Numbered from the stretch's first letter, positions 1-64,000 are shown. The stretch: DNA of 64,000 nucleotides from Pseudomonadota bacterium (GCA_003576805.1 QEVM01000002.1:5666-69665); one strand, 5' to 3'. A program made the numbers and translations. The notes: generated from the sequence alone by a model not told the origin.

Positions 1-76
1 TCGCGCGCGCGATGAGGTCGTCGGGCGTCTTGCCGGTCGCCTTCCGGATGTCGTCGAGATACGCCTGAAAGGTCAT
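1..76 (-). CDS. DUF4287-like protein, first 25 codons only (gene runs off the left edge)
   Basis: Reverse strand from ATG at 76 reads MTFQAYLDDIRKATGKTPDDLIARA, the typical N-terminus of DUF4287 proteins. It is absent from the ORF track because it is truncated. Confidence 0.5.
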   Translation of the reverse strand, partial: MTFQAYLDDIRKATGKTPDDLIARA

Positions 77-110
77 CGGGCCTCCGCGTCTTCCCGCGCG
101 CTAGATTGGA

Positions 111-124
111 TGTAGTCAACTACA
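111..124. promoter_or_regulatory. Candidate TetR operator: inverted repeat TGTAGT-ca-ACTACA abutting the tetR ATG
   Basis: Perfect 6-2-6 inverted repeat. It lies in the only AT-rich patch of the 48-bp divergent spacer between the DUF4287 start (76) and the tetR start (125). Confidence 0.35.
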
Positions 125-781
125 ATGAAGAAGTCAACCGGACGCAGGCGCCCGCGCCGCAAGTACGTGTCGGCGCTGCGCAGCGAGGCGGCCGACGCCA
201 CCAAGGCGCGCGTGCTCGGCGCCGCGCGCACGCTCTTCGTCCGCTCCGGCATCGACCGCGTCACGATCGCGCAGATCGCCGAGCGCGCCGGCGTCGCGGT
301 GTCGACCGTGTACGGGCTCTACAAGTCGAAGGAAGGGATCCTCCGCGCCCTGATGCGGGCGGCGCTGTTCGGCCCGCACTTCGAGGCCGCCATGGCGAAG
401 CTCGCCGGCGTCTCCGACCCGGCGGAGCAGATCGCGCTGACGGCGGAGGTGGCGCGCGCGGTGTACGAGGGCGAGAGCGCGGAGCTCGGGCTGCTGCGCG
501 GCGCGTCGGCGTTCTCGCCGGCGCTGCGCAAGCTGGAGCTCGAGTTCGAGCGCACGCGGCTCGAGATGCAAGAGGCGCGCGTGCGGCTGCTGTTCGCCCA
601 GCGCAAGCAGAGGCCGGGGCTCTCGCTCGACGAGGCGCGCCGCGTGCTGTGGATGTACACGAGCCGCGACGTCTACCGGATGCTCGTCCACGAGGGCGGC
701 TGGACGCCGGAGCGCTACCAGGCGTGGCTGGCGGAGACGCTGCTCGGCGCGCTGGTCGCCGACCGCTTCCAGCGGCGCTGA
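125..781 (+). CDS. TetR/AcrR family transcriptional regulator
   Basis: 218 aa. N-terminal HTH segment RVTIAQIAERAGVAVSTVYGLYKSKEGI is typical of TetR_N. Confidence 0.9.
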   Translation: MKKSTGRRRPRRKYVSALRSEAADATKARVLGAARTLFVRSGIDRVTIAQIAERAGVAVSTVYGLYKSKEGILRALMRAALFGPHFEAAMAKLAGVSDPAEQIALTAEVARAVYEGESAELGLLRGASAFSPALRKLELEFERTRLEMQEARVRLLFAQRKQRPGLSLDEARRVLWMYTSRDVYRMLVHEGGWTPERYQAWLAETLLGALVADRFQRR

Positions 782-823
782 CTCCGCCCGGCGTCGGACC
801 GCCTCGCCGGGCGCGGCGCGGCG

Positions 824-1744
824 TCAGTCGCCGCCGCCTTCCTCCAGCAGCGCGCGGCGCGCCTCGGCGAGCTCCGCCCGCTGCGCGTCGCTCACGGTCG
901 GGTAGGCGAGGTCGAGGCGCGCCAGCGTGTCGATCAGCGCCGCCGCGACGACGACGCGCGTGTACCACTTGTTGTCGGCGGGCACGACGTACCACGGCGC
1001 CCACTCGGTCGCGGTCTCGCGGATCATCTCCTCGTACGCGGCCATGTACTGCTTCCAGAAGCCGCGCTCGCGGGCGTCGCTCGCGGAGAACTTCCAGTTC
1101 TTGGCGGGGTCGTCGAGGCGCGCGAGGAAGCGCTTCTTCTGCTCCTTCTTGGAGACGTGCAGGAAGAACTTGCAGAAGGCGACGCCGTTGCGCGCCAGGT
1201 AGCGCTCGTGGTTGCGGATGTCCTCGTAGCGCTCCTCCCAGATCCGCTTGCCGACGAGCCGGGGCGGGATCTTCGCGCGCTCGAGCAGCTCCGGGTGCAC
1301 GCGGACGACGAGCACCTCCTCGTAGTAGGAGCGGTTGAAGATGCCGATGCGCCCGCGCTCGGGGACGTGCTTGTGCGTGCGCCAGAGGTAGTCGTGATCG
1401 AGGTCGATCGAGGTCGGCGCCTTGAAGGAGTAGACCTCGCAGCCCTGCGGGTTCACGCCCGACATCACGTGCTTGATCGCGCCGTCCTTGCCGGCCGCGT
1501 CCATCGCCTGGAACACGGCGAGCACGGCCCACTTGTCCTGCGCGTAGAGCTTGTCCTGCAGTGCGGCGAGCACGTCGATGCCGGTCTGCAGCGCGTCCTT
1601 GGCGCGCTCCTTGTCGTCCTGGTCGAGGTCGCCGGTGTCGCCCGGATCGACGTCGTCCAGGCGGAACGAGGCGCCGTCGCTGACGCGATACGGCTTGGCG
1701 AACGCGCGAGCGCGCTTCGGGACGTCTTCGTGCTCCAAGACCAT
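824..1744 (-). CDS. ppk2: Polyphosphate kinase 2 family (polyphosphate:nucleotide phosphotransferase)
   Basis: 306 aa. Carries the Walker-A-like FQAMDAAGKDGAIKHV, plus YLWRTHKHVPERGRIGIFNRSYYEEVLVVRVH and the DDPAKNWKFSASD lid motif, all characteristic of PPK2. Confidence 0.9.
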   Translation of the reverse strand: MVLEHEDVPKRARAFAKPYRVSDGASFRLDDVDPGDTGDLDQDDKERAKDALQTGIDVLAALQDKLYAQDKWAVLAVFQAMDAAGKDGAIKHVMSGVNPQGCEVYSFKAPTSIDLDHDYLWRTHKHVPERGRIGIFNRSYYEEVLVVRVHPELLERAKIPPRLVGKRIWEERYEDIRNHERYLARNGVAFCKFFLHVSKKEQKKRFLARLDDPAKNWKFSASDARERGFWKQYMAAYEEMIRETATEWAPWYVVPADNKWYTRVVVAAALIDTLARLDLAYPTVSDAQRAELAEARRALLEEGGGD

Positions 1745-1763
1745 GGGAACCTCCGGACGCCGT

Positions 1764-3185
1764 TCACGGCGCGAGCGGCAGAGGGATGGCAGGCGGGGCG
1801 GGGTACTGGTTCCAGCCGCCGCCGAGCGCGCGGTAGAGCGCGACGACGGCGAGCAGCTCGTCGCGCTGCGTCTGCGCGAGCGCGAACTCCGCCGGGTAGA
1901 GCTGCTGGAGCGCGTCGAGCACTTCGAGATAGTCCGAGAGGCCGCCGACGTAGCGCACCTTCGAGATGCGCACCGACTCGCGCAGCGCCGCGACCGCGCG
2001 CTCCTGCTGGACGCGCACGACGGCCAGCTTGTCGCGCGCCGTGAGCGCGTCCGAGACCTCGCCGAGCGCGTTCAGCACGGCGCCCTCGTAGGCGAAGCGC
2101 GCGGCGTCGGCGCCCGCCTGCGTGGACTCCCACGCGTACCAGGTCTGCCCGAAGGTGAGCAGCGGGCCGGCGGCCTGTCCCGCGAGCGACCAGATGCCGG
2201 TGCCCGATTCGAGTAGCGTCGAGAGCTCCGGGCTGACGCTGCCCCACAGCCCCGTGAGTCCGATGCGCGGGAAGAACTCGGCGAGCGCGGCGCCGATCTG
2301 GGCGTTCGCCGCGACGAGCGTCTGCTCGGCTTCGACGAGGTCGGGGCGGCGTTCGAGGAGCTGGGCCGGCACGCCGGCCGGGATCTCGGGCGGCGTGCTC
2401 TGCGCCTCGAGCGCGACGCCGCGCGCGATCGGGCCCGCGGGCCGGCCGAGCAGCAGCGAGAGCTCGTTCTCCTTCGCGACGATCGCCTGCTCGATCGCGG
2501 GAACCTCGGCCGCCGCCTGCGCGAGCGCGGCCTCCGCGCGCAGCGAGTCGAGCCGCGAGGTGACGCCGCCGAGGAACTGGCGCTCGAAGAGCTCGTAGGT
2601 CTCCTCGAACGAGCGGACCGAGTCGTGCGCGATCTCGAGCTCGCGGTCGAGCTCGCGCAGCTCGAAGTACGCGCGCGCCACCGCGGTGACGAGCGAGAGC
2701 ACGACGCCGCGCCGGCCGGCCTCGGTGGCGAGCATCTGCGCGCGCGCCGACTCCGTGCTGCGGCGGATACGGCCCCAGAGATCGATCTCCCACACGAAGT
2801 TCAGCGCGGCGAGGAAGGAGTCGGCGGTGCGCTGGCTGCCGTTGATCGCGCCCAGCGTCGTCCCCTTGCCGCGCGCGGCGTCGAACTCGCCGCCCACGCG
2901 CGGAAACAGCTCGCTGCGCGCGACGGCGGCGAGGTCGCGCGCCTGCTCGACGCGCGCCGCCGCGAGCAGGAGATCGCGGTTGGCGCCGAGCGCCTCGCGC
3001 ACGAGCGCGTCCAGCACGTCGTCGCGGAACACCTCGAACCACGGGAGATCGGCGATCGACGCGGCGTCGGCGCTCGCGTCGCGGAACGCGGGCGGCGTCG
3101 GCAGCTCGGGGCGCCGGTAGCTCGGTCCGATCGCGCACCCCGCCCCGAGCGCGAGCGCCAGCCACGCAGCCACGAATCGCTTCAC
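1764..3185 (-). CDS. RND efflux outer-membrane lipoprotein, NodT/OprM family
   Basis: Lies in the C-terminal part of ORF 1764..4760. GTG at 3185 gives VKRFVAAWLALALGAGCAIGPSYRRPELP (lipobox plus the NodT signature). The start overlaps the RND gene stop by 4 bp (GTGA). Confidence 0.85.
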   Translation of the reverse strand: MKRFVAAWLALALGAGCAIGPSYRRPELPTPPAFRDASADAASIADLPWFEVFRDDVLDALVREALGANRDLLLAAARVEQARDLAAVARSELFPRVGGEFDAARGKGTTLGAINGSQRTADSFLAALNFVWEIDLWGRIRRSTESARAQMLATEAGRRGVVLSLVTAVARAYFELRELDRELEIAHDSVRSFEETYELFERQFLGGVTSRLDSLRAEAALAQAAAEVPAIEQAIVAKENELSLLLGRPAGPIARGVALEAQSTPPEIPAGVPAQLLERRPDLVEAEQTLVAANAQIGAALAEFFPRIGLTGLWGSVSPELSTLLESGTGIWSLAGQAAGPLLTFGQTWYAWESTQAGADAARFAYEGAVLNALGEVSDALTARDKLAVVRVQQERAVAALRESVRISKVRYVGGLSDYLEVLDALQQLYPAEFALAQTQRDELLAVVALYRALGGGWNQYPAPPAIPLPLAP

Positions 3186-6100
3186 TCGCGGCCTCCCGCG
3201 ACGGGCGCGGGCGCCGGGCCGGCGGGTGGGGCCGGCGCCGGCTGCGCGTGCGCCTCGCCGTGGCCGGTGAGCCGCTCGATCACGGTGAAGAGCACCGGCA
3301 CGAGGAAGATCCCGAGCAGCGTCGCGACGAGCATGCCCATGATCACCGCGATGCCCATCTGCTGGCGCGAGACGGCGCCGGCGCCCGACGCGATCGCGAG
3401 CGGCACGCAGCCGAGGATGAACGCGAACGACGTCATCAGGATCGGCCGCAGCCGCAGGCGCGCGCCGCTCAGCGCGGCCTCGACGAGCGGCTTGCCCGAC
3501 TCGAGCTCGAGCTTGGCGAACTCGACGATCAGGATGGCGTTCTTGGCGGCGAGGCCGATCAGCATGACGAGGCCGATCTGGCCGAACACGTTCACCTCGA
3601 AGTCGCGCAGAAAGAGCCCGAGGAAGGCGCCGAGCACGGCGAGCGGCGTACCGAGCAGCACCGAGAAGGGCAGCGACCAGCTCTCGTACTGCGCGGCCAG
3701 GATCAGGAACACCATCACGATGGCGAGCACGAAGACGGTCGCGCCGCCGGCCGCGTTCTTCTCCTGGTACGACATGGCGTTCCAGGCGTATCCCATCTCG
3801 GCGGGCAGCACCTGGCTCGCCACCTCCTCGATCGCGGCCATCGCCTGCCCCGAGCTGTAGCCGGGCGCGGGCGAGCCGGTGACCTCGGCCGCGCGGTAGA
3901 GGTTGAAGCGCGTGGTGAACTCGGGACCGCCCACGTCGCGCGACTCCACCAGCGTCGAGAGCGGCACCATGTCGAGGTCGGCGTTGCGCACGTAGAACGC
4001 GCCGATGTCTTCGGCGCGGCGCCGGTACTCGGGCTCGGCCTGGAGGAACACCTTCCACTGGCGGCCGAAGCGGTTGAAGTCGTTGACGTAGGCGCCGCCC
4101 ATGAAGGCTTGCAGCGTCGAGTACACGCTTCGCAGGTCGACGCCCTGCTTGAGCGCCTTGTCGCGATCCACTTCGGCGTAGATCTGCGGCACCGACGCGC
4201 GGAACGGGCTGAACGCGGTCGCGATCTCGGGACGTTCGCGCAGCGCCTGCAGGAACGCGTCGAGATTGCGCGCCAGCGCCTCGACCGAGCCGCCGCTGCG
4301 GTCCTGGAGCATCACCGAGAAGCCGCCGCCCGTGCCGATGCCCTGGATGGGCGGCGGCAGGAACGCGAAGACCTGCGCGCCCGGGATCGCGGCGAGGCGG
4401 CGGTTCAGCGTGGCGAGGATCGCCTTGAAGCCGGTCTCGGGCGTGGTGCGCTCGTGCCACGGCTCGAGCGACACGAAGAAGAACGCGTTGTAGGTCGCCG
4501 AGCTCTGCGAGATCAGGCTGTAGCCGGCGATCGTGTTGTAGGCGCCGACGCCCTCGGTGTCGGCGAGGATCGCCTCGACCTGCTTGCACACCGCGTCCGT
4601 GCGCTCCATCGACGCCGCGTCGGGGAGCTGCACGTTGACGAAGAGGTAGCCCTGGTCCTCGTCGGGGACGAAGCCGGTGGGGAGCTTCCAGCCGAGCAGC
4701 CCGGCGGCGGCGGTCAGCGCGACGAGGCCGACGAGCGACCGCCCGGCGCGCCGCACGCACACGCCGGTCACGCCGACGTAGCCGTTGGTGGCACGGTCGA
4801 AGACGCGGTTGAAGGCCGCGAAGAAGCGGCCGAGCAGGCCCGTCGACGCGGCGGCGGGCTTCAGCAGCAGCGAGCAGAGCGCCGGCGAGAGCGTCAGCGC
4901 GTTGATCGCGGAGATGATCACGGAGATCGCGATGGTGAGCGCGAACTGCTGGTACATGCGCCCGGTGATGCCGGGCACGAACGCGACCGGCACGAACACG
5001 GCGGACAGCACCAGCGCGATCGCGATCACCGGCCCGCCCACCTCCTTCATCGCCCGGTTGGTCGCCTCGCGCGGACTCATGCCGTGCTCGATGTGGTGCT
5101 GCACCGCCTCCACGACGACGATCGCGTCGTCCACGACCAGGCCGATCGCGAGCACCAGCCCGAACAGCGAGAGCGTGTTGATCGAGAAGCCGAGCAGCGG
5201 GAAGACCGCGAAGGCGCCCACCAGCGAGACCGGCACCGCGATCAGCGGGATCAGCGTCGCGCGCCAGCTCTGCAGGAACAGGAAGACGACGAGGATCACG
5301 AGGATCATCGCCTCGTAGAGCGTGTGGCCGATCTCGACGATGCCCTCGGAGACGGCGAGCGTCGTGTCGAGCGAGGTGGCGTAGTCGAGGTCCTGCGGGA
5401 AGCGCGCCTTCGCTTCTTCCATGGTGCGCTTCAGGCCCTCGGCGACCTCGAGCGCGTTCGAGCCGGGGATCTGGTACGTGGCGACGATCGCGGCGGGCTT
5501 GCCGTCGAGCCGGCCGCGCTGGTTGTAGTTGAGCGCGCCGAGCTCGATGCGGGCGACGTCGCGCAGGCGGACCTGCGCGCCGCTCGGGTCGGAGCGCACG
5601 ACGATCGCGCCGAACTCCTCGGCGGACACGAGGCGGCCCTGCGCGCGGACGCTCCAGGTGAACTCCTGGCCCGCCGGCGCCGGCTCGCCGCCGATCTTGC
5701 CCGACGGGTTCACGGTGTTCTGCTTCTGGATGGCGTCGATCAGGTCCGGCACGGTGAGGCCGAGGCTCGTCAGCTGATCGGGCTTCACCCAGATGCGCAT
5801 CGCGTAGTCGCTGGTGCCGAAGATCACGACGTCGCCGACGCCGGGCACGCGCTTGAGCGCGTCCACGATGTTGATGTTCGCGTAGTTGCCGAGGAACTGA
5901 TCGCCGTAGCTGCCGTTCGGCGAGTAGAGCGAGAAGAGCAGCAGCGGGCTCGACGTGGACTTCTTCACCGTGACGCCGAAGTTGCGCACGTCCGGCGGCA
6001 GGCTCGCGGACGCCTGGTTCACGCGGTTCTGGACGAGCACGTTGTCCATGTCGATGTTCGTCTCGACTTCGAACGAGACGCGCAACGTCATGGTGCCGTC

Positions 6101-6382
6101 GTTGGCGTTCACCGAGCGCAGGTAGATCATGTAGTCGACGCCGTTGACCTGCTGCTCGATCGGCGTCGCCACCGACTGCTCGATGGTGAGCGCGTCGGCC
6201 CCGGTGTAGGTGGCGGAGACCTGGATCTCGGGCGGGACGATCTCGGGGAACTGCGCGATCGGCAGCCCGCCCATCGCGACGAGCCCGCCGATCACGGTCA
6301 CGATCGAGATCACGATCGCGACGATGGGGCGGCGGACGAAGAAGTAGTCGGCGCTCGCGGGCGGGGCGGGCTCGTGCGCCAA
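3182..6382 (-). CDS. RND multidrug efflux permease, HAE1/AcrB family
   Basis: 1066 aa. Begins FFVRRPIVAIVISIVTVIGGLVAMGGLPIAQFPEI and has the 12-TM AcrB architecture with two large periplasmic loops. TTG start. Confidence 0.95.
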   Translation of the reverse strand: MAHEPAPPASADYFFVRRPIVAIVISIVTVIGGLVAMGGLPIAQFPEIVPPEIQVSATYTGADALTIEQSVATPIEQQVNGVDYMIYLRSVNANDGTMTLRVSFEVETNIDMDNVLVQNRVNQASASLPPDVRNFGVTVKKSTSSPLLLFSLYSPNGSYGDQFLGNYANINIVDALKRVPGVGDVVIFGTSDYAMRIWVKPDQLTSLGLTVPDLIDAIQKQNTVNPSGKIGGEPAPAGQEFTWSVRAQGRLVSAEEFGAIVVRSDPSGAQVRLRDVARIELGALNYNQRGRLDGKPAAIVATYQIPGSNALEVAEGLKRTMEEAKARFPQDLDYATSLDTTLAVSEGIVEIGHTLYEAMILVILVVFLFLQSWRATLIPLIAVPVSLVGAFAVFPLLGFSINTLSLFGLVLAIGLVVDDAIVVVEAVQHHIEHGMSPREATNRAMKEVGGPVIAIALVLSAVFVPVAFVPGITGRMYQQFALTIAISVIISAINALTLSPALCSLLLKPAAASTGLLGRFFAAFNRVFDRATNGYVGVTGVCVRRAGRSLVGLVALTAAAGLLGWKLPTGFVPDEDQGYLFVNVQLPDAASMERTDAVCKQVEAILADTEGVGAYNTIAGYSLISQSSATYNAFFFVSLEPWHERTTPETGFKAILATLNRRLAAIPGAQVFAFLPPPIQGIGTGGGFSVMLQDRSGGSVEALARNLDAFLQALRERPEIATAFSPFRASVPQIYAEVDRDKALKQGVDLRSVYSTLQAFMGGAYVNDFNRFGRQWKVFLQAEPEYRRRAEDIGAFYVRNADLDMVPLSTLVESRDVGGPEFTTRFNLYRAAEVTGSPAPGYSSGQAMAAIEEVASQVLPAEMGYAWNAMSYQEKNAAGGATVFVLAIVMVFLILAAQYESWSLPFSVLLGTPLAVLGAFLGLFLRDFEVNVFGQIGLVMLIGLAAKNAILIVEFAKLELESGKPLVEAALSGARLRLRPILMTSFAFILGCVPLAIASGAGAVSRQQMGIAVIMGMLVATLLGIFLVPVLFTVIERLTGHGEAHAQPAPAPPAGPAPAPVAGGRE

Positions 6383-6386
6383 GCGG

Positions 6387-7607
6387 CTATCCCTGCGGCG
6401 CCGCAGCGGCCGCGGCGGTCTTGGGATTCACGACGACGCCGTCGCGCACCTTCTGGAGGCCCTCCACGACGATCCGGTCGCCGGGCGCGAGCCCCTTCTC
6501 GATGATCTGCAGGCTCTCGAAGCGCGGGCCGGGCTCGACCACGCGCATCGCGATCTTGTCGTCGGGCCCGACGAGCGCGACCTGGTGGACGCCCTGCATC
6601 TCGGCGACGGCGCGTTGCGGGACGAGCAGGGCGCCTTTGCGGAGCTCGGTGACGACGCGCACGCGCGCGTACTGGCCGGGGCGCAGCAGGAAGTCGGGGT
6701 TCGGGAACTCCGCGCGCACCTGGATCGTTCCGGTGCTCGGGTCGATGCCCTGCGAGGCGGGCACGCTGAAGCCCCGGTGCGGCCACGTGCTGCCGTCCGC
6801 GAGCAGCAGCTCGACCGAGGCGCCTCCGTCGCCGCGCGCCGCGTTCGCGCCGCCGTCGATGCGCTTGCGGAACGCTTCGGCGAAGCGGAGGTACTCGCGC
6901 TCGGAGAGCGGGAAGCGCACGCGGATGGGATCGACCTGCGAAACCGACGTCAGCGGCTGCGGATCGGTCGGGCCGACCAGATTGCCGAGCTGGGCGCGCG
7001 CGATGCCCGCGATGCCGTCGATCGGCGATCGCACCTCGGTGTAGCCGAGGTCGACCTGGGCGCTGTCCACGGCGGCCTGCGCCGCCTGCACCAGCGCCTC
7101 GTTCGCGCGCAGCGACTGGATCGCGTTGTCGAGCTCCTGGCGGCTGACCGCGCCCTCGCGCGCGAGCGGCGTGTACCGGTCGACGTCGAGCCGCGACTTC
7201 GCGAGCGCGGCGCGTGCGCGCCCGAGGTCGCCGCGCGCCTGGTCGAGCGCGGCGCGCGCGCTGCGCGGGTCGACGCGGAACAGCACGTCGCCCTTCTTCA
7301 CGATCGTGCCCTCGGCGTACTCGCGCGCGATCAGATAGCCCGGCACCTGCGCGCGGATCTCCGCGTCGACCGCGCCCTCGGTGGTGCCGATCCACTCCGA
7401 AGTGATCGGGACGTCGCGCTGGACGACCGGCGCGACGACGACGTCGACCGGCGGCGGCGGCGGCGCCGCAGGCTCGCCGCAGGCCCAGAGCGCCGACGCT
7501 GCGCCGATCGCGGCGCAGGCAGCCCGCACGCGCTCGTGGAGCCGCGGACGCGGTGCCGCTCCGGTCGCTCCGGTCGCCACGCTCGCCACGCGCCCTCCTC
7601 GCACCAC
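6387..7607 (-). CDS. RND efflux periplasmic adaptor (membrane fusion protein)
   Basis: 406-aa ORF. Has the lipoprotein-like AASALWACGEP, coiled-coil and lipoyl/beta-barrel motifs (GYLIAREYAEGTIVKKGDVLFRVD, VRSPIDGIAG). It ends 4 bp before the RND gene. The true start is probably downstream of 7607. Confidence 0.85.
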   Translation of the reverse strand: MVRGGRVASVATGATGAAPRPRLHERVRAACAAIGAASALWACGEPAAPPPPPVDVVVAPVVQRDVPITSEWIGTTEGAVDAEIRAQVPGYLIAREYAEGTIVKKGDVLFRVDPRSARAALDQARGDLGRARAALAKSRLDVDRYTPLAREGAVSRQELDNAIQSLRANEALVQAAQAAVDSAQVDLGYTEVRSPIDGIAGIARAQLGNLVGPTDPQPLTSVSQVDPIRVRFPLSEREYLRFAEAFRKRIDGGANAARGDGGASVELLLADGSTWPHRGFSVPASQGIDPSTGTIQVRAEFPNPDFLLRPGQYARVRVVTELRKGALLVPQRAVAEMQGVHQVALVGPDDKIAMRVVEPGPRFESLQIIEKGLAPGDRIVVEGLQKVRDGVVVNPKTAAAAAAPQG

Positions 7608-7784
7608 TGTGCGGTGAAGCGCGCATCATAAGGCCGGCGCGGCGCCGACCCAAGGGCGGAAGTCCCGGCGCGGCCCGCCCGCTTCTTGGGCAGCGCTGCG
7701 CGGCGCGCGAGCACGCTTCGACGCACGACGCAGCGGTGTCGCGCGCGAAACGGCGCATCCGGCGCGGCCGACGCATGCGCGCGA

Positions 7785-7800
7785 CGGCACGGCCGTTGCT
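7785..7800 (+). promoter_or_regulatory. Sigma-54 (-24/-12) type promoter upstream of amtB-glnK
   Basis: cGGCACggccgTTGCt at 7785-7800 matches TGGCAC-N5-TTGC with exact GG-to-GC spacing. It lies about 140 bp upstream of the amtB ATG. Confidence 0.5.
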
Positions 7801-7912
7801 TTGTCGTCGCGGCACGGGACTCGAACCCGGCGCGTCCGCCGTCGAGGCAGAAGGCGGCCGCTCGGGAGAGGGCGCGCGTGACGTCCACGGCGTCCGAGGC
7901 ACGAAGGCATGA

Positions 7913-9676
<1,764 letters not shown>

Positions 9677-9731
9677 GCGCTGCGATGGGTCGCGCGCCGT
9701 CCGGCACCACAGTACGGCGCGCGGAGGGGAA

Positions 9732-9764
9732 GGGCCGGCGATCGTCCTCGGCGGTCGCCGGCCC
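9732..9764. terminator. GC-rich hairpin between the convergent glnK and lipoprotein genes (possible bidirectional terminator)
   Basis: GGGCCGGCGA-13 nt-TCGCCGGCCC, a perfect 10-bp stem. There is no U-tract, so the assignment is tentative. Confidence 0.4.
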
Positions 9765-9783
9765 GATCTCGTTCGGGCCCTCG

Positions 9784-10650
9784 CTACAGCCCGAAGAGCG
9801 CGAGCCGCGACTCGACCTCGCCCAGCACGGCCGCGCCCCCCGTCGCGCCCGCGAGCGGCTGGAGCTTGCCGTCGGTGCGCAGCACCAGCGCGCCGCCTTC
9901 GAAGACCCAGCCCATCGACGGCGAACGCACCCAGAACAGCTCGCCGTCGCGGAAGTAGTAGGACGCGCTGCGGCCGAGTCCGCTGGTGTCCGCCGCGACC
10001 AGCTTCACGGGCCGCTCGCCGTCCACCCAGAGCTGCAGGCGCTCGGCGCCCTGCACCACCTCGCGCATGTCGAAGCGGTCGAGGCGCGTGTCGATCGCGC
10101 GCGCCTCTTGGCGCACCGCCGCGACGCGCGGGTCGAGGCCCGGCGGGTCCGGGTCGGGCGCGAGCACGCGGCCCGCCGAGACGGCCGCGGCGTCGGTGAC
10201 GCGGTCGAGCAGGATCTCCACGCGGCTCGGGTTGCCCGCGGTCAGCACGCGCACGTCGAACGGGCTCGCGAACCACAGCTCGCCGTCGGCGCGGATGCGC
10301 GCGCGCAGCGCGTAGGTGCGGCTCGCGTCGATCGAGCGCGGGTCGTACGGCAACGAGAAGGCGATCGGCGGCGGGCCGGGCTGGTCCATCAGGCGTTCGG
10401 CGACGAGCGGCTCCTGCTCGCCGTCGTCGCGCAGCTCGACGAGCTGGATCTCGACGCGCGCGCTCGGCGGCAGCGCGATCGGCTCGCGGTACACGAGCGT
10501 CCCGGTCAGGTGCGCGGCGTCGCGCGGCGCGCGCGACGACGACGCGCAGCCCGCGAGCGCCAGCGCGAGCGAGAGGGCCGCCGCGAGCGCGACCGGCCGG
10601 GCGATGCGCGCGGCCGTGTGGTCCGCGCAGCGAGCTTCGATGCCATCCAC
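9784..10650 (-). CDS. Lipoprotein with an N-terminal YbaY-like domain and an uncharacterised C-terminal half
   Basis: Lipobox LALALAGC. The segment LTGTLVYREPIALPPSARVEIQLVEL...IAFSLPYDPRSIDASRTYALRARIRADGELWF parallels the E. coli YbaY pattern. Confidence 0.55.
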   Translation of the reverse strand: MDGIEARCADHTAARIARPVALAAALSLALALAGCASSSRAPRDAAHLTGTLVYREPIALPPSARVEIQLVELRDDGEQEPLVAERLMDQPGPPPIAFSLPYDPRSIDASRTYALRARIRADGELWFASPFDVRVLTAGNPSRVEILLDRVTDAAAVSAGRVLAPDPDPPGLDPRVAAVRQEARAIDTRLDRFDMREVVQGAERLQLWVDGERPVKLVAADTSGLGRSASYYFRDGELFWVRSPSMGWVFEGGALVLRTDGKLQPLAGATGGAAVLGEVESRLALFGL

Positions 10651-10708
10651 CGCAACCGCCTCCTGTCCGTCGAACGGGCGCGCAGAGTAGCGGGAACGCC
10701 GCCGCGAC

Positions 10709-11011
10709 TCAGCGCACGGGACCGACCGACGACACCTCGTACCGCTGGATCGCGATGCGCCGCACGCCGAAGCCCGCGACGGCCCGCTGGAACGCGGCCA
10801 TGTGCGGCGCGGCGAAGTGGGCGTCGAGCGCCTGCTGCGACTCCCACTCCTCGAAGATGCGGAAGCGGCCCGGCTCGGCGAGGTCGGCCGAGAACGCGTA
10901 GCTGATGCAGCCGGGCTCGCCGCGCGTCGCCTCCATCATGCGCACGGCGGCGGCGACGGCGCCGTCGCGGTGCGCGGGGTCGATGTCGATCTCGCCGGCG
11001 ACCACGATCAC
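10709..11011 (-). CDS. Antibiotic-biosynthesis-monooxygenase (ABM) domain protein, YgiN-like
   Basis: 100 aa. EPGCISYAFSADLAEPGRFRIFEEWESQQALDAHFAAPHMAAF is a typical ABM ferredoxin-like fold signature. Confidence 0.75.
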   Translation of the reverse strand: MIVVAGEIDIDPAHRDGAVAAAVRMMEATRGEPGCISYAFSADLAEPGRFRIFEEWESQQALDAHFAAPHMAAFQRAVAGFGVRRIAIQRYEVSSVGPVR

Positions 11012-11023
11012 GGCGCGCTCCTC

Positions 11024-12352
11024 TCAGCGGAAGAAGACGAAGGTGACGACGACGAAGATCGGGACCAGGATCGCGGTCGAGTAGGCCATGTAGCCGAAGA
11101 AGCTCGGCATGCGCACGCCGCTCTCCTCGGCGATCGCCTTCACCATGAAGTTGGGTCCGTTGCCGATGTACGTGTTGGCGCCCATGAAGACGGCGCCGCA
11201 CGAAACCGCCGCCAGGATCGCCTCCGCGGCGGGGCCCGACGCCAGGTACGCCGCGAGATAGCGGCCCTCGAGCGGGATGCCGACGAGGCCGCTCGCCGTC
11301 GCGGCGAAGGTGAGATAGGTCGGCGCGTTGTCGAGGAAGCTCGACAGGATCCCGGCCGCCCAGAAGAAGTGCCACGGCTGCTGGATGCCGAAGGCCTCCG
11401 CGTTCGCGTTGAGCAGCAGCAGCGCGGGCGCCATCGTCACGAAGATGCCGGCGAACAGCACCGCGACCTCGATGATCGGCCCGAACGAGAACGAGTTGGC
11501 GATGCGCAGCTTCTCCGGCGTCAGCCCGTACGCGCCGACGGCGAGCGCAGCCATCGACGCCTCCTGGAAGCCGTAGGGCCACGGCTCGCCGCGGTTTCCG
11601 ATGCCGCTGCCGGCGGCGTAGATCACCAGCACGACGCCGATCAGGAAGAGGAAGTTGTGCGCGCCCTCGACGCGCAGCGGCTCGTGCTCGAGCACCTCCT
11701 CGAGCAGCGGCTCCGCCGTCTCCGCCTCCTCGCGGTTCAGCACGATCTGGTCCCAGACGTTGAAGACGAGGAGCAGCGCGCCGTTCACCACCAGCCACTG
11801 CTCCCACAGTCCGAAGGTCCAGGTGAACGGCACGCCCTTCAGGAAGCCGAGGAAGAGCGGCGGATCGCCGAGCGGCGTCAGCAGGCCGCCGCAGTTCGAC
11901 ACCACGAAGATGAAGAACACGACGACGTGGACCTTGCGCTTGCGCTCCTCGTTGGCGCGCAGCAGCGGGCGGATCAGCAGCATGGAGGCGCCGGTGGTGC
12001 CGATCCAGCTCGCGATCAGCGCGCCGAGCCCGAGCAGAGCGGTGTTCACGATCGGCGTGCCCGCCAGCGACCCGCGCACGTAGATGCCGCCGCTGATCAC
12101 GAACAGCGCGCCGAGCAGCGTCATGAACGAGACGTACTCGAGGATCTTGTGCTGGAGCTCGGCCGCGCCGTGGCCGCCGAGCGCGGTCAACAGGTAGGCG
12201 GCGGCCGGGACCGAGAACAGCGCGGCGACGATCGCCTTGTTGCGGTTCGACTCCCAGAAGTGCGGCGCGACGAGCGGCACGACGGCGATCGACAACAGCA
12301 TTCCGGCGAACGGCAGCGCCGACCACCACGCGACTTCGACGACGTGCTCCAA
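11024..12352 (-). CDS. ArsB/NhaD-superfamily (CitMHS-like) ion transporter, usually annotated as a sodium:proton antiporter
   Basis: 442 aa and polytopic. N-terminus WWSALPFAGMLLSIAVVPLVAPHFWESNRNK and the repeated hydrophobic architecture fit this family. Substrate unknown. Confidence 0.7.
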   Translation of the reverse strand: MEHVVEVAWWSALPFAGMLLSIAVVPLVAPHFWESNRNKAIVAALFSVPAAAYLLTALGGHGAAELQHKILEYVSFMTLLGALFVISGGIYVRGSLAGTPIVNTALLGLGALIASWIGTTGASMLLIRPLLRANEERKRKVHVVVFFIFVVSNCGGLLTPLGDPPLFLGFLKGVPFTWTFGLWEQWLVVNGALLLVFNVWDQIVLNREEAETAEPLLEEVLEHEPLRVEGAHNFLFLIGVVLVIYAAGSGIGNRGEPWPYGFQEASMAALAVGAYGLTPEKLRIANSFSFGPIIEVAVLFAGIFVTMAPALLLLNANAEAFGIQQPWHFFWAAGILSSFLDNAPTYLTFAATASGLVGIPLEGRYLAAYLASGPAAEAILAAVSCGAVFMGANTYIGNGPNFMVKAIAEESGVRMPSFFGYMAYSTAILVPIFVVVTFVFFR

Positions 12353-12397
12353 GCGCCCCTCCGGCGGGCCGGAGGGTTCGCCGTGGGGCTGGGGGTG

Positions 12398-13267
12398 TCA
12401 AGCCGCCGTGCGGCGATTCCGCGGGCGGCCGCGCCACGCGAGACCGACGAGGCCGAGCGCGAGCATCGCGAAGGTGTGCGCTTCGGGAACCATCGCGGGG
12501 CGCGGCCCGACGCCGACCCACAGCTCGTCGAGGAAGGCGCCGACGTTGCGGCTCTGGTTGATCGAGTAGCCGCTCGGCACGGTGAGTCCGCTCGATCCCG
12601 AGAAGCGCAGCCAGAAGGTTCCATTCGCGGGGATCGGCGCGAGTCCGTACGTCGCGAAGTCGATCAGCCCGCCGACGCCGCGGATCGAGTTGCCCGGCGC
12701 GTTGCCGTCGACGAAGCCCGCGGTGTTCGACGTGTTGAGCAGCGTGCCCTCGAAGCCGTTGCCGAGGTCGGTCCAGCTCGAGCCGTCGAGCGAGATCCAC
12801 GCCTGCAGTCCCGCCCAGCGCGGCCGCGAGCGCTGCAGCCAGAACTCGACGTCGAACTCGAGATGGAAGGCGGAGAGCGAGGCGCCGGTGTCGTTGCGGA
12901 ACGCGGCGGTCATGTCGCGCGTCGGGTTGCCCGTGCTCGTCGTGTACAGGCCGAGCGCGCGGTCTGCCGCGCCGGCCGCGCCGCCGTTGTACGCGTCGGT
13001 CGCGGGATTCGCGCTCGGCAGCGCGAGGCTCGTGTACTGCTCGCGCGGCGTCGCGCCCTGCAGGTCGAGGCTCCAGTACGAATCGGGCCCGACCGCCTGT
13101 CCCGGTGCGCGCGTGCCGGTGGGGCCCATCGAGTCGAAGCTCTCGTAGAGGCCGCCCGTCGCGGGCACCGAGTAGAAGAGCGCCATCGGCGCCGCTGCGG
13201 CTGGGCGCAGCGGCGCGGCGGCGATGCCGAGGAGGAGAACGACAAGGAGGATGGAATGGCGGCGCAT
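12398..13267 (-). CDS. Secreted PEP-CTERM-anchored protein, function unknown
   Basis: Internal ATG at 13267 gives the signal peptide MRRHSILLVVLLLGIAAAPLRPAAA. C-terminus VPEAHTFAMLALGLVGLAWRGRPRNRR has the PEP-CTERM layout (motif, TM helix, Arg cluster). Confidence 0.7.
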   Translation of the reverse strand: MRRHSILLVVLLLGIAAAPLRPAAAAPMALFYSVPATGGLYESFDSMGPTGTRAPGQAVGPDSYWSLDLQGATPREQYTSLALPSANPATDAYNGGAAGAADRALGLYTTSTGNPTRDMTAAFRNDTGASLSAFHLEFDVEFWLQRSRPRWAGLQAWISLDGSSWTDLGNGFEGTLLNTSNTAGFVDGNAPGNSIRGVGGLIDFATYGLAPIPANGTFWLRFSGSSGLTVPSGYSINQSRNVGAFLDELWVGVGPRPAMVPEAHTFAMLALGLVGLAWRGRPRNRRTAA

Positions 13268-13470
13268 CGGGCTCTCTCCGAGCCCGCGGTCCAGCGCACG
13301 CATCGGTCGGGTCTTCACCCGACCTGAGGGCCGCGGCACGCGCCGCGCGCGCCGCGCAGCGCGCCGCGCCGCGACTCCGGCAGCGCGCCGGCAGCGCGTG
13401 CGCAGCTCGGCACGGCGGCGCGACCCGCTACGATCCGCCGCTCCCACCGCACCGCTCGAGGAGATCCGCC

Positions 13471-14739
13471 ATGCGACGCCCGCCCTTCGTGCTGCTTGTC
13501 TGTGCGCTGCTGTTGCCGACGGCCGCGCGCGCGACCGTGTACACGGTGACGACGACCGCCGACGCGGGGGCCGGCTCGCTGCGCGAGGCGCTCGCCGCCG
13601 CGGACGCGGGCGACGTGATCGAGTTCGCGATCCCCGGCGAGGGCGTGCAACAGATCGCGCCGCAGAGCGCGCTGCCTGCGGTCGCCGCGGGCGTCACGAT
13701 CGACGCGACCACGCAGCCGGGCGCGAGCTGCGAGGCGTGGCCGCCGACGCTGCGGGTCGAGCTCTCCGGCGCGCAGGCGCCGGCGACCACGGACGGGCTC
13801 GTCGTCGCGGGCGACGGCGTCGTGATCGTCGGGCTCGCGATCTCGGGCTGGCCGCGCAACGGCGTCCTGGTGGACGGCGTTTCGGAGACCGTCATCGAGT
13901 GCAACTTCGTCGGCACCGACGCCGCCGGCGCGCAGGCGCAGAGCAACGGCGCCGACGGCATCCGCATCGTGGGCACCGGCGTCAACAACCTCGTGCGCGC
14001 CAACCTGCTCTCGGGCAACACGATCGACGGCATCCGCATCCAGGACGCGGACCGCACCGCCGTATGGGGCAACCGGATCGGCACCGACGCGACCGGCGCG
14101 CAGCCGCTCCCGAACGGCGGCGCCGGCGTCGAGCTGCTCGGCAGCGCGTCGCTCTCGTCGATCGGCTCGCCCACCGAGCCGAACCGCATCGAGGCCAACG
14201 GCGGCGGCGGCATCGTCGTCTCGGGCGCGGGCGCGTTCGGCAACGATCTCCTCTACAACTCGCTCGCGAAGAACGGCAGCGTCGGCATCGACCTCGTCGG
14301 CGCGCTGCTCGAGGACCCGAACGACCCGGGCGACGCCGACGCGGGCCCGAACCGCCTCCAGAACACGCCGGTGGTCTCGTCGGCCGCGTACGACGAGGGC
14401 GCGGGAACGCTGACCGTGACCTATCTCGTCGACACGCAGCTCGCGAACGCGGCCTATCCGCTCCTCGTGGCGGTGTACGGCGCGGACCTCGATCAGGAGG
14501 AGGGCGAGGTGCTGCTGGGCACGGTCACGTACACGGCGACGGACTTCGCGGCGGGCTCGGTGGCGAAGAGCTTCGTGCCGCAAGCCGCCGTCGCGATCGG
14601 CCAGTGGCTGGTGGCCGCGGCGCGCGACGATCTCGGCAACACGTCCGAGTACTCCGAGGCGATCGCCGTGCCCGAGCCCGGCGCGCTGGCGTGCGGCGCG
14701 CTCGCGCTCGCCGCGCTCCGCGCCCGCCGCCGGCGCTGA
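13471..14739 (+). CDS. Secreted parallel beta-helix repeat protein with a CSLREA-type N-terminal motif and a PEP-CTERM anchor
   Basis: ATG at 13471 gives the signal peptide MRRPPFVLLVCALLLPTAARA, followed by TVYTVTTTADAGAGSLREALAAADAGDVIEF. It has repeated NxxxGNxxDGI beta-helix turns and ends VPEPGALACGALALAALRARRRR. Confidence 0.75.
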   Translation: MRRPPFVLLVCALLLPTAARATVYTVTTTADAGAGSLREALAAADAGDVIEFAIPGEGVQQIAPQSALPAVAAGVTIDATTQPGASCEAWPPTLRVELSGAQAPATTDGLVVAGDGVVIVGLAISGWPRNGVLVDGVSETVIECNFVGTDAAGAQAQSNGADGIRIVGTGVNNLVRANLLSGNTIDGIRIQDADRTAVWGNRIGTDATGAQPLPNGGAGVELLGSASLSSIGSPTEPNRIEANGGGGIVVSGAGAFGNDLLYNSLAKNGSVGIDLVGALLEDPNDPGDADAGPNRLQNTPVVSSAAYDEGAGTLTVTYLVDTQLANAAYPLLVAVYGADLDQEEGEVLLGTVTYTATDFAAGSVAKSFVPQAAVAIGQWLVAAARDDLGNTSEYSEAIAVPEPGALACGALALAALRARRRR

Positions 14740-14740
14740 G

Positions 14741-15547
14741 TCAACCGAGCAGCGACGGACGCGCGCCGATCTCGGTGGACGCCACGTAGCCGTAGTCGAC
14801 GAAGAGGTTCACGCCGGAGACGAAGCGCGCCGCGTCGGAGCCGAGCAGCACCAGCGGCTCGGCCATCTCCTCGGGCGTCGCGTTGCGCCCGATCGGCGCG
14901 AGGAAGTGCTTCTCCAGGAACTCCTGGCCGGCCTGCTCGTGGAAGGCCGGCAGCATCGGCGTGTCGGTCGGCGCCGGCGAGAGGCAGTTCATCCGGATCT
15001 TGCGCGCGACCAGCTCCACGGCGCGCGCCTTCGTGTACCAGACGATGCACTGCTTCGAGAACAGGTAGCCGTTGTTCTTGTCGGCGTTCGCCTCGAGCCA
15101 GGCCTTGCCGGCCGCGAAGCCCGGCGTGCCGCAGAGCCCCTTCACGGCGTCGAGGTTCTTCTGCCAGCCCATGCCCGCGACCGACGTGATGCTCGCGACC
15201 GCGCCGCCTTGCGGGATGCGCGGTAGCACCGACTCCGTCAGGTGTCGCAGGCCGACGAAGTTCACGAGCGTCGTGTCGAGCGCAGTCCACGGCGGGCCGG
15301 GCAGGCCGGCGCAGTTGAAGTGCACGTGCACCCGCGCGGGCAGCCGCGCGACCGCCGCGTCGATCGACGCCGCGTCGCGCAGGTCCACCGCGATCGCCTG
15401 CTTCACCGGCGCGTCGATCGGCGCGACGTCGAGCGCGTGCACCTCGGCGCCGAGGTCGATCAGGACGCGCGCCGCCGCCGCGCCCATGCCGGTCGCCGCG
15501 CCGCTCACCACCACCGTCTTGCCCGCGTAGCCGAGGATGTCGCGCAT
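14741..15547 (-). CDS. Short-chain dehydrogenase/reductase (SDR)
   Basis: 268 aa. Has the Rossmann motif VVSGAATGMGAA and an SDR core with YLFSKQ (YxxxK). Confidence 0.9.
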   Translation of the reverse strand: MRDILGYAGKTVVVSGAATGMGAAAARVLIDLGAEVHALDVAPIDAPVKQAIAVDLRDAASIDAAVARLPARVHVHFNCAGLPGPPWTALDTTLVNFVGLRHLTESVLPRIPQGGAVASITSVAGMGWQKNLDAVKGLCGTPGFAAGKAWLEANADKNNGYLFSKQCIVWYTKARAVELVARKIRMNCLSPAPTDTPMLPAFHEQAGQEFLEKHFLAPIGRNATPEEMAEPLVLLGSDAARFVSGVNLFVDYGYVASTEIGARPSLLG

Positions 15548-15602
15548 CGATCGCCTCCTTCGCGCGGCACGGTAGACCGGCCGCGGAGGCCGCGGTAGCG
15601 CC

Positions 15603-17030
15603 TCACGTCGTCGCGAGCGCGGGCCTCCGGCGTGCGGCGTCGTTCGCCTCCTCGAACGCGTGCGCGACTTCGAGCACGCCGCGGTCGTCGCGCAAGCGGC
15701 CGACGATTTGGATGCCGACGGGCAGGCCTTCGGGCGTGAAGCCGGCGGGCACGGAGATCGCCGGCTGCAGCGTCGCGCTGATCCAGTACGCCGACTTCAT
15801 CCACGCGAGGTAGTGCTCCATCGGGACGCCGTCGATCTGCTTCGGCCAGTCGAGCTCCGCGTCGAACGCGGGCACCTGGTTCACCGCGCAGACGAGGAAG
15901 TCGTGGCGCGCGAAGAAGGCGCGCATGCGGGCCAGCAGCGCCGACTGCGCCGCCATCGCGCGGCCGACGTCCTGCGCGCGGAGCGCGAGACCCTGCTCGA
16001 CGTTCCAGATCGCTTCCGGCTTCATGAGCTCGCGGTGCGACGCGAGCAGCGGGCCGAGCAGCGTCGCGACGGTGAAGGCGCGCAGCGCGAGGAAGATCGC
16101 GTCGGCGTCGTGCAGCGCGGGGTCGGCGTCCTCGACGATGCAGCCGAGCTGCTCGAACACGGCGCGCTGCGCGGCGAGCACCTCGCGCACGCGGCGGTCG
16201 AGCGGGAGCCCGCCGAGATCGGGGCACCACGCGACGCGCACGCCGCGGAGGTCGCGGCCGAGCGGCGCGGCGAAGCGCGCGGCGTCGATGGGCAGCGACG
16301 CGGGATCGCGCGCGTCCTCGCCCGCGATGACGGAGAGCAGGAACGCCGCGTCCGCGACGTCGCGCGCCATCGGCCCGTGCACGGCCAGATTGCCGAACGG
16401 CAGCGACGACGGCGCGTCGGGCACGACGCCCGGCGACGGCCGGAAGCCGACGACGCCATTGAAGTGCGCCGGGTTGCGCAACGAGCCGCCCATGTCCCCG
16501 CCGTCCGCGAGCGGCAGCATGCCCGCCGCGAGCGCCGCGCCCGCGCCGCCGCTCGATCCGCCCGCGCTCTTGGTCGGATCCCACGGGTTGCGCGTCGTTC
16601 CGTACACGTCGTTGTAGGTGTGCGAGCCGAGCCCGAACTCGGGGACGTTCGTCTTCCCGATCGGGAGCGCGCCGGCGCGGCGGATGCGCTCGACGAGCAC
16701 GGAGTCGGACGCGGGCCGGTGATCGCGCAGGATGCGCGAGCCCATCGTGCACGGGAAGCCCGCCGCGGGCTGCATGTCCTTGAATGCCCACGGCAGTCCG
16801 TGCAGCGGTCCGACGTCTTCGCCGCGCGAGAGCCGCGCGTCCGCCGCGCCGGCGAGCGCGAGCGCGGTGTCGCGGTCGACGCGCGCGACGATCGCGTTCA
16901 GCGTGGGATCGAGCCGCTCGATGCGATCGAGATGAGCGCGCATCACCTCGCGCGCCGAGATCGTGCGATCCCGCAGCAGCGAGACGAGGGTGCGGGCGGG
17001 CAGGAAGCAGAGGTCGGTCGCGCCGGACAT
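15603..17030 (-). CDS. Amidase-signature family amidase
   Basis: 475 aa. GGSSGGAGAALAAGM is the amidase-signature Gly/Ser-rich motif, and KDMQPAAGFPCTMGS supplies the catalytic Lys context. Confidence 0.92.
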   Translation of the reverse strand: MSGATDLCFLPARTLVSLLRDRTISAREVMRAHLDRIERLDPTLNAIVARVDRDTALALAGAADARLSRGEDVGPLHGLPWAFKDMQPAAGFPCTMGSRILRDHRPASDSVLVERIRRAGALPIGKTNVPEFGLGSHTYNDVYGTTRNPWDPTKSAGGSSGGAGAALAAGMLPLADGGDMGGSLRNPAHFNGVVGFRPSPGVVPDAPSSLPFGNLAVHGPMARDVADAAFLLSVIAGEDARDPASLPIDAARFAAPLGRDLRGVRVAWCPDLGGLPLDRRVREVLAAQRAVFEQLGCIVEDADPALHDADAIFLALRAFTVATLLGPLLASHRELMKPEAIWNVEQGLALRAQDVGRAMAAQSALLARMRAFFARHDFLVCAVNQVPAFDAELDWPKQIDGVPMEHYLAWMKSAYWISATLQPAISVPAGFTPEGLPVGIQIVGRLRDDRGVLEVAHAFEEANDAARRRPALATT

Positions 17031-17040
17031 CGCGCCGATG

Positions 17041-18447
17041 CTACCCGGCGCGGCTCCGCCTCCGCTGCCGCCGTGTGCGGCGCCGCACGAGCACGAGCAG
17101 CGCGGCGAGCTGCGCCGCCGCGCTCGACGGCTCCGGCACCACGCGCAGCGCCGCGATCGCGATCGCCGCGCCGCCGCCGTCGCCGCCGATCTCCTGGAAG
17201 GACCAGAAGCGCGTCGGATCGCTCGGGTCGAGGACGGTCGCGCTGTAGTCGCCGAAGCGCGACACGGAATCGATCTGGATGTCGCCCGTGCCCGCGAGCA
17301 CCGCGATCGGCTCGCCGAACAGCGTCGTGCCGGCGTGCGTCTCGCCGAGCGCTGCGAACGAGGACGGCGGCAGCGACGGACCCGACGCGCTGAAGCCGAT
17401 CACCACGTGGCCGGCCGCGTTGGCGGCGATCGACGGGTACAGGTAGTCGAGCGCGTCGCTCTCGAGCACGCCTTCCTGCCGCACCGCGAGCGTCACGGCG
17501 TCGAGCTCGAGCCAGCGGATCGCCGCGCGTCCCGTGGCGCCCTGCGCGCAGTGCACGGCCCAGATCGCGTCGCCGATCTGCACGGGCGATGCGACGTGAC
17601 CGTCTCCGGTGTCGAGCAGGCCGGCGCCGGTCTGGAGCGCGTCGGGCGGCGTCGGCATCGGCGTGACCGAGAGGAACGGCCCGGCCGTGAGCGTCGGCGC
17701 GCTCGCGCTGCCGCCGATCCGGGTCGTCTGCACCGTGCCGACGAACGCGACGGCGGTCGAGAGCATCCAGCCGGGACGCCCCTCGCCTTCGAGCCGCGTC
17801 ACGGGCTGCGGCGCGAAGCCGGTCGTCGCGAGCGCGGCGCGCTCGAAGAGCGTGGCGCCGTCGATCGAGGGCGGGACGGCGAGCAGGTCCGCCTTCGGCA
17901 CGACCAGCACGTCCACCGAGATCGGGAGACCGCCGGCGACGCCCGCCTGGTGCATGTCGGACGCGATCGTCACCGTGTCGCCGTCGACGCCGATCGTCGG
18001 GAAGTCGGCCCAGGTGGCGTCGGTCGAGTCGCTGTCGAACGCCCAGCCGTCGAAGCCCTCGGTCGGGTCGTCGCTGCGCGAGACCGCGAGCAGGATCTCG
18101 TTCGACGTGTAGCGGCCGTTCAGCGCGACGACGAAGAAGCGGCCGCTCGCGGGGTCGTAGATCGCGCGCGGGTCGAAGGTGTCGTACGTCGCGACGCCCG
18201 CGTCGCTCCAGAACTCCGAGAGCGAGCCGCCTTCGACGTATTCGCCGTCGCTCTTGCGATGGACGTGGATGCCCGCGTTGGTCACCTCGAGCACGTGCGC
18301 GGGGCCGACCGCGCCCATCGTGTCCGGCGGATATCCGCCGCCGGCGCCGCGGAACGCGAGCGCGATCTCGAGCGAAGCCGCGCCGGCGGGCGTCGCCGTC
18401 GCCAGCAGGGCCACGAGCGCGAGCAGGGAAGGGCGCACGGCGCCCAC
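17041..18447 (-). CDS. Secreted PEP-CTERM-anchored protein, function unknown
   Basis: Signal peptide MGAVRPSLLALVALLATATPAGAAS. C-terminus VVPEPSSAAAQLAALLVLVRRRTRRQRRR is PEP-CTERM. Confidence 0.7.
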   Translation of the reverse strand: MGAVRPSLLALVALLATATPAGAASLEIALAFRGAGGGYPPDTMGAVGPAHVLEVTNAGIHVHRKSDGEYVEGGSLSEFWSDAGVATYDTFDPRAIYDPASGRFFVVALNGRYTSNEILLAVSRSDDPTEGFDGWAFDSDSTDATWADFPTIGVDGDTVTIASDMHQAGVAGGLPISVDVLVVPKADLLAVPPSIDGATLFERAALATTGFAPQPVTRLEGEGRPGWMLSTAVAFVGTVQTTRIGGSASAPTLTAGPFLSVTPMPTPPDALQTGAGLLDTGDGHVASPVQIGDAIWAVHCAQGATGRAAIRWLELDAVTLAVRQEGVLESDALDYLYPSIAANAAGHVVIGFSASGPSLPPSSFAALGETHAGTTLFGEPIAVLAGTGDIQIDSVSRFGDYSATVLDPSDPTRFWSFQEIGGDGGGAAIAIAALRVVPEPSSAAAQLAALLVLVRRRTRRQRRRSRAG

Positions 18448-18480
18448 CCTACCACGCCGCGTGTCGGAACGGGCGCGCGC

Positions 18481-20103
18481 TCAGCGCGTTTGCGCGCGGC
18501 CGCCGCCGCCGCCTTCCTCCATGTGGAAGAAGCCGGGATTGCCGCCCGCGAGCAGCGCCTCGCCGAGCACCGGGCGCGCGATCTGGCCGGCCGCGTCGAG
18601 CTGCTCGATGGCGCGGTCGAGATGGCGCGCGAGCGCCTCCATGTACTCGCTGAGCGCCTTGTGCACGATCGCGAACGACACCGCGTCCTTGAACGCGGAC
18701 GGACGCCGCACGAGCGCGGCGCCGAGTAGCTTCAGCGTGAACCACGCGCGCCGCGGGCCGGCGAGCAGCACGGTGTCGCGCAGGATGCGCGCGAGCAGCG
18801 CGAGGTCGCCCCGGCGGATGTTGAGGCCGCGCGTGATCTGGCCGCCCCGGCTCATCAGGAAGTCGAGCGTGCGGCGGTGGTAGTTGCGGAAGTCGTAGAG
18901 CTCGCCGATCAGCTGGCGGTAGCCCGCGTACAGCTCGCGCCGCGTCATGCTCTTCGGCTCGATGTTCGAGAACACGAACTGGTCGCCGAGCGACTCCTCG
19001 ACGAGCCGGCCCTCGCGCGCGACGCGCTCGTGCAGCGGCGTCTTCGGCATCGCCTGCAGCATGCCGGTCATCGACACCGGGATGCGCGCGTCCTGGATGA
19101 AGCGGAGCTGCTCCTCGAAGATGGTCGCGTCGTCGGCGTCGAAGCCGACGATCATCCCCGCCTGCACCTGGATGCCGTAGCCGTGGATCTTGCGGACGCT
19201 CTCCACCAGGTCGCCGCGCGTGTTCTGCGTCTTCTTCGTCTCCTGCAGCGACTCGACGCGCGGGCTCTCGATGCCGATGAAGACGGTCGTGAAGTTGGCG
19301 TCGCGCAGCAGCGCGAGCAGCTCGTCGTCCTGCGCCGCGTTGAGCGACACCTCGGTGTTGAAGTCCATCGGGAAGCCGTTCTCGCGGCCCCAGCGCGCCA
19401 TCTCGCGCAGCAGGTCCTTGGCGAGCTTCTTGTTGCCGATGAAGTTGTCGTCGACGACGAACACCTGCTTCGCGCCGAGCCGGTGGCACTCGGCGATCTC
19501 CGCCATCACCTGGTGCACCTGCTTGGCGCGCGGGCGGCGGCCGTACACGACGATGATGTCGCAGAACTCGCACTGGAAGGGACAGCCGCGCGCGAACTGG
19601 ATCGTCATCGCGTGGTAGCGGTCGACGTGCAGCAGGTCGAAGCGCGGCACCGGCGAGAGCGAGAGGTCGGGCTTCTCGGCGGGGCGGTACTCCGGCTTCC
19701 ACGATCCCGCCGCGAAGTCGCGCAGGAACTGCGGCCAGGTCTCCTCGGCCTCGTCGACGAAGAGCACGTCGCACTGGCCGCGCCACGCCTCGGGGCACAG
19801 CGACGCGTGCGGGCCGCCCACGACGACGAAGCGCCCGCGCCGGCGGAACTCCGCGATGATCTCGCGCATGCGGTCTTCGTGGACGATGTAGCCGGTGACG
19901 CCGACGACGTCGGCGTCCACGTCGAAGTCGATCTCCTCGACGTTCTCGTCGCAGAGCGTGATCTCGTGCTCGCGCGGCGTCATGCCCGCGACCGTCGGCA
20001 TCGAGAGGTTCGGGAAGATGCAGCGCTTGCCGAGGATCGGGAGGATGCGGTCGTAGGTCCAGAAGCTCGGCGGGTTCTTCGGCGTGACGAGATGGATCTT
20101 CAT
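18481..20103 (-). CDS. B12-binding-domain radical SAM protein (class B, DUF4070-type C-terminus)
   Basis: ATG at 20103 gives MKIHLVTPKNPPSFWTY. N-terminal cobalamin-binding-like domain, then the radical SAM cluster motif ARGCPFQCEFCDI (CxxxCxxC). 540 aa. Confidence 0.9.
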   Translation of the reverse strand: MKIHLVTPKNPPSFWTYDRILPILGKRCIFPNLSMPTVAGMTPREHEITLCDENVEEIDFDVDADVVGVTGYIVHEDRMREIIAEFRRRGRFVVVGGPHASLCPEAWRGQCDVLFVDEAEETWPQFLRDFAAGSWKPEYRPAEKPDLSLSPVPRFDLLHVDRYHAMTIQFARGCPFQCEFCDIIVVYGRRPRAKQVHQVMAEIAECHRLGAKQVFVVDDNFIGNKKLAKDLLREMARWGRENGFPMDFNTEVSLNAAQDDELLALLRDANFTTVFIGIESPRVESLQETKKTQNTRGDLVESVRKIHGYGIQVQAGMIVGFDADDATIFEEQLRFIQDARIPVSMTGMLQAMPKTPLHERVAREGRLVEESLGDQFVFSNIEPKSMTRRELYAGYRQLIGELYDFRNYHRRTLDFLMSRGGQITRGLNIRRGDLALLARILRDTVLLAGPRRAWFTLKLLGAALVRRPSAFKDAVSFAIVHKALSEYMEALARHLDRAIEQLDAAGQIARPVLGEALLAGGNPGFFHMEEGGGGGRAQTR

Positions 20104-20316
20104 GCGGCCCTCCGGCGCTGCGTGACGTCCGACGCAGACCCGACGCAGTCCTGCGCGTTCCGTACCAGCATGCGCGAACGGCGCGCCGAACGACTGTGAA
20201 AGTTCGGCAAAACGACTTCCCCGCCGGGCTCGACCCGGCACGGATGCGCGACTCGCGCCTCGCCGCCGCGGCTCGCCGGAAGGGAGTAGAATGCGCGCCG
20301 GCGGAGGAACGACACC

Positions 20317-20784
20317 ATGGATCTGCGAGAGCTCGAGGCGATCAAGCGGCTCAAGTACCAGTACTTGCGATGCCTCGACCAGAAGCGCTGGGAAGAGATC
20401 GCGACCTGCTTCACCGAAGACGCGACCTGCTCCTACAGCGGCGGCAGGTACGCGTTCTCCGGGCGCGCCGCGATCGTCGACTTCCTGCGCAAGGCGATGG
20501 GCGCGCCGAGCTTCCACTCGAGCCACCGCGTGCACCATCCCGAGATCGACTTCACGAGCCCGACCAGCGCCGTCGGGGTGTGGGCGCTCGAGGACGTGGT
20601 GATCGAGACGCGCGCGCAGATCACGATCCGCGGCGCGGCGTGGTACCGCGACGAGTACGTGAAGCAGGACGGCGTCTGGCGGATCCGCTCGACCGGTTAC
20701 GAGCGCACCTACGAGGAGCACGAGTCGCGCAAGGACCGGCCCGGCCTGCGGCTCACGGCGAGCGCCTGGGAGAAGGTCGATTGA
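20317..20784 (+). CDS. NTF2-like / SnoaL_4 (BaiE-like) family protein
   Basis: 155 aa. ELEAIKRLKYQYLRCLDQKRWEEIATCFTEDA...HHPEIDF...GVWRI is the typical SnoaL-like pattern. SD GGAGGA lies 9 bp upstream. Confidence 0.8.
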   Translation: MDLRELEAIKRLKYQYLRCLDQKRWEEIATCFTEDATCSYSGGRYAFSGRAAIVDFLRKAMGAPSFHSSHRVHHPEIDFTSPTSAVGVWALEDVVIETRAQITIRGAAWYRDEYVKQDGVWRIRSTGYERTYEEHESRKDRPGLRLTASAWEKVD

Positions 20785-21509
20785 GCGCCGAAGAGCGCCC
20801 GACGATCTATCCGCACTTCGACGCGACCAAGCTGTCGGGGCAGGGCGCCTGGGAGCAGAAGCGGCGGCTCGCGCGCGCGATGCGGCTCGTGATCGAGCGG
20901 CTGGTCCCGAGCAACGCGCCCGAAGACGAGCTGCGCCGGGCCGCCGGCGCGCTCGAGCGCTACGCCGAGGCGCTGACCGCGCATCCCCGCCTCAAGCACT
21001 TCCACGGCTTCGCGGAGAGCGCCAACGCCGGCGACGTCGGCGCCTTCTTCGACCAGAGCCCGATGATCGGGCTCGCCAACCCGCTCGCGCCGCCGATCAC
21101 GATCGGCCGCGCCGGCCCGCTCTCGGCGATCGCGTCGGTGACGTTCGGCACCGCCTACGAAGGGCCGCCGGGCTGCGTGCACGGCGGCTTCGTCGCGGCC
21201 GCCTTCGACGAGGTGCTCGGCTACGTGCAGTCGCTGGGCGGCAATCCGGGCATGACGGCGCGCCTCACCGTGCACTACCGCAGCCCGACGCCGCTCCACA
21301 CCGAGCTGATCTTCGAGGCGGAGCTGGAGCGCACCGAGGGCCGCAAGATCTTCTGCAAAGGCCGCGTGCGCGCGAACGGCGTGCTCACCGCCGAGGCCGA
21401 GGGCCTGTTCGTGTCGGTCGACCGCACGCGCTTCCAGGCGCTGCTCGAGGAGCGCGAGCGCCGCGAGGAGCGCGCCAAGCAGCGGACGGACGAAGGGAGG
21501 ACGCCGTGA
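20781..21509 (+). CDS. PaaI/hotdog-fold acyl-CoA thioesterase family protein
   Basis: TTG at 20781 overlaps the previous stop (TTGA). Hotdog core YEGPPGCVHGGFVAAAFDEVLGY...LTVHYRSPTPL...GRKIFCKGRV. The start codon is uncertain. Confidence 0.75.
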   Translation: MSAEERPTIYPHFDATKLSGQGAWEQKRRLARAMRLVIERLVPSNAPEDELRRAAGALERYAEALTAHPRLKHFHGFAESANAGDVGAFFDQSPMIGLANPLAPPITIGRAGPLSAIASVTFGTAYEGPPGCVHGGFVAAAFDEVLGYVQSLGGNPGMTARLTVHYRSPTPLHTELIFEAELERTEGRKIFCKGRVRANGVLTAEAEGLFVSVDRTRFQALLEERERREERAKQRTDEGRTP

Positions 21510-23674
21510 GCGAGCCGCGCGAGGTCCGCAGCTTCTGCCGCGTCTGCGAGCCCGCCTGCGGCCTGGTGGCGCGCGTCGAGCACGGCGAGCTCGTCGCGCT
21601 GCGGCCCGACCGCGCGCATCCCGTGACGCGGGGCTTCGCCTGCGACAAGGGCATCGCGGGCGTGGACGTGCACCGCGATCCCGACCGCCTCGACCATCCG
21701 CTGCGCCGCAGCGGGCGCGGCTTCGAGCGCGCGTCGTGGGACGACGCGATCGCGGACGTCGCGGCGCGTGCGCGCGCGATCGTGGACCGCGACGGCCCCG
21801 AAGCGGTCGCGTGGTACATGGGCAATCCGACCGCGTTCAACACGCTCGCGGGCCCGGCCGCCGGCGCGTTCTTCGCCCAGCTCCAGGCAAGCGCGCGAAC
21901 GCGCGCGCGCAGCGAGCCGCAGGCGAGCGAAGCCCATCGGACGTGCCGCGCGTTCTCGTCGGGCACGCAGGACTGCGCCAACAAGTTCGCGGGCAGCGAG
22001 GCGGTGTTCGGCTCCAGCACGGTGCACCCGATCCCCGACCTCGACCACACCGACCTGCTGCTGGTGATCGGCGCGAACCCGCGCGTCTCGCACGCGAGCT
22101 TCCTCTCGATCGCGGACCCGATCGAGAAGCTGCGGGCCGCGAAGCGGCGCGGTGCGCAGATCTGGTTCGTGAACCCGCGCCGCGTGGAGTCGGTGGCGCC
22201 GAGCACCGGCGAGTGGCTGCCGATCCGGCCCGACACCGACGCCTACTTCCTCGCCGCCTTGCTCTGCGAGCTCGAGCGCAGCGGCGGCTTCGACGAGGCC
22301 GCGCTCGCGGCGCACGGCAAGCACGTCGAGGGCCTGCGCGCCGTCGTGCGCCGCTACCCGCCCGAACGCGTCGCCGGCGTGACGGGCGTGCCGGCCGAAC
22401 GCGTGCGCGCGCTCGCGGCGGCCTGGCGCGACGCGGCGCGCGCCGGCGGCGCGTCGGTGCACATGTCGACCGGCGCGAACATGGGCCGGCAGGGCACGCT
22501 CGCGTACTGGCTGGTGCACATGCTCTCGTTCGCGACGGGCCAGCTCGACCGCCGCGGCGGCAACGTGCTCTCGGTCGGCTTCTACAAGAGCGCCAAGGCG
22601 GGCCGCCGCGACTTCGCCGAGAGCTTCGCCGACTCGGAGTTCGGCCGCGTCCGCCGCGGCGCGCTGCCCGGCAATCTGCTGCCGCACTACATCGGCGAGG
22701 CGGAGCGGCCGGTGCGCGCGCTCTTCGTGGTCGCGGGCAATCCGGTGCTCTCGATCGGCGGCGAGGCGAAGCTGCGCGCGGCGCTCGAGCAGCTCGAGCT
22801 GCTGGTGTGCGTGGACCTCTACCGCAACGCGACCGGCGAGTACGCGCACTGGCTGCTGCCCGCGGCCGACATGTACGAGCGCGCCGACGTCAACGTCACC
22901 GGCCTCGGCCTCCAGCACGAGCCGTGGGTGCAGTGGACCGACGCCGTCGTGCCGCCGCGCGGCGAGCGGCGCGAGGAGTGGTGGATCTTCGGGAAGCTGG
23001 CGCAGGCGTGCGGGCTGCGATCGCCCTTCGACGCCGGGCCCGCGCCCGACCTCTGGGGCCGCATCGACCACATGCTGCGCACGCGCGGCACGTCGCTCGA
23101 GGCGGTGCGCGCCGCGCCGCACGGCGTGCGCTTCGCGGACGGCAAGCAGCCGGGCGCGTTCTACGCGGAGCATCTGCAGACGCCCGACCGCAAGGTGGAC
23201 TGTTGCCCCGACGCGTTCGCCGGCGCCTTCGCGCGCTGCGACGCGATCTTCGCCGGGCTCGAAGCCGAAGGCGCCGCGCGGCTCAAGCTGATCACGCGGC
23301 GCGAGCCGTCGATGCACAACTCCTGGTACGCGAACCTGCCGGCGATGAAGCGCGGCGGGCGCGACCGCAACCGGCTCTGGGCGCACCCCGCCGATCTCGC
23401 CGCGCGCGGTCTCGCGGACGGCGCGAAGGCGCGCCTGTGGAACGAGCACGGCGCGCTCGAGGTCGAGGTCGCCGCCGACGACGGGCTCGTGCGCGGCGTC
23501 GTGGCGCTCGCGCACGGCTGGGGCCACGCGCGCGCGCCCGGCATGCGCGTCGCGCAGGCGGCGCCCGGCGTCAATCCGAACGCGCTGCTGCCGGTCGGGC
23601 CGGACAGCTTCGAGCCGCTCTCGAGCCAGGCGTTCATGACGGGCATCCCGGTCGAGATGGCGCCGCTCGGATGA
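21506..23674 (+). CDS. Molybdopterin (bis-MGD) oxidoreductase, cytoplasmic single-subunit type
   Basis: 722 aa, GTG start overlapping the previous stop (GTGA). N-terminal 4Fe-4S motif CRVCEPACG...FACDKG. Also has SSGTQDCANKFAGSEAVFG and a C-terminal molybdopterin dinucleotide-binding domain. No Tat signal. Confidence 0.9.
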   Translation: MSEPREVRSFCRVCEPACGLVARVEHGELVALRPDRAHPVTRGFACDKGIAGVDVHRDPDRLDHPLRRSGRGFERASWDDAIADVAARARAIVDRDGPEAVAWYMGNPTAFNTLAGPAAGAFFAQLQASARTRARSEPQASEAHRTCRAFSSGTQDCANKFAGSEAVFGSSTVHPIPDLDHTDLLLVIGANPRVSHASFLSIADPIEKLRAAKRRGAQIWFVNPRRVESVAPSTGEWLPIRPDTDAYFLAALLCELERSGGFDEAALAAHGKHVEGLRAVVRRYPPERVAGVTGVPAERVRALAAAWRDAARAGGASVHMSTGANMGRQGTLAYWLVHMLSFATGQLDRRGGNVLSVGFYKSAKAGRRDFAESFADSEFGRVRRGALPGNLLPHYIGEAERPVRALFVVAGNPVLSIGGEAKLRAALEQLELLVCVDLYRNATGEYAHWLLPAADMYERADVNVTGLGLQHEPWVQWTDAVVPPRGERREEWWIFGKLAQACGLRSPFDAGPAPDLWGRIDHMLRTRGTSLEAVRAAPHGVRFADGKQPGAFYAEHLQTPDRKVDCCPDAFAGAFARCDAIFAGLEAEGAARLKLITRREPSMHNSWYANLPAMKRGGRDRNRLWAHPADLAARGLADGAKARLWNEHGALEVEVAADDGLVRGVVALAHGWGHARAPGMRVAQAAPGVNPNALLPVGPDSFEPLSSQAFMTGIPVEMAPLG
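21885..21945 (-). repeat. In-frame relic of the 95-bp repeat family inside the molybdoenzyme gene
   Basis: 21911-21929 AGCGAGCCGCAGGCGAGCG is identical to the reverse complement of the repeat core. The flanks are similar but degenerate. It encodes ...RARSEPQASEAH..., while the intergenic copies read RRSEPQASG in the same sense. Confidence 0.7.
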
Positions 23675-25911
23675 GCGAGAAGACGGTGGTCGGCTACGCC
23701 GACCGCTTCTCCGTCGCGCCGGGCGAGAGCGTGCGCTTCTTCGTCAGCACCTACGCGCCCGGGCCGTACCGCGCCGACCTCGTGCGCGTCGTGCGCGGCG
23801 GCGAGATCGCGGGCGGACCTGAGGTGAACGCGGCGCTCGGACTGGGCGTCGAGCTCGAGCCGCTCGACGCGCCGTTCGCCGGCGCGTATCCGGGCCGCAC
23901 CCAGCGCGTCGCGATCGGCTCGTGCGCGACCATTCCGGCGTCGCCCGCGTTCGCGCAGCTCGCGAGCTTCGCGATCGAGGCGCTGGTGTGGCCGACGCGG
24001 CCGCTGCGCGGCGACGCGCAGGCGATCGCGAGCACCTGGTGCGAGGCGACACAGAGCGGCGTCGCCCTGCACCTCGACGCGGCGGGCGCGCTCGCGCTGC
24101 GTTTCGGCGACGGCAGCGGGCGCGTGGAGCGGTTCGCGACGGGTGTTCCGCTCCTCGAGCGCCGCTGGGCGTACGTCGCGGCGCGCTTCGACGCGGCGGC
24201 CGGCGCGCTCGAGCTGGTCTCGGAGCCGTTGCCCGTGGACGCGATCGCGGACCTCGTCGCGCGCGCGGGCCGCGCCAAGCGGCGCGTCGCGCCGGCAGGG
24301 CTCGCGTTCGGCGAAGGGCCGCTGCTGTTCGCGGCGTGGCGCGCCGAGCCGGGGGAGAAGCTCGTCACGGCCGCGCACTTCGACGGCCGCATCGAGGCGC
24401 CGCGCCTGTTCCGCCGCGCGGTCGCGATCGGCCTCGCCGCGTCGCACGCGCGCGGCCCGCGCGACCCGGAGCTCGTCGCCGCGTGGGACTTCGCGCGCGA
24501 CCTCGAGAGCGAGGCGATCCGCGACGCCGGCCCGCAGCGCCTCGACGGCGCGACCGTGAACCTGCCCACGCGCGCCGTGCCGGGCGCGCGCTGGGACGGC
24601 AGCGAGCACGACTGGCGCCGCGCGCCCGCGCACTACGGCGCGATCCACTTCCACGCCGACGACCTCGCCGACGCGGGCTGGGAGTCGGACTTCGCGTTCA
24701 CGGTGCCCGCCGATCTGCCGAGCGGCATCTACGCGGCGCGGCTCCGGCACGGCGCGTCGCAGGACGAGATCCCGTTCTGCGTGCGGCCGCCGCGCGGCGC
24801 GGCGACGGCGCCGCTCGCGTTCCTGGTGCCGAGCGCGTCCTATCTCTCGTACGCCAACGTGAGCCTGCACCTGCGGCCGGGCTCGATCTTCGGCGACCCG
24901 CCGCCGGTGCCGATCGCGAACGACCGCTTCTTCCTCGCGCACCCCGAGTGCGGGCTCTCGCAGTACGACTCGCACGCCGACGGCAGCGGCGTCGTCGTGT
25001 CGTCGCTGCACCGCCCGATCCTGAACCTCAAGGCGGCGGCGAATCCGTGGGGCTTCGCGGCCGACACGCTGATCTCCGCCTGGCTGCGCGCGAGCGGCCA
25101 GCCGTTCGACGTCCTCACCGACGAGGACCTGCACCGCGAGGGCGCCGCGCTGCTCGCGTCGTACCGCGCCGTCGTCACCGGCTCGCACCCCGAGTACTGG
25201 TCCACCGCGATGCTGGACGCGCTCGCGTCGTACCTCGAGCAGGGCGGCCGCTGGATGTACCTCGGCGGCAACGGCTTCTACTGGCGGATCGCGTTCCATC
25301 CGACGCGCCACGGCGTCATCGAGGTGCGCCGCGCCGAGGACGGCACGCGCGCCTGGATCGCCGAGCCCGGCGAGTACCACCACATGTGGGGCGGTGAGTA
25401 CGGCGGCCTGTGGCGGCGGCTCGGGCGGCCGCCGAACCGGCTCGTCGGCGTCGGCTTCGCGGCGCAGGGCGTCGACGCCGGCCGCTTCCGGCGCACGGCG
25501 GCGAGCCGCGATCCGCGCGCGGCGTTCCTGTTCGAGGGCGTCGCGGGCGAGACGATCGAGTCGGGCTCGTTCGTCGGCTCGGCGTCGTTCGAGATCGACC
25601 GCTTCGATCCCGCGCTCGGCTCGCCGCTGCACGCGCTCGTCGTCGCCCGCTCGGAGAACCACGCGCCCGCGATGCTGCGCACCAAGGAGGAGTTCCACGA
25701 GACGAAGGCGTGGGCGCCGGATCCCGCGGTGCGCGCCGACATGGTGTTCTTCGAGACGCCGCGCGGCGGGGCGGTGTTCTCGACCGGCTCGATCTCGTGG
25801 TCGCTCGGCCTGCTCGGCAACGGCGGCGACAACGACGTCGCGCGCGTCACGGGCAACGCGCTGCGCCGCTTCCTCGATCCGCGGCCCTTCGAGGCGCCGC
25901 CGCCGCGCTGA
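23671..25911 (+). CDS. N,N-dimethylformamidase large-subunit-like protein (LamG-like N-domain plus GATase-like C-domain)
   Basis: ATG at 23671 overlaps the previous stop (ATGA). 746 aa and collinear with the DMFase large subunit as I recall it: VVGYADRFSVAPGESVRFFVS, PPRGAATAPLAFLVPSASYLSYAN, VVTGSHPEYWS, GGNGFYWRIAFHP, VFSTGSISWS. Confidence 0.85.
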   Translation: MSEKTVVGYADRFSVAPGESVRFFVSTYAPGPYRADLVRVVRGGEIAGGPEVNAALGLGVELEPLDAPFAGAYPGRTQRVAIGSCATIPASPAFAQLASFAIEALVWPTRPLRGDAQAIASTWCEATQSGVALHLDAAGALALRFGDGSGRVERFATGVPLLERRWAYVAARFDAAAGALELVSEPLPVDAIADLVARAGRAKRRVAPAGLAFGEGPLLFAAWRAEPGEKLVTAAHFDGRIEAPRLFRRAVAIGLAASHARGPRDPELVAAWDFARDLESEAIRDAGPQRLDGATVNLPTRAVPGARWDGSEHDWRRAPAHYGAIHFHADDLADAGWESDFAFTVPADLPSGIYAARLRHGASQDEIPFCVRPPRGAATAPLAFLVPSASYLSYANVSLHLRPGSIFGDPPPVPIANDRFFLAHPECGLSQYDSHADGSGVVVSSLHRPILNLKAAANPWGFAADTLISAWLRASGQPFDVLTDEDLHREGAALLASYRAVVTGSHPEYWSTAMLDALASYLEQGGRWMYLGGNGFYWRIAFHPTRHGVIEVRRAEDGTRAWIAEPGEYHHMWGGEYGGLWRRLGRPPNRLVGVGFAAQGVDAGRFRRTAASRDPRAAFLFEGVAGETIESGSFVGSASFEIDRFDPALGSPLHALVVARSENHAPAMLRTKEEFHETKAWAPDPAVRADMVFFETPRGGAVFSTGSISWSLGLLGNGGDNDVARVTGNALRRFLDPRPFEAPPPR

Positions 25912-25928
25912 AGCGCGGCGAGTGGCGG

Positions 25929-26390
25929 CTACTGGAGGTGGCTGCGCAGCATCCAGGCGTTCTTCTCGTGCGCCTGGATGCGCCGGATGCCGAGGTCGGC
26001 GCTCGCCTCGTCGCCCGCCTTCTGCGCCGCTTCGACCAGCGCGGACGCGGTCTTCGCGACCGTCTCGCTGTCCGAGACGAGGTCGCGGATCATCTCGGTC
26101 GCCTTCGGGACGCGGCGCGCTTCCTTCACCGCGGCGAGGCGCGCGAACTCCGTGTACGAGCCGGGCGCCATCGCGCCGAGCGCGCGGATGCGCTCCGCGA
26201 TCTCGTCCACCGCGAGCGCGAGCTCGGTGTACTGGGTCTCGAACATCGTGTGCAGCGTCGTGAACATCGGACCGGTCACGTTCCAGTGGTAGTTGTGGGT
26301 CTTCAGGTAGAGCGTGTAGCTGTCGGCCAAAAGCTTCGAAGCCGCCTCCACCACCGTCCGATTGCCGTTGCTCGTGCGTCGCTGCGCCAT
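25929..26390 (-). CDS. dps: Dps (DNA-binding ferritin-like protein)
   Basis: ATG at 26390 with SD GGAGGGA. Motifs LKTHNYHWNVTGPMFTTLHTMFETQYTE and DEIAERIRALG are Dps ferroxidase-site motifs. 153 aa. Confidence 0.93.
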   Translation of the reverse strand: MAQRRTSNGNRTVVEAASKLLADSYTLYLKTHNYHWNVTGPMFTTLHTMFETQYTELALAVDEIAERIRALGAMAPGSYTEFARLAAVKEARRVPKATEMIRDLVSDSETVAKTASALVEAAQKAGDEASADLGIRRIQAHEKNAWMLRSHLQ

Positions 26391-26503
26391 CTGACTTCCC
26401 TCCGCGTTCGTTTTCCTCGTCCCGAACCAACCTAGAGCGCCTCGCAGCATCCGTCCAATGGATCGTACGGCTCGCTCTGATCGAGCACGGCTATGCTGCC
26501 GGC

Positions 26504-27403
26504 ATGACGCTGCAGGAGCTGCGGTATCTGGTGGCGCTCGCCGACACCGGGCACTTCGGACGCGCCGCGCGCGCCTGCGCGGTCAGTCAGCCGACGCTGT
26601 CCGCCGCGATCAAGAAGCTCGAGAGCGAGCTCGGCGTGCTGGTGGTCGAGCGCACGCGGCGGCGCGTCGCCATCACCGAGGTCGGCCGCGTGCTGGTCGA
26701 GCAGGCGCGCGTCGTGCTCGACGAGGCGCGCCGCTTCGAGGAGCTCGCGACCCAGGGCCGCGCGCCGCTGGTGGGCGACTTCCGGCTCGGCGTGATCCCG
26801 ACGATCGGACCGTATCTGCTGCCGCACGTCGTGCGCAGCCTGCGCAGCGCGTTCCCCGCGCTGCGCCTGTTGCTGCGCGAGCTGCAGACCGACCCGCTGC
26901 TCGCGGAGCTGCGCGCAGCGCGGCTCGACGCCGGCCTGCTCGCGCTGCCCATCGCGGGCGACGACCTCGAGCGCGCGCCGCTCTACGACGAGCCCTTCGT
27001 GCTCGCGCTGCCGCGCGGCCACCCGCTCGCGAAGAAGGCGCGCGTGCGCACCGACGCGCTCGCCGAGCTGCCGCTGCTGCTGCTCGAGGAAGGGCACTGC
27101 CTGCGCGACCAGGCGCTCGAGGTGTGCGGCCGCGTCTCGTCGCGCGCACGCGAGGAAGTGTCGGGCGCGAGCCTCGAGACGCTGCGCAACATGGTGGCGG
27201 CGGGCGTCGGCGCGACGCTCCTCCCGCAGCTCGCCGCCGCGGGCGCGCAGAGCCGGCGCGACGTCGAGATCGTCGGCCTCGTCCCCGAGCCCACGCGCCG
27301 CGTCGCGCTGCTCGGGCGCAAGGCCTACGCGCGCGTCGAGTCCGCGCAGGCGCTGGCGGCGCACCTGCGCGCGCACCTTCCCGCGTCGGTGTCGCCGTGT
27401 TGA
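26504..27403 (+). CDS. oxyR: LysR-family peroxide sensor OxyR
   Basis: 299 aa. HTH LRYLVALADTGHFGRAARACAVSQPTLSAAIKKLE. Redox cysteines in LEEGHCLRDQALEVCG, then SLETLRNMVAAGVG, nearly collinear with E. coli OxyR. Divergent from dps. Confidence 0.93.
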   Translation: MTLQELRYLVALADTGHFGRAARACAVSQPTLSAAIKKLESELGVLVVERTRRRVAITEVGRVLVEQARVVLDEARRFEELATQGRAPLVGDFRLGVIPTIGPYLLPHVVRSLRSAFPALRLLLRELQTDPLLAELRAARLDAGLLALPIAGDDLERAPLYDEPFVLALPRGHPLAKKARVRTDALAELPLLLLEEGHCLRDQALEVCGRVSSRAREEVSGASLETLRNMVAAGVGATLLPQLAAAGAQSRRDVEIVGLVPEPTRRVALLGRKAYARVESAQALAAHLRAHLPASVSPC

Positions 27404-27407
27404 CCGC

Positions 27408-27896
27408 TCAGAAGCGCAGCAGCTCGGTTTCGAGCGTCGCGAGATCGACGATGCCGACGGCGTTCCAGCCGGGCAGGTGGCCGGCGCACTCGCCGGGATT
27501 GAAGACGAGCCGGCCGTCGCCGCGCCGCTCTTCCACGTGGCGGTGCGTGTGGCCGTGCAGCGCGACGTCGTGGTCGTCCGCGCGGCCGCCGAGGTCGCGC
27601 GGGTCGTGCACGACCACGATGCGGCGTTCGGCGAGGTGGAGCACGAGCGGCGGATCGGCCAGCTCGATCCGCCAGTGCGCCGCCGCCGCCTCGAGCGACG
27701 CGCGCTCGCCGGCGTCGTTGTTGCCGTAGACGCCGGCGAGCGGAGCGTCGAGCCGCGCGAGCAGCTCGAGCGTCGCCGCCTGGGTGATGTCGCCGGTGTG
27801 GATCACGCGATCCACGCCGGCGCGATTGAACAGCTCCACGATGCGCGCGACGTTCGCGAGGTGGTTGTGCGTGTCGGAGACAACGCCGAGCTTCAT
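27408..27896 (-). CDS. Metallophosphoesterase, YfcE/MJ0936 family
   Basis: 162 aa. Motifs VVSDTHN, HTGDI, GNND, GHTH. Confidence 0.85.
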   Translation of the reverse strand: MKLGVVSDTHNHLANVARIVELFNRAGVDRVIHTGDITQAATLELLARLDAPLAGVYGNNDAGERASLEAAAAHWRIELADPPLVLHLAERRIVVVHDPRDLGGRADDHDVALHGHTHRHVEERRGDGRLVFNPGECAGHLPGWNAVGIVDLATLETELLRF

Positions 27897-28166
27897 GGGG
27901 TCTGCCCGCTCGCCTGCGGCTCGCTACGGCGGAAGCGGGGTTCGTACTCCGATCGTTGCTGCGCGCTTCGTGGGCGACCGCGAGCCTGATGGGGTCGGCC
28001 CGCTCGCCTGCGGCTCGCTACGGCGGAAACGGGCGCTTTGGCTTCGGTCGTTGCTTCGCGCTTCGTGGGCGACCGCGAGCCTGATGGGGTCGGCCCGCTC
28101 GCCTGTGGCTCGCTACGGCGGAAACGGGCGCTTTGGCTTCGGTCGTTGCTTCGCGCTTCGTGGGCG
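27897..28166. repeat. Tandem array A of a ~95-bp structured repeat (units of 94, 95 and ~81 bp)
   Basis: Units start at 27897, 27991 and 28086. Each has the core GCCCGCTCGCCTG(C/T)GGCTCGCTACGGCGGAA(A/G)CGGG(C/G). The array fills the whole gap between the thiolase stop (28174) and the phosphoesterase start (27896). Confidence 0.9.
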
Positions 28167-28173
28167 GAGAGCG

Positions 28174-29322
28174 TTACGCGACCTTCTCGAGGACGTGGAT
28201 CGCGCAGGCGGAGCCGAGGCCGATCACGTGGGTCATGCCGAGGCGGGCGTTCGGGACCTGGCGCTTGCCGGCTTCGCCGCGCAGGTGGGTGGTGACCTCG
28301 TAGACGTTCGCGATGCCGGTCGCGCCGAGCGGGTGGCCCTTCGAGAGCAGGCCGCCCGAGACGTTGACCGGCACCTTGCCGCCGAGCGCGGTCGCGCCGC
28401 TGTCGATCATGCGGCCCGCCTCGCCGTCGCCGCACAGGCCGAGGTTCTCGTAGTGCAGGATCTCGGCGGTCGCGAAGCAGTCGTGCAGCTCGACGAGGTT
28501 GATGTCCTCCGGGCCGCAGCCCGCCATCTCGTAGGCCTTCTTGGCCGCGAGCCGGGTGCAAGTGTTGACGTCCGGCATGACGAGGTCGCGCTCCTGCCAC
28601 GGATCGCTCGTCAGCACCGACGCCTTCACGCGCACGGCGCGCTTCAGGAGGCCCAGCTCCCTCGCCTTGCGCTCGCTGCACAGCACCGCGGCGGCCGAGC
28701 CGTCGACGTTCACCGAGCACATCAGCTTGGTGTTGGGGTACGCGATCATCTCCGCGCCCATCACCTGCTCGAGCGGCGTCTCGATCTGGTACATCGCCTT
28801 CGGGTTCATGGTCGAGTGGTGGTGGTTCTTCACCGACACCTTGGCGAACTGCTCGAAGGTCGTGCCGTACTTGCGCGCGTGCTCCTGGCCGGCCTCCGCG
28901 AACACCGCCGGCATCGTCATCGAGCCGAGCAGGCCTTCCTTCGGGATGCCGCCGCCGCCGCCGCCGCCGCCGAGCAGGCCGCTGCCCATCTTCTCGACGC
29001 CGACCGCGAGCACGACGTCGTAGATGCCCGCCTTGATCGCCATCCAGCCTTCGCGAAAGGCGGTCGCGCCGGTGGCGCAGGCGTTGGCGCAGTTGACCAC
29101 CGGGATGCCGGTCTGGCCGATCTGCTGCAGCACGCGCTGGCCGACCATCGCGCCGGCCTGCCCGAGGTTGCCGCAGTAGAGCGCCTCCATGTCCTGGATC
29201 TCGAGGCCGCAGTCGTCGAGGGCCATCAGCGCGGCCTGCGCGCCGAGCGCCTCGACCGCCGGGCCGGTGCCCGCCTTCATGAACTTGATCATGTCGATGC
29301 CGACGACGTAGACGTCGCTCAT
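28174..29322 (-). CDS. Thiolase-fold protein, SCP-x / lipid-transfer-protein type
   Basis: 382 aa. Motifs VVNCANACATGATAF (active-site Cys context), NVSGGLLSKGHPLGATG and LGLGSAC. Contains a G8 run. Confidence 0.9.
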   Translation of the reverse strand: MSDVYVVGIDMIKFMKAGTGPAVEALGAQAALMALDDCGLEIQDMEALYCGNLGQAGAMVGQRVLQQIGQTGIPVVNCANACATGATAFREGWMAIKAGIYDVVLAVGVEKMGSGLLGGGGGGGGIPKEGLLGSMTMPAVFAEAGQEHARKYGTTFEQFAKVSVKNHHHSTMNPKAMYQIETPLEQVMGAEMIAYPNTKLMCSVNVDGSAAAVLCSERKARELGLLKRAVRVKASVLTSDPWQERDLVMPDVNTCTRLAAKKAYEMAGCGPEDINLVELHDCFATAEILHYENLGLCGDGEAGRMIDSGATALGGKVPVNVSGGLLSKGHPLGATGIANVYEVTTHLRGEAGKRQVPNARLGMTHVIGLGSACAIHVLEKVA

Positions 29323-29335
29323 TGCTCTTCTCCTG

Positions 29336-29500
29336 TGGGGTTGCTCGTTCGTGCAAGCTTGGTGAAGGGCCCGCTCGCCTGCGGCTCGCTACGGCGGAAA
29401 CGGGCGCCTTTGCTTCGATCGTTGATTTGCCCTTCGTGTACGACCGCGAGCCTGATGGGTCGGCCCGCTCGCCTGCGGCTCGCTACGGCGGAAACGGGGC
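29336..29500. repeat. Array B of the same repeat family (degenerate tail plus one full unit plus one truncated unit)
   Basis: Cores at 29369-29405 and 29463-29499 match array A with 0-1 mismatches. The array fills the 186-bp gap between the DUF35 gene stop (29509) and the thiolase start (29322). Confidence 0.9.
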
Positions 29501-29508
29501 TGCGTGCG

Positions 29509-29919
29509 CTAGCGCGGCTCGAAGAAGTACGAGAGGTACGAGTTGCCCTCGCGGTCCTTGCGGCCGAGCGCGTCCTTGTAGACGACGCGCACGGGCATGC
29601 CGAACTGGATCTTCTTGGGATCGGGGTCGACGCCGATCAGGTTGCCCTTCACCGTGCCGCCGCCGTCGAGGTCGACGATCGCCGACACGTACGGCACCTG
29701 GATGCCGGGGAACGAGCGGCACACGATCGAGTAGACGTAGAGCTTGCCTTCGTTCGAGAGCTTGGTGGGCGCCAGCTTGCCGCGCGTGCCGCACTTCGAG
29801 CAGACGTCGCGCGCGCCCAGAAAGATGGACCCGCAGCTGCCGCACTTGTGCCCCTCGAGGTACGGGTCGCCGGACTCGGGGATCTTCAGGTAGTCGACGA
29901 CGGGCAGGGGATTGGACAT
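29509..29919 (-). CDS. Zn-ribbon plus OB-fold protein (DUF35 family), usual partner of SCP-x-type thiolases
   Basis: 136 aa. Rubredoxin-like CGSCGSIFLGARDVCSKCG followed by an OB-fold segment. Confidence 0.85.
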   Translation of the reverse strand: MSNPLPVVDYLKIPESGDPYLEGHKCGSCGSIFLGARDVCSKCGTRGKLAPTKLSNEGKLYVYSIVCRSFPGIQVPYVSAIVDLDGGGTVKGNLIGVDPDPKKIQFGMPVRVVYKDALGRKDREGNSYLSYFFEPR

Positions 29920-29953
29920 CGGGCGGGATTCTCCTTCTGGCTCGGGATGCGAT

Positions 29954-29967
29954 TGACTCGCGAGTCA
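29954..29967. promoter_or_regulatory. Perfect 14-bp palindrome TGACTCGCGAGTCA upstream of the DUF35-thiolase operon (candidate operator)
   Basis: Read directly from the sequence. It lies 35-48 bp upstream of the DUF35 ATG (29919). Confidence 0.3.
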
Positions 29968-30063
29968 GGGCTGCGGAGCATGCCAGCGACGAACGGCGGG
30001 CGCAACGTTCGACGGCGGCTCCCGCGCGCGCGAGCGAGGCGGCGGCGCCCGCGAGCGCGCCGC

Positions 30064-31395
30064 TCACGTCTCGACGGCGAACAGCTGCCAGGTTTCGGGG
30101 ACGCCCTTGAGCGCGTGCTCGCCGCGATCGCTGAAGCGGAGCCCGGAGCCCGCGACCAGCTCCTTCACGGTGCGCGACACGCGGACCTCGCCGCCGGGCG
30201 CCGACGCGGCGATGCGCGCGCCCACGTGGACGGCGAGGCCGGTGACCTTGTCGCCGACGAGCAGACACTCGCCGGTGTGGAGCCCTGCGCGGAGCGCGAC
30301 ACCCAGGCGGCTCACCCCGTCGCGCGCGGCGCACGCGCAGCGGATCGCACGCGCCGGGCCGTCGAACGCCGCCAGGAACCCGTCGCCCGCGGTGTCGACC
30401 TCGCGGCCCCCGAAGCGCGCGACCTCGCGGCGCAGGATCGCGTGATAGCTCGCGAGGACCTCGCTCCAGCGGCGGTCGCCGAGACGCGCCACGAGCGCCG
30501 TCGAATCGGTGAGATCGGTGAACAGCACGGTCGCGAGCACCCGATCGCGCTCCGCCACGGCAGGCGGCGTCTCGCCGGTCAGGAACTCCTGCACGGCGCG
30601 CAGGATGGGCTCGGGATCGCCGGTCCACGCGAAGTGGTCGGCGCCCGGCAGCTCGACGTAGCGCGCGCCCTCGATGTGCTCGGCCAGGTAGCGGCCCGCG
30701 GCGGCAGGGACGACGCGATCCTGCGCCCGGTGCAACACCAGCGTCGGCACGCGCACCGAGGGCAGCACGTCGCGCACGTCGGTGTCGGGGAGCGCGCCCA
30801 GCAGCGTGCGGATGCCGCCCGGGCTCACGGACAGCCGCTCGTAGCGGCTCCAGCGCTCGCGGAAGGTCGGGTCGTCGGCCTGCGACGGAGCGAACAGCGC
30901 CGCAGCGCTGCCGCGCCCCCAGCCCTCGACCACGCGCTCGACGAACGGGTCGAAGCGCTCGCGCGGGTGGCCCGCGGAGTAGCCGGGCTCGTTCACGAGC
31001 CGCGCGAAGGTGTTGCACAGGATCAGCGCGGAGGTCCGCTCGGGGTGGCTGGCCGCGAAGAGCGTGCACATCGGACCGCCTTCGGAGATGCCGAGCAGCG
31101 CTGCGCGCGACACGCCGGCGGCGTCGAGCACCGCGCGCACGTCGTCCATGCGCTCCTCGAGGTTCGGCAGTCGGGCGACGCGATCGGAGAGACCGGTGCC
31201 GCGCCGGTCGAGCAGGATCAGGCGACTGAACGCGGCGAGTCGACGCAGAAAGGCCGCGACGTCCGGCTCCTCCCACGCGTGTTCGACGTGGGACACCCAG
31301 CCCGGCACGACGACCAGATCCACCGGCCCGCCGCCGACGACCTGGTAGGCGATGCTGAGGTCGCCGCTCCTCGCGTAGCGTGTCTCGATGGCCAA
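30064..31395 (-). CDS. Alpha/beta-hydrolase fused to a class III adenylate/guanylate cyclase domain (LipJ-like architecture)
   Basis: 443 aa. N-terminal alpha/beta-hydrolase fold (LGISEGGPM nucleophile elbow). C-terminal cyclase VLFTDLTDSTALVARLGD...DTAGDGFLAAFDG...LRAGLHTGE. Confidence 0.85.
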   Translation of the reverse strand: MAIETRYARSGDLSIAYQVVGGGPVDLVVVPGWVSHVEHAWEEPDVAAFLRRLAAFSRLILLDRRGTGLSDRVARLPNLEERMDDVRAVLDAAGVSRAALLGISEGGPMCTLFAASHPERTSALILCNTFARLVNEPGYSAGHPRERFDPFVERVVEGWGRGSAAALFAPSQADDPTFRERWSRYERLSVSPGGIRTLLGALPDTDVRDVLPSVRVPTLVLHRAQDRVVPAAAGRYLAEHIEGARYVELPGADHFAWTGDPEPILRAVQEFLTGETPPAVAERDRVLATVLFTDLTDSTALVARLGDRRWSEVLASYHAILRREVARFGGREVDTAGDGFLAAFDGPARAIRCACAARDGVSRLGVALRAGLHTGECLLVGDKVTGLAVHVGARIAASAPGGEVRVSRTVKELVAGSGLRFSDRGEHALKGVPETWQLFAVET

Positions 31396-31441
31396 AGCGG
31401 CCGCATCCTAGTGACTCCGGCGCGCGCGCGTCCAGCGCTCG

Positions 31442-32875
31442 TCACGACGGCGTCTGCACCGTCCTCGCGGCGAGCACCGTCTTCCAGCGTCCGGTGCGGT
31501 AGCGATACGTCAGCAGGATCGCCTTCACGACGTAGTCGCCGATCAGCGCGGCGAAGATCCACTCGACCGAGAGGCCGCGCCACGCGAAGAGCGCGGCGAG
31601 CGTGACGCGCGCGCCGAGCAGCCCGCACGCGACCGCGAAGAGCGGGAAGCGCGTGTCGCCCGCGCCGCGCAGCGCGCCGCCCATCGCGTACTCGATCGCC
31701 ATCAGCGGCTGCACCGAGCCGAGGATGTAGATGAAGACGACGGTGAGCCGCACGACCTCCGGGTCGTCGATCATGAAGCGCGCGAGCGGCTCGGCGGCGA
31801 GCACGATCGCGAGCCCGAACGCGGCCTGCGCCGCGAGCGCGCCGCGCAGCGCGCGCCAGCCGCTGCGCACCGCGCCCTCGGGATCGCCCGCGCCGAGGTG
31901 CTGGCCGACCAGCGTCGAGGCGGCGATCGAGAAGCCCCAGCCGACCAGGAACGAGAACGCGAGGATCGCGACGCCGATGCCGTAGGCAGCGTAGGGCGCC
32001 GTGCCGTAGAGCGACACGATCCAGAGGAACGCGAGGAAGCCCACCTGCCACACCAGCTGCTCGAGGCCGGCGGGGTAGCCGATGTCGAGGATGCGCCGCA
32101 CGCGCGGCCGCTCCCACACGTCGGGCGGGCCGACCTGCAGCACGAGCAGCCCGCGCCACCAGAGCAGCACCAGCGCGAGTGCGCCGGCGGTGAAGGCGAT
32201 GCCGCTCGCGATCGCCGCGCCCTTCACGCCCAGCGCCGGCAGCCCGAAGCGCCCGTACACCAGCCCGTACACGAGCCCGATGTTGAGCACGTTGGTGAAC
32301 GCGCCGATCGCGAGCGGCGTGCGCGTGTCGCCGGCCGCGCGCAGCGCCGAGCCGAGCGCGAAGTGCACCGCGAAGGCGATCTGGAAGGGCGCGAGCCAGC
32401 GGATGAACTCCGCGGCGAGGTCGATCGTGCCCGGCTCCAGGCGGAACACGCCGGCGAGCGCGTGCGGCAGCGCGAAGGCCGGCACGCTCACGACCAGCGC
32501 GATCGCGGTGCAAAGGCCGAGCGACGCCTTCGTCACGCGCTCGGCCTCGGCGCGGTCGCCGCCGCCCCACGCGCGTGCGACCAGCGCCGTCGTGCCGGCC
32601 GTCACCGCGATCAGCAGCGCCTGGAGCACGAAGTAGATGCGGCTGCCGGTCGTGACGGCCGCGACCGCCGGTGCGCCGAGCGAGCCGACGATCTTGGTGT
32701 CCACGAAGCCCACCAGCGAGGTCAGCAGGTTCGTCAGGATCGCCGGCCACGCGAGCTGCCAGATGCCGAGCGGCACGATCGGCGCGAGCGCCACGGCGGC
32801 GGCGGCCGAAGCCGCGCGCGCGGGCGGATCGCTCTCCGCGGGCGGAGGCGCGGCGGACCCGGGCGCTTCGCTCAC
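31442..32875 (-). CDS. MATE family efflux transporter
   Basis: Has IWQLAWPAILTNLLTSLVGFVDTKIVGSLG and a 12-TM MATE pattern. I place the start at GTG 32875, overlapping the PhyH stop (GTGA). The start is uncertain. Confidence 0.85.
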   Translation of the reverse strand: MSEAPGSAAPPPAESDPPARAASAAAAVALAPIVPLGIWQLAWPAILTNLLTSLVGFVDTKIVGSLGAPAVAAVTTGSRIYFVLQALLIAVTAGTTALVARAWGGGDRAEAERVTKASLGLCTAIALVVSVPAFALPHALAGVFRLEPGTIDLAAEFIRWLAPFQIAFAVHFALGSALRAAGDTRTPLAIGAFTNVLNIGLVYGLVYGRFGLPALGVKGAAIASGIAFTAGALALVLLWWRGLLVLQVGPPDVWERPRVRRILDIGYPAGLEQLVWQVGFLAFLWIVSLYGTAPYAAYGIGVAILAFSFLVGWGFSIAASTLVGQHLGAGDPEGAVRSGWRALRGALAAQAAFGLAIVLAAEPLARFMIDDPEVVRLTVVFIYILGSVQPLMAIEYAMGGALRGAGDTRFPLFAVACGLLGARVTLAALFAWRGLSVEWIFAALIGDYVVKAILLTYRYRTGRWKTVLAARTVQTPS

Positions 32876-33606
32876 GCCCGGCCCGCGATCATCCAGGAGT
32901 GGGGATCCTCGAGGACGGGCCGGTTGCCCTCCGACGCCATCTTCACGTGCGGATGGCAGTAGCGGACGAAGAGGCCCGGGCGCGGCGACGCCGAGTGGTT
33001 GGGGCCCGAGCGGTGCAGCGTGAGCCCCGTGAACGCGACGCCTTCGCCGGCGCGCATCGGCAGCGCGATCGCGTCCGCGCCCGCGGCGGCTTCGCGCAAC
33101 AGCGGATTCACCGCCGCGCGGCCGTGCTCGAGCAGCCCGCGCGCGTGCGAGCGCGGCACGACCCACAAGCAGCCGTTCGTCTCGTCGACGTCCACGAGCG
33201 CGACCCAGAGCGTCAAGTCGTGCGGCGGATCGAGCCGCCCGTAGCCGTCGTCCTGGTGGAACGGGATGTCGCTGCGCTGCTCGGCGCGGTCGGGCAGCTT
33301 GGTGACGAACTGCTGGTGCGTGAGGCAGACGTCGGGGCCGAGCAGCTGCACCACCGCGGGCACGTGGCGCCCCTGCGTGCAGAAACGCCGCACCGGCTCG
33401 GAGCGGTGGCAGAGCTGGACGTTCACGAAGAGCGTCTGGTTCGCCGGACCGCCGTACGCGACCGAGAGCCGGAAGCGCTCCTCCTCGGCGCGCAGCGCCG
33501 CGAGCTCGGCGTCGCCGAGCACCGGGCCGAGCGGCAGGAAGCCCTCCTCGCGATAGCGCGCGATCTGCTCGGGCGTGAGCGGGGGGAGGGCCGACATCGC
33601 GCGCAT
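32872..33606 (-). CDS. Phytanoyl-CoA dioxygenase (PhyH) family Fe(II)/2-oxoglutarate oxygenase
   Basis: Has LTPEQIARYREEGFLPLGPVL, the facial triad context IPFHQDDGY, and LTLHRSGPN. The start is ATG 33606 or 33597. Confidence 0.8.
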   Translation of the reverse strand: MRAMSALPPLTPEQIARYREEGFLPLGPVLGDAELAALRAEEERFRLSVAYGGPANQTLFVNVQLCHRSEPVRRFCTQGRHVPAVVQLLGPDVCLTHQQFVTKLPDRAEQRSDIPFHQDDGYGRLDPPHDLTLWVALVDVDETNGCLWVVPRSHARGLLEHGRAAVNPLLREAAAGADAIALPMRAGEGVAFTGLTLHRSGPNHSASPRPGLFVRYCHPHVKMASEGNRPVLEDPHSWMIAGRA

Positions 33607-33658
33607 CTTAGCCTCGGCTCGGATAGGCTTGCCGCGGGCGTTCGAAGAGGAGAATGCG

Positions 33659-34147
33659 ATGCCTTCGCTGCACGACTTCCAGGCGCGCGCCATCGGCGGC
33701 GAGGAGCGCTCGCTGCGCGAGTTCGCGGGCAAGGCGGCGCTCGTCGTCAACGTCGCGTCGAAGTGCGGCCTGACGCCGCAGTACGCCGGGCTGCAGAAGC
33801 TCTACGAGACGTACCGCGCGCGCGGCTTCGAGGTGCTCGGCTTCCCGTGCAACCAGTTCGCGGGCCAGGAGCCCGGCAGCGACGCCGAGGTGCAGCAGTT
33901 CTGCGAGCGCAGCTTCGGCGTCGGCTTCCCGCTGTTCTCCAAGATCGACGTCAACGGCCCGCAGCAGCACCCGCTCTACGCGTGGCTGACGTCGCTGGAC
34001 GCGCAGCCGGAGGGCGCGGGCGACGTCAAATGGAACTTCGGGAAGTTCGTGGTCGGGCGCGACGGCGCGGTGGTCGCGCGCTTCGCGCCGCCGACCGCGC
34101 CCGACGATCCCGCGCTCGTCGCCGCGATCGAGAAGGCGCTGGGCTGA
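33659..34147 (+). CDS. gpx: Glutathione peroxidase (Cys type, BtuE-like)
   Basis: ATG at 33659 with SD GAAGAGGAG. Motifs VVNVASKCGLTPQY, LGFPCNQFAGQEPG and WNFGKFVV. Confidence 0.93.
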   Translation: MPSLHDFQARAIGGEERSLREFAGKAALVVNVASKCGLTPQYAGLQKLYETYRARGFEVLGFPCNQFAGQEPGSDAEVQQFCERSFGVGFPLFSKIDVNGPQQHPLYAWLTSLDAQPEGAGDVKWNFGKFVVGRDGAVVARFAPPTAPDDPALVAAIEKALG

Positions 34148-34158
34148 GGCACGCCCGC

Positions 34159-34518
34159 TTGCCCGAAGCGCAGGGAACGGCGCTCTGCCGCGCCGACGAG
34201 ATCGCCGACGGCGCGGCGCGCGGCTTCGCGATCGGGCCGCGCCGGCTGCGCATCTTCGTCGCGCGCCGCGGCGGCGCGCTGTACGCCTACGTGAACCGTT
34301 GCCCGCACGTCGGCACGCCGCTCGACTGGGCGCCCGACGAGTTCTTCGACCGCGAGCGGCGCCATCTCGTGTGCGCGACGCACGGCGCGCTCTTCCGCGT
34401 CGAGGACGGCGAGTGCATCGCCGGCCCGTGCCAGGGCGACCGCCTCGAGCCGTTCCCGATCGCGGTGCGCGACGGCGTCGTCGTCGCCTTCGACGAGCTC
34501 GCCGCCGACTTCGAGTGA
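34159..34518 (+). CDS. Small Rieske [2Fe-2S] domain protein
   Basis: CPHVG...CATHGALF is the CxH...CxxH pattern. The TTG start at 34159 is inferred and uncertain. Confidence 0.75.
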   Translation: MPEAQGTALCRADEIADGAARGFAIGPRRLRIFVARRGGALYAYVNRCPHVGTPLDWAPDEFFDRERRHLVCATHGALFRVEDGECIAGPCQGDRLEPFPIAVRDGVVVAFDELAADFE

Positions 34519-34573
34519 CGCCGCGCGTGAGCTAGGGTCGCCGCTTCCCCTCCATCGTTTTCGAGGAGACGCC

Positions 34574-35056
34574 ATGGCGATCCAGGTCGGAGAGAAGCTG
34601 CCCGCCGCCACGTTCCAGGTGCCGACCGCGGGCGGCATCGAGGCCCGCACCACCGAGCAGCTCTTCGCGGGCAAGAAGGTCGTGCTGTTCTCGGTGCCCG
34701 GCGCGTTCACGCCCACCTGCTCCGCGAAGCACCTGCCGGGCTTCGTGCAGAAGGCGGACGAGATCCGTGCCAAGGGAATCGACGCGATCGTGTGTCTGGC
34801 GGTGAACGACGCCTTCGTGATGGGCGCCTGGGCGAAGGACCAGAACGTCGGCGACCGCGTGATCATGGCCGCGGACGGCAACGGCGCCTTCGCGAAGGCG
34901 CTCGGCCTCGACTTCGACGGCGCGCGCTTCGGCATGGGGCTGCGCTCGCAGCGCTTCGCGCTCGTCGCCGACGACGGCGTCGTCACCCACCTCGCCGTCG
35001 AGGCGCCGGGCAAGTTCGAGGTGTCGAGCGCGGAGGCGGTGCTGGCGAAGCTCTAG
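34574..35056 (+). CDS. Peroxiredoxin, Prx5 subfamily
   Basis: 160 aa. FSVPGAFTPTCSAKHLPGF is the Prx5 peroxidatic-Cys motif. Confidence 0.92.
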   Translation: MAIQVGEKLPAATFQVPTAGGIEARTTEQLFAGKKVVLFSVPGAFTPTCSAKHLPGFVQKADEIRAKGIDAIVCLAVNDAFVMGAWAKDQNVGDRVIMAADGNGAFAKALGLDFDGARFGMGLRSQRFALVADDGVVTHLAVEAPGKFEVSSAEAVLAKL

Positions 35057-35775
35057 TGGCGTCGCGCGACGGCCGCGAGCGCGAGCAGCGCGCCGCCGCC
35101 CGCCGCGAGCGCGCCCGGCTCGGGCAGCGTCGCGAGCAGCCACTGGTACGAGTTCTGCGCCGTGCCGCCGCACTGACAGGTGCGCGGCGTGTCCTCGCCG
35201 CAGTCGCCCGTCTCGTCGAGGAACTGCTTGGGCAGCGGCCCGTCGAGATAGGTCATCACGTCCGCCGCGAGCAGCACGCGGTCGAGCCCGAGCAGCGCGC
35301 CGGCCGCCTGCGCTGCGTTCCAGCAGATGTCGAGCGGCGCGTCGCCCAAGAGGTTCGCGAACGCGAACGCGACGCCGTTGGCGATCACGCGGTCGCCGGC
35401 GCACGTGATCGGCGACACGTTGCCGACGCCCGCCGGGAGCCCGATCTGCTGCGGCGTCCCCGCGACCGCGATCTCGAGGTGGCCGGCCTCGCCCGGGTCG
35501 ACGTCCGTCACGACGGCGTCGAACGGCGCGAAGGCGTCCTGCACGCAGGCGACGACGGCGTCCCAGCTCGCGTCGCCGTGCGCGAAGGCGGACACGACGC
35601 TCGTCGCATCGACCACGCTCGACGCGTTCGTGCGCGCGTCGTCCGGGCCCGCCGTGTACGCGCAGCCCGCGCTGCAGCGGTCGAGGAAGATCGCGGTCGT
35701 CGCGCGCGCGTCGCCGGCGGCGGCGAGCGCCAGCAGCGCCGCCGCGAGCGCCGCGCACGTCCGGGGTTCGATCAC
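35053..35775 (-). CDS. Cys-rich secreted PEP-CTERM-anchored protein, function unknown
   Basis: Signal peptide MIEPRTCAALAAALLALAAAGDARA. C-terminus LPEPGALAAGGGALLALAAVARRH. Confidence 0.6.
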   Translation of the reverse strand: MIEPRTCAALAAALLALAAAGDARATTAIFLDRCSAGCAYTAGPDDARTNASSVVDATSVVSAFAHGDASWDAVVACVQDAFAPFDAVVTDVDPGEAGHLEIAVAGTPQQIGLPAGVGNVSPITCAGDRVIANGVAFAFANLLGDAPLDICWNAAQAAGALLGLDRVLLAADVMTYLDGPLPKQFLDETGDCGEDTPRTCQCGGTAQNSYQWLLATLPEPGALAAGGGALLALAAVARRH

Positions 35776-35790
35776 GACGTTCTCCTAGTG

Positions 35791-36986
<1,196 letters not shown>

Positions 36987-36990
<4 letters not shown>

Positions 36991-37640
36991 GCGAAGAGCG
37001 CGCCTCCGAAGCGGTCGCCGAACGCCATGCCGTCGAGCGCGCGGCGCGTCAGCGGTCCGTGGCCCTTGCTCGCCGGCCAGCCGATCGGCACGAACGCGGC
37101 CGTCGCCCACGGCTGCGGGATCTCGAGCAGCGCGATCACCTCGCGCTCGGCCTTGCACAGCAGCGTCGTCAGCACGCAGCCGAGCCCCTCGTTGCGGCAC
37201 GCGAGGAGCAGGTTCTGCACCGCGGGATAGATCGACGCGCCGCCCACCACCGAGGGGCGCCCGAGCCCCTCGTCCGTGATCGCCATGCGGCGCACGTCGA
37301 ACACGAAGACCGCGATCACCGGCGACACGTCGAGGTGTGCGGCGAGGTGGTTCGCCGCGCCGAGCATGCGGTCGCGCTTGGCGGCGGCCTCGCCCGTCAG
37401 CCCGCGCGACGCCTCCATGTACTCCTTCGAGTACTCCTGCCAGAGCGGCAGGTAGAGGTCGCGCAGCGCGCGGCGCTTGGCGGCGTCGCGCACGACGACA
37501 ATCCGCCACGGCTGTGCGTTGCCGCCGGTCGGGCCCCACGTCGCCGCCTCGAGCACGCGCCGCAGCACGTCGTCGGGAATGGGATCCGGCTTGTGCCGCC
37601 GCACCGCGCGCGTGGTGCGCATCGCCTCGTAGAGATCCAT
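36987..37640 (-). CDS. Nitroreductase family protein
   Basis: ATG at 37640 gives [46 protein letters not shown]. Its stop overlaps the ACAD start (ATGA). Confidence 0.85.
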
Positions 37641-37725
37641 CGCTCGCCCCCTCCTCGGCCGCTCGGGGAGCGCGAGCATACAACGCCGGCGCGAACGCCC
37701 TTGACCCGACCCCACCGCCGCACGC

Positions 37726-38886
37726 ATGCTGCGCGCCATGCGAAGCGCCGCGTTGCTCGCTCTCGCCGTCGTCGCGACCGCGGCTCCGCCCGGCGCCGCC
37801 GCGATCTTCGTCAACGAGATCATGGCCAGCCCGGGAGCGGCGGACTGGAACCAGGACGGCGTCGCGGACGCGCTCGCGGACGAGTACGTCGAGATCGTGA
37901 ACCGCGGCGCGCGCGAGGTGGACGTCGGCGGCTGGACGCTCTCCGACGAGGTCGGCGTGCGCCACGTGATCGCGTTCTTCACGATTCTGCGTCCGGGCGG
38001 CGCGCTCGTGGTGTTCGGCGGCGGAAGCCCGGCGGGCCTCCCCGGCTTCGCGGTCGCCGCTTCGACCGGCGCGCTCGGGCTGAACAACGCGGGCGACACG
38101 CTCGAGCTCCACGACGGGACGGCCGTCGTCGACAGCGTGGCGTACGGGTCCGCCACGGCGGGCGTCTCGTGGAACCGCGCGCCCGACGCGGAAGCGTCGG
38201 CTCCGCTCGCGCTGCACGACGCGGTCCCCGGCGCGGTCGGCGACGGCTCGCCCGGGCGCGGTGCGGATCAGGCCGAGTTCCAGGCGCCGCCGCTCTCGCT
38301 GCCGTTCATCAACGAGTGGCTGCCGCGCCCGCTGACGCTCGCGAACGACTGGAACGGCGACGGCGTCGCAGACGACCTCGGCGACGAGTTCGTGGAGATC
38401 GTGAACCCCGCGGACGGCACGACGATCGACCTCGAAGGCTGGACGCTGCGCGACGCGGCGACGCCGTATCACACGTTCGCGCCGGGCACGTTGCTCGCGC
38501 CGGGCGCGTCGATCGTGGTGGTCGCGGGCGTGCCGGCCGGCATCCCCGGTCTCGCGGTGCAGGGCATCAGTTGGGGCAACATCAGCAACAGCCTCGAGGA
38601 CCTCTACCTCGCCGACGAGCAAGGCGACCTCGTCAGCCACGTGCGCCACGACGGCCAGACCGCCGACATCGCGTGGAACCGCGATCCCGACGCGTCGCCG
38701 AGCACGCCGTTCTTCGCGCTGCACTACGACGTCTCGCCCGGCCATCTCTTCTCGTCGCCGGGCCGCGCGGCGGACGGCACGCCGTTTCCGACGCCGGAGC
38801 CGCACGGCGCGCCGCTCGCGGCGGCGCTGGCGCTGGGCGCGCTCGCGAGGCGGCGCGCGCGGAGGCGGATCCGCATTCGCGCGTGA
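37726..38886 (+). CDS. Secreted protein with two lamin-tail (LTD) domains and a PEP-CTERM anchor
   Basis: Signal peptide present. There are two copies of the pattern (I/F)(V/I)NE...DEYVEIVN...(V/I)DLxGWTLxD. C-terminus [27 protein letters not shown]. Confidence 0.75.
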
Positions 38887-38942
38887 GGCGGCGCCGCGCA
38901 GCACGGCGCCCCGGGCGTGCGGCGTCTAAGCTGACCCTTCCG

Positions 38943-39833
38943 ATGCTCGAGCGATCCACCGCCTCCGCACCCGACGAGCTGCTGCGCACCATCTCCGCCG
39001 ACGGCAGCGTGTCGGTGCGCGTCGTCGTCGCGACGCGGCTCGTGCGCGAGGCGGCGCGGCGGCACCAGACCGCGCCGACGGCGACGGTCGCGCTCGGGCG
39101 TGCGCTGATGGGGACGCTGCTGCTCGCGACCGAGGCGCAGGACGGCGAGCGCGTGCAGGTGCAGGTCCGCGGCGACGGCCCGCTCGGGACGATCACGGTG
39201 ACGGCGTCGAGCGCGGGCGACGTGCGCGGCTACGTCGCGCGGCCGGACACCGACCTGCCATTGCGGCGCGAGCGCTTCGACGTGCCGGGCGCGGTCGGGC
39301 TCGGCCTGCTCAGCGTCGAGCGCAACCACCCGTCGTGGAAGCAGCCCTACAACGGCATCGTGCCGCTCGTCTCGGGCGAGATCGCGACCGACCTCGCGCA
39401 CTACCTGCTCGAGAGCGAGCAGAAGCCGAGCGCGGTCGCGCTCGGCGTGTACGTCGGCGCGGGCGGCGAGGTGCAGGGCGCCGGCGGCTACCTCGTGCAG
39501 TCGCTGCCGGGCGCCGACGACGCCGCGCTGCGCGTGCTCGAGCAGCGCGTCGCCGCGCTCGTGCAGCCGTCGGCGCTCGTGCGCGAGGGCGCGGGCGCGA
39601 CCGCGCTGCTCGACCGCCTCGTCGGCGGCCTCGGCGCGCAGCCCGTGCAGCGCGTCCGCCCGCGCTTCCGCTGCTCGTGCAGCATGGAGCGCGTGCGCCG
39701 CGCGCTCGTCTTCCTCGGCGACGACGAGATCCGCGACATCCTCGCCAAGAACGAGACGCTCGAGGTGCGCTGCGAGTTCTGCGCCGAGATGTACTACGTG
39801 CCGCCCGACCGCGTCGCGGCGCTCGCCGGCTGA
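38943..39833 (+). CDS. hslO: Redox-regulated chaperone Hsp33
   Basis: ATG at 38943. Has the Hsp33 core and the C-terminal zinc centre FRCSCS...CEFCAEMY (CxCx...CxxC). Confidence 0.92.
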   Translation: MLERSTASAPDELLRTISADGSVSVRVVVATRLVREAARRHQTAPTATVALGRALMGTLLLATEAQDGERVQVQVRGDGPLGTITVTASSAGDVRGYVARPDTDLPLRRERFDVPGAVGLGLLSVERNHPSWKQPYNGIVPLVSGEIATDLAHYLLESEQKPSAVALGVYVGAGGEVQGAGGYLVQSLPGADDAALRVLEQRVAALVQPSALVREGAGATALLDRLVGGLGAQPVQRVRPRFRCSCSMERVRRALVFLGDDEIRDILAKNETLEVRCEFCAEMYYVPPDRVAALAG

Positions 39834-39849
39834 CGCGCGGGCGCGGCGC

Positions 39850-41205
39850 TCAGCCGGCGTCCGGAGCGGCGGCGCGGAGCCGGCGCTGCGCGACCGCGTG
39901 CCACACGAGCCCGGCGCCGATCCCCGCGAGGCCGGTGAGCCAGATCGCGGGCTCGACCCAGAACGCGAGCCCGAGGCACGAGGCGAGCCCGCAGGCCGGC
40001 ACCCAGCGGCCGTAGAGCCGCTGCTCCGCGGGAAGCCGCAGCGCCGCGAGATTGGTGAGGGCGTAGTAGACGAGCACCGTGAAGGCGCTCAGGGACCACG
40101 TCGTGCGCACGCTGCCCGTCAGCGTCAGCGCGGCGATCGCGCAGCCCACCGCGACGACCGCCGCGCGCGGCGAGCGCCGCTCGCCGCCGAGGCGCGCGAA
40201 GCGCCGCGGCATGTCGCCGCGGCGCGACATCGCGAGCAGCACGCGGGAGAGGCCGAGCAGGAGATTCAGCAGCACGCCGAGCATCGCGGTCACCGCGCCC
40301 GCGGCCACCAGCCACGCGACGGCCGGCACGCCGAAGCCGCGCGCGACGATCTCGAGCGGCGCGGCCGCGGCGCGCGTCGCCTCCGCGAGGCGCGGCGCAC
40401 CGGCCGCCGCCACCGCCACGAACGCGACGGCGACGTAGAGCGCCATCGTCGTGACGAGCGTCACGACGATCGCCTTCGGGATGCTGCGCGCGGGATCGCG
40501 GATTTCCTCGCCGAGGGTCGCGATGCGTCCGTATCCGGTGTAGGCCACGAACGCGAGCGCGGTGGCGTGCAGGAGATCGCGCCACGCGGCGCCGTCCCCG
40601 CCGTAGAAGTCGGCGAGGTGCGCGGGCGCGCCGCGCAGCGCCGACGGCAGGCCGGCCACGACGAAGGCCGCCAGCGCGAGCAGCGTGAGCGAGACGATCG
40701 CCGCGTTGGCGCGGCTCGAGCGCTGCATGCCGCTCGCGACGAGGAGCGTGAGTACGCCCACCGCCGCGAGCGCGAGCGCGACCTGCGCCGCGCCGCCCGC
40801 GTGCCCCAGCGCGCCGAGCACGTAGCCGGCGAAGCCGAGGGCCGCCGTCGCCGCGGAGGCCGACTTCGCGCACAGGAACGTCCAACCGGCCGTGAAGCCC
40901 GCCGCCGGGCCGAGGTAGCGGTAGCCGTACTCGTAGGTCCCGCCGCTCACGGGGTGGCTCGCCGCGAGCTGCGCGCTCGAGAGCCCATTGAACGTGGCGA
41001 CGGCCGCGGCGAGCGCGACCGCGAGAATGACGGAGGGCCCCGCGACGCCCGCCGCGAGACCGATGCTGACGAAGATCCCCGTTCCGAGGATCGAGCCGAG
41101 GCCCATGAGCACTGCCCCCGGCAGGCCGACGATGCGCGGGAGTGCGTCCGGCCCGTCGCCCGGCGCGGGCGCGGTCAGAGGTAGGGCTCCACGCGCTCGC
41201 GCCAC
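39850..41205 (-). CDS. APC-superfamily amino acid/organocation permease
   Basis: Has LPRIVGLPGAVLMGLGSILGTGIFV and a 12-TM APC pattern. The start is uncertain: GTG 41205 (31-bp overlap with the upstream gene) or CTG 41178. Confidence 0.85.
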   Translation of the reverse strand: MARARGALPLTAPAPGDGPDALPRIVGLPGAVLMGLGSILGTGIFVSIGLAAGVAGPSVILAVALAAAVATFNGLSSAQLAASHPVSGGTYEYGYRYLGPAAGFTAGWTFLCAKSASAATAALGFAGYVLGALGHAGGAAQVALALAAVGVLTLLVASGMQRSSRANAAIVSLTLLALAAFVVAGLPSALRGAPAHLADFYGGDGAAWRDLLHATALAFVAYTGYGRIATLGEEIRDPARSIPKAIVVTLVTTMALYVAVAFVAVAAAGAPRLAEATRAAAAPLEIVARGFGVPAVAWLVAAGAVTAMLGVLLNLLLGLSRVLLAMSRRGDMPRRFARLGGERRSPRAAVVAVGCAIAALTLTGSVRTTWSLSAFTVLVYYALTNLAALRLPAEQRLYGRWVPACGLASCLGLAFWVEPAIWLTGLAGIGAGLVWHAVAQRRLRAAAPDAG

Positions 41206-42170
41206 GCGGATTCCGGGTCGTCCAGCATCCCGAGCCGGCGCGCGCAGTCGTAGAGGAGCACGCGGTCGGAGCCGGGGCGGCGCGGCGCCTTCGGGTGCAC
41301 GGAGTCGGACGGCAGCCCGCCGGTGAGGTGGAGGAACTGCGCGGCGGCGTGCTTGTAGGCGGGGATGGGCTCGCGGAAGCCGACGTTGCCGAGGTGCTGG
41401 AGGTCGTCGTTGCGCGCGAGGAAGCCGACGTCGCCGGAGCCGAGCGCGGCGTCGCGCGCGGCGAAGCGCTCGGGCGCGAAGGTGGCGAGCCCGAGCAGGT
41501 AGTCGCTGCCGTAGACGACCAGGTCGATCGCGAGGTCGTTGCCGGTGTAGACGCTCCACGACGGCCGCGCGCGGTCGCGCGCCGCCAGCCGGCGCAGCTC
41601 GGTGGCGCGGTCGAGCGACGAGTGCTTCGCGCCGTGCAGCTCGGGGATCTCGAGCAGGCGCGCGAAGGTCTCGTCGTCCCAGATCTCGCCGTGCGGCGCG
41701 AAGCGCGGCGAGAGCTCGAAGGCGAGCGCGCCGTTCGCCGTCGCGGCCGCGACCTCCGCGTAGAGCGCCGCCTTCTGCGGCGCGGGGAGCAGCTTCATGC
41801 GCGGGCACTGCACGATCACCGGCGTGCCGCCGCGGCGCTCGATCGCGGCGATCGCCTCGCGGTACGCCGCGCCCGGATCCGCCGCGCCGAGCGCGTACGC
41901 GCCGGCGTAGAAGCCGCTGCCGGGCGGCAGCGCGCGGCGCGCGGCGTCGAGCACGGCCTCGCGCTCGGCGGGGGCGAGCAGGTCGCCGAAGCCGGTGTCC
42001 ATGTTCACGGCGACGTCGAGGCCGGCCTCGCGCGTGCGCGCGACGTGCGCCTCGAACGCGGCCCAGTCGATCGCGTCGTCGGCGCGGTACGGCAGCAGCG
42101 CGGCGGCGATGCCGTGCGGGCGCCGCAGCGACGCGCGCGCCCAGGTGTCCGTCAGCGTGGTCGGTCTCAT
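41175..42170 (-). CDS. DHDPS/N-acetylneuraminate-lyase-like TIM-barrel protein (divergent)
   Basis: ATG at 42170 gives MRPTTLTD. Has GIAAALLPYRADDAIDWAAFEAHVARTREAGLDVAVNMDTGFGDLL and a GAKHSS Lys context. The family assignment is moderate. Confidence 0.65.
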   Translation of the reverse strand: MRPTTLTDTWARASLRRPHGIAAALLPYRADDAIDWAAFEAHVARTREAGLDVAVNMDTGFGDLLAPAEREAVLDAARRALPPGSGFYAGAYALGAADPGAAYREAIAAIERRGGTPVIVQCPRMKLLPAPQKAALYAEVAAATANGALAFELSPRFAPHGEIWDDETFARLLEIPELHGAKHSSLDRATELRRLAARDRARPSWSVYTGNDLAIDLVVYGSDYLLGLATFAPERFAARDAALGSGDVGFLARNDDLQHLGNVGFREPIPAYKHAAAQFLHLTGGLPSDSVHPKAPRRPGSDRVLLYDCARRLGMLDDPESAWRERVEPYL

Positions 42171-43633
42171 GCGCGCGCCTTTCGCTTGGCGGCCTCGAGC
42201 GCGGCGTGCTCGGGGCGCTCGCGGTAGAAGCCGTCGAGCGGATAGCAGCCCGACACCAGCCCGTTGCGCGGCGCCGTCGTGCAGTCGCTGAAGGTGCGGC
42301 ACAGCTTGCCGCGCGCGAGCGCGCGGCCGGCGAGCGCGTCGGCCGGCAGCTCGGGATACGAGAGCGCCATGCGGCCGAGGCCGACGGCGTCGAACCAGCC
42401 GTCGCGCAGGCAGGCCTGCGCGACGTGCGAGATCCACTCCTGGAGGTACGTCCAGCCCGACGAGAGCACGATCGCGTCCGGCACCGCCTGCTTCAGCGCG
42501 CGCGCCGCGCCGAGCAGGCGCGCGACGCCGGCGAGCGGGTCCTCCGGCGGCGGATAGCCGTCGCTCGGCGGGAAGAGGGCGGGGCGCTGCGCGTGCGGCG
42601 CGTAGTACGGGCTCGCCGACGTGACGTTCACCCAGCGCACGCCGCGCGCGGCGAGCCCCTGCACGAACGCGATCGGCTCGGCGAGGTCGATGCGGCTCGG
42701 ATCCTCCGCGTCGATGCCGAAGCCGACGCCGTACGGCGTCGGGTGCGGCTCGGGCTCGCCGCGGCCGTGCGCGCCGCGCCGGTGCGGCACGACGTCGAAG
42801 AGCGAGAGCCGCACGCCGATCGCGAGCCGCGGCGCCGCGGCGCGCACGGCGTCGATCGTCGCGAAGGCGAGCCGCGTGCGGTCGGCGAGCGACGGGCCGC
42901 CCCAGCGGCCCGTGCGCGTGCGCGCCGAGAGGAACTCGTGCAGCAGGTAGCCGTGGCAGTGCTTCACGTCGACGAAGTCGTAGCCGCAGCGCTCGGCCAG
43001 CGCGGCGGCGCGCGCGAAGTCGTCGATCAGCGCGTCCACCTCGCCGTCGGCGAGCACGGCGGCGTCGTCGGCGATGCCGACGCGCGCGTCGAGGATCGGG
43101 TGCCGGTACGCGACGCGCGGCCGGCGGCGTCCCGGCTCCGGCACCGACCAGCGCCCGCTGTGCGTCAGCTGGAGGCCGACGACCGGCGCGGGATGCCCGC
43201 TGCGCCGCGCCTCGCCCAGCAGCGCCTCGCGCAGCGCCGCGAGCCCGCGCTCGGTGTGCGCGGCGGCGACGAGCTGGTGCGGGTTGGCGCGGCCGTCGGC
43301 GCGCACCGCGACCGCCTCGCCGCCCCAGATCCAGCCCGCGCCCGACGCACCGAAGCGTCGCCAGCGGCGCAGCGTCAGCTCGCCGGGATTGCCGTCCTCG
43401 CTGCCGTCCCAGCCCTCCATCGGCTGGACCGCGAAACGGTTGGGCGCGACGAGGTTCGACGCGCCGAGCGCGCCGCGCGGGCCGTCGCCGAGCGCGAGCG
43501 GCCGCGCGAGCGGCGCGTCCGCGCCGGTCTCGACGGCGTCGTCGCACGGCAGCTCCGCACCGATCGCGGCGAGCCGCGCGCGCAGCGCGGCGGGCGTGCG
43601 CAGCGACGCGACGCGCGGCCAACGCTCGCTCAC
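42167..43633 (-). CDS. NADH:flavin oxidoreductase, Old Yellow Enzyme-type TIM barrel
   Basis: GTG at 43633. Motifs NRFAVQPMEG, GLQLTHSGR and FDFVDVKHCHGYLLHEFLS. 488 aa. Confidence 0.85.
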   Translation of the reverse strand: MSERWPRVASLRTPAALRARLAAIGAELPCDDAVETGADAPLARPLALGDGPRGALGASNLVAPNRFAVQPMEGWDGSEDGNPGELTLRRWRRFGASGAGWIWGGEAVAVRADGRANPHQLVAAAHTERGLAALREALLGEARRSGHPAPVVGLQLTHSGRWSVPEPGRRRPRVAYRHPILDARVGIADDAAVLADGEVDALIDDFARAAALAERCGYDFVDVKHCHGYLLHEFLSARTRTGRWGGPSLADRTRLAFATIDAVRAAAPRLAIGVRLSLFDVVPHRRGAHGRGEPEPHPTPYGVGFGIDAEDPSRIDLAEPIAFVQGLAARGVRWVNVTSASPYYAPHAQRPALFPPSDGYPPPEDPLAGVARLLGAARALKQAVPDAIVLSSGWTYLQEWISHVAQACLRDGWFDAVGLGRMALSYPELPADALAGRALARGKLCRTFSDCTTAPRNGLVSGCYPLDGFYRERPEHAALEAAKRKARA

Positions 43634-44457
43634 GGCGCCTCCAGCTCCTGGAGCAGCGCGCGCAGCCACGCCGCGTCCTCCGCGAGCTTCGCCTCCACCG
43701 GCTTCGGCTCCCAGGAGAGGAACTCGATCGTGAGCGGGCCGGCGTAGCCCGCCGCGAACGCGGCGGCGAGGATCGCGCGGTAGTCGAGCACGCCGCGCGC
43801 GAGCGACGCGCCGGGCGGCATCGGCCCGCTGCCGTCCTTGGCCGGCTGCACGTTCTTCAGGTGGTAGTAGCGCGCGAGCGGAACGAGCCGGCGCGCGTCG
43901 TCGGGCTGCGCCGCGGCCTCGCGCTGCGGCAGCAGGTCGAGCACCTGGTAGTTGAGCGCGAAGTTCGGGCGAGCGACGGCGGCGAACAGGCGGTCGATAC
44001 GCGCGGGCGTGTCGGCAAACGAACCGGCGTGGCGCTCGACGACGACGTCGATGCCGGCGGGCGCGGCCGCGTCGCAGGCGGCGCGCAGCAGCGCGGCGAC
44101 CTCCGCGAAGCCCTCTTCGGGCGCGCCGGCGATCGGCTCGGCCCACACGCGCAGCAGCGGGGCGCCGAGCGCCTCGGCGATGCGCACCGCCTGCTCGGCC
44201 GCGCGCGCGTCCACCGCCGACGCACCGCCGACTTCGGCGCGGCCGAGGTACGAGCCGTACGCGATCACGCGCGCGCCGGCGTCGCGGACCGCGCGCGCCG
44301 TGGCGCGGTGCACGTCCAACGGCGCCGCGGGATCGACGTGCGGCGCGCGCGCGGTCGCCTCGATGCCGTCGAGCCCGCTCGCGACGGCGAGCTCGGCGAC
44401 CGCGGCGAGCGGGCGATCCATGGCGGAGATCGAGCACAGTCCCAGCAGATGTTTCAC
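43630..44457 (-). CDS. Sugar phosphate isomerase/epimerase (xylose-isomerase-like TIM barrel)
   Basis: GTG at 44457 (or ATG 44421). Its stop overlaps the OYE start (GTGA). The AP_endonuc_2-like pattern ends in PLTIEFL. Confidence 0.8.
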   Translation of the reverse strand: MKHLLGLCSISAMDRPLAAVAELAVASGLDGIEATARAPHVDPAAPLDVHRATARAVRDAGARVIAYGSYLGRAEVGGASAVDARAAEQAVRIAEALGAPLLRVWAEPIAGAPEEGFAEVAALLRAACDAAAPAGIDVVVERHAGSFADTPARIDRLFAAVARPNFALNYQVLDLLPQREAAAQPDDARRLVPLARYYHLKNVQPAKDGSGPMPPGASLARGVLDYRAILAAAFAAGYAGPLTIEFLSWEPKPVEAKLAEDAAWLRALLQELEAP

Positions 44458-45464
44458 GCGATCCGCTCCCAGTCCGCGAGCCGCACCTCGTGCGCGAGCG
44501 GCGCGCCCTGCGCGAGCCGCTCGATCTCGTCGATCGCGAGCGTCGCGAGGCGCTGCGTCTCGGCGCCCATCGCGCCCGCGACGTGCGGCGTCAGGAACAC
44601 GTTGGGCAGATCGTAGAGCGGCGACTCGGCGGGCAGGATCTCCGGATCGGTGGTGTCGATCACCGCGTCGATGCGCCCGCTCGCGAGCTCCGCCGCGAGC
44701 GCGTCGCCGTCCACCAGCGCGCCGCGCGCGGTGTTGACGAAGACGGCGCCGTCGCGCAGCAGCGCGAGGCGGCGCGCGTCGATCAGATGGCGCGTCGCGG
44801 GCAGCGACGGCGCGTGCAGCGAGACCACGTCGGAGCGGCGCAGCAGGTCGTCGATCTCCACCCACTCCGCGCCGAGCGACGCCGCCTCGGCGGCGGACAC
44901 GAACGGGTCGTGGAGGAGCAGCGCGAAGTCGAAGGCGCGCAGGCGCTCGAGCACGAGCCGGCCGATGCGCGAGGCGCCGACGACGCCGACCGTCTTCCCG
45001 TAGTTCCCGATCGCGGGCACCTCGCGCGGCCACATCCGGAAGCCGCGCACCTCGCGATAGAGCCGCTGCAGCCGGAACGCGCGCTTGCCGGCGAGCAGGA
45101 TCGCCGCGACGGTGAACTCCGCGACCGGCACCGCGTTGGCGGCCGCCGCCGACGACACGCGCACGCCGCGCGCCAGCACGTCGGGATCGACGTGGCCCTT
45201 CACCGTGCCGGCGGCGTGCACGACGGCGCGCAGCTTCGGCGCGCGGGCGAGCAGCGCCGCGTCGATGCGCGGCGAGCCCCAGCCCGTGAGCAGGATCTCC
45301 GCCTGCGGCAGCAGCGCGCCGGCGCGCGCGTCGTCGAAGCGGGCGAGCGGCGCGGCGTCGGGCACGTCGGCGATCGCGGCGAGGCGCGCGCGGTGCGCGT
45401 CGGTCATGAGCTCGGTCGTCAGCGCCGGCGCCATCGCCAGCACGACCGTCGGGCGCTGCGCCAC
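44454..45464 (-). CDS. D-isomer-specific 2-hydroxyacid dehydrogenase, NAD-binding
   Basis: 336 aa. Motifs GKTVGVVGASRIGRLV (Rossmann), NTARGALVD and TPHVAG. Confidence 0.9.
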   Translation of the reverse strand: MAQRPTVVLAMAPALTTELMTDAHRARLAAIADVPDAAPLARFDDARAGALLPQAEILLTGWGSPRIDAALLARAPKLRAVVHAAGTVKGHVDPDVLARGVRVSSAAAANAVPVAEFTVAAILLAGKRAFRLQRLYREVRGFRMWPREVPAIGNYGKTVGVVGASRIGRLVLERLRAFDFALLLHDPFVSAAEAASLGAEWVEIDDLLRRSDVVSLHAPSLPATRHLIDARRLALLRDGAVFVNTARGALVDGDALAAELASGRIDAVIDTTDPEILPAESPLYDLPNVFLTPHVAGAMGAETQRLATLAIDEIERLAQGAPLAHEVRLADWERIA

Positions 45465-45508
45465 GCTCGATCTCCCCGGGTTGCGCGGAGCCGCGTACAG
45501 TAGCCGAC

Positions 45509-47551
45509 GTGGATCGCGCGCTCGCCTGGCCCGCTTCGCTCCCGCCCGACGATCGCGAGCGCGCGCCGTACACCGGCTTCGCGCGCGCGCACTGGGAGCA
45601 CGTCGCGGACGCGCTGCTCGCCGGCGTGCGGCGCTTCGCGTCGCCGCGCGGCGCGCTGCTCGCGCTGCCCGGCGGCCCGACGAGCATGAACGGCGCGCGC
45701 TCCGACGGACTCGAAGGCTTCGCGCGCACGTTCCTGCTCGCGGCGTTCCGGCTGCGCGGCGCGGACGGGCGCGCGCCCGGCGATCTCGCCGCGCGCTGCG
45801 CCGACGGGCTCGCCGCGGGCACCGAGCCCGGCCACGACGAGAGCTGGCCGGCGATCACGCCGACCTCGCAGCCGATGGTCGAGGCGGCGTCGATCGCGCT
45901 CGCGCTCTTCGAGACGCGGCCGTGGATCTGGGACGCGCTGCCCGACGCGGTCAGGCAGCGCACCGTCGCGTGGCTCTCGACGTCGTTCACGGGGCCGGCG
46001 CACCCGAACAACTGGCTGCTGTTCCCCGTCGTGGTGGACGCGTTCCTCGCTTCCGTCGGCGCGCCGCACCGGCCCGATCTCGCGGAGCGCAACCTCGCGC
46101 TCGTCGACGCGATGTACCGGCGCGACGGCTGGTACAGCGACGGCCCGGGCCGCCACTACGACCACTACGTCGGCTGGGCCATCCACTTCTACACCGTCTG
46201 GTGGCTGCGGATGGGCGGCGCCGCGCGCGATCCGGCGCGCGCCGCCCGCACCCGCGCGCGCATCCGGCGCTTCCTCGAAGACTTCGAGCACCTCTTCGCC
46301 GCCGACGGCGCGCCGCTCCACCAGGGCCGCTCGCTGATCTACCGCTTCGCCGCCGCCGCGCCGCTGTGGGCGGGCGCGATCGCCGGCGCGACGCCGCTCG
46401 CTCCCGGCGCGACGCGCCGCATCGCGAGCGGCGCGCTCCGCCACTTCCTCGCGCACGGCGCGATCGAGGACGGCCTCCTCACGATGGGCTGGCACCGCGC
46501 GTTCCCCGCGATGGCGCAGCGCTACTCGGGGCCGGCGTCGCCGTACTGGGCGAGCAAGGGCTTCGCGGGGCTCGTGCTGCCGAGCGCGCACCCGGTGTGG
46601 ACGGACGTCGAGGCGCCGCTGGCGGTCGAGCGCGGCGACTTCTGCCGCGCGCTCTCCGAGCCCGGCTGGCTGGTGCGCGGCACGCGAGCCGACGGCGTCG
46701 TGCGCGTCGCGAACCACGGCAGCGATCACTTCCCCGCGATTCCGCTCGGCGCGAGCGCCGCGCACGGCGACGATCCCTTCTACCGCAAGCTCGGCTACGC
46801 CACGCACGCGGGCCCGTGTCTCGGCGCCGAGGCCGACGCCGCGGACTGCGACGCGCAGGTGTCGCTGCTCGACGAGGCGGGCGTCGCGTCGCGACGCGCG
46901 CGCATCCACCCGATCGCGTGCGCCGACCGCTTCGCGGCGTCGTGCTTCTTTCCGGGCGAGCGCCACGTGATCGGGACGCAGCCGTTCCCGCTCTGGCTGG
47001 AGCGCGTCGAGACGGTGTCGATCGCGCGCGGCGCGCTCGAGGTGCGCATCCACCACGCGATGGCGTACCGCCCGCGCCGGCTGCGCGACGGCGGCTACGC
47101 GCTCGCCGGCGACGCCGCGCCCGCCGTCGAGCGCGGGCCGGGCTGGTGCGCGGTGCGGCGCGCCGACGGGCTCGTGTCCGCCGTCGTCGGGCTGCACGGC
47201 TTCGGCGCGGCGGACGCCGTCCGCTTCGAGGACGCGAACGCGTTCGGCCGCCTCGCGGCGGCGCCGTTCCTGCTCGGCGCCGATCTCGTGGGGCCCGAAG
47301 CGGTCTACGTGTCGCTGCACGCGTTCGGCGCGCAGCCGTTCGAGCCGGACGCGCTGCGCGCCGAGGTGCGCGCGCTGCGGGTCCGCGGCCGCCTCGTCGA
47401 GCTCGCCTTCGCCGACGGCGAGCGCTGCCTCGTGCAGCTCGTCGCGGCGGATGCGATCGACGTCGCGCTCGGCGGCGTGCGCGTCGCGGGCGCGGTGCGC
47501 TTCGCGCGCCTCGCGGCCGACGGCGCGCTGTTCGTCCGGCTGGACGGATGA
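45509..47551 (+). CDS. DUF2264 domain protein (cytoplasmic, no signal peptide)
   Basis: 680 aa, GTG start. N-terminus ERAPYTGFARAHWEHVADALL...SDGLEGFARTFLLAAFRL matches the DUF2264 N-terminal pattern as I recall it. Confidence 0.8.
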   Translation: MDRALAWPASLPPDDRERAPYTGFARAHWEHVADALLAGVRRFASPRGALLALPGGPTSMNGARSDGLEGFARTFLLAAFRLRGADGRAPGDLAARCADGLAAGTEPGHDESWPAITPTSQPMVEAASIALALFETRPWIWDALPDAVRQRTVAWLSTSFTGPAHPNNWLLFPVVVDAFLASVGAPHRPDLAERNLALVDAMYRRDGWYSDGPGRHYDHYVGWAIHFYTVWWLRMGGAARDPARAARTRARIRRFLEDFEHLFAADGAPLHQGRSLIYRFAAAAPLWAGAIAGATPLAPGATRRIASGALRHFLAHGAIEDGLLTMGWHRAFPAMAQRYSGPASPYWASKGFAGLVLPSAHPVWTDVEAPLAVERGDFCRALSEPGWLVRGTRADGVVRVANHGSDHFPAIPLGASAAHGDDPFYRKLGYATHAGPCLGAEADAADCDAQVSLLDEAGVASRRARIHPIACADRFAASCFFPGERHVIGTQPFPLWLERVETVSIARGALEVRIHHAMAYRPRRLRDGGYALAGDAAPAVERGPGWCAVRRADGLVSAVVGLHGFGAADAVRFEDANAFGRLAAAPFLLGADLVGPEAVYVSLHAFGAQPFEPDALRAEVRALRVRGRLVELAFADGERCLVQLVAADAIDVALGGVRVAGAVRFARLAADGALFVRLDG

Positions 47552-49593
47552 CGGCGCACGACCCGGTCGGGCATCCGATCCTCGCCTACGAGCTGCGCCC
47601 GCGCGGCCCGGCGCCCGCCGGCATCCCGGCCGAGCCCCTCGTCGATCCGCACGCCGAGCGCGCCGCGCCCGGCGACTACGACGCGCGGCGCGCCGCCTTC
47701 CTCGACTTCGTGCGGCGCAGCCCGACGCCGTCGCACCTCGCCGCGGTCTTCCACGAGGTGGCGCGCGTCGCCGCGGGCGGGCCCGTGCACGCGCCGCTCT
47801 TCGAGGCGGCGCTCGACTACGTGGACGCGCGCCTCGACTGCGCCGACTTCGTCCAGCACGGCCTGCTGCGGCTGCTGCTCCAGCTCGCCGGCGAGCCGCG
47901 CCTGCCGCGCGCGCTGCTCGCGCGCGCGAAGCGCACGACGCTCGGCTTCAAGTACCACCCGTCCGAGCCCGGCGCGGACTCGCTCTGCACCTGGACCGAA
48001 AACCACCAGATTTTGTTCGCGGCGGCGGATCTCGTCGCGTCGGAGCGCTTCCCGGACGAGGTCTTCGCGAACACCGGCGAGCGCGGCCGCGAGCGCCGCG
48101 CGCGCGCGCGCGGCCGCGTGCTGCGCTGGCTCGACCTGCGTTTCCGCACCGGCTTCTCCGAGTGGCTCTCGCACGTCTACTACGACGAGGACCTCGTCGC
48201 GCTGCTGACGCTCGTCGACTTCTCGCTGGACGCGGAGATCCGCACGCGCGCGGCGATGGTCGCGGACGTCGTCCTGCTCGACATGGCGCTCCATCACTTC
48301 CGCGGCGCGTTCGCGTCCACGCACGGCCGCTCCTACGAGCGCGCCAAGAAGTGGACGCGCGAGGAGAACACCACCGACGCGGCGAAGCTGCTCTTCGGCG
48401 CCGGCTCGTTCGCGCGCAGCGAGAACCAGTGCGCCGTGTCGCTGGCGCTCTCGCCGCGCTACCGGCCGCCGCCCGCGATCCTCGCGATCGCCGCCGACGG
48501 CGAGCGAGCAGCCGTCACCGTCCGCCAGCGCATGGGCATCGCGCTCGGCGACCTCGCGCGCTTCGGGCTCGATCCGCGCCGCGACGAGGACGCCTTCGCG
48601 CTGCTCGCGATGGAGGCGTACACGGACCCGCGCACGATCGCGGCGTTCGTGCGCCTGCTCGAGCGCTGGCGCTGGTGGGACAACGCCTTCTTCGCGCCGT
48701 TCGCGGCGAGCCGCGCGCTGCTGCGCGGGCTCGCGCGCGTGCGCGCGCTGCCGCTCGTCGCGAAGGCGTTCGAGTGGGATCTCGCGCGCAACGCGCGGCC
48801 GGCGGTCGACCTCGTCACGCACCGCACGCCCGACACCCAGCTCTCGAGCGCGCTCGACTGGCGGCCCGGCTTCGGCGGCGACCAGCAGCACGTGTGGCAC
48901 GCGTCGCTCGGCGGCGACGCGGTCTGCTTCACGACGCATCCGGGGCCCATCTCCGCGCGCTCGCCGGGCTGGTGGACGGGGAGCGCCGTGCTGCCGCGCG
49001 TCGCGCAGGTGGAGAACGTCGCGATCGCGCTCTACCGCATCCACCGGCGTCCCGCGCTGCACGTCGCGAGCCGCCCTCTCTTCACGCACGCCTGGCTGCC
49101 GCGCGACCGCTTCGACGAGCTGCGCGAGCAGGGCGGCTGGCGCTTCGCGCGCCGCGGCGACGGCTACCTCGCGCTCTTCGCGAGCCCGGCGGCGCACTGG
49201 AACGAGTCGCCCGACGCGGGCGAGGACCGCGGCCGCGAGCTCGTCGCGCACGGCCGCGAGACGGTCTGGATTTGCGAGCTGGGACGCCGGGCTAGCGACG
49301 GACCCTTCGACGACTTCGCGAGCCGGATCGCGGCGGCGCCGCTCGCGGTCCGCGGGCTCGCGGTCGCGTACGAGTCGCCGTCCCAGGGCCGGCTCGAGTT
49401 CGCGTGGCGCGGCCCGCTGCGCCAGCGCGGCCGCGCGGTCCCGCTGCGCGACTTCCCCCGCTACGACGCGCCGTGGGTGCGCGCGGACTACCCGTCGGAG
49501 CGCATCGAGGTGCGCGCCGGCGGGCACGGGCTCGCGCTCGACTGGCCGCGCGGCGTCCGCGCGCTGCACGGGCCCGTCACAGAGGCGTGCTAG
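47548..49593 (+). CDS. Uncharacterised 681-aa protein, paralogue A (helical N-half plus beta-rich C-half; no signal peptide)
   Basis: ATG at 47548 overlaps the DUF2264 stop (ATGA). Clearly homologous to 53570..55831 (TENHQILF/SENHQIIF, SEWLSHVYYDEDL/DEWHSNVYYQKDV, LHHFRGAFASTHGRSY/LHNFRGAFAATRGRTY). Confidence 0.75.
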   Translation: MTAHDPVGHPILAYELRPRGPAPAGIPAEPLVDPHAERAAPGDYDARRAAFLDFVRRSPTPSHLAAVFHEVARVAAGGPVHAPLFEAALDYVDARLDCADFVQHGLLRLLLQLAGEPRLPRALLARAKRTTLGFKYHPSEPGADSLCTWTENHQILFAAADLVASERFPDEVFANTGERGRERRARARGRVLRWLDLRFRTGFSEWLSHVYYDEDLVALLTLVDFSLDAEIRTRAAMVADVVLLDMALHHFRGAFASTHGRSYERAKKWTREENTTDAAKLLFGAGSFARSENQCAVSLALSPRYRPPPAILAIAADGERAAVTVRQRMGIALGDLARFGLDPRRDEDAFALLAMEAYTDPRTIAAFVRLLERWRWWDNAFFAPFAASRALLRGLARVRALPLVAKAFEWDLARNARPAVDLVTHRTPDTQLSSALDWRPGFGGDQQHVWHASLGGDAVCFTTHPGPISARSPGWWTGSAVLPRVAQVENVAIALYRIHRRPALHVASRPLFTHAWLPRDRFDELREQGGWRFARRGDGYLALFASPAAHWNESPDAGEDRGRELVAHGRETVWICELGRRASDGPFDDFASRIAAAPLAVRGLAVAYESPSQGRLEFAWRGPLRQRGRAVPLRDFPRYDAPWVRADYPSERIEVRAGGHGLALDWPRGVRALHGPVTEAC

Positions 49594-49616
49594 GAGACGG
49601 CCTCGAAGGAGGCGGC

Positions 49617-50117
49617 ATGTCGGCCAAGAAGCGCGAGAAGAAGGCTCGGAAGAAGACGGAGAAGAAGCAGGCCAAGCAGGCGAAGAAGCAGGAGAAGCAG
49701 GCCCGGAAGACCGCGCGGGCGCAAGGCCCGGAGCCGGTGAAGACGGGCAAGGGCGCGACGCCGCTCGAGGTCGCGCAGGCCGTCGTCCCGCTGCTCCGCT
49801 CGGGCGCGGCGCACGAGGTCGAGAGCGCGTGGCTCGCGCCGGGCGTCGAGTCGGTCGAGGGCGCCGGCGTCGCGCTCGCGTGGTCCGGCAAGCCCGCCGT
49901 GCTCGCGAAGTACCGCGCGTGGGAGGCCGACCACGAGATCCACTCGATGCAAGTCGACGGCCCGTGGGTCGGCGCGACCGGCTTCGCGCTGCGCTACGCG
50001 ATCGACGTCACGCAGAAGTCGACCGGGCAGCGCTCGCAGATGGAAGAGATCGCGGTGTACACGGTGAAGAACGGCAAGATCGTGCGCGAGGAGTTCCACT
50101 TCCGCGTGCCGGGATAG
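49617..50117 (+). CDS. NTF2/SnoaL-like domain protein with a Lys-rich basic N-terminal tail
   Basis: ATG at 49617 with SD GAAGGAGG. Tail MSAKKREKKARKKTEKKQAKQAKKQEKQARKTARAQ. The C-terminus ...EIAVYTVKNGKIVREEFHF is SnoaL-like. Confidence 0.65.
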   Translation: MSAKKREKKARKKTEKKQAKQAKKQEKQARKTARAQGPEPVKTGKGATPLEVAQAVVPLLRSGAAHEVESAWLAPGVESVEGAGVALAWSGKPAVLAKYRAWEADHEIHSMQVDGPWVGATGFALRYAIDVTQKSTGQRSQMEEIAVYTVKNGKIVREEFHFRVPG

Positions 50118-50141
50118 CGGCGCGCACGCGAGCGCGTCCCT

Positions 50142-51833
50142 CTACGCGCCCCGACGCGCCGCCAGCTTCAGCGACTCCGCCCGCGCGCGCTCCTTGCGAT
50201 CGAGCGCGCGCAGGAGCTGGATGCGCACCCTGCGCCGCGCGCTCTGCATGCTGCCGCGCTCGCCCGCGAGGTCGCGCAGGAAGGCGGGCGAGTCGACGTC
50301 GAGCGGCGGCCAGCGGAAGCTGCCGTCCGGCTCCGCGCGCACGAACACGAGCCCGGACTCGTCTCCCTGCACGAGCCGCCAGTCGGGCCTCGCGTAGAAC
50401 CACGCGATCAGCTGCCGCGCGTGGAACGTCGGGTTCAGCAGCACCGTTCCGAACCGGTACTTGGCGTCGAGCCGCAGGAACTCGCGCGGCGTGACGAAGC
50501 GCAGCGCGGCGAGCTTCTTCGGTCCGTAGATCTCGAGGCGGCCGTCCACGAGCACCTCGTAGCGCGGGTGGAGCCGCCAGCTCAGATAGCCGCCGTCCCA
50601 CATGTGGTGCGCGATGGGGCCCGGCGGGCGCTCGCGCTCGATCCAGTCCGTGGCGAGCGCGGGCACGTAGAGGCCGACCACGCCGACGCCGCGCTCGTGG
50701 ACGGTGCCGATGCGCGCGTGGTAGCTGCCTCGCGCGACGTCGACCGCCGCGATCAGCAACGCGGCCGCGACCGCCGCGTTCGCCGCGTGACGCGCCCACG
50801 CGGAGCGCATGCGCCCGTCGAGCCACTCGTTCGCGTTGCGGACGAACAGCGGCGCGGCCACGATCGCGAACAGCGCGAGGTTGCGGTTCGCCATCAGCCC
50901 CAACGCCAGGAAGGCCGCGAAGGCGAGCAGGTCGGCGCTGCGGTCGCGGTTGCGGCGCCAGTTGGCCGCGATCGCCGCGGCGCAGGCGAGCGCGAGCGCC
51001 GCCGGCGCGACCGCCATCGCGCGCGGCACGGCCGGGTGCCAGAGCGGCACGAGCTCGAGGTTGTATCCCCGTCCCATGCCGTCGTCGCCGCCCGGCCCGA
51101 TCATGCCGAGCTGGCGCAGCGGGTAGAGCGCTCCGTCGGCGAAGTTCGGATTCGCGAACGACGCCAGGCACGCGAGCACGACGACGCGCAGCAGCCGCTG
51201 CGCGCGGCCGCTGCGCGCGGGCTCGCGCGCGGCGCGGAGCTGCTCCGAGACGAGCTCGATCGCACAGAGCGCGATGCCGAGCGCGAACAGTCCGTGGACG
51301 TTCGCCCAGAGCAGCTGGAGCGGCACGATCGCGTACACCAGCGCGTCGTTGCGGCGCCGGTCGCGTGCGAGGAGCGCCACGACGCCCGCGAGGAGCACGA
51401 ACGAGAGCAGCTCCGGTCGGTCGCGGAAGCGCTCGCTCGCGACGAGCAGCATCGCGCCGAGCCCCAGCCCGGCGACGAAAGGGCGCTCGCGCCGCCAGCC
51501 CACGGTGGCGAGGATCGCGACGAGCAGCGCCACCAGCGCGGCCTTCACGACGACGACGCCCGCGTGATCGGCGACGGAGTGGACGCCCGCGAGCGCGAGC
51601 TGGAACAGCCAGTGCACGTCGATCCAGCGCGCGTCGGGCACGCTGTAGGTGAAGACGTCGGCGCGCGGCACCGCGCCCGTCTCGGCGATCCAGTAGCCGG
51701 TGCGCAGGTGCCACCAGTAGTCGGTGCTGAGGATCTTCTCGAGGCCGGTGGCGACCGCCAGCGCCAGCAGCGCGGCGCCCACGCCGAAGACGATCCACCG
51801 GCTCGGTGCGTCGGAGCGGAGCGGCGAGTTCAT
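50142..51833 (-). CDS. Polytopic membrane protein with a large C-terminal soluble domain (GT-C-like glycosyltransferase fold suspected)
   Basis: ATG at 51833. 563 aa with more than 10 predicted TM helices. First loop YWWHLRTGYWIAETGAVPRADVFTYS. Function not established. Confidence 0.65.
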   Translation of the reverse strand: MNSPLRSDAPSRWIVFGVGAALLALAVATGLEKILSTDYWWHLRTGYWIAETGAVPRADVFTYSVPDARWIDVHWLFQLALAGVHSVADHAGVVVVKAALVALLVAILATVGWRRERPFVAGLGLGAMLLVASERFRDRPELLSFVLLAGVVALLARDRRRNDALVYAIVPLQLLWANVHGLFALGIALCAIELVSEQLRAAREPARSGRAQRLLRVVVLACLASFANPNFADGALYPLRQLGMIGPGGDDGMGRGYNLELVPLWHPAVPRAMAVAPAALALACAAAIAANWRRNRDRSADLLAFAAFLALGLMANRNLALFAIVAAPLFVRNANEWLDGRMRSAWARHAANAAVAAALLIAAVDVARGSYHARIGTVHERGVGVVGLYVPALATDWIERERPPGPIAHHMWDGGYLSWRLHPRYEVLVDGRLEIYGPKKLAALRFVTPREFLRLDAKYRFGTVLLNPTFHARQLIAWFYARPDWRLVQGDESGLVFVRAEPDGSFRWPPLDVDSPAFLRDLAGERGSMQSARRRVRIQLLRALDRKERARAESLKLAARRGA

Positions 51834-51960
51834 GGATCGGCCTCCGTGTCCGAAGCGGGGGCTGAACCTAGCGTCCAGCGCGGCGCACGGAATCGAGTGC
51901 GCAGTTCGCTCGCAGCGCGCGCTGCGCGTCGCTCGCTTGCGCGCGCGCGCGTTCGGCGAG

Positions 51961-53565
51961 ATGCTGCGCGGCGCGATGCGCGCTCGCGCCCGACTCGTCT
52001 GCTTCGCGCGACTCGCCGCGCTGCTCGCGGCGGCAGGCGCCGCGCTCGCGTGCGGCGCGGGCGAGGGCGATCTCGCGGGCGTCGATCCCGCCGCGTTCGC
52101 CGACGCCGCGCAGGGCGCCGCGGCGCCGGCGTCGGTGATCGCGCCGCTCGCGGCGGACGCCGCGCCCGCGCGCAAGCCGAACGTGGTGCTGATCGTGGCC
52201 GACGACCTCGGCTGGGGCGACCTCGGGTCGTACGGCGGCGCGCTCGCGACGCCGTCGATCGACCGGCTCGCCGCGGAGGGCGTGCGCTTCACCGACTTCT
52301 ACGCGAGCGCGCCGGTCTGCTCGCCGTCGCGCGCGGGCCTGCTCACCGGCCGCTATCCGCTGCGCACCGGCATCAGCTACATCGTGTTCGCGGCCGAGGC
52401 GTCGTTCCGGCAGCGGCTCTCGCTGCTGGCCGCGAAGCTCGGCACGCGGCTCGGCGCCAGCGACTTCCACGACTCGTTCGTCGCCGGGCTGCCCGCTTCC
52501 GAAATCACGATCGCCGAGGCGCTGCGCGTCGCGGGCTACGCGACCGGCATGGTCGGCAAGTGGCACCTCGGCGACTTCTCGCACGACCGCCAGTACCTGC
52601 CCACGCGCCACGGCTTCGACTTCTTCGAGGGGCTGCCGCACTCGAACGACGAGTTCCCGGTCGCGTACTGGCGCGGCGAGCAGGAGCAGACGCCCGACAT
52701 CGGCCTCGCCCAAGAGGGGATCACCGCGGACCTGACGCGCGCGGCGATCGAGTTCGTCGAGGCGAACCGCGACCGCCCGTTCTTCCTCTACTTCGCGCAC
52801 AAGAACGTGCACCTGCCGCTCTACCCCGCGGAGCGCTTCCGCGGCGCGTCGCCGGCCGGCGCGTACGGCGACTCGGTCGCGGAGCTCGACGCGAGCGTCG
52901 GCGAGATCGTGGCGGCGCTCGCGCGGCTCGGCCTGCGCGACGACACGCTCGTGCTGTTCACGAGCGACAACGGGCCCTGGTTCCAGGGCAGCGCCGGCGG
53001 GCTGCGCGGGCGCAAGGGAATGCCGTTCGAGGGAGGAGTGCGCGTGCCGCTCCTCGCGTCGTGGCCCGGCGCGCTGCCGGCGGGCCGCGTCGTCGGCGCG
53101 CCGGCGATGAACATCGACGTCTTCCCGACGCTGCTCGCGCGCGCCGGCCTGGCCGCGCCGCGCGACCGCGCGATCGACGGCCGCGACCTCTGGCCGCTGC
53201 TCACGGGCGCTGCGTCGGCGTCGCCGCACGAGGCGCTCTTCTTCTTCCACGACAAGCAGCTCGACGGCGTGCGCGCCGGCGCCTGGAAGTACTACCGGCA
53301 CGTGAACCGCCTGTGCTGGCCGCTGCCGTACGACAAGCCCGGCACGCTGCCCGGCGAGCAGACCGCCGGCTACGTGCACGCCGACGCGAAGACGGGCCGC
53401 AGCGCGAACCTGCTCGACGCGGGCCCGATGCTCTACGACCTCGCGCGCGATCCCGGCGAGGCGTACGACGTCGCCGAGCGCCGGCCCGACGAAGCCGCGC
53501 GCCTCGAAGCGCTCGCCGCCGCCTGGGAGGCGGCGTTCGTCGCGAACCCGCGCGGCTGGCGCTGA
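51961..53565 (+). CDS. Lipoprotein sulfatase (Cys-type, formylglycine-dependent)
   Basis: Lipobox AGAALACG. Motifs PNVVLIVADDLGWGDLG, CSPSRAGLLTGRYP (CxPxR) and GKWHLG. Confidence 0.92.
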   Translation: MLRGAMRARARLVCFARLAALLAAAGAALACGAGEGDLAGVDPAAFADAAQGAAAPASVIAPLAADAAPARKPNVVLIVADDLGWGDLGSYGGALATPSIDRLAAEGVRFTDFYASAPVCSPSRAGLLTGRYPLRTGISYIVFAAEASFRQRLSLLAAKLGTRLGASDFHDSFVAGLPASEITIAEALRVAGYATGMVGKWHLGDFSHDRQYLPTRHGFDFFEGLPHSNDEFPVAYWRGEQEQTPDIGLAQEGITADLTRAAIEFVEANRDRPFFLYFAHKNVHLPLYPAERFRGASPAGAYGDSVAELDASVGEIVAALARLGLRDDTLVLFTSDNGPWFQGSAGGLRGRKGMPFEGGVRVPLLASWPGALPAGRVVGAPAMNIDVFPTLLARAGLAAPRDRAIDGRDLWPLLTGAASASPHEALFFFHDKQLDGVRAGAWKYYRHVNRLCWPLPYDKPGTLPGEQTAGYVHADAKTGRSANLLDAGPMLYDLARDPGEAYDVAERRPDEAARLEALAAAWEAAFVANPRGWR

Positions 53566-53569
53566 GCGC

Positions 53570-55831
53570 TCAGCGCACGTCGAAGACGACGCGCTGGCCC
53601 TTCTCGAAGCGGTGGTAGAGCGCGGCGCCGGTCTCGGGATCCTGGGCGGTGAGGTCCAGGTCGAGGTGCTCGATGCGCGTCCACGGATTGTCCATGCGCG
53701 GGTAGTCCGTGAGCGCGACCGGCGCGCCGTCCACCAGGAACGGGCCCGTCCACGAGAACTCGAGCGCGCCCTGGCTCGGCGACTCGTAGCGCACCTCGAA
53801 GAACGGCCCGCGCGAGCCGCGCGGGATGTCGGTGGTGACCGGCGTCACGCTGACCGCCGCGTTGCGCACCGCCACCTGGAAGGCGGCGAACGAGCCCGAC
53901 TCGGACAGGCTGCCCAGCTCGACGATCCACACGTTGTCGGGTCCGCCGGGCGCGACGAGGTCGAAGGGCTGCAGCATGCCGTTCGTCGCGACGTTCGGGC
54001 CGTGGTCCACGAACTCGGCGAGGCGCCACGAGTAGAGCGCGATGTAGCCGTCGCCGAAGCGGCCGAAGGTCCAGTGGCCGTCGCGCACGACCTCGTCGAA
54101 GTGGTCCTGCGGGAAGTAGGCGTGCGTGTACGGCTCGTAGCGCGTGAGCGGGCGGAACACGCCCGGCGCGACGGTGTACTGCGGCGCGTAGAGGTGGATG
54201 CCGACGTTCTCGTGCTGCGCGCTGCGCGGCTGCGACGCGGTGCCGGTCCAGCTCCCCGGCTCGCCGTCGTCGCTCCAGTCGAGCGTCTGGCGCGGCGCGG
54301 TGCCCGGGTGCGTGGTGAAGACCAGCGCGTTCGGGTCGAAGGTCGCCTGCCACGAGTGGTACTGGTTGCCGCGCGAGCCCTTCCGGTGGTCCTGCGCGGT
54401 GGACATCAGGTAGTCCGCCGTGCGGTAGGTGTAGGTGTTCACCTCTTCGTTCAGCGGCGACGACGCGGCGTGCGGCAGCGCCTGCGCGGCGATCTGCGCG
54501 AAGGCGAGCGAGCCGACCGCGTCGCGGATCTCGACGTACGGCTGGAACAGCTCGGAGTCCCAGAGCGAGTACTTGTCCGCCACCTCGAAGACCATCGGCA
54601 GCACCGGCCACGTCGTCAGCGCGCTCATCGCCCAGTAGATGGGCAGGTTCGCCTCGTCGCGGTAGTCGAAGCCGTACGGGGCGGGCGGCGGCGGGATCGC
54701 GCCGGTCTCGTCGATCACGACGTTGCCGTCCTCGTCGCGCGGCAGCTCCGCGAACTCGTCGATCGGGATGCCCATGCGCTCGCGGTCCACGAAGGGCGTC
54801 TCGCTGCGGCCGGCGTTCTCGATCAGCTTCGGCAACGCGTACTTCTTCGCGCGCGCGAACAGCACCGCGCCGGCGTCGGTGCGCGACTCGTACGGGTAGG
54901 GCGACTCGTCGAAGAGCAGCTTCTGCAGCCCGTAGGTGTCGTCGTGCAGCGACGTCATCTTGTCCTTCTTGTAGGTGCGCCCGCGCGTCGCGGCGAAGGC
55001 GCCGCGGAAGTTGTGGAGCGCGAGGTCGAGCAGCACGCGGTCGAGCAGCATCGCCGCGCGCGTCGCGATCTCCGGCTCGTCGGCGTGCTCGACGAGCGTC
55101 AGCAGCGGCGTCACGTCCTTCTGGTAGTAGACGTTGCTGTGCCACTCGTCGAAGCCGAAGCGCGCCTTGTGGTCGAGCCACCAGAGGATCCGCTCGCGCG
55201 CGTGCGCGCGGTGCTCCTCGCCGGTCATGCCGGTGGTGGTGAAGGTGCGGTCGGGCCAGGTCTGGCCGGCCAGGTACTCGAGCGTGTGGAAGATGATCTG
55301 GTGGTTCTCGCTCCAGTACCACATGTCGTCGACGATCCCGGGCGGCGTCGGCTGCGTGTACCAGAACTTGAAGGCGAGGATCGCGTCCTCGGTCTTCTGC
55401 CACAGCTCGGGAACGACGACGGCGCGCGGGTGGTCGCGATAGCCGAGCAGCGCGTTGATCAGGTAGAGGACGTCGAAGTCGCTGGTGTCCTCGAAGGTCG
55501 AGATCTTGGTGAAGATCGCGTCCCAGGCGTCGGCGCCGAACGCGCCTTCGGGCGCCTGGTAGCCGGGGTCGCGGAGCTCGCGCTCCATGTGCGCGATCGC
55601 GCTGAGCGGGCTGCCGGTCGCGAGCGCGCCGGTCGCGTGCTCGAGGAACGCCTGGCGCCGCGGCGCGAACTCCGCCTCGTCCAGCGTGCCCGGGCCGACC
55701 AGCCCGCCGGGCGGGAGCTGGTCGCAGGCGGGAGCGGCGACGAGCGCCAGCAGCAGGCCGCCGAGCACGCGCGAGCGCCGCGCGCCGGCTCGGCCGGAGC
55801 ATCGTTCGAGCAATCGCCGCCGAATCGTCAC
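53570..55831 (-). CDS. Uncharacterised 753-aa lipoprotein, paralogue B of 47548..49593
   Basis: Signal/lipobox LLLALVAAPAC. Collinear homology with paralogue A through both halves. Confidence 0.75.
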   Translation of the reverse strand: MTIRRRLLERCSGRAGARRSRVLGGLLLALVAAPACDQLPPGGLVGPGTLDEAEFAPRRQAFLEHATGALATGSPLSAIAHMERELRDPGYQAPEGAFGADAWDAIFTKISTFEDTSDFDVLYLINALLGYRDHPRAVVVPELWQKTEDAILAFKFWYTQPTPPGIVDDMWYWSENHQIIFHTLEYLAGQTWPDRTFTTTGMTGEEHRAHARERILWWLDHKARFGFDEWHSNVYYQKDVTPLLTLVEHADEPEIATRAAMLLDRVLLDLALHNFRGAFAATRGRTYKKDKMTSLHDDTYGLQKLLFDESPYPYESRTDAGAVLFARAKKYALPKLIENAGRSETPFVDRERMGIPIDEFAELPRDEDGNVVIDETGAIPPPPAPYGFDYRDEANLPIYWAMSALTTWPVLPMVFEVADKYSLWDSELFQPYVEIRDAVGSLAFAQIAAQALPHAASSPLNEEVNTYTYRTADYLMSTAQDHRKGSRGNQYHSWQATFDPNALVFTTHPGTAPRQTLDWSDDGEPGSWTGTASQPRSAQHENVGIHLYAPQYTVAPGVFRPLTRYEPYTHAYFPQDHFDEVVRDGHWTFGRFGDGYIALYSWRLAEFVDHGPNVATNGMLQPFDLVAPGGPDNVWIVELGSLSESGSFAAFQVAVRNAAVSVTPVTTDIPRGSRGPFFEVRYESPSQGALEFSWTGPFLVDGAPVALTDYPRMDNPWTRIEHLDLDLTAQDPETGAALYHRFEKGQRVVFDVR

Positions 55832-55940
55832 TGCACTTCTCCCGCGTTCGAGCTTCGCCGTCCAGGTCCGCGCATTCTAACCGGAAAGGGACTCCGCGCG
55901 GGCGCCATGGCGCGGGCCCGCGCTTGGCTCTGGCGAACGA

Positions 55941-58061
55941 GTGTCCGATCCTAGCGGCATGGCTCCCGAGCAAGCGCGCCCGACGCCCCGCCCCGACTGG
56001 TTCCTCAATCGCGAGCTCTCGTGGCTCGCCTTCAACCGCCGGGTGCTCGACGAGGCGCAGGACGCCGGCAACCCGCTGCTCGAACGCGTGAAGTTCCTTT
56101 CGATCGTGGACTCCAACCTCTCGGAGTTCTTCGAGATCCGCGTCGCCGGTCTGCGCCAGCAGGCGGAGGCCGGCATCACCGTGCGCGAGCCGGACGGCAT
56201 GACGCCCGCGCAGGCGCTCGAGGCGATCGGCCGCGTCGCGCGCGAGCAGGTGCGCGAGCTGTACGCCTGCTGGAACGACGGGCTCAAGCCCGCGCTCGAG
56301 AAGGAGGGCGTCGACTTCCCGCACCCGGAGCGCCTGCCCGCCGCGCAGCAAACCTGGCTGCGCGAGCACTTCCACCGCGAGATCTTCCCGGTCCTGACGC
56401 CGATCGCGCTCGACCCCGCGCACCCGTTCCCGTTCGTCGCGAGCGGCAGCCTCAACATCGCCGCGCTGCTCGACACCGACGACCCGGAGGAGCCGGTGCG
56501 GCTCGCGGTCGTGCAGGTGCCGCGCGTGATGGCGCGCGTGTTCCGCGTGCCGGGCGGCGAGGCCGGCCGGCGCACCTACGTGTTCCTCGCCGACGTGATC
56601 CGCTGGCAGCTCCCCGAGCTGTTCGCCGGCGCGAAGATCCTCGACCACACCGCCTTCCGCGTGACGCGCAACTCGAACCTGTACGTCGACGAGGAGGAGG
56701 TCGAGAACCTGCTCACCGCGATCGAGCAGGAGCTGCGGCGCCGCCGCCGCGGCGATCCGGTGCGGCTCGAGGTGCGCGCACCCGTCGGCGAGCGGCTGCG
56801 CCAGGAGCTGCTCGAGGTGCTCGACCTCGAGGCGCGCGATCTGTACGAGTGCGCGGGCCCGGTCAACATCTCGCGCCTCTCCCAGCTCCTCGACTACGAG
56901 TCGGACGCGCGGCTCGCCGCGCCGCGCTTCGTCGCGCCGCTGCACCCCGCGCTGCGCGAGCCGACCAAGCTGTTCCCGACGATCCGCGCCGGCGACCTGC
57001 TGCTGCACCACCCGTTCGACTCGTTCGAGAGCGTGGTGGACTTCCTCGAGCAGGCGGCGCAGGACCCGCGCGTGCTCGCGATCAAGCAGACGCTCTACCG
57101 CACGACCGAGGACTCGCCGATCGCGCGCGCGCTGCTCGAGGCCGCCGAGCGCGGCAAGCAGGTGACCGCGCTGGTCGAGATCAAGGCGCGCTTCGACGAG
57201 GAGAAGAACATCCGCTGGGCGCGCCGCATGGAGGAGGCGGGCGTCCAGATCGTGTACGGCCTGGTCGGCCTGAAGACGCACTGCAAGCTGATGCTCGCGG
57301 TGCGGCGCGAAGAGGACGGCATCCGCCGCTACGCGCACATCGGCACGGGCAACTACAACCACACGACCGCGCGCCAGTACACCGACTTCGGCCTGTTCAC
57401 CGCCGACCCGGACGTCACCGCCGAGGTGGCGAGCGTCTTCAATTTGCTGACGAGCCTCTCGTCGCGCGAGCGCTGGACGCACCTCATGGTGGCGCCCTTC
57501 ACGCTGCGCACGGGCCTGCTCGACCGCATCGGGCGCGAGGCCGAGAACGCGCGCGCCGGCCGGCCGGCCTCGATCGTCGCGAAGCTCAACGCGATCCAGG
57601 ACGAGGAGATCATCGAGGCGCTCTACAGCGCGTCGCAGGCGGGCGTCGAGATCGACCTCGTGGTGCGCGGCATCTGCACGCTGCGGCCCGGCGTGCCGGG
57701 GCTCTCCGAGCGCATCCGCGTGCGCTCCATCGTGGACCGCTTCCTCGAGCACACGCGCGTCGTGCGCTTCGAGAACGCCGGCGCGCGCGAGCTGTGGATC
57801 GGCAGCGCCGACTGGATGCCGCGCAACCTGCGCGGCCGCGTCGAGGTGATGTGCCGGATCCGCTCCGAAGCGGTCGTGCAGCGTCTCGAGGAGATCCTCG
57901 ACGTCTACCGGCACGACGACGTGAAGGCGCGCGAGCTCGGCCCCGACGGCGTGTACCGCCGCGTGCCGGCGTCGACGGGCGTCCGCGCGCAGGAGTGGCT
58001 GATGCAGCGCGCGCTCGCGGCCGCGGCGCTGCCGATCGCGGCCACGCGCCCCGGAGAGTGA
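55941..58061 (+). CDS. ppk: Polyphosphate kinase 1
   Basis: 706 aa. Has FLNRELSWLAFNRRVLDEAQDAGNPLLERVKFLSIVDSNLSEFFEIRVAGL and two PLD-like C-domains (HCKLMLAVRRE). The start is GTG 55941 or ATG 55959. Confidence 0.95.
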   Translation: MSDPSGMAPEQARPTPRPDWFLNRELSWLAFNRRVLDEAQDAGNPLLERVKFLSIVDSNLSEFFEIRVAGLRQQAEAGITVREPDGMTPAQALEAIGRVAREQVRELYACWNDGLKPALEKEGVDFPHPERLPAAQQTWLREHFHREIFPVLTPIALDPAHPFPFVASGSLNIAALLDTDDPEEPVRLAVVQVPRVMARVFRVPGGEAGRRTYVFLADVIRWQLPELFAGAKILDHTAFRVTRNSNLYVDEEEVENLLTAIEQELRRRRRGDPVRLEVRAPVGERLRQELLEVLDLEARDLYECAGPVNISRLSQLLDYESDARLAAPRFVAPLHPALREPTKLFPTIRAGDLLLHHPFDSFESVVDFLEQAAQDPRVLAIKQTLYRTTEDSPIARALLEAAERGKQVTALVEIKARFDEEKNIRWARRMEEAGVQIVYGLVGLKTHCKLMLAVRREEDGIRRYAHIGTGNYNHTTARQYTDFGLFTADPDVTAEVASVFNLLTSLSSRERWTHLMVAPFTLRTGLLDRIGREAENARAGRPASIVAKLNAIQDEEIIEALYSASQAGVEIDLVVRGICTLRPGVPGLSERIRVRSIVDRFLEHTRVVRFENAGARELWIGSADWMPRNLRGRVEVMCRIRSEAVVQRLEEILDVYRHDDVKARELGPDGVYRRVPASTGVRAQEWLMQRALAAAALPIAATRPGE

Positions 58062-58089
58062 GCGCGGCGCGCGGCCGCGCGCGCCCGCG

Positions 58090-59469
58090 CTACTGCGCCG
58101 GAACGCGCTGCGCCGCGCCGTCGCGCAGCGCGAGCTGGTCGCGGATCTGCTCGTGCCGCCGCCGCGTCAGCGGATAGGCGCGCAGCAGCAGCACGCCGGC
58201 CACCAGGAAGAACGCGGGCGCGGCGCCCGTCATCCAGCGGATCGCCTCGCGCGCGGTCTCGCTCTGCTCGGCGCCCTTGCGGTAGCCGACCAAGTCGAGG
58301 ATCGACATCACCAGGAACACTCCGAGCGCGCCGCCGAGCTTGCGCAGGAAGGTGAAGACGCCGTTGTAGAGCCCCTCGCGGCGCTCGCCGGTCTCGAGGT
58401 CGTCCTGGTCGATCACCTCGCCGAGCATCGACCACGGCATCAGATCGACGACCGCGTAGCCGACGCCGACGACCGGCACGTAGGCGAAGATCACCCAGCG
58501 CGGCCACTCGGGCGTGATCCACACCAGGCCGAGCGACGTCACCGCCCACCACAGCGAGCCGATCGTGAACACCTCGGCCTTGTCGCGGCCCTGCGAGAGG
58601 CGCAGCCAGAAGGGCAGGGCGAGCACCACCGAGGACAGGAACAGGATCATCACGAGCTCGAAGTCGTCGGGGCGCAGCAGCCAGAAGGTCGTGTAGAGGA
58701 TCAGCAGCGCGCCGGCGAGGTCCATCGCGATGCGGCCCATGATGTAGACGAGCGTGAGCTGCAGGAAGGTGCGGTGGAAGAAGACGACCTTCAGGCTCTC
58801 GAAGTGACCCTGCTCGGACGGGCGCGTGCGGAACTCGGGGCGCTCGAAGGTGACGCGGTGCACGGCGATCCAGGGCAGCGCCATCGCCACGCCGAAGATC
58901 GCGCCCGCCGTCGCGAAGCCCTCCTTGCCGCCGCCGAGCGCCTCCGCGACCGGCCGCACCGCGACCGCCGCGAACACGCCGACGAGCGAGCCCAGCGTGC
59001 GATAGGTGTTGAGCGACGTGCGCGCGTCGTAGTCGGTCGCCATCTCCGGCAGGATCGCCATGTACGGCACCGTGAGGACCGTCATCGAGAGCGCGTGCAC
59101 CAGGTAGATCGCGGTGTAGTAGGCGAAGCGGCCCTCGGTGGACGCGAACGGCGCGTCCACCCAGAGCAGCCAGAACGAGACGCCGTAGGGGATCGCGCCG
59201 ATCAGGAACCACGGCCGGCGCCGCCCGCCGCGCCACGGCGTGCGGTCGCTGATGCGGCCCATCAGCGGATCGGCGAAGGCGTCGAGCGCGCGCGCGATCA
59301 GCGGCACCAGGCCCGCGAGCGCCGCGCGCAGGTCCACCACCTGGGGCAGGAAGTACGAGGCGTAGATCAGCGAGAGCGCCGCGAGCGAGGTGTTGATGGT
59401 GACGTCGCCGAGCGCGTAGACGCTCTTGCGCGCCGGCGTGAGCGGCGGGTGGCGGCCGGCGTCGTTCAC
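58090..59469 (-). CDS. MFS transporter, glycoside-pentoside-hexuronide (GPH/MFS_2) type
   Basis: GTG at 59469 overlaps the xth stop (GTGA). Has DAFADPLMGRISDRTPWRGGRRRPWFLIGAIP, the GPH loop 2-3 motif. 459 aa. Confidence 0.85.
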   Translation of the reverse strand: MNDAGRHPPLTPARKSVYALGDVTINTSLAALSLIYASYFLPQVVDLRAALAGLVPLIARALDAFADPLMGRISDRTPWRGGRRRPWFLIGAIPYGVSFWLLWVDAPFASTEGRFAYYTAIYLVHALSMTVLTVPYMAILPEMATDYDARTSLNTYRTLGSLVGVFAAVAVRPVAEALGGGKEGFATAGAIFGVAMALPWIAVHRVTFERPEFRTRPSEQGHFESLKVVFFHRTFLQLTLVYIMGRIAMDLAGALLILYTTFWLLRPDDFELVMILFLSSVVLALPFWLRLSQGRDKAEVFTIGSLWWAVTSLGLVWITPEWPRWVIFAYVPVVGVGYAVVDLMPWSMLGEVIDQDDLETGERREGLYNGVFTFLRKLGGALGVFLVMSILDLVGYRKGAEQSETAREAIRWMTGAAPAFFLVAGVLLLRAYPLTRRRHEQIRDQLALRDGAAQRVPAQ

Positions 59470-60275
59470 GCGACGACCGCGGCGTCGAGCTCGACGCCGG
59501 CCGGGCAGTGGTCGGAGCCGCGCACGTGCGGCTCGATCCAGGCGCCGGTCGCGAACTTCATCGCGGCGGGCGAGGCGAGCACGTAGTCGATGCGCCAGCC
59601 GACGTTGCGCTCGCGCGCGCCGATGCGCTGGCTCCACCACGTGTAGTGGCCCGGCTCCGACACGAAGCTGCGGAACACGTCGACCCAGCCCGCCGCGAGC
59701 CAGCGGTCGATCTCGGCGCGCTCCTCGGGCAGGAAGCCGCTCGTCGTCTGGTTGCTGCGCGGGTTGGCGAGGTCGATCTCGCGGTGCGCGGTGTTGAAGT
59801 CGCCCAGCACGAGCACGCGCAGGCCCGCGCGCCGCAGGCGCTCGGCGCGCTCGAAGAGCGCGCGGTAGAAGCCGAGCTTGTACGGCACCCGGCTGTTGTC
59901 GCGGTCGCGCCCGCTGCCCTTCGGGAAGTAGGCGTTCGCGACGGCCAGCCGGCCCCAGCGGCCGACGAGGAGCCGGCCCTCGACGTCGAAGCGCGCGTCG
60001 CCGAGCGCGCGGAAGCTCGCGTCCGGCTTGCGGCGCGCGTAGAGCGCGACGCCGCTGTAGCCGCGCCGCTCCGCGGGCGCGAACTCGGCGTGCCAGCCGC
60101 GCGGCGCGCGCACGTCGGGCGGCAGCTCGTCCGGCAGCGCGCGCACCTCCTGGAGGCCGACGACGTCCGCGCGCGAGCCCGCCAGCCAGTCGGCGAAGCC
60201 CTTGCGCGCGCACGCGCGCAGGCCGTTCACGTTCCAGGTGACGATGCGGAGCGTCCGGCGCCGCGGCCCGCTCAT
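59466..60275 (-). CDS. xth: Exodeoxyribonuclease III
   Basis: ATG at 60275. Motifs LRIVTWNVNGLRA, VVGLQEV, GDFNTAH, RIDYVL and SDHCP. Confidence 0.93.
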   Translation of the reverse strand: MSGPRRRTLRIVTWNVNGLRACARKGFADWLAGSRADVVGLQEVRALPDELPPDVRAPRGWHAEFAPAERRGYSGVALYARRKPDASFRALGDARFDVEGRLLVGRWGRLAVANAYFPKGSGRDRDNSRVPYKLGFYRALFERAERLRRAGLRVLVLGDFNTAHREIDLANPRSNQTTSGFLPEERAEIDRWLAAGWVDVFRSFVSEPGHYTWWSQRIGARERNVGWRIDYVLASPAAMKFATGAWIEPHVRGSDHCPAGVELDAAVVA

Positions 60276-60586
60276 CCGCGTTCCGCGCAGGTGCGCGCGA
60301 TCGCGCCGAACACCGCGAGGATCAGCCACAGCGCCGCGACGCCGAGCCGCAGCGGGTTCGTCGCGCGCGGCGTCTCCTGCGCCTCTTCGGGCGCGTTCTC
60401 GGGGAAGGAGCGCACCATCTCTTCTTCCTGCGCCGCCGCGATCTCGCGCGCGGAGAGGCTCGTCGCGCCGCCCGGCCGGACGGGCATCACGCGCCCGCCG
60501 CAGTGCAGGCATTGCTTCGTGCCGGGCGGGTGCGAAACGTGGCACGCCGGGCACCAGGCTTCGTGCAGGTAGCCGGCGTCCGTCAT
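60272..60586 (-). CDS. Small Zn-ribbon protein with a C-terminal TM helix
   Basis: 104 aa. CPACHVSHPPGTKQCLHCGG plus LRLGVAALWLILAVFGAI. Both ends overlap their neighbours by 4 bp (ATGA), which supports a real coupled cistron. Confidence 0.5.
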   Translation of the reverse strand: MTDAGYLHEAWCPACHVSHPPGTKQCLHCGGRVMPVRPGGATSLSAREIAAAQEEEMVRSFPENAPEEAQETPRATNPLRLGVAALWLILAVFGAIARTCAERG

Positions 60587-61164
60587 GCCGCGAGCCGGAT
60601 CGCGCCGGCCGCGAGCAGGCGCCGCACCTTGAGACCGAGGCGCAGCACGCTGTCGTCGTCGGCGACGTCTTCGAGCGCGTCCATCTCGAACCAGTCGAGC
60701 GCGTGCGACTCGTCGCTCGCCGCGACGGTCTGCCCCGGCGCAGCGACCAGCACGAAGCGGACGTCGTGGTGCTCGTGGCGCGGCTCGGCGCCGCGCGCGG
60801 GGATCGCGTGCACGTCGACGTCCACCGGCACCGGCGCGTCGGCGGCGTAGCCGAAGTGCAGCCGCGCGAGGCCCGACTCCTCGCGCGCCTCGCGCAGCGC
60901 GACCGCGGCGACGTCCGGGTCGCCGTCGGCGTGTCCGCCGAGCTGCAGCCAGCGGCCGAGCTTGCGGTGGTGCGTCAGCAGGAAGCGGCGCCCGTCGGGC
61001 GAGAGCACCCAGGCCGACGCCGTCACGTGTCCCGGCGCGCACGTGCGCAGGAAGCAGTCGGCGTGCGTCTCGACGAGCGCGCGCACGCGGTCGGCGCACG
61101 CCGCTTCCTCCGGATGCGCGGCGCGGTAGCGCGCGAGCAGATCGAGCAGGGCCTTTCGGTGCAA
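60583..61164 (-). CDS. NUDIX hydrolase
   Basis: 193 aa. Nudix box GGHADGDPDVAAVALREAREESGL. Confidence 0.85.
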   Translation of the reverse strand: MHRKALLDLLARYRAAHPEEAACADRVRALVETHADCFLRTCAPGHVTASAWVLSPDGRRFLLTHHRKLGRWLQLGGHADGDPDVAAVALREAREESGLARLHFGYAADAPVPVDVDVHAIPARGAEPRHEHHDVRFVLVAAPGQTVAASDESHALDWFEMDALEDVADDDSVLRLGLKVRRLLAAGAIRLAA

Positions 61165-61223
61165 CGGCGCCTCGCAGGTCGGGCTCGCGGCGATCCTAGC
61201 TTGCGCGCGGAGCGCGCAGCCAG

Positions 61224-61811
61224 CTACTTCAGCTCGGCCGCGCTCTGGATGATGCTGCCGACGAGGCCGTACGCGCGCGCCTCCTCCGGGCCCATCCAGA
61301 AGTTGCGGTCGGTGTCCTCCGCGACCTTCTCGAGCGGCTGGCCGGTGGCGTCGGCGATCGCCTGGTTGAGCCGCGCGCGCGCGCGCAGCAGCTCCTCGGC
61401 CTCGATGTGGATGTCGGAGGCGCGGCCGTGCGCGCCGCCCATCGGCTGGTGGATCATGAAGCGCGTGTTCGGCAGCGCGAAGCGGCGCTCGCGCGGCGCC
61501 GCGATGTAGATGTGCACGCCCGCGCTCGCGACCCAGCCGGTGCCGACGATGCGCACCGGCGCCTCGACGTAGCGGATCATGTCGTGGATCGAGTCGCCGG
61601 CCTCGACGTGCCCGCCCTCGGAGTGCAGGAAGATCGTGATCGGGTCGTTCGAATCCGAGGCGAGCGCCAGCAGCTGCGCGGTCACGGCCTGGGCGACCTT
61701 CGAGGTGATCTCGCCGTGGATCAGCACGGTGCGGGCCTTCAGCAGCCGCTCCGCGATCTGCGGCTGCAGCACCGCGAACGACGGGGTCACCTCCTCCTCA
61801 CGGCCGGCCAT
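61224..61811 (-). CDS. clpP: ClpP-family serine protease subunit (divergent N-terminus)
   Basis: 195 aa. Triad contexts GWVASAG (Ser), MIHQP (His) and DTDRNFWM (Asp). It lacks the canonical N-terminal VPxVIEQ..RGER axial-loop sequence. Confidence 0.85.
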   Translation of the reverse strand: MAGREEEVTPSFAVLQPQIAERLLKARTVLIHGEITSKVAQAVTAQLLALASDSNDPITIFLHSEGGHVEAGDSIHDMIRYVEAPVRIVGTGWVASAGVHIYIAAPRERRFALPNTRFMIHQPMGGAHGRASDIHIEAEELLRARARLNQAIADATGQPLEKVAEDTDRNFWMGPEEARAYGLVGSIIQSAAELK

Positions 61812-61851
61812 CGGGTCCCTCCTGGCTCTTCGGGGGCGCCCAGCCTAACCG

Positions 61852-62712
61852 ATGCGCCGGGCCCCGGACATCGCGGCGGACGCTGCCGCGCGGCTCGGGT
61901 ACATTGGCTCGCCCGCTGGAGGTCGACCCCCCTTGACCCCCTCTCGCAACATCGCCCGCGCCCGCGCGGGACGCCGCCGCCCGTGGTGGACGTCGCTGTC
62001 CGACGAGGCGCTGCTCGACGTGCCGCTCGCGAAGCTCGGGCTCACGATCGCCGGCTCGCGACTCGAGCCGCTGCTCGCGCGCCTCGGCCGCGAGCTCGAG
62101 CGCGCCGGCATCCGCCGCTTCCGCCCGCACGCGTGGCTCTCGACCGGCTGGTTCACGCCGCACGGCATGACCGGCTTCGCGATCCCGTTCTACGCGGCGC
62201 ACCCGCGCCTCGTCGTGCTCGAGCGGCGCATGATCGGCTACGCGGAAGGCGGCGACGCGATGGGCTGCATGCGCATCCTGCGCCACGAGGCGGGGCACGC
62301 GATCGACAACGCGTATCGCCTGCACCGCCGCGCGAGCTGGCGTTCGCACTTCGGTCCGTTCGGCGAGCCGTATCGCTCGACCTATCGCCCGCGCGGCGAC
62401 CGCGCGCAGTTCGTCGAGAACATCGGACACGGCTACGCGACCAGCCATCCGTGCGAGGACTGGGCGGAGACGTTCGCGGTGTGGCTCGCGCCCGGCTCGC
62501 GCTGGCGCACGCGCTACGCGGGATTGCCGGCGCTGCGCAAGCTCTGCTACGTCAACGAGCTGGTGCACGAGATTCGAGACCTTCCCCCCGTGGTGCACGT
62601 CCGGGAGCGCGTCGATCCCCTCGCCGAGCAGCGCGCGACTCTTCGGGAGTACTACGCGCGCAAGGGCACCAAGCTCGGACGTGCCCGCCTGCGAGGGGAG
62701 TTCCTGCGATGA
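61852..62712 (+). CDS. Putative zinc-binding metallopeptidase (HExxH; Peptidase_Mx-like)
   Basis: LRHEAGHAIDNAY and HPCEDWAETFAVWL. The start is uncertain; an alternative is in-frame TTG at 61933. Confidence 0.7.
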   Translation: MRRAPDIAADAAARLGYIGSPAGGRPPLTPSRNIARARAGRRRPWWTSLSDEALLDVPLAKLGLTIAGSRLEPLLARLGRELERAGIRRFRPHAWLSTGWFTPHGMTGFAIPFYAAHPRLVVLERRMIGYAEGGDAMGCMRILRHEAGHAIDNAYRLHRRASWRSHFGPFGEPYRSTYRPRGDRAQFVENIGHGYATSHPCEDWAETFAVWLAPGSRWRTRYAGLPALRKLCYVNELVHEIRDLPPVVHVRERVDPLAEQRATLREYYARKGTKLGRARLRGEFLR

Positions 62713-63737
62713 AGCAGCTGCGAGTCCTGGTCCTGACGCACGCCGACCTGGTGCCACCGGACTCGCTCGAAGGACGCAGCGAACGCGAGATCGCGCTCTG
62801 GCGCAAGGAGTACGACGTCTGCGCCGGGCTGCGCGAGCTGGGCCATGAGGTGCAGGTGCTCGGCGTGTCGCACGACCTCGCGCCGATCCGCCAGCACGTC
62901 GAGGGCTTCCAGCCGGACGTGGTGTTCCAGCTCCTGATGGAGTTCCAGGACGTCGCGGTCTACCAGGCGCACGTGACCGGCTACCTCGAGCTGCTGCGCG
63001 TCCCGTACGCCGGCTGCAACCCGCGCGGCCTGCTGCTCGCGCGCGACAAGGCGCTCTCCAAGCTGCTCTTCCGCGTGCACCGCATCCCGACGCCGGGCTT
63101 CGTGGTGTTCCCGCGCGAACGCAAGATCCGCGTGCCCAAGAAGCTCGACTACCCGCGCATCGTGAAGTCGGTGGACGAGGAGGCCTCGCTCGGCATCGCG
63201 CAGGCGTCGATCGTCTACGACGAGGAGAAGCTGCGCGAGCGCGTCGCCTTCGTGCACCGGCGCGTCGGCACCGACGCGATCGCCGAGCAGTACGTCGCGG
63301 GCCGCGAGCTCACGATCGGCGTGCTCGGCAACGACCGCCTGACGACGTTCCCCGTCTGGGAGATGTTCTTCGAGAACCTGCCCGAGGGCGCGGAGCCGAT
63401 CGCGACGGCGCGCGTCAAGTGGGACCCCGACTATCAGAAGCGCGTCGGGATCGAGACCGGCCCGGCCGAGAAGGTCGCGCCCGAGAAGGCGGCGGAGATC
63501 GCGCGCATCGCCAAGCGCACCGTGCGCGCGCTCGGCCTCTCGGGCTACGCGCGCATCGACCTGCGCCTCACCGAGGACGGCCGCCTCTACGTGATCGAGG
63601 CCAACCCCAACCCGGACTTGACGCGCGACGAGGACTTCGCGCGCTCGGCCGCCGACGCGGGGCTCGACTACCCGTCGCTGCTCCAGCGCATCCTGCTGCT
63701 CGGGCTGCGCCACCCGTCGCCCTGGAAGGCGAACTAG
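62709..63737 (+). CDS. ATP-grasp ligase, D-alanine--D-alanine ligase-like family
   Basis: ATG at 62709 overlaps the previous stop (ATGA). 342 aa. Has MKQLRVLVLTHADLVPPDSLEG and ATP-grasp motifs YPRIVKSVDEEASLGI, EQYVAGRELTIGVLG, ARIDLRL and YVIEANPNPD. Confidence 0.85.
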   Translation: MKQLRVLVLTHADLVPPDSLEGRSEREIALWRKEYDVCAGLRELGHEVQVLGVSHDLAPIRQHVEGFQPDVVFQLLMEFQDVAVYQAHVTGYLELLRVPYAGCNPRGLLLARDKALSKLLFRVHRIPTPGFVVFPRERKIRVPKKLDYPRIVKSVDEEASLGIAQASIVYDEEKLRERVAFVHRRVGTDAIAEQYVAGRELTIGVLGNDRLTTFPVWEMFFENLPEGAEPIATARVKWDPDYQKRVGIETGPAEKVAPEKAAEIARIAKRTVRALGLSGYARIDLRLTEDGRLYVIEANPNPDLTRDEDFARSAADAGLDYPSLLQRILLLGLRHPSPWKAN

Positions 63738-63793
63738 CTGGATTCGGTCCGGGGATCCGTGGCAGGATCGGCCGCGCTGCACCGGAGGTCCCC

Positions 63794-64000
63794 GTGACGC
63801 CGATCCCGCGCGTTATCGCCGCCTGCGCCGTTCTCGTCACGACCGCGTCGCTCTGCGCCAGCGACGCGCTGGCGTGGCAGTCTCACTATCTGCGCGCGCA
63901 GGCGGGCAACAGCTTCCAGGTCGAGTCGACGAGCACGCCGAGCGAGACGTCGGTGGAGAAGCTGAACCAGACCGGCGTGGCGGGCGTCGACGACTACGTC
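63794..64000 (+). CDS. Possible secreted protein, N-terminal fragment (runs off the right edge)
   Basis: GTG at 63794 preceded by GGAGG. Reads VTPIPRVIAACAVLVTTASLCASDALA (signal-peptide-like), then an open frame to the window end. Confidence 0.35.
   Translation, partial: MTPIPRVIAACAVLVTTASLCASDALAWQSHYLRAQAGNSFQVESTSTPSETSVEKLNQTGVAGVDDYV

Follow-up and report, generated by a model that had tools for sequence, protein, structure and literature searches.

Two paralogous genes in the 64,000-nucleotide stretch of DNA analysed here (the window; Table 1) encode members of a very large uncharacterised protein family, here called X. With a probability of about 0.5, we read X as a lyase-like carbohydrate-active family that would cleave glycosidic bonds by elimination, or act on the unsaturated or keto-sugar ends so produced, as part of a pathway in which sugars are oxidised and reduced. 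The loci and domain fusions of family X point to carbohydrate catabolism and not to a partnership with sulfatases. The strongest evidence is absent from the first-pass annotation of this DNA and consists of oxidoreductase/transporter operons, fusions to GH88 and a DUF2264 gene coupled to paralogue A.

Table 1. Coordinates of the features discussed, in window positions.
Feature	Coordinates	Strand	Remarks
APC-family permease	39850..41205	-	end of cassette operon; near X in 0/87 loci
DUF993, DHDPS-like class I aldolase/dehydratase fold	41175..42170	-	PF06187 E 9e-7; PDB DHDPS matches
OYE-like flavin oxidoreductase (Oxidored_FMN)	42167..43669	-	500 aa; cassette gene
Xylose-isomerase-like TIM barrel (AP_endonuc_2)	43630..44457	-	cassette gene
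D-2-hydroxyacid dehydrogenase	44454..45464	-	first cassette gene; divergent from DUF2264-A
DUF2264/'GH154'-family protein	45509..47551	+	680 aa, no signal peptide; PF10022 E 7.7e-113, 377 bits
Paralogue A	47548..49593	+	681 aa; predicted cytoplasmic member of family X; identical to NCBI DCC71_00620
SnoaL-like small protein	49587..50117	+	downstream of A; also 3' of A on P0133 contig
Polytopic membrane protein	50142..51833	-	563 aa; no Pfam/NCBIfam match
Cys-type S1 sulfatase, predicted lipoprotein	51958..53565	+	convergent with B; start uncertain, longest ORF from 51724
Paralogue B	53570..55831	-	predicted lipoprotein member of family X
GPH-family (glycoside-pentoside-hexuronide) symporter	58090..59469	-	TIGR00792 243 bits, above cut-off; syntenic, beyond ppk

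Both ORFs were verified in the frame bearing the coding GC3 signal; B comprises 753 aa from a GTG codon, or 747 aa with the NCBI start. The first-pass annotation described A and B as collinear homologues, and BLASTP bears this out (241/697 identities, 35%, E 8e-103; collinear across ~650 residues); the two are ancient paralogues. All five motif blocks listed previously lie within the alignment, namely (A/B) TENHQILF/SENHQIIF, SEWLSHVYY/DEWHSNVYY, HHFRGAFASTHGRSY/HNFRGAFAATRGRTY, the shared W(H/Q)A..FTTHPG and HAWLPRDRFDE/HAYFPQDHFDE. Signal peptides and lipoboxes of A, B and their homologues were judged by eye, and the N-termini agree with the previous assignment of A as lacking a signal peptide and B as carrying a lipobox. 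Paralogue A begins with MTAHDPVGHP... and has no hydrophobic leader, while B has a basic n-region and then LGGLLLALVAAPAC followed by D, giving the lipobox LVAAPAC with Asp at +2 that is expected of a bacterial lipoprotein (RRSRVLGGLLLALVAAPAC, then D). The residues at -3 and -2 (A, P) are atypical, and B homologues show ...LAGC, ...AAAC or ...LAAC at the equivalent position. Nearly all full-length B-clade homologues have a signal peptide that ends in Cys and no A-clade homologue has one; the division into cytoplasmic and lipoprotein members holds for entire clades.

Family X comprises 4097 clusters at 50% identity and is widespread in Chloroflexota, Myxococcota, Binatia and Acidimicrobiia. 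Neither A nor B matches any Pfam model at E<=1 or any NCBIfam model, and no CAZy-type sequence signature was found in either protein with these databases. The families Hepar_II_III, Hepar_II_III_N, Lyase_8, Alginate_lyase and DUF4962 are matched by neither paralogue, the same holds for solved members, and phmmer and profile hmmsearch of the PDB with X returned nothing relevant. Residues E175-N176-H177, E229, Y235, R285, Y331 and H570 are invariant in X, including members only ~30% identical, which extends the Asn-His and Tyr flagged in the first-pass annotation to the whole family. More than 50 residues are invariant, among them clusters of His, Tyr, Arg and Glu, which argues for catalysis.

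The AF2 model of B (pLDDT 90.9) places helices at residues 52-456 and strands at 464-752, in agreement with the helical N-half and beta-rich C-half described before. The predicted fold of X is an alpha/alpha-toroid-like N-domain followed by a C-terminal beta-sandwich, as in PL5/8/12/15/17/21/33 lyases. In Foldseek searches of the PDB, the top match was the PL15 enzyme Atu3025 (E 4.5e-6, prob 0.99), followed by PL8 chondroitin AC lyase (5.5e-4) and PL33 (2e-3). Full-length alignments with 3afl, 3a0o, 1rwa and 8r72 (E 4.5e-6 to 2e-3) are collinear in the toroid-then-sandwich order, and polysaccharide lyases are the only significant full-length structural matches. The likeness to toroid-plus-sandwich lyases proposed earlier therefore stands as far as these matches go, but it does not extend to global superposition, which is poor (TM-scores ~0.2), or to the N-domain alone, which did not superpose significantly on a lyase toroid and found nothing in the PDB below E 0.3, its weak best matches being complement TED domains and drimenyl diphosphate synthase. 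On these two grounds, no PL family can be assigned to X.

Atu3025, an exo-type oligo-alginate lyase (PDB 3A0O/3AFL), is similar in size to X (~700-770 aa), and like related toroid/sandwich lyases it has its two domains in the same order. The catalytic His and Tyr of PL15 enzymes are 53-55 residues apart (PMC11921355), against 58 residues between the invariant H177 and Y235 of X. PL15 enzymes are exolytic finishers, a role that would suit cytoplasmic A. Unlike PL15, X has no Arg at His+3, and its sequence homology to PL5/8/12/15/17/21/33 lyases is undetectable, their Pfam models being unmatched. PL15 systems have KdgF, DehR or KdgK as partners, whereas the partner genes of X encode oxidoreductases.

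Genomic contexts were surveyed at ~170 loci, with counts given for 80 A-type and 80 B-type loci. In the commonest A-type context, X closes a conserved operon of the order DUF993(DHDPS-like)-OYE-like flavoprotein-ThuA-Gfo/Idh/MocA-GPH transporter-X. In 48 of the 80 A-type loci, the gene directly preceding X encodes a GPH/MFS_2 transporter, and Gfo/Idh/MocA (34), ThuA (29), SDR (13), PfkB kinase (10) and DUF993 (9) genes recur in this set, together with OYE-like genes (21, of which 15 at >=48% identity). OYE-like and/or DUF993 genes occur in 20/80 B-type loci, often abutting X, in Myxococcota, Binatia, Acidimicrobiia and Terriglobales. Pairs of the two are found there with or without a 2-hydroxyacid dehydrogenase and a xylose-isomerase-like TIM barrel; locus L006, for example, reads 2Hacid-TIM-OYE-DUF993-X in a single direction. 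The OYE-like oxidoreductase and DUF993 are the two most conserved partners of X, and the window holds a conserved four-gene cassette of this B-type-partner kind (41175..45464, minus strand), whose 2-hydroxyacid dehydrogenase gene is syntenic in L001, L006, L009, L010, L034 and L088-L090. Some contexts, such as those of L002 and L091, were uninformative. Among the 50%-cluster representatives, at least six have X fused to a GH88 unsaturated-uronyl hydrolase domain, in either order, and two carry SLH cell-surface anchors; GH88 directly adjoins X in three loci (L020, L057, L086).

The protein encoded directly upstream of A is a predicted DUF2264/'GH154' uronate dehydratase, according to its PF10022 match and its similarity to glucuronate dehydratases in the PDB (9o4u/9nwf, E ~5e-23; 9o4u, 9nwf and 8oi4, ~1e-22), and it carries an additional C-terminal domain of ~300 aa. 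Its stop codon overlaps the ATG of A (ATGA), and the two genes are translationally coupled. Members of the DUF2264 family are now classed as uronate-sugar dehydratases, which prime ends for GH88 (PMC12269599). The chondroitin cascade of Bacteroides caccae PUL25 (PL, GH88 and the GH154 enzyme BcGDH; PMC12269599) shows a lyase and DUF2264/GH154 pairing similar to that of the lyase-like X with DUF2264 in the window, it includes GH88, to which X members are fused or adjacent elsewhere, and the sulfatase near X is a further resemblance. In contrast to PUL25, the window contains neither SusC/D nor GH88, X is unrelated to PL35, and, besides the window, only L099 has DUF2264 together with X, with the DUF2264-A pair recurring there.

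The first-pass annotation had omitted this DUF2264 gene, the cassette and a polyphosphate kinase gene (ppk) divergent from B. Its description of the membrane protein at 50142..51833 as 'GT-C-like' is unconfirmed because no Pfam or NCBIfam model, including those of GT-C families, matched; on the P0133 contig, a 449-aa unannotated gene with no Pfam match on record occupies the same place, as judged by position alone.

Taken as a lyase-like family, X could act in a pathway whose substrate and order of steps we infer as follows. The substrate would be attacked outside the cytoplasm by lipid-anchored B, and the fragments would be imported through a GPH-type or other permease. Cytoplasmic A would then complete the fragments, aided here by the coupled DUF2264 dehydratase, which may convert saturated uronate ends to unsaturated ones. 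Finally, the cassette enzymes, namely the 2-hydroxyacid dehydrogenase, the TIM-barrel isomerase/eliminase, the OYE-like ene-reductase and the DHDPS-like aldolase/dehydratase, would turn the sugar acid set free, a keto-deoxy or enone compound, into central metabolites.

A rather doubtful alternative is that X is not a uronate lyase but carries out the cleavage for which ThuAB/Gfo-type oxidative glycoside catabolism lacks an enzyme. In this scheme, Gfo/ThuA would oxidise an imported glycoside at C3, X would remove the aglycone from the 3-keto-glycoside by elimination or hydrolysis, the OYE-like enzyme would reduce the enone, and DUF993, SDR and PfkB enzymes would process the product. The commonest A-type operon fits this scheme. 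The likeness to known pathways of this type (the rhizobial thu operon, DgpA-type C-/O-glycoside oxidation-elimination and levoglucosan LgdA-B) lies in ThuA and a Gfo/Idh/MocA oxidoreductase, whose genes, with one for a sugar transporter, immediately precede X in many A-type loci; the TIM barrel of the window cassette is another likeness. The A-type Gfo partner is similar to glycoside 3-oxidases, among them both DgpA and a glucuronide-3-dehydrogenase, OYE enzymes reduce enones, and ThuAB produces 3-keto-disaccharides whose later cleavage genes are reported as unknown (PMC8121099). Cleavage of glycosides by oxidation and elimination is also established in other systems (PMC10628242, PMC7676230, 10.1101/2024.03.25.586180). 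However, the 3-keto-glycoside eliminases described to date belong to the TIM barrels or the DUF1080 proteins, the known pathways have no toroid-plus-sandwich protein, OYE-like enzyme or DUF993, and ThuA and Gfo are absent from the window. B-type proteins are, moreover, extracytoplasmic and often have no Gfo/ThuA neighbours, and the GH88 fusions and DUF2264 indicate 4,5-unsaturated uronates.

We consider it unlikely that X is a heparinase/alginate-lyase-type PL for a sulfated glycan, with exported B acting alongside the sulfatase and A finishing the desulfated oligosaccharides. This would accord with the lyase-like fold, the chondroitin-PUL-like position of DUF2264 beside A and the sulfatase itself, which the first-pass annotation had correctly described as a Cys-type lipoprotein convergent with B. 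Its PF00884 match (E 4e-59) and CSPSR motif identify an S1 formylglycine sulfatase, it bears its own lipobox (...AALAC), as B does, its PDB relatives include arylsulfatase A, GalNAc-6-sulfatases and carrageenan sulfatases, and its TGA (53563-65) is 4 bp from the reverse-strand TGA of B (53570-72). Yet the convergent orientation means that the two genes are not co-transcribed, and a sulfatase lies within 10 kb of X in only 4/80 B-type and 1/80 A-type loci, never adjacent and at 29-52% identity. In the closest relatives that share this synteny (L009, L088 and the P0133 contig), A and B stand side by side without a sulfatase, and a scan of the genes at 13.4-64 kb of the window detected no FGE/anSME domain, in line with the earlier statement that a formylglycine-generating enzyme is lacking. 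The sulfatase is a recent, lineage-specific local addition and no regular partner of X. Since this partnership is not supported, neither is the stepwise breakdown of a sulfated glycan formerly proposed as the logic of the pair, and the sulfated-glycan reading of the locus is only partly supported. Both the sulfatase and DUF2264 are recent in this lineage, and they may extend the pathway to a sulfated, uronate-containing substrate.

It is highly improbable that X cleaves no glycans and instead serves in binding or as a scaffold, is another kind of alpha/alpha toroid (terpenoid-cyclase-like or thioester-domain-like), or has a non-carbohydrate substrate, as might be suggested by the TED and drimenyl diphosphate synthase matches, the missing CAZy-type signature and the uninformative contexts, given the invariant residues, the GH88 fusions, the lyase-only full-length matches and the operons of sugar transporter, oxidoreductase and kinase genes kept across phyla.

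A more tentative possibility is that the family is the founder of a new glycoside-cleaving class, as a new PL family or as a non-Koshland eliminase, and that this class fills the gap at the bond-breaking step of ThuAB/Gfo-type oxidative catabolism. With rare fusions of X to PI-PLC, GDPD/PLAT and Exo_endo_phos domains, X might also act on inositol-phosphate glycolipids that contain glucuronate, e.g., plant or fungal GIPCs. A class of this kind would comprise over 4000 clusters at 50% identity, with separate cytoplasmic and surface-anchored lineages.

Pairwise alignment revealed that the two large paralogues of the window, the cytoplasmic A and the lipoprotein B, are collinear homologues sharing 35% identity across ~650 residues (E 8e-103), and all motifs quoted in the first-pass annotation were found within this alignment. 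Its localisation calls also held when signal peptides were read by eye: A has no hydrophobic N-terminus, B carries a lipoprotein signal with a basic n-region and a hydrophobic core followed by LVAAPAC and then D, and the neighbouring sulfatase is of the Cys type (CSPSR) with its own lipobox, its stop codon lying 4 bp from that of B. The 240 homologues retrieved were sampled at one in three for the B clade and one in five for the A clade; a signal peptide ending in Cys was present in nearly all full-length B-clade proteins and in no A-clade protein, which indicates that the compartment split is an old property of the two clades and not a local accident. The duplication is likewise ancient, because A is closer to homologues from Chloroflexota, Myxococcota and one archaeal bin (50-60% identity) than to B. 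Homologues on two archaeal-binned contigs, L087 (Candidatus Bathyarchaeia) and P0176 (a Promethearchaeota MAG), with 37-58% identity, may reflect transfer between domains of life or else misbinning.

The window (G+C ~73%) belongs to a metagenome-assembled contig (locus tags DCC71_). From 13.4 to 64 kb, genes were located by third-position GC and annotated with Pfam and NCBIfam.

Features of the window
Feature	Position	Strand
Beta-helix protein	13471..14739	+
Molybdopterin oxidoreductase	21782..23674	+
N,N-dimethylformamidase beta-subunit-like	23671..25911	+
Hydrolase-cyclase fusion	30064..31395	-
Lamin-tail protein	37726..38886	+
APC permease	39850..41205	-
DUF993	41175..42170	-
OYE-like Oxidored_FMN	42167..43669	-
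Xylose-isomerase-like TIM barrel (AP_endonuc_2)	43630..44457	-
D-2-hydroxyacid dehydrogenase	44454..45464	-
DUF2264	45509..47551	+
Paralogue A	47548..49593	+
SnoaL-like	49587..50117	+
Membrane protein, 563 aa, no family match	50142..51833	-
S1 sulfatase	51958..53565	+
18-nt palindrome	53559..53576	
Paralogue B	53570..55831	-
Polyphosphate kinase (ppk)	55941..58061	+
GPH-family sugar symporter	58090..59469	-
Exonuclease III (xth)	59466..60329	-

NUDIX and then ClpP genes lie beyond exonuclease III. The DUF2264 gene, absent from the first-pass annotation, overlaps A through its TGA and the ATG of A (ATGA). A perfect palindrome (GCGCTGAGC joined to GCTCAGCGC) spans both convergent stops of the sulfatase and B and could form a hairpin common to both transcripts that works as a bidirectional terminator or attenuator, or could mark the junction of the inserted block. 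The 563-aa membrane protein is polytopic with a soluble C-terminal part; it has no Pfam or NCBIfam match, so these searches do not bear out the GT-C-like label of the first-pass annotation. Elsewhere, the dimethylformamidase-like protein (DMFA2_C, E 4.5e-91) directly follows the molybdopterin oxidoreductase; SnoaL_4 and thioesterase genes precede them, and the whole forms an unusual catabolic cluster unrelated to the paralogues. Two further products are probably exported to the cell surface: the right-handed beta-helix protein, which bears a PEP-CTERM sorting signal, and the lamin-tail protein, which has two such domains. The hydrolase-cyclase fusion, uncommon in its architecture, combines an alpha/beta-hydrolase domain with the catalytic domain of an adenylate/guanylate cyclase.

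Neither A nor B singly matched Pfam (E<=1), NCBIfam or PDB sequences, nor did a 40-sequence profile of the family containing both, here termed family X. Against 1.84 billion cluster representatives the profile recovered 4097 clusters with E<=1e-3, of which 1310 reach E<=1e-30, and in these all named members are labelled hypothetical, and literature searches on DUF2264, DUF993 and new polysaccharide lyase (PL) families returned nothing on family X. This family is not previously known, having no model, structure or literature. Homology to the neighbouring DUF2264 was ruled out (hhalign probability 0.2%), and the 760-aa gene following X in the Binatia locus L006, considered as a third paralogue, encodes an unrelated DUF4215 Cys-rich repeat protein.

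An AlphaFold2 model built from the 40-sequence alignment (pLDDT 90.9, pTM 0.91) has an all-helical N-half (~50-456) and a beta-rich C-half (464-752). Foldseek against PDB gave three significant matches, each a polysaccharide lyase with the same domain order: PL15 Atu3025 (E 4.5e-6, probability 0.99), PL8 chondroitin AC lyase (E 5.5e-4) and PL33 BT4410 (E 2e-3). TM-scores to these lyases are only ~0.2, and the N-domain modelled alone for a sharper lyase match (pLDDT 90.8) found nothing in PDB better than E 0.33, its weak matches (complement TED domains, a terpene cyclase) being alpha/alpha toroids of a general kind, with PL5 A1-III only at rank 48. The proposed likeness to toroid-plus-sandwich lyases therefore stands for the architecture, but not for membership of any PL family. 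Residues invariant down to ~30% identity are E175-N176-H177, E229, Y235, R285, Y331 and H570 (B numbering). The 58-residue spacing from invariant His to Tyr is close to the catalytic His-Tyr spacing of 53-55 residues in eight PL15 enzymes (PMC11921355), and may serve as a lead.

Gene neighbourhoods were compared in five loci from exact-protein look-up, 80 genome loci around B-clade (B-type) genes and 80 metagenome loci around A-clade (A-type) genes. Neighbours were scored by tblastn with window proteins and by unbiased six-frame ORF clustering with Pfam on part of the clusters; flanks in the B-type set exceeded 3 kb upstream in 54/80 loci and downstream in 59/80.

Neighbours of family X genes in the two sets of loci
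Neighbour	B-type	A-type
GPH/MFS_2 transporter	3/80 (26-27% identity)	48/80, directly upstream
Gfo/Idh/MocA oxidoreductase	8 loci (Pfam-confirmed cluster, not tblastn)	34/80
ThuA (scored in A-type set only)		29/80
OYE-like flavoprotein	16/80	21/80 (15 at >=48% identity)
DUF993	19/80	9/80
AP_endonuc_2 TIM barrel	9/80	2/80
2-hydroxyacid dehydrogenase	8/80	3/80
SDR	about 6 (Pfam-confirmed cluster)	13/80
PfkB sugar kinase (scored in A-type set only)		10/80
GH88	4/80 (3 abutting X)	0/80
Sulfatase	4/80 (29-30% identity, none adjacent)	1/80
DUF2264	0/80	1/80

OYE-like and/or DUF993 genes occur in 20/80 B-type loci, often abutting X, in Myxococcota, Binatia, Acidimicrobiia and Terriglobales, and the Binatia locus L006 reads 2-hydroxyacid dehydrogenase, TIM barrel, OYE-like, DUF993 and X in one direction. 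Eight A-type loci (L121, L122, L126, L130, L132, L146-148) carry the full co-directional series DUF993-OYE-ThuA-Gfo-GPH-X. The sole A-type locus with DUF2264, L099, has the dehydrogenase and TIM barrel divergent from DUF2264 and A, as in the window. Among the uncharacterised sugar operons of bacteria from soil and sediment, the one that holds family X is one of the best conserved.

The cassette of the window (the four genes from DUF993 to the 2-hydroxyacid dehydrogenase) recurs in related loci. In L088, whose A is 74% identical, it runs leftward as in the window, followed by A (rightward), B (leftward), ppk (rightward) and GPH, xth, NUDIX and clpP (all leftward); the order is that of the window minus DUF2264, SnoaL, the membrane protein and the sulfatase. 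Aligning window 45509..53565 with L088 5456..7571 places the extra genes at two sites, between cassette and A (DUF2264) and between A and B (the other three). The P0133 contig contains A, SnoaL, a 449-aa protein and B (both leftward) and ppk, with neither sulfatase nor DUF2264; this 449-aa gene, with no Pfam match on record, has the same A/B position as the 563-aa membrane protein. In L009, B (rightward) and A (leftward) precede the cassette. These arrangements indicate that A, B and the cassette form a conserved core, and that DUF2264 and the sulfatase are the latest additions in the window lineage; the intermediate gene content of the P0133 contig suggests stepwise accretion. The block of ppk1, GPH symporter, exonuclease III, a small ORF, NUDIX and ClpP (55941..61811) keeps its order in at least three related MAGs (L001, L088 and L089), which shows the X locus to lie in a stable chromosomal neighbourhood and not a mobile island. 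The conserved order of ppk, xth, NUDIX and clpP is a matter of local gene arrangement only, and the Exo_endo_phos gene near the locus, considered as a partner because this domain is fused to X elsewhere, is a housekeeping exodeoxyribonuclease III.

Pfam scanning of 30 long X representatives identified GH88 (unsaturated uronyl hydrolase), which acts on 4,5-unsaturated uronate ends, in at least six; among four with domain coordinates it is N-terminal in P0255 and P0297 and C-terminal in P0292 and P0365. Such joining of X to GH88 in either order is a classic sign of consecutive steps. SLH cell-wall anchors were found in two of the 30, InlB B-repeats in one, Exo_endo_phos in two, GDPD with PLAT in one and PI-PLC in one. 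Source names of the fusion proteins and the genomic context of P0292 were uninformative. The rare fusions with Exo_endo_phos, GDPD plus PLAT and Ca-dependent PI-PLC (P0256, P0374, P0381 and one member of alignment A3) all involve phosphodiester or lipid-headgroup hydrolases, a hint that the substrates of some X members may be glycosyl-inositol-phosphate lipids or other glycans with phosphodiester linkages.

The DUF2264 protein of the window is similar to beta-D-glucuronate dehydratases of solved structure (E about 5e-23), and the "GH154" (DUF2264) family converts GlcA ends from saturated to unsaturated, ready for GH88 (PMC12269599). Window DUF993 is similar to DHDPS-type class I aldolases/dehydratases, a superfamily that takes in KDG aldolases and 5-keto-4-deoxyglucarate dehydratase. 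The 500-aa OYE-like protein aligns with OYE ene-reductases within its first two thirds (residues about 72-297); OYE models and structures span 340-400 aa, leaving 70 N-terminal and 200 C-terminal residues unaccounted for, and it is in this long form that the protein is conserved beside X across phyla.

Family X is thus both large and conserved. Its fold has two domains and is lyase-like, its lineages are cytoplasmic and lipoprotein, its genes lie within operons for sugar transport and oxidoreduction, and fusion to GH88 recurs. In our main reading (probability about 0.5), X would cleave glycosidic bonds eliminatively or process an unsaturated or keto end, B working outside the cytoplasm and A inside; the cassette would break down the keto-deoxy or enone sugar acid set free, and DUF2264 and the sulfatase would fit the locus of this lineage to uronate-bearing, possibly sulfated substrates. 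A tentative alternative is that X cleaves 3-keto-glycosides in ThuA/Gfo pathways. This accords best with the A-type operons, whose Gfo partner resembles aldose oxidoreductases, DgpA C-glycoside 3-oxidases and a "glucuronide-3-dehydrogenase", and less well with the links to GH88 and DUF2264. ThuAB yields 3-keto-disaccharides, with genes for subsequent cleavage reported as unknown (PMC8121099), and oxidation-elimination cleavage of glycosides by TIM-barrel eliminases is established elsewhere (PMC10628242, PMC7676230 and 10.1101/2024.03.25.586180). The sulfatase-centred breakdown of a sulfated glycan favoured by the first-pass annotation is improbable, since sulfatase partnership with X is not conserved across the sampled loci, L088 or the P0133 contig. 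A non-glycan role is very improbable. Fold and context set X beside known lyases and known oxidative sugar pathways.

Assigning the reaction of X would annotate thousands of genes and add a CAZy-type family, and X might explain how ThuA/Gfo-type oxidation products are cleaved, a step to which, according to PMC8121099, no gene has been assigned. The window represents a natural experiment, with cytoplasmic and exported copies, a shared catabolic cassette and a recently acquired uronate dehydratase and sulfatase, and this gene combination narrows the substrate panel for X.
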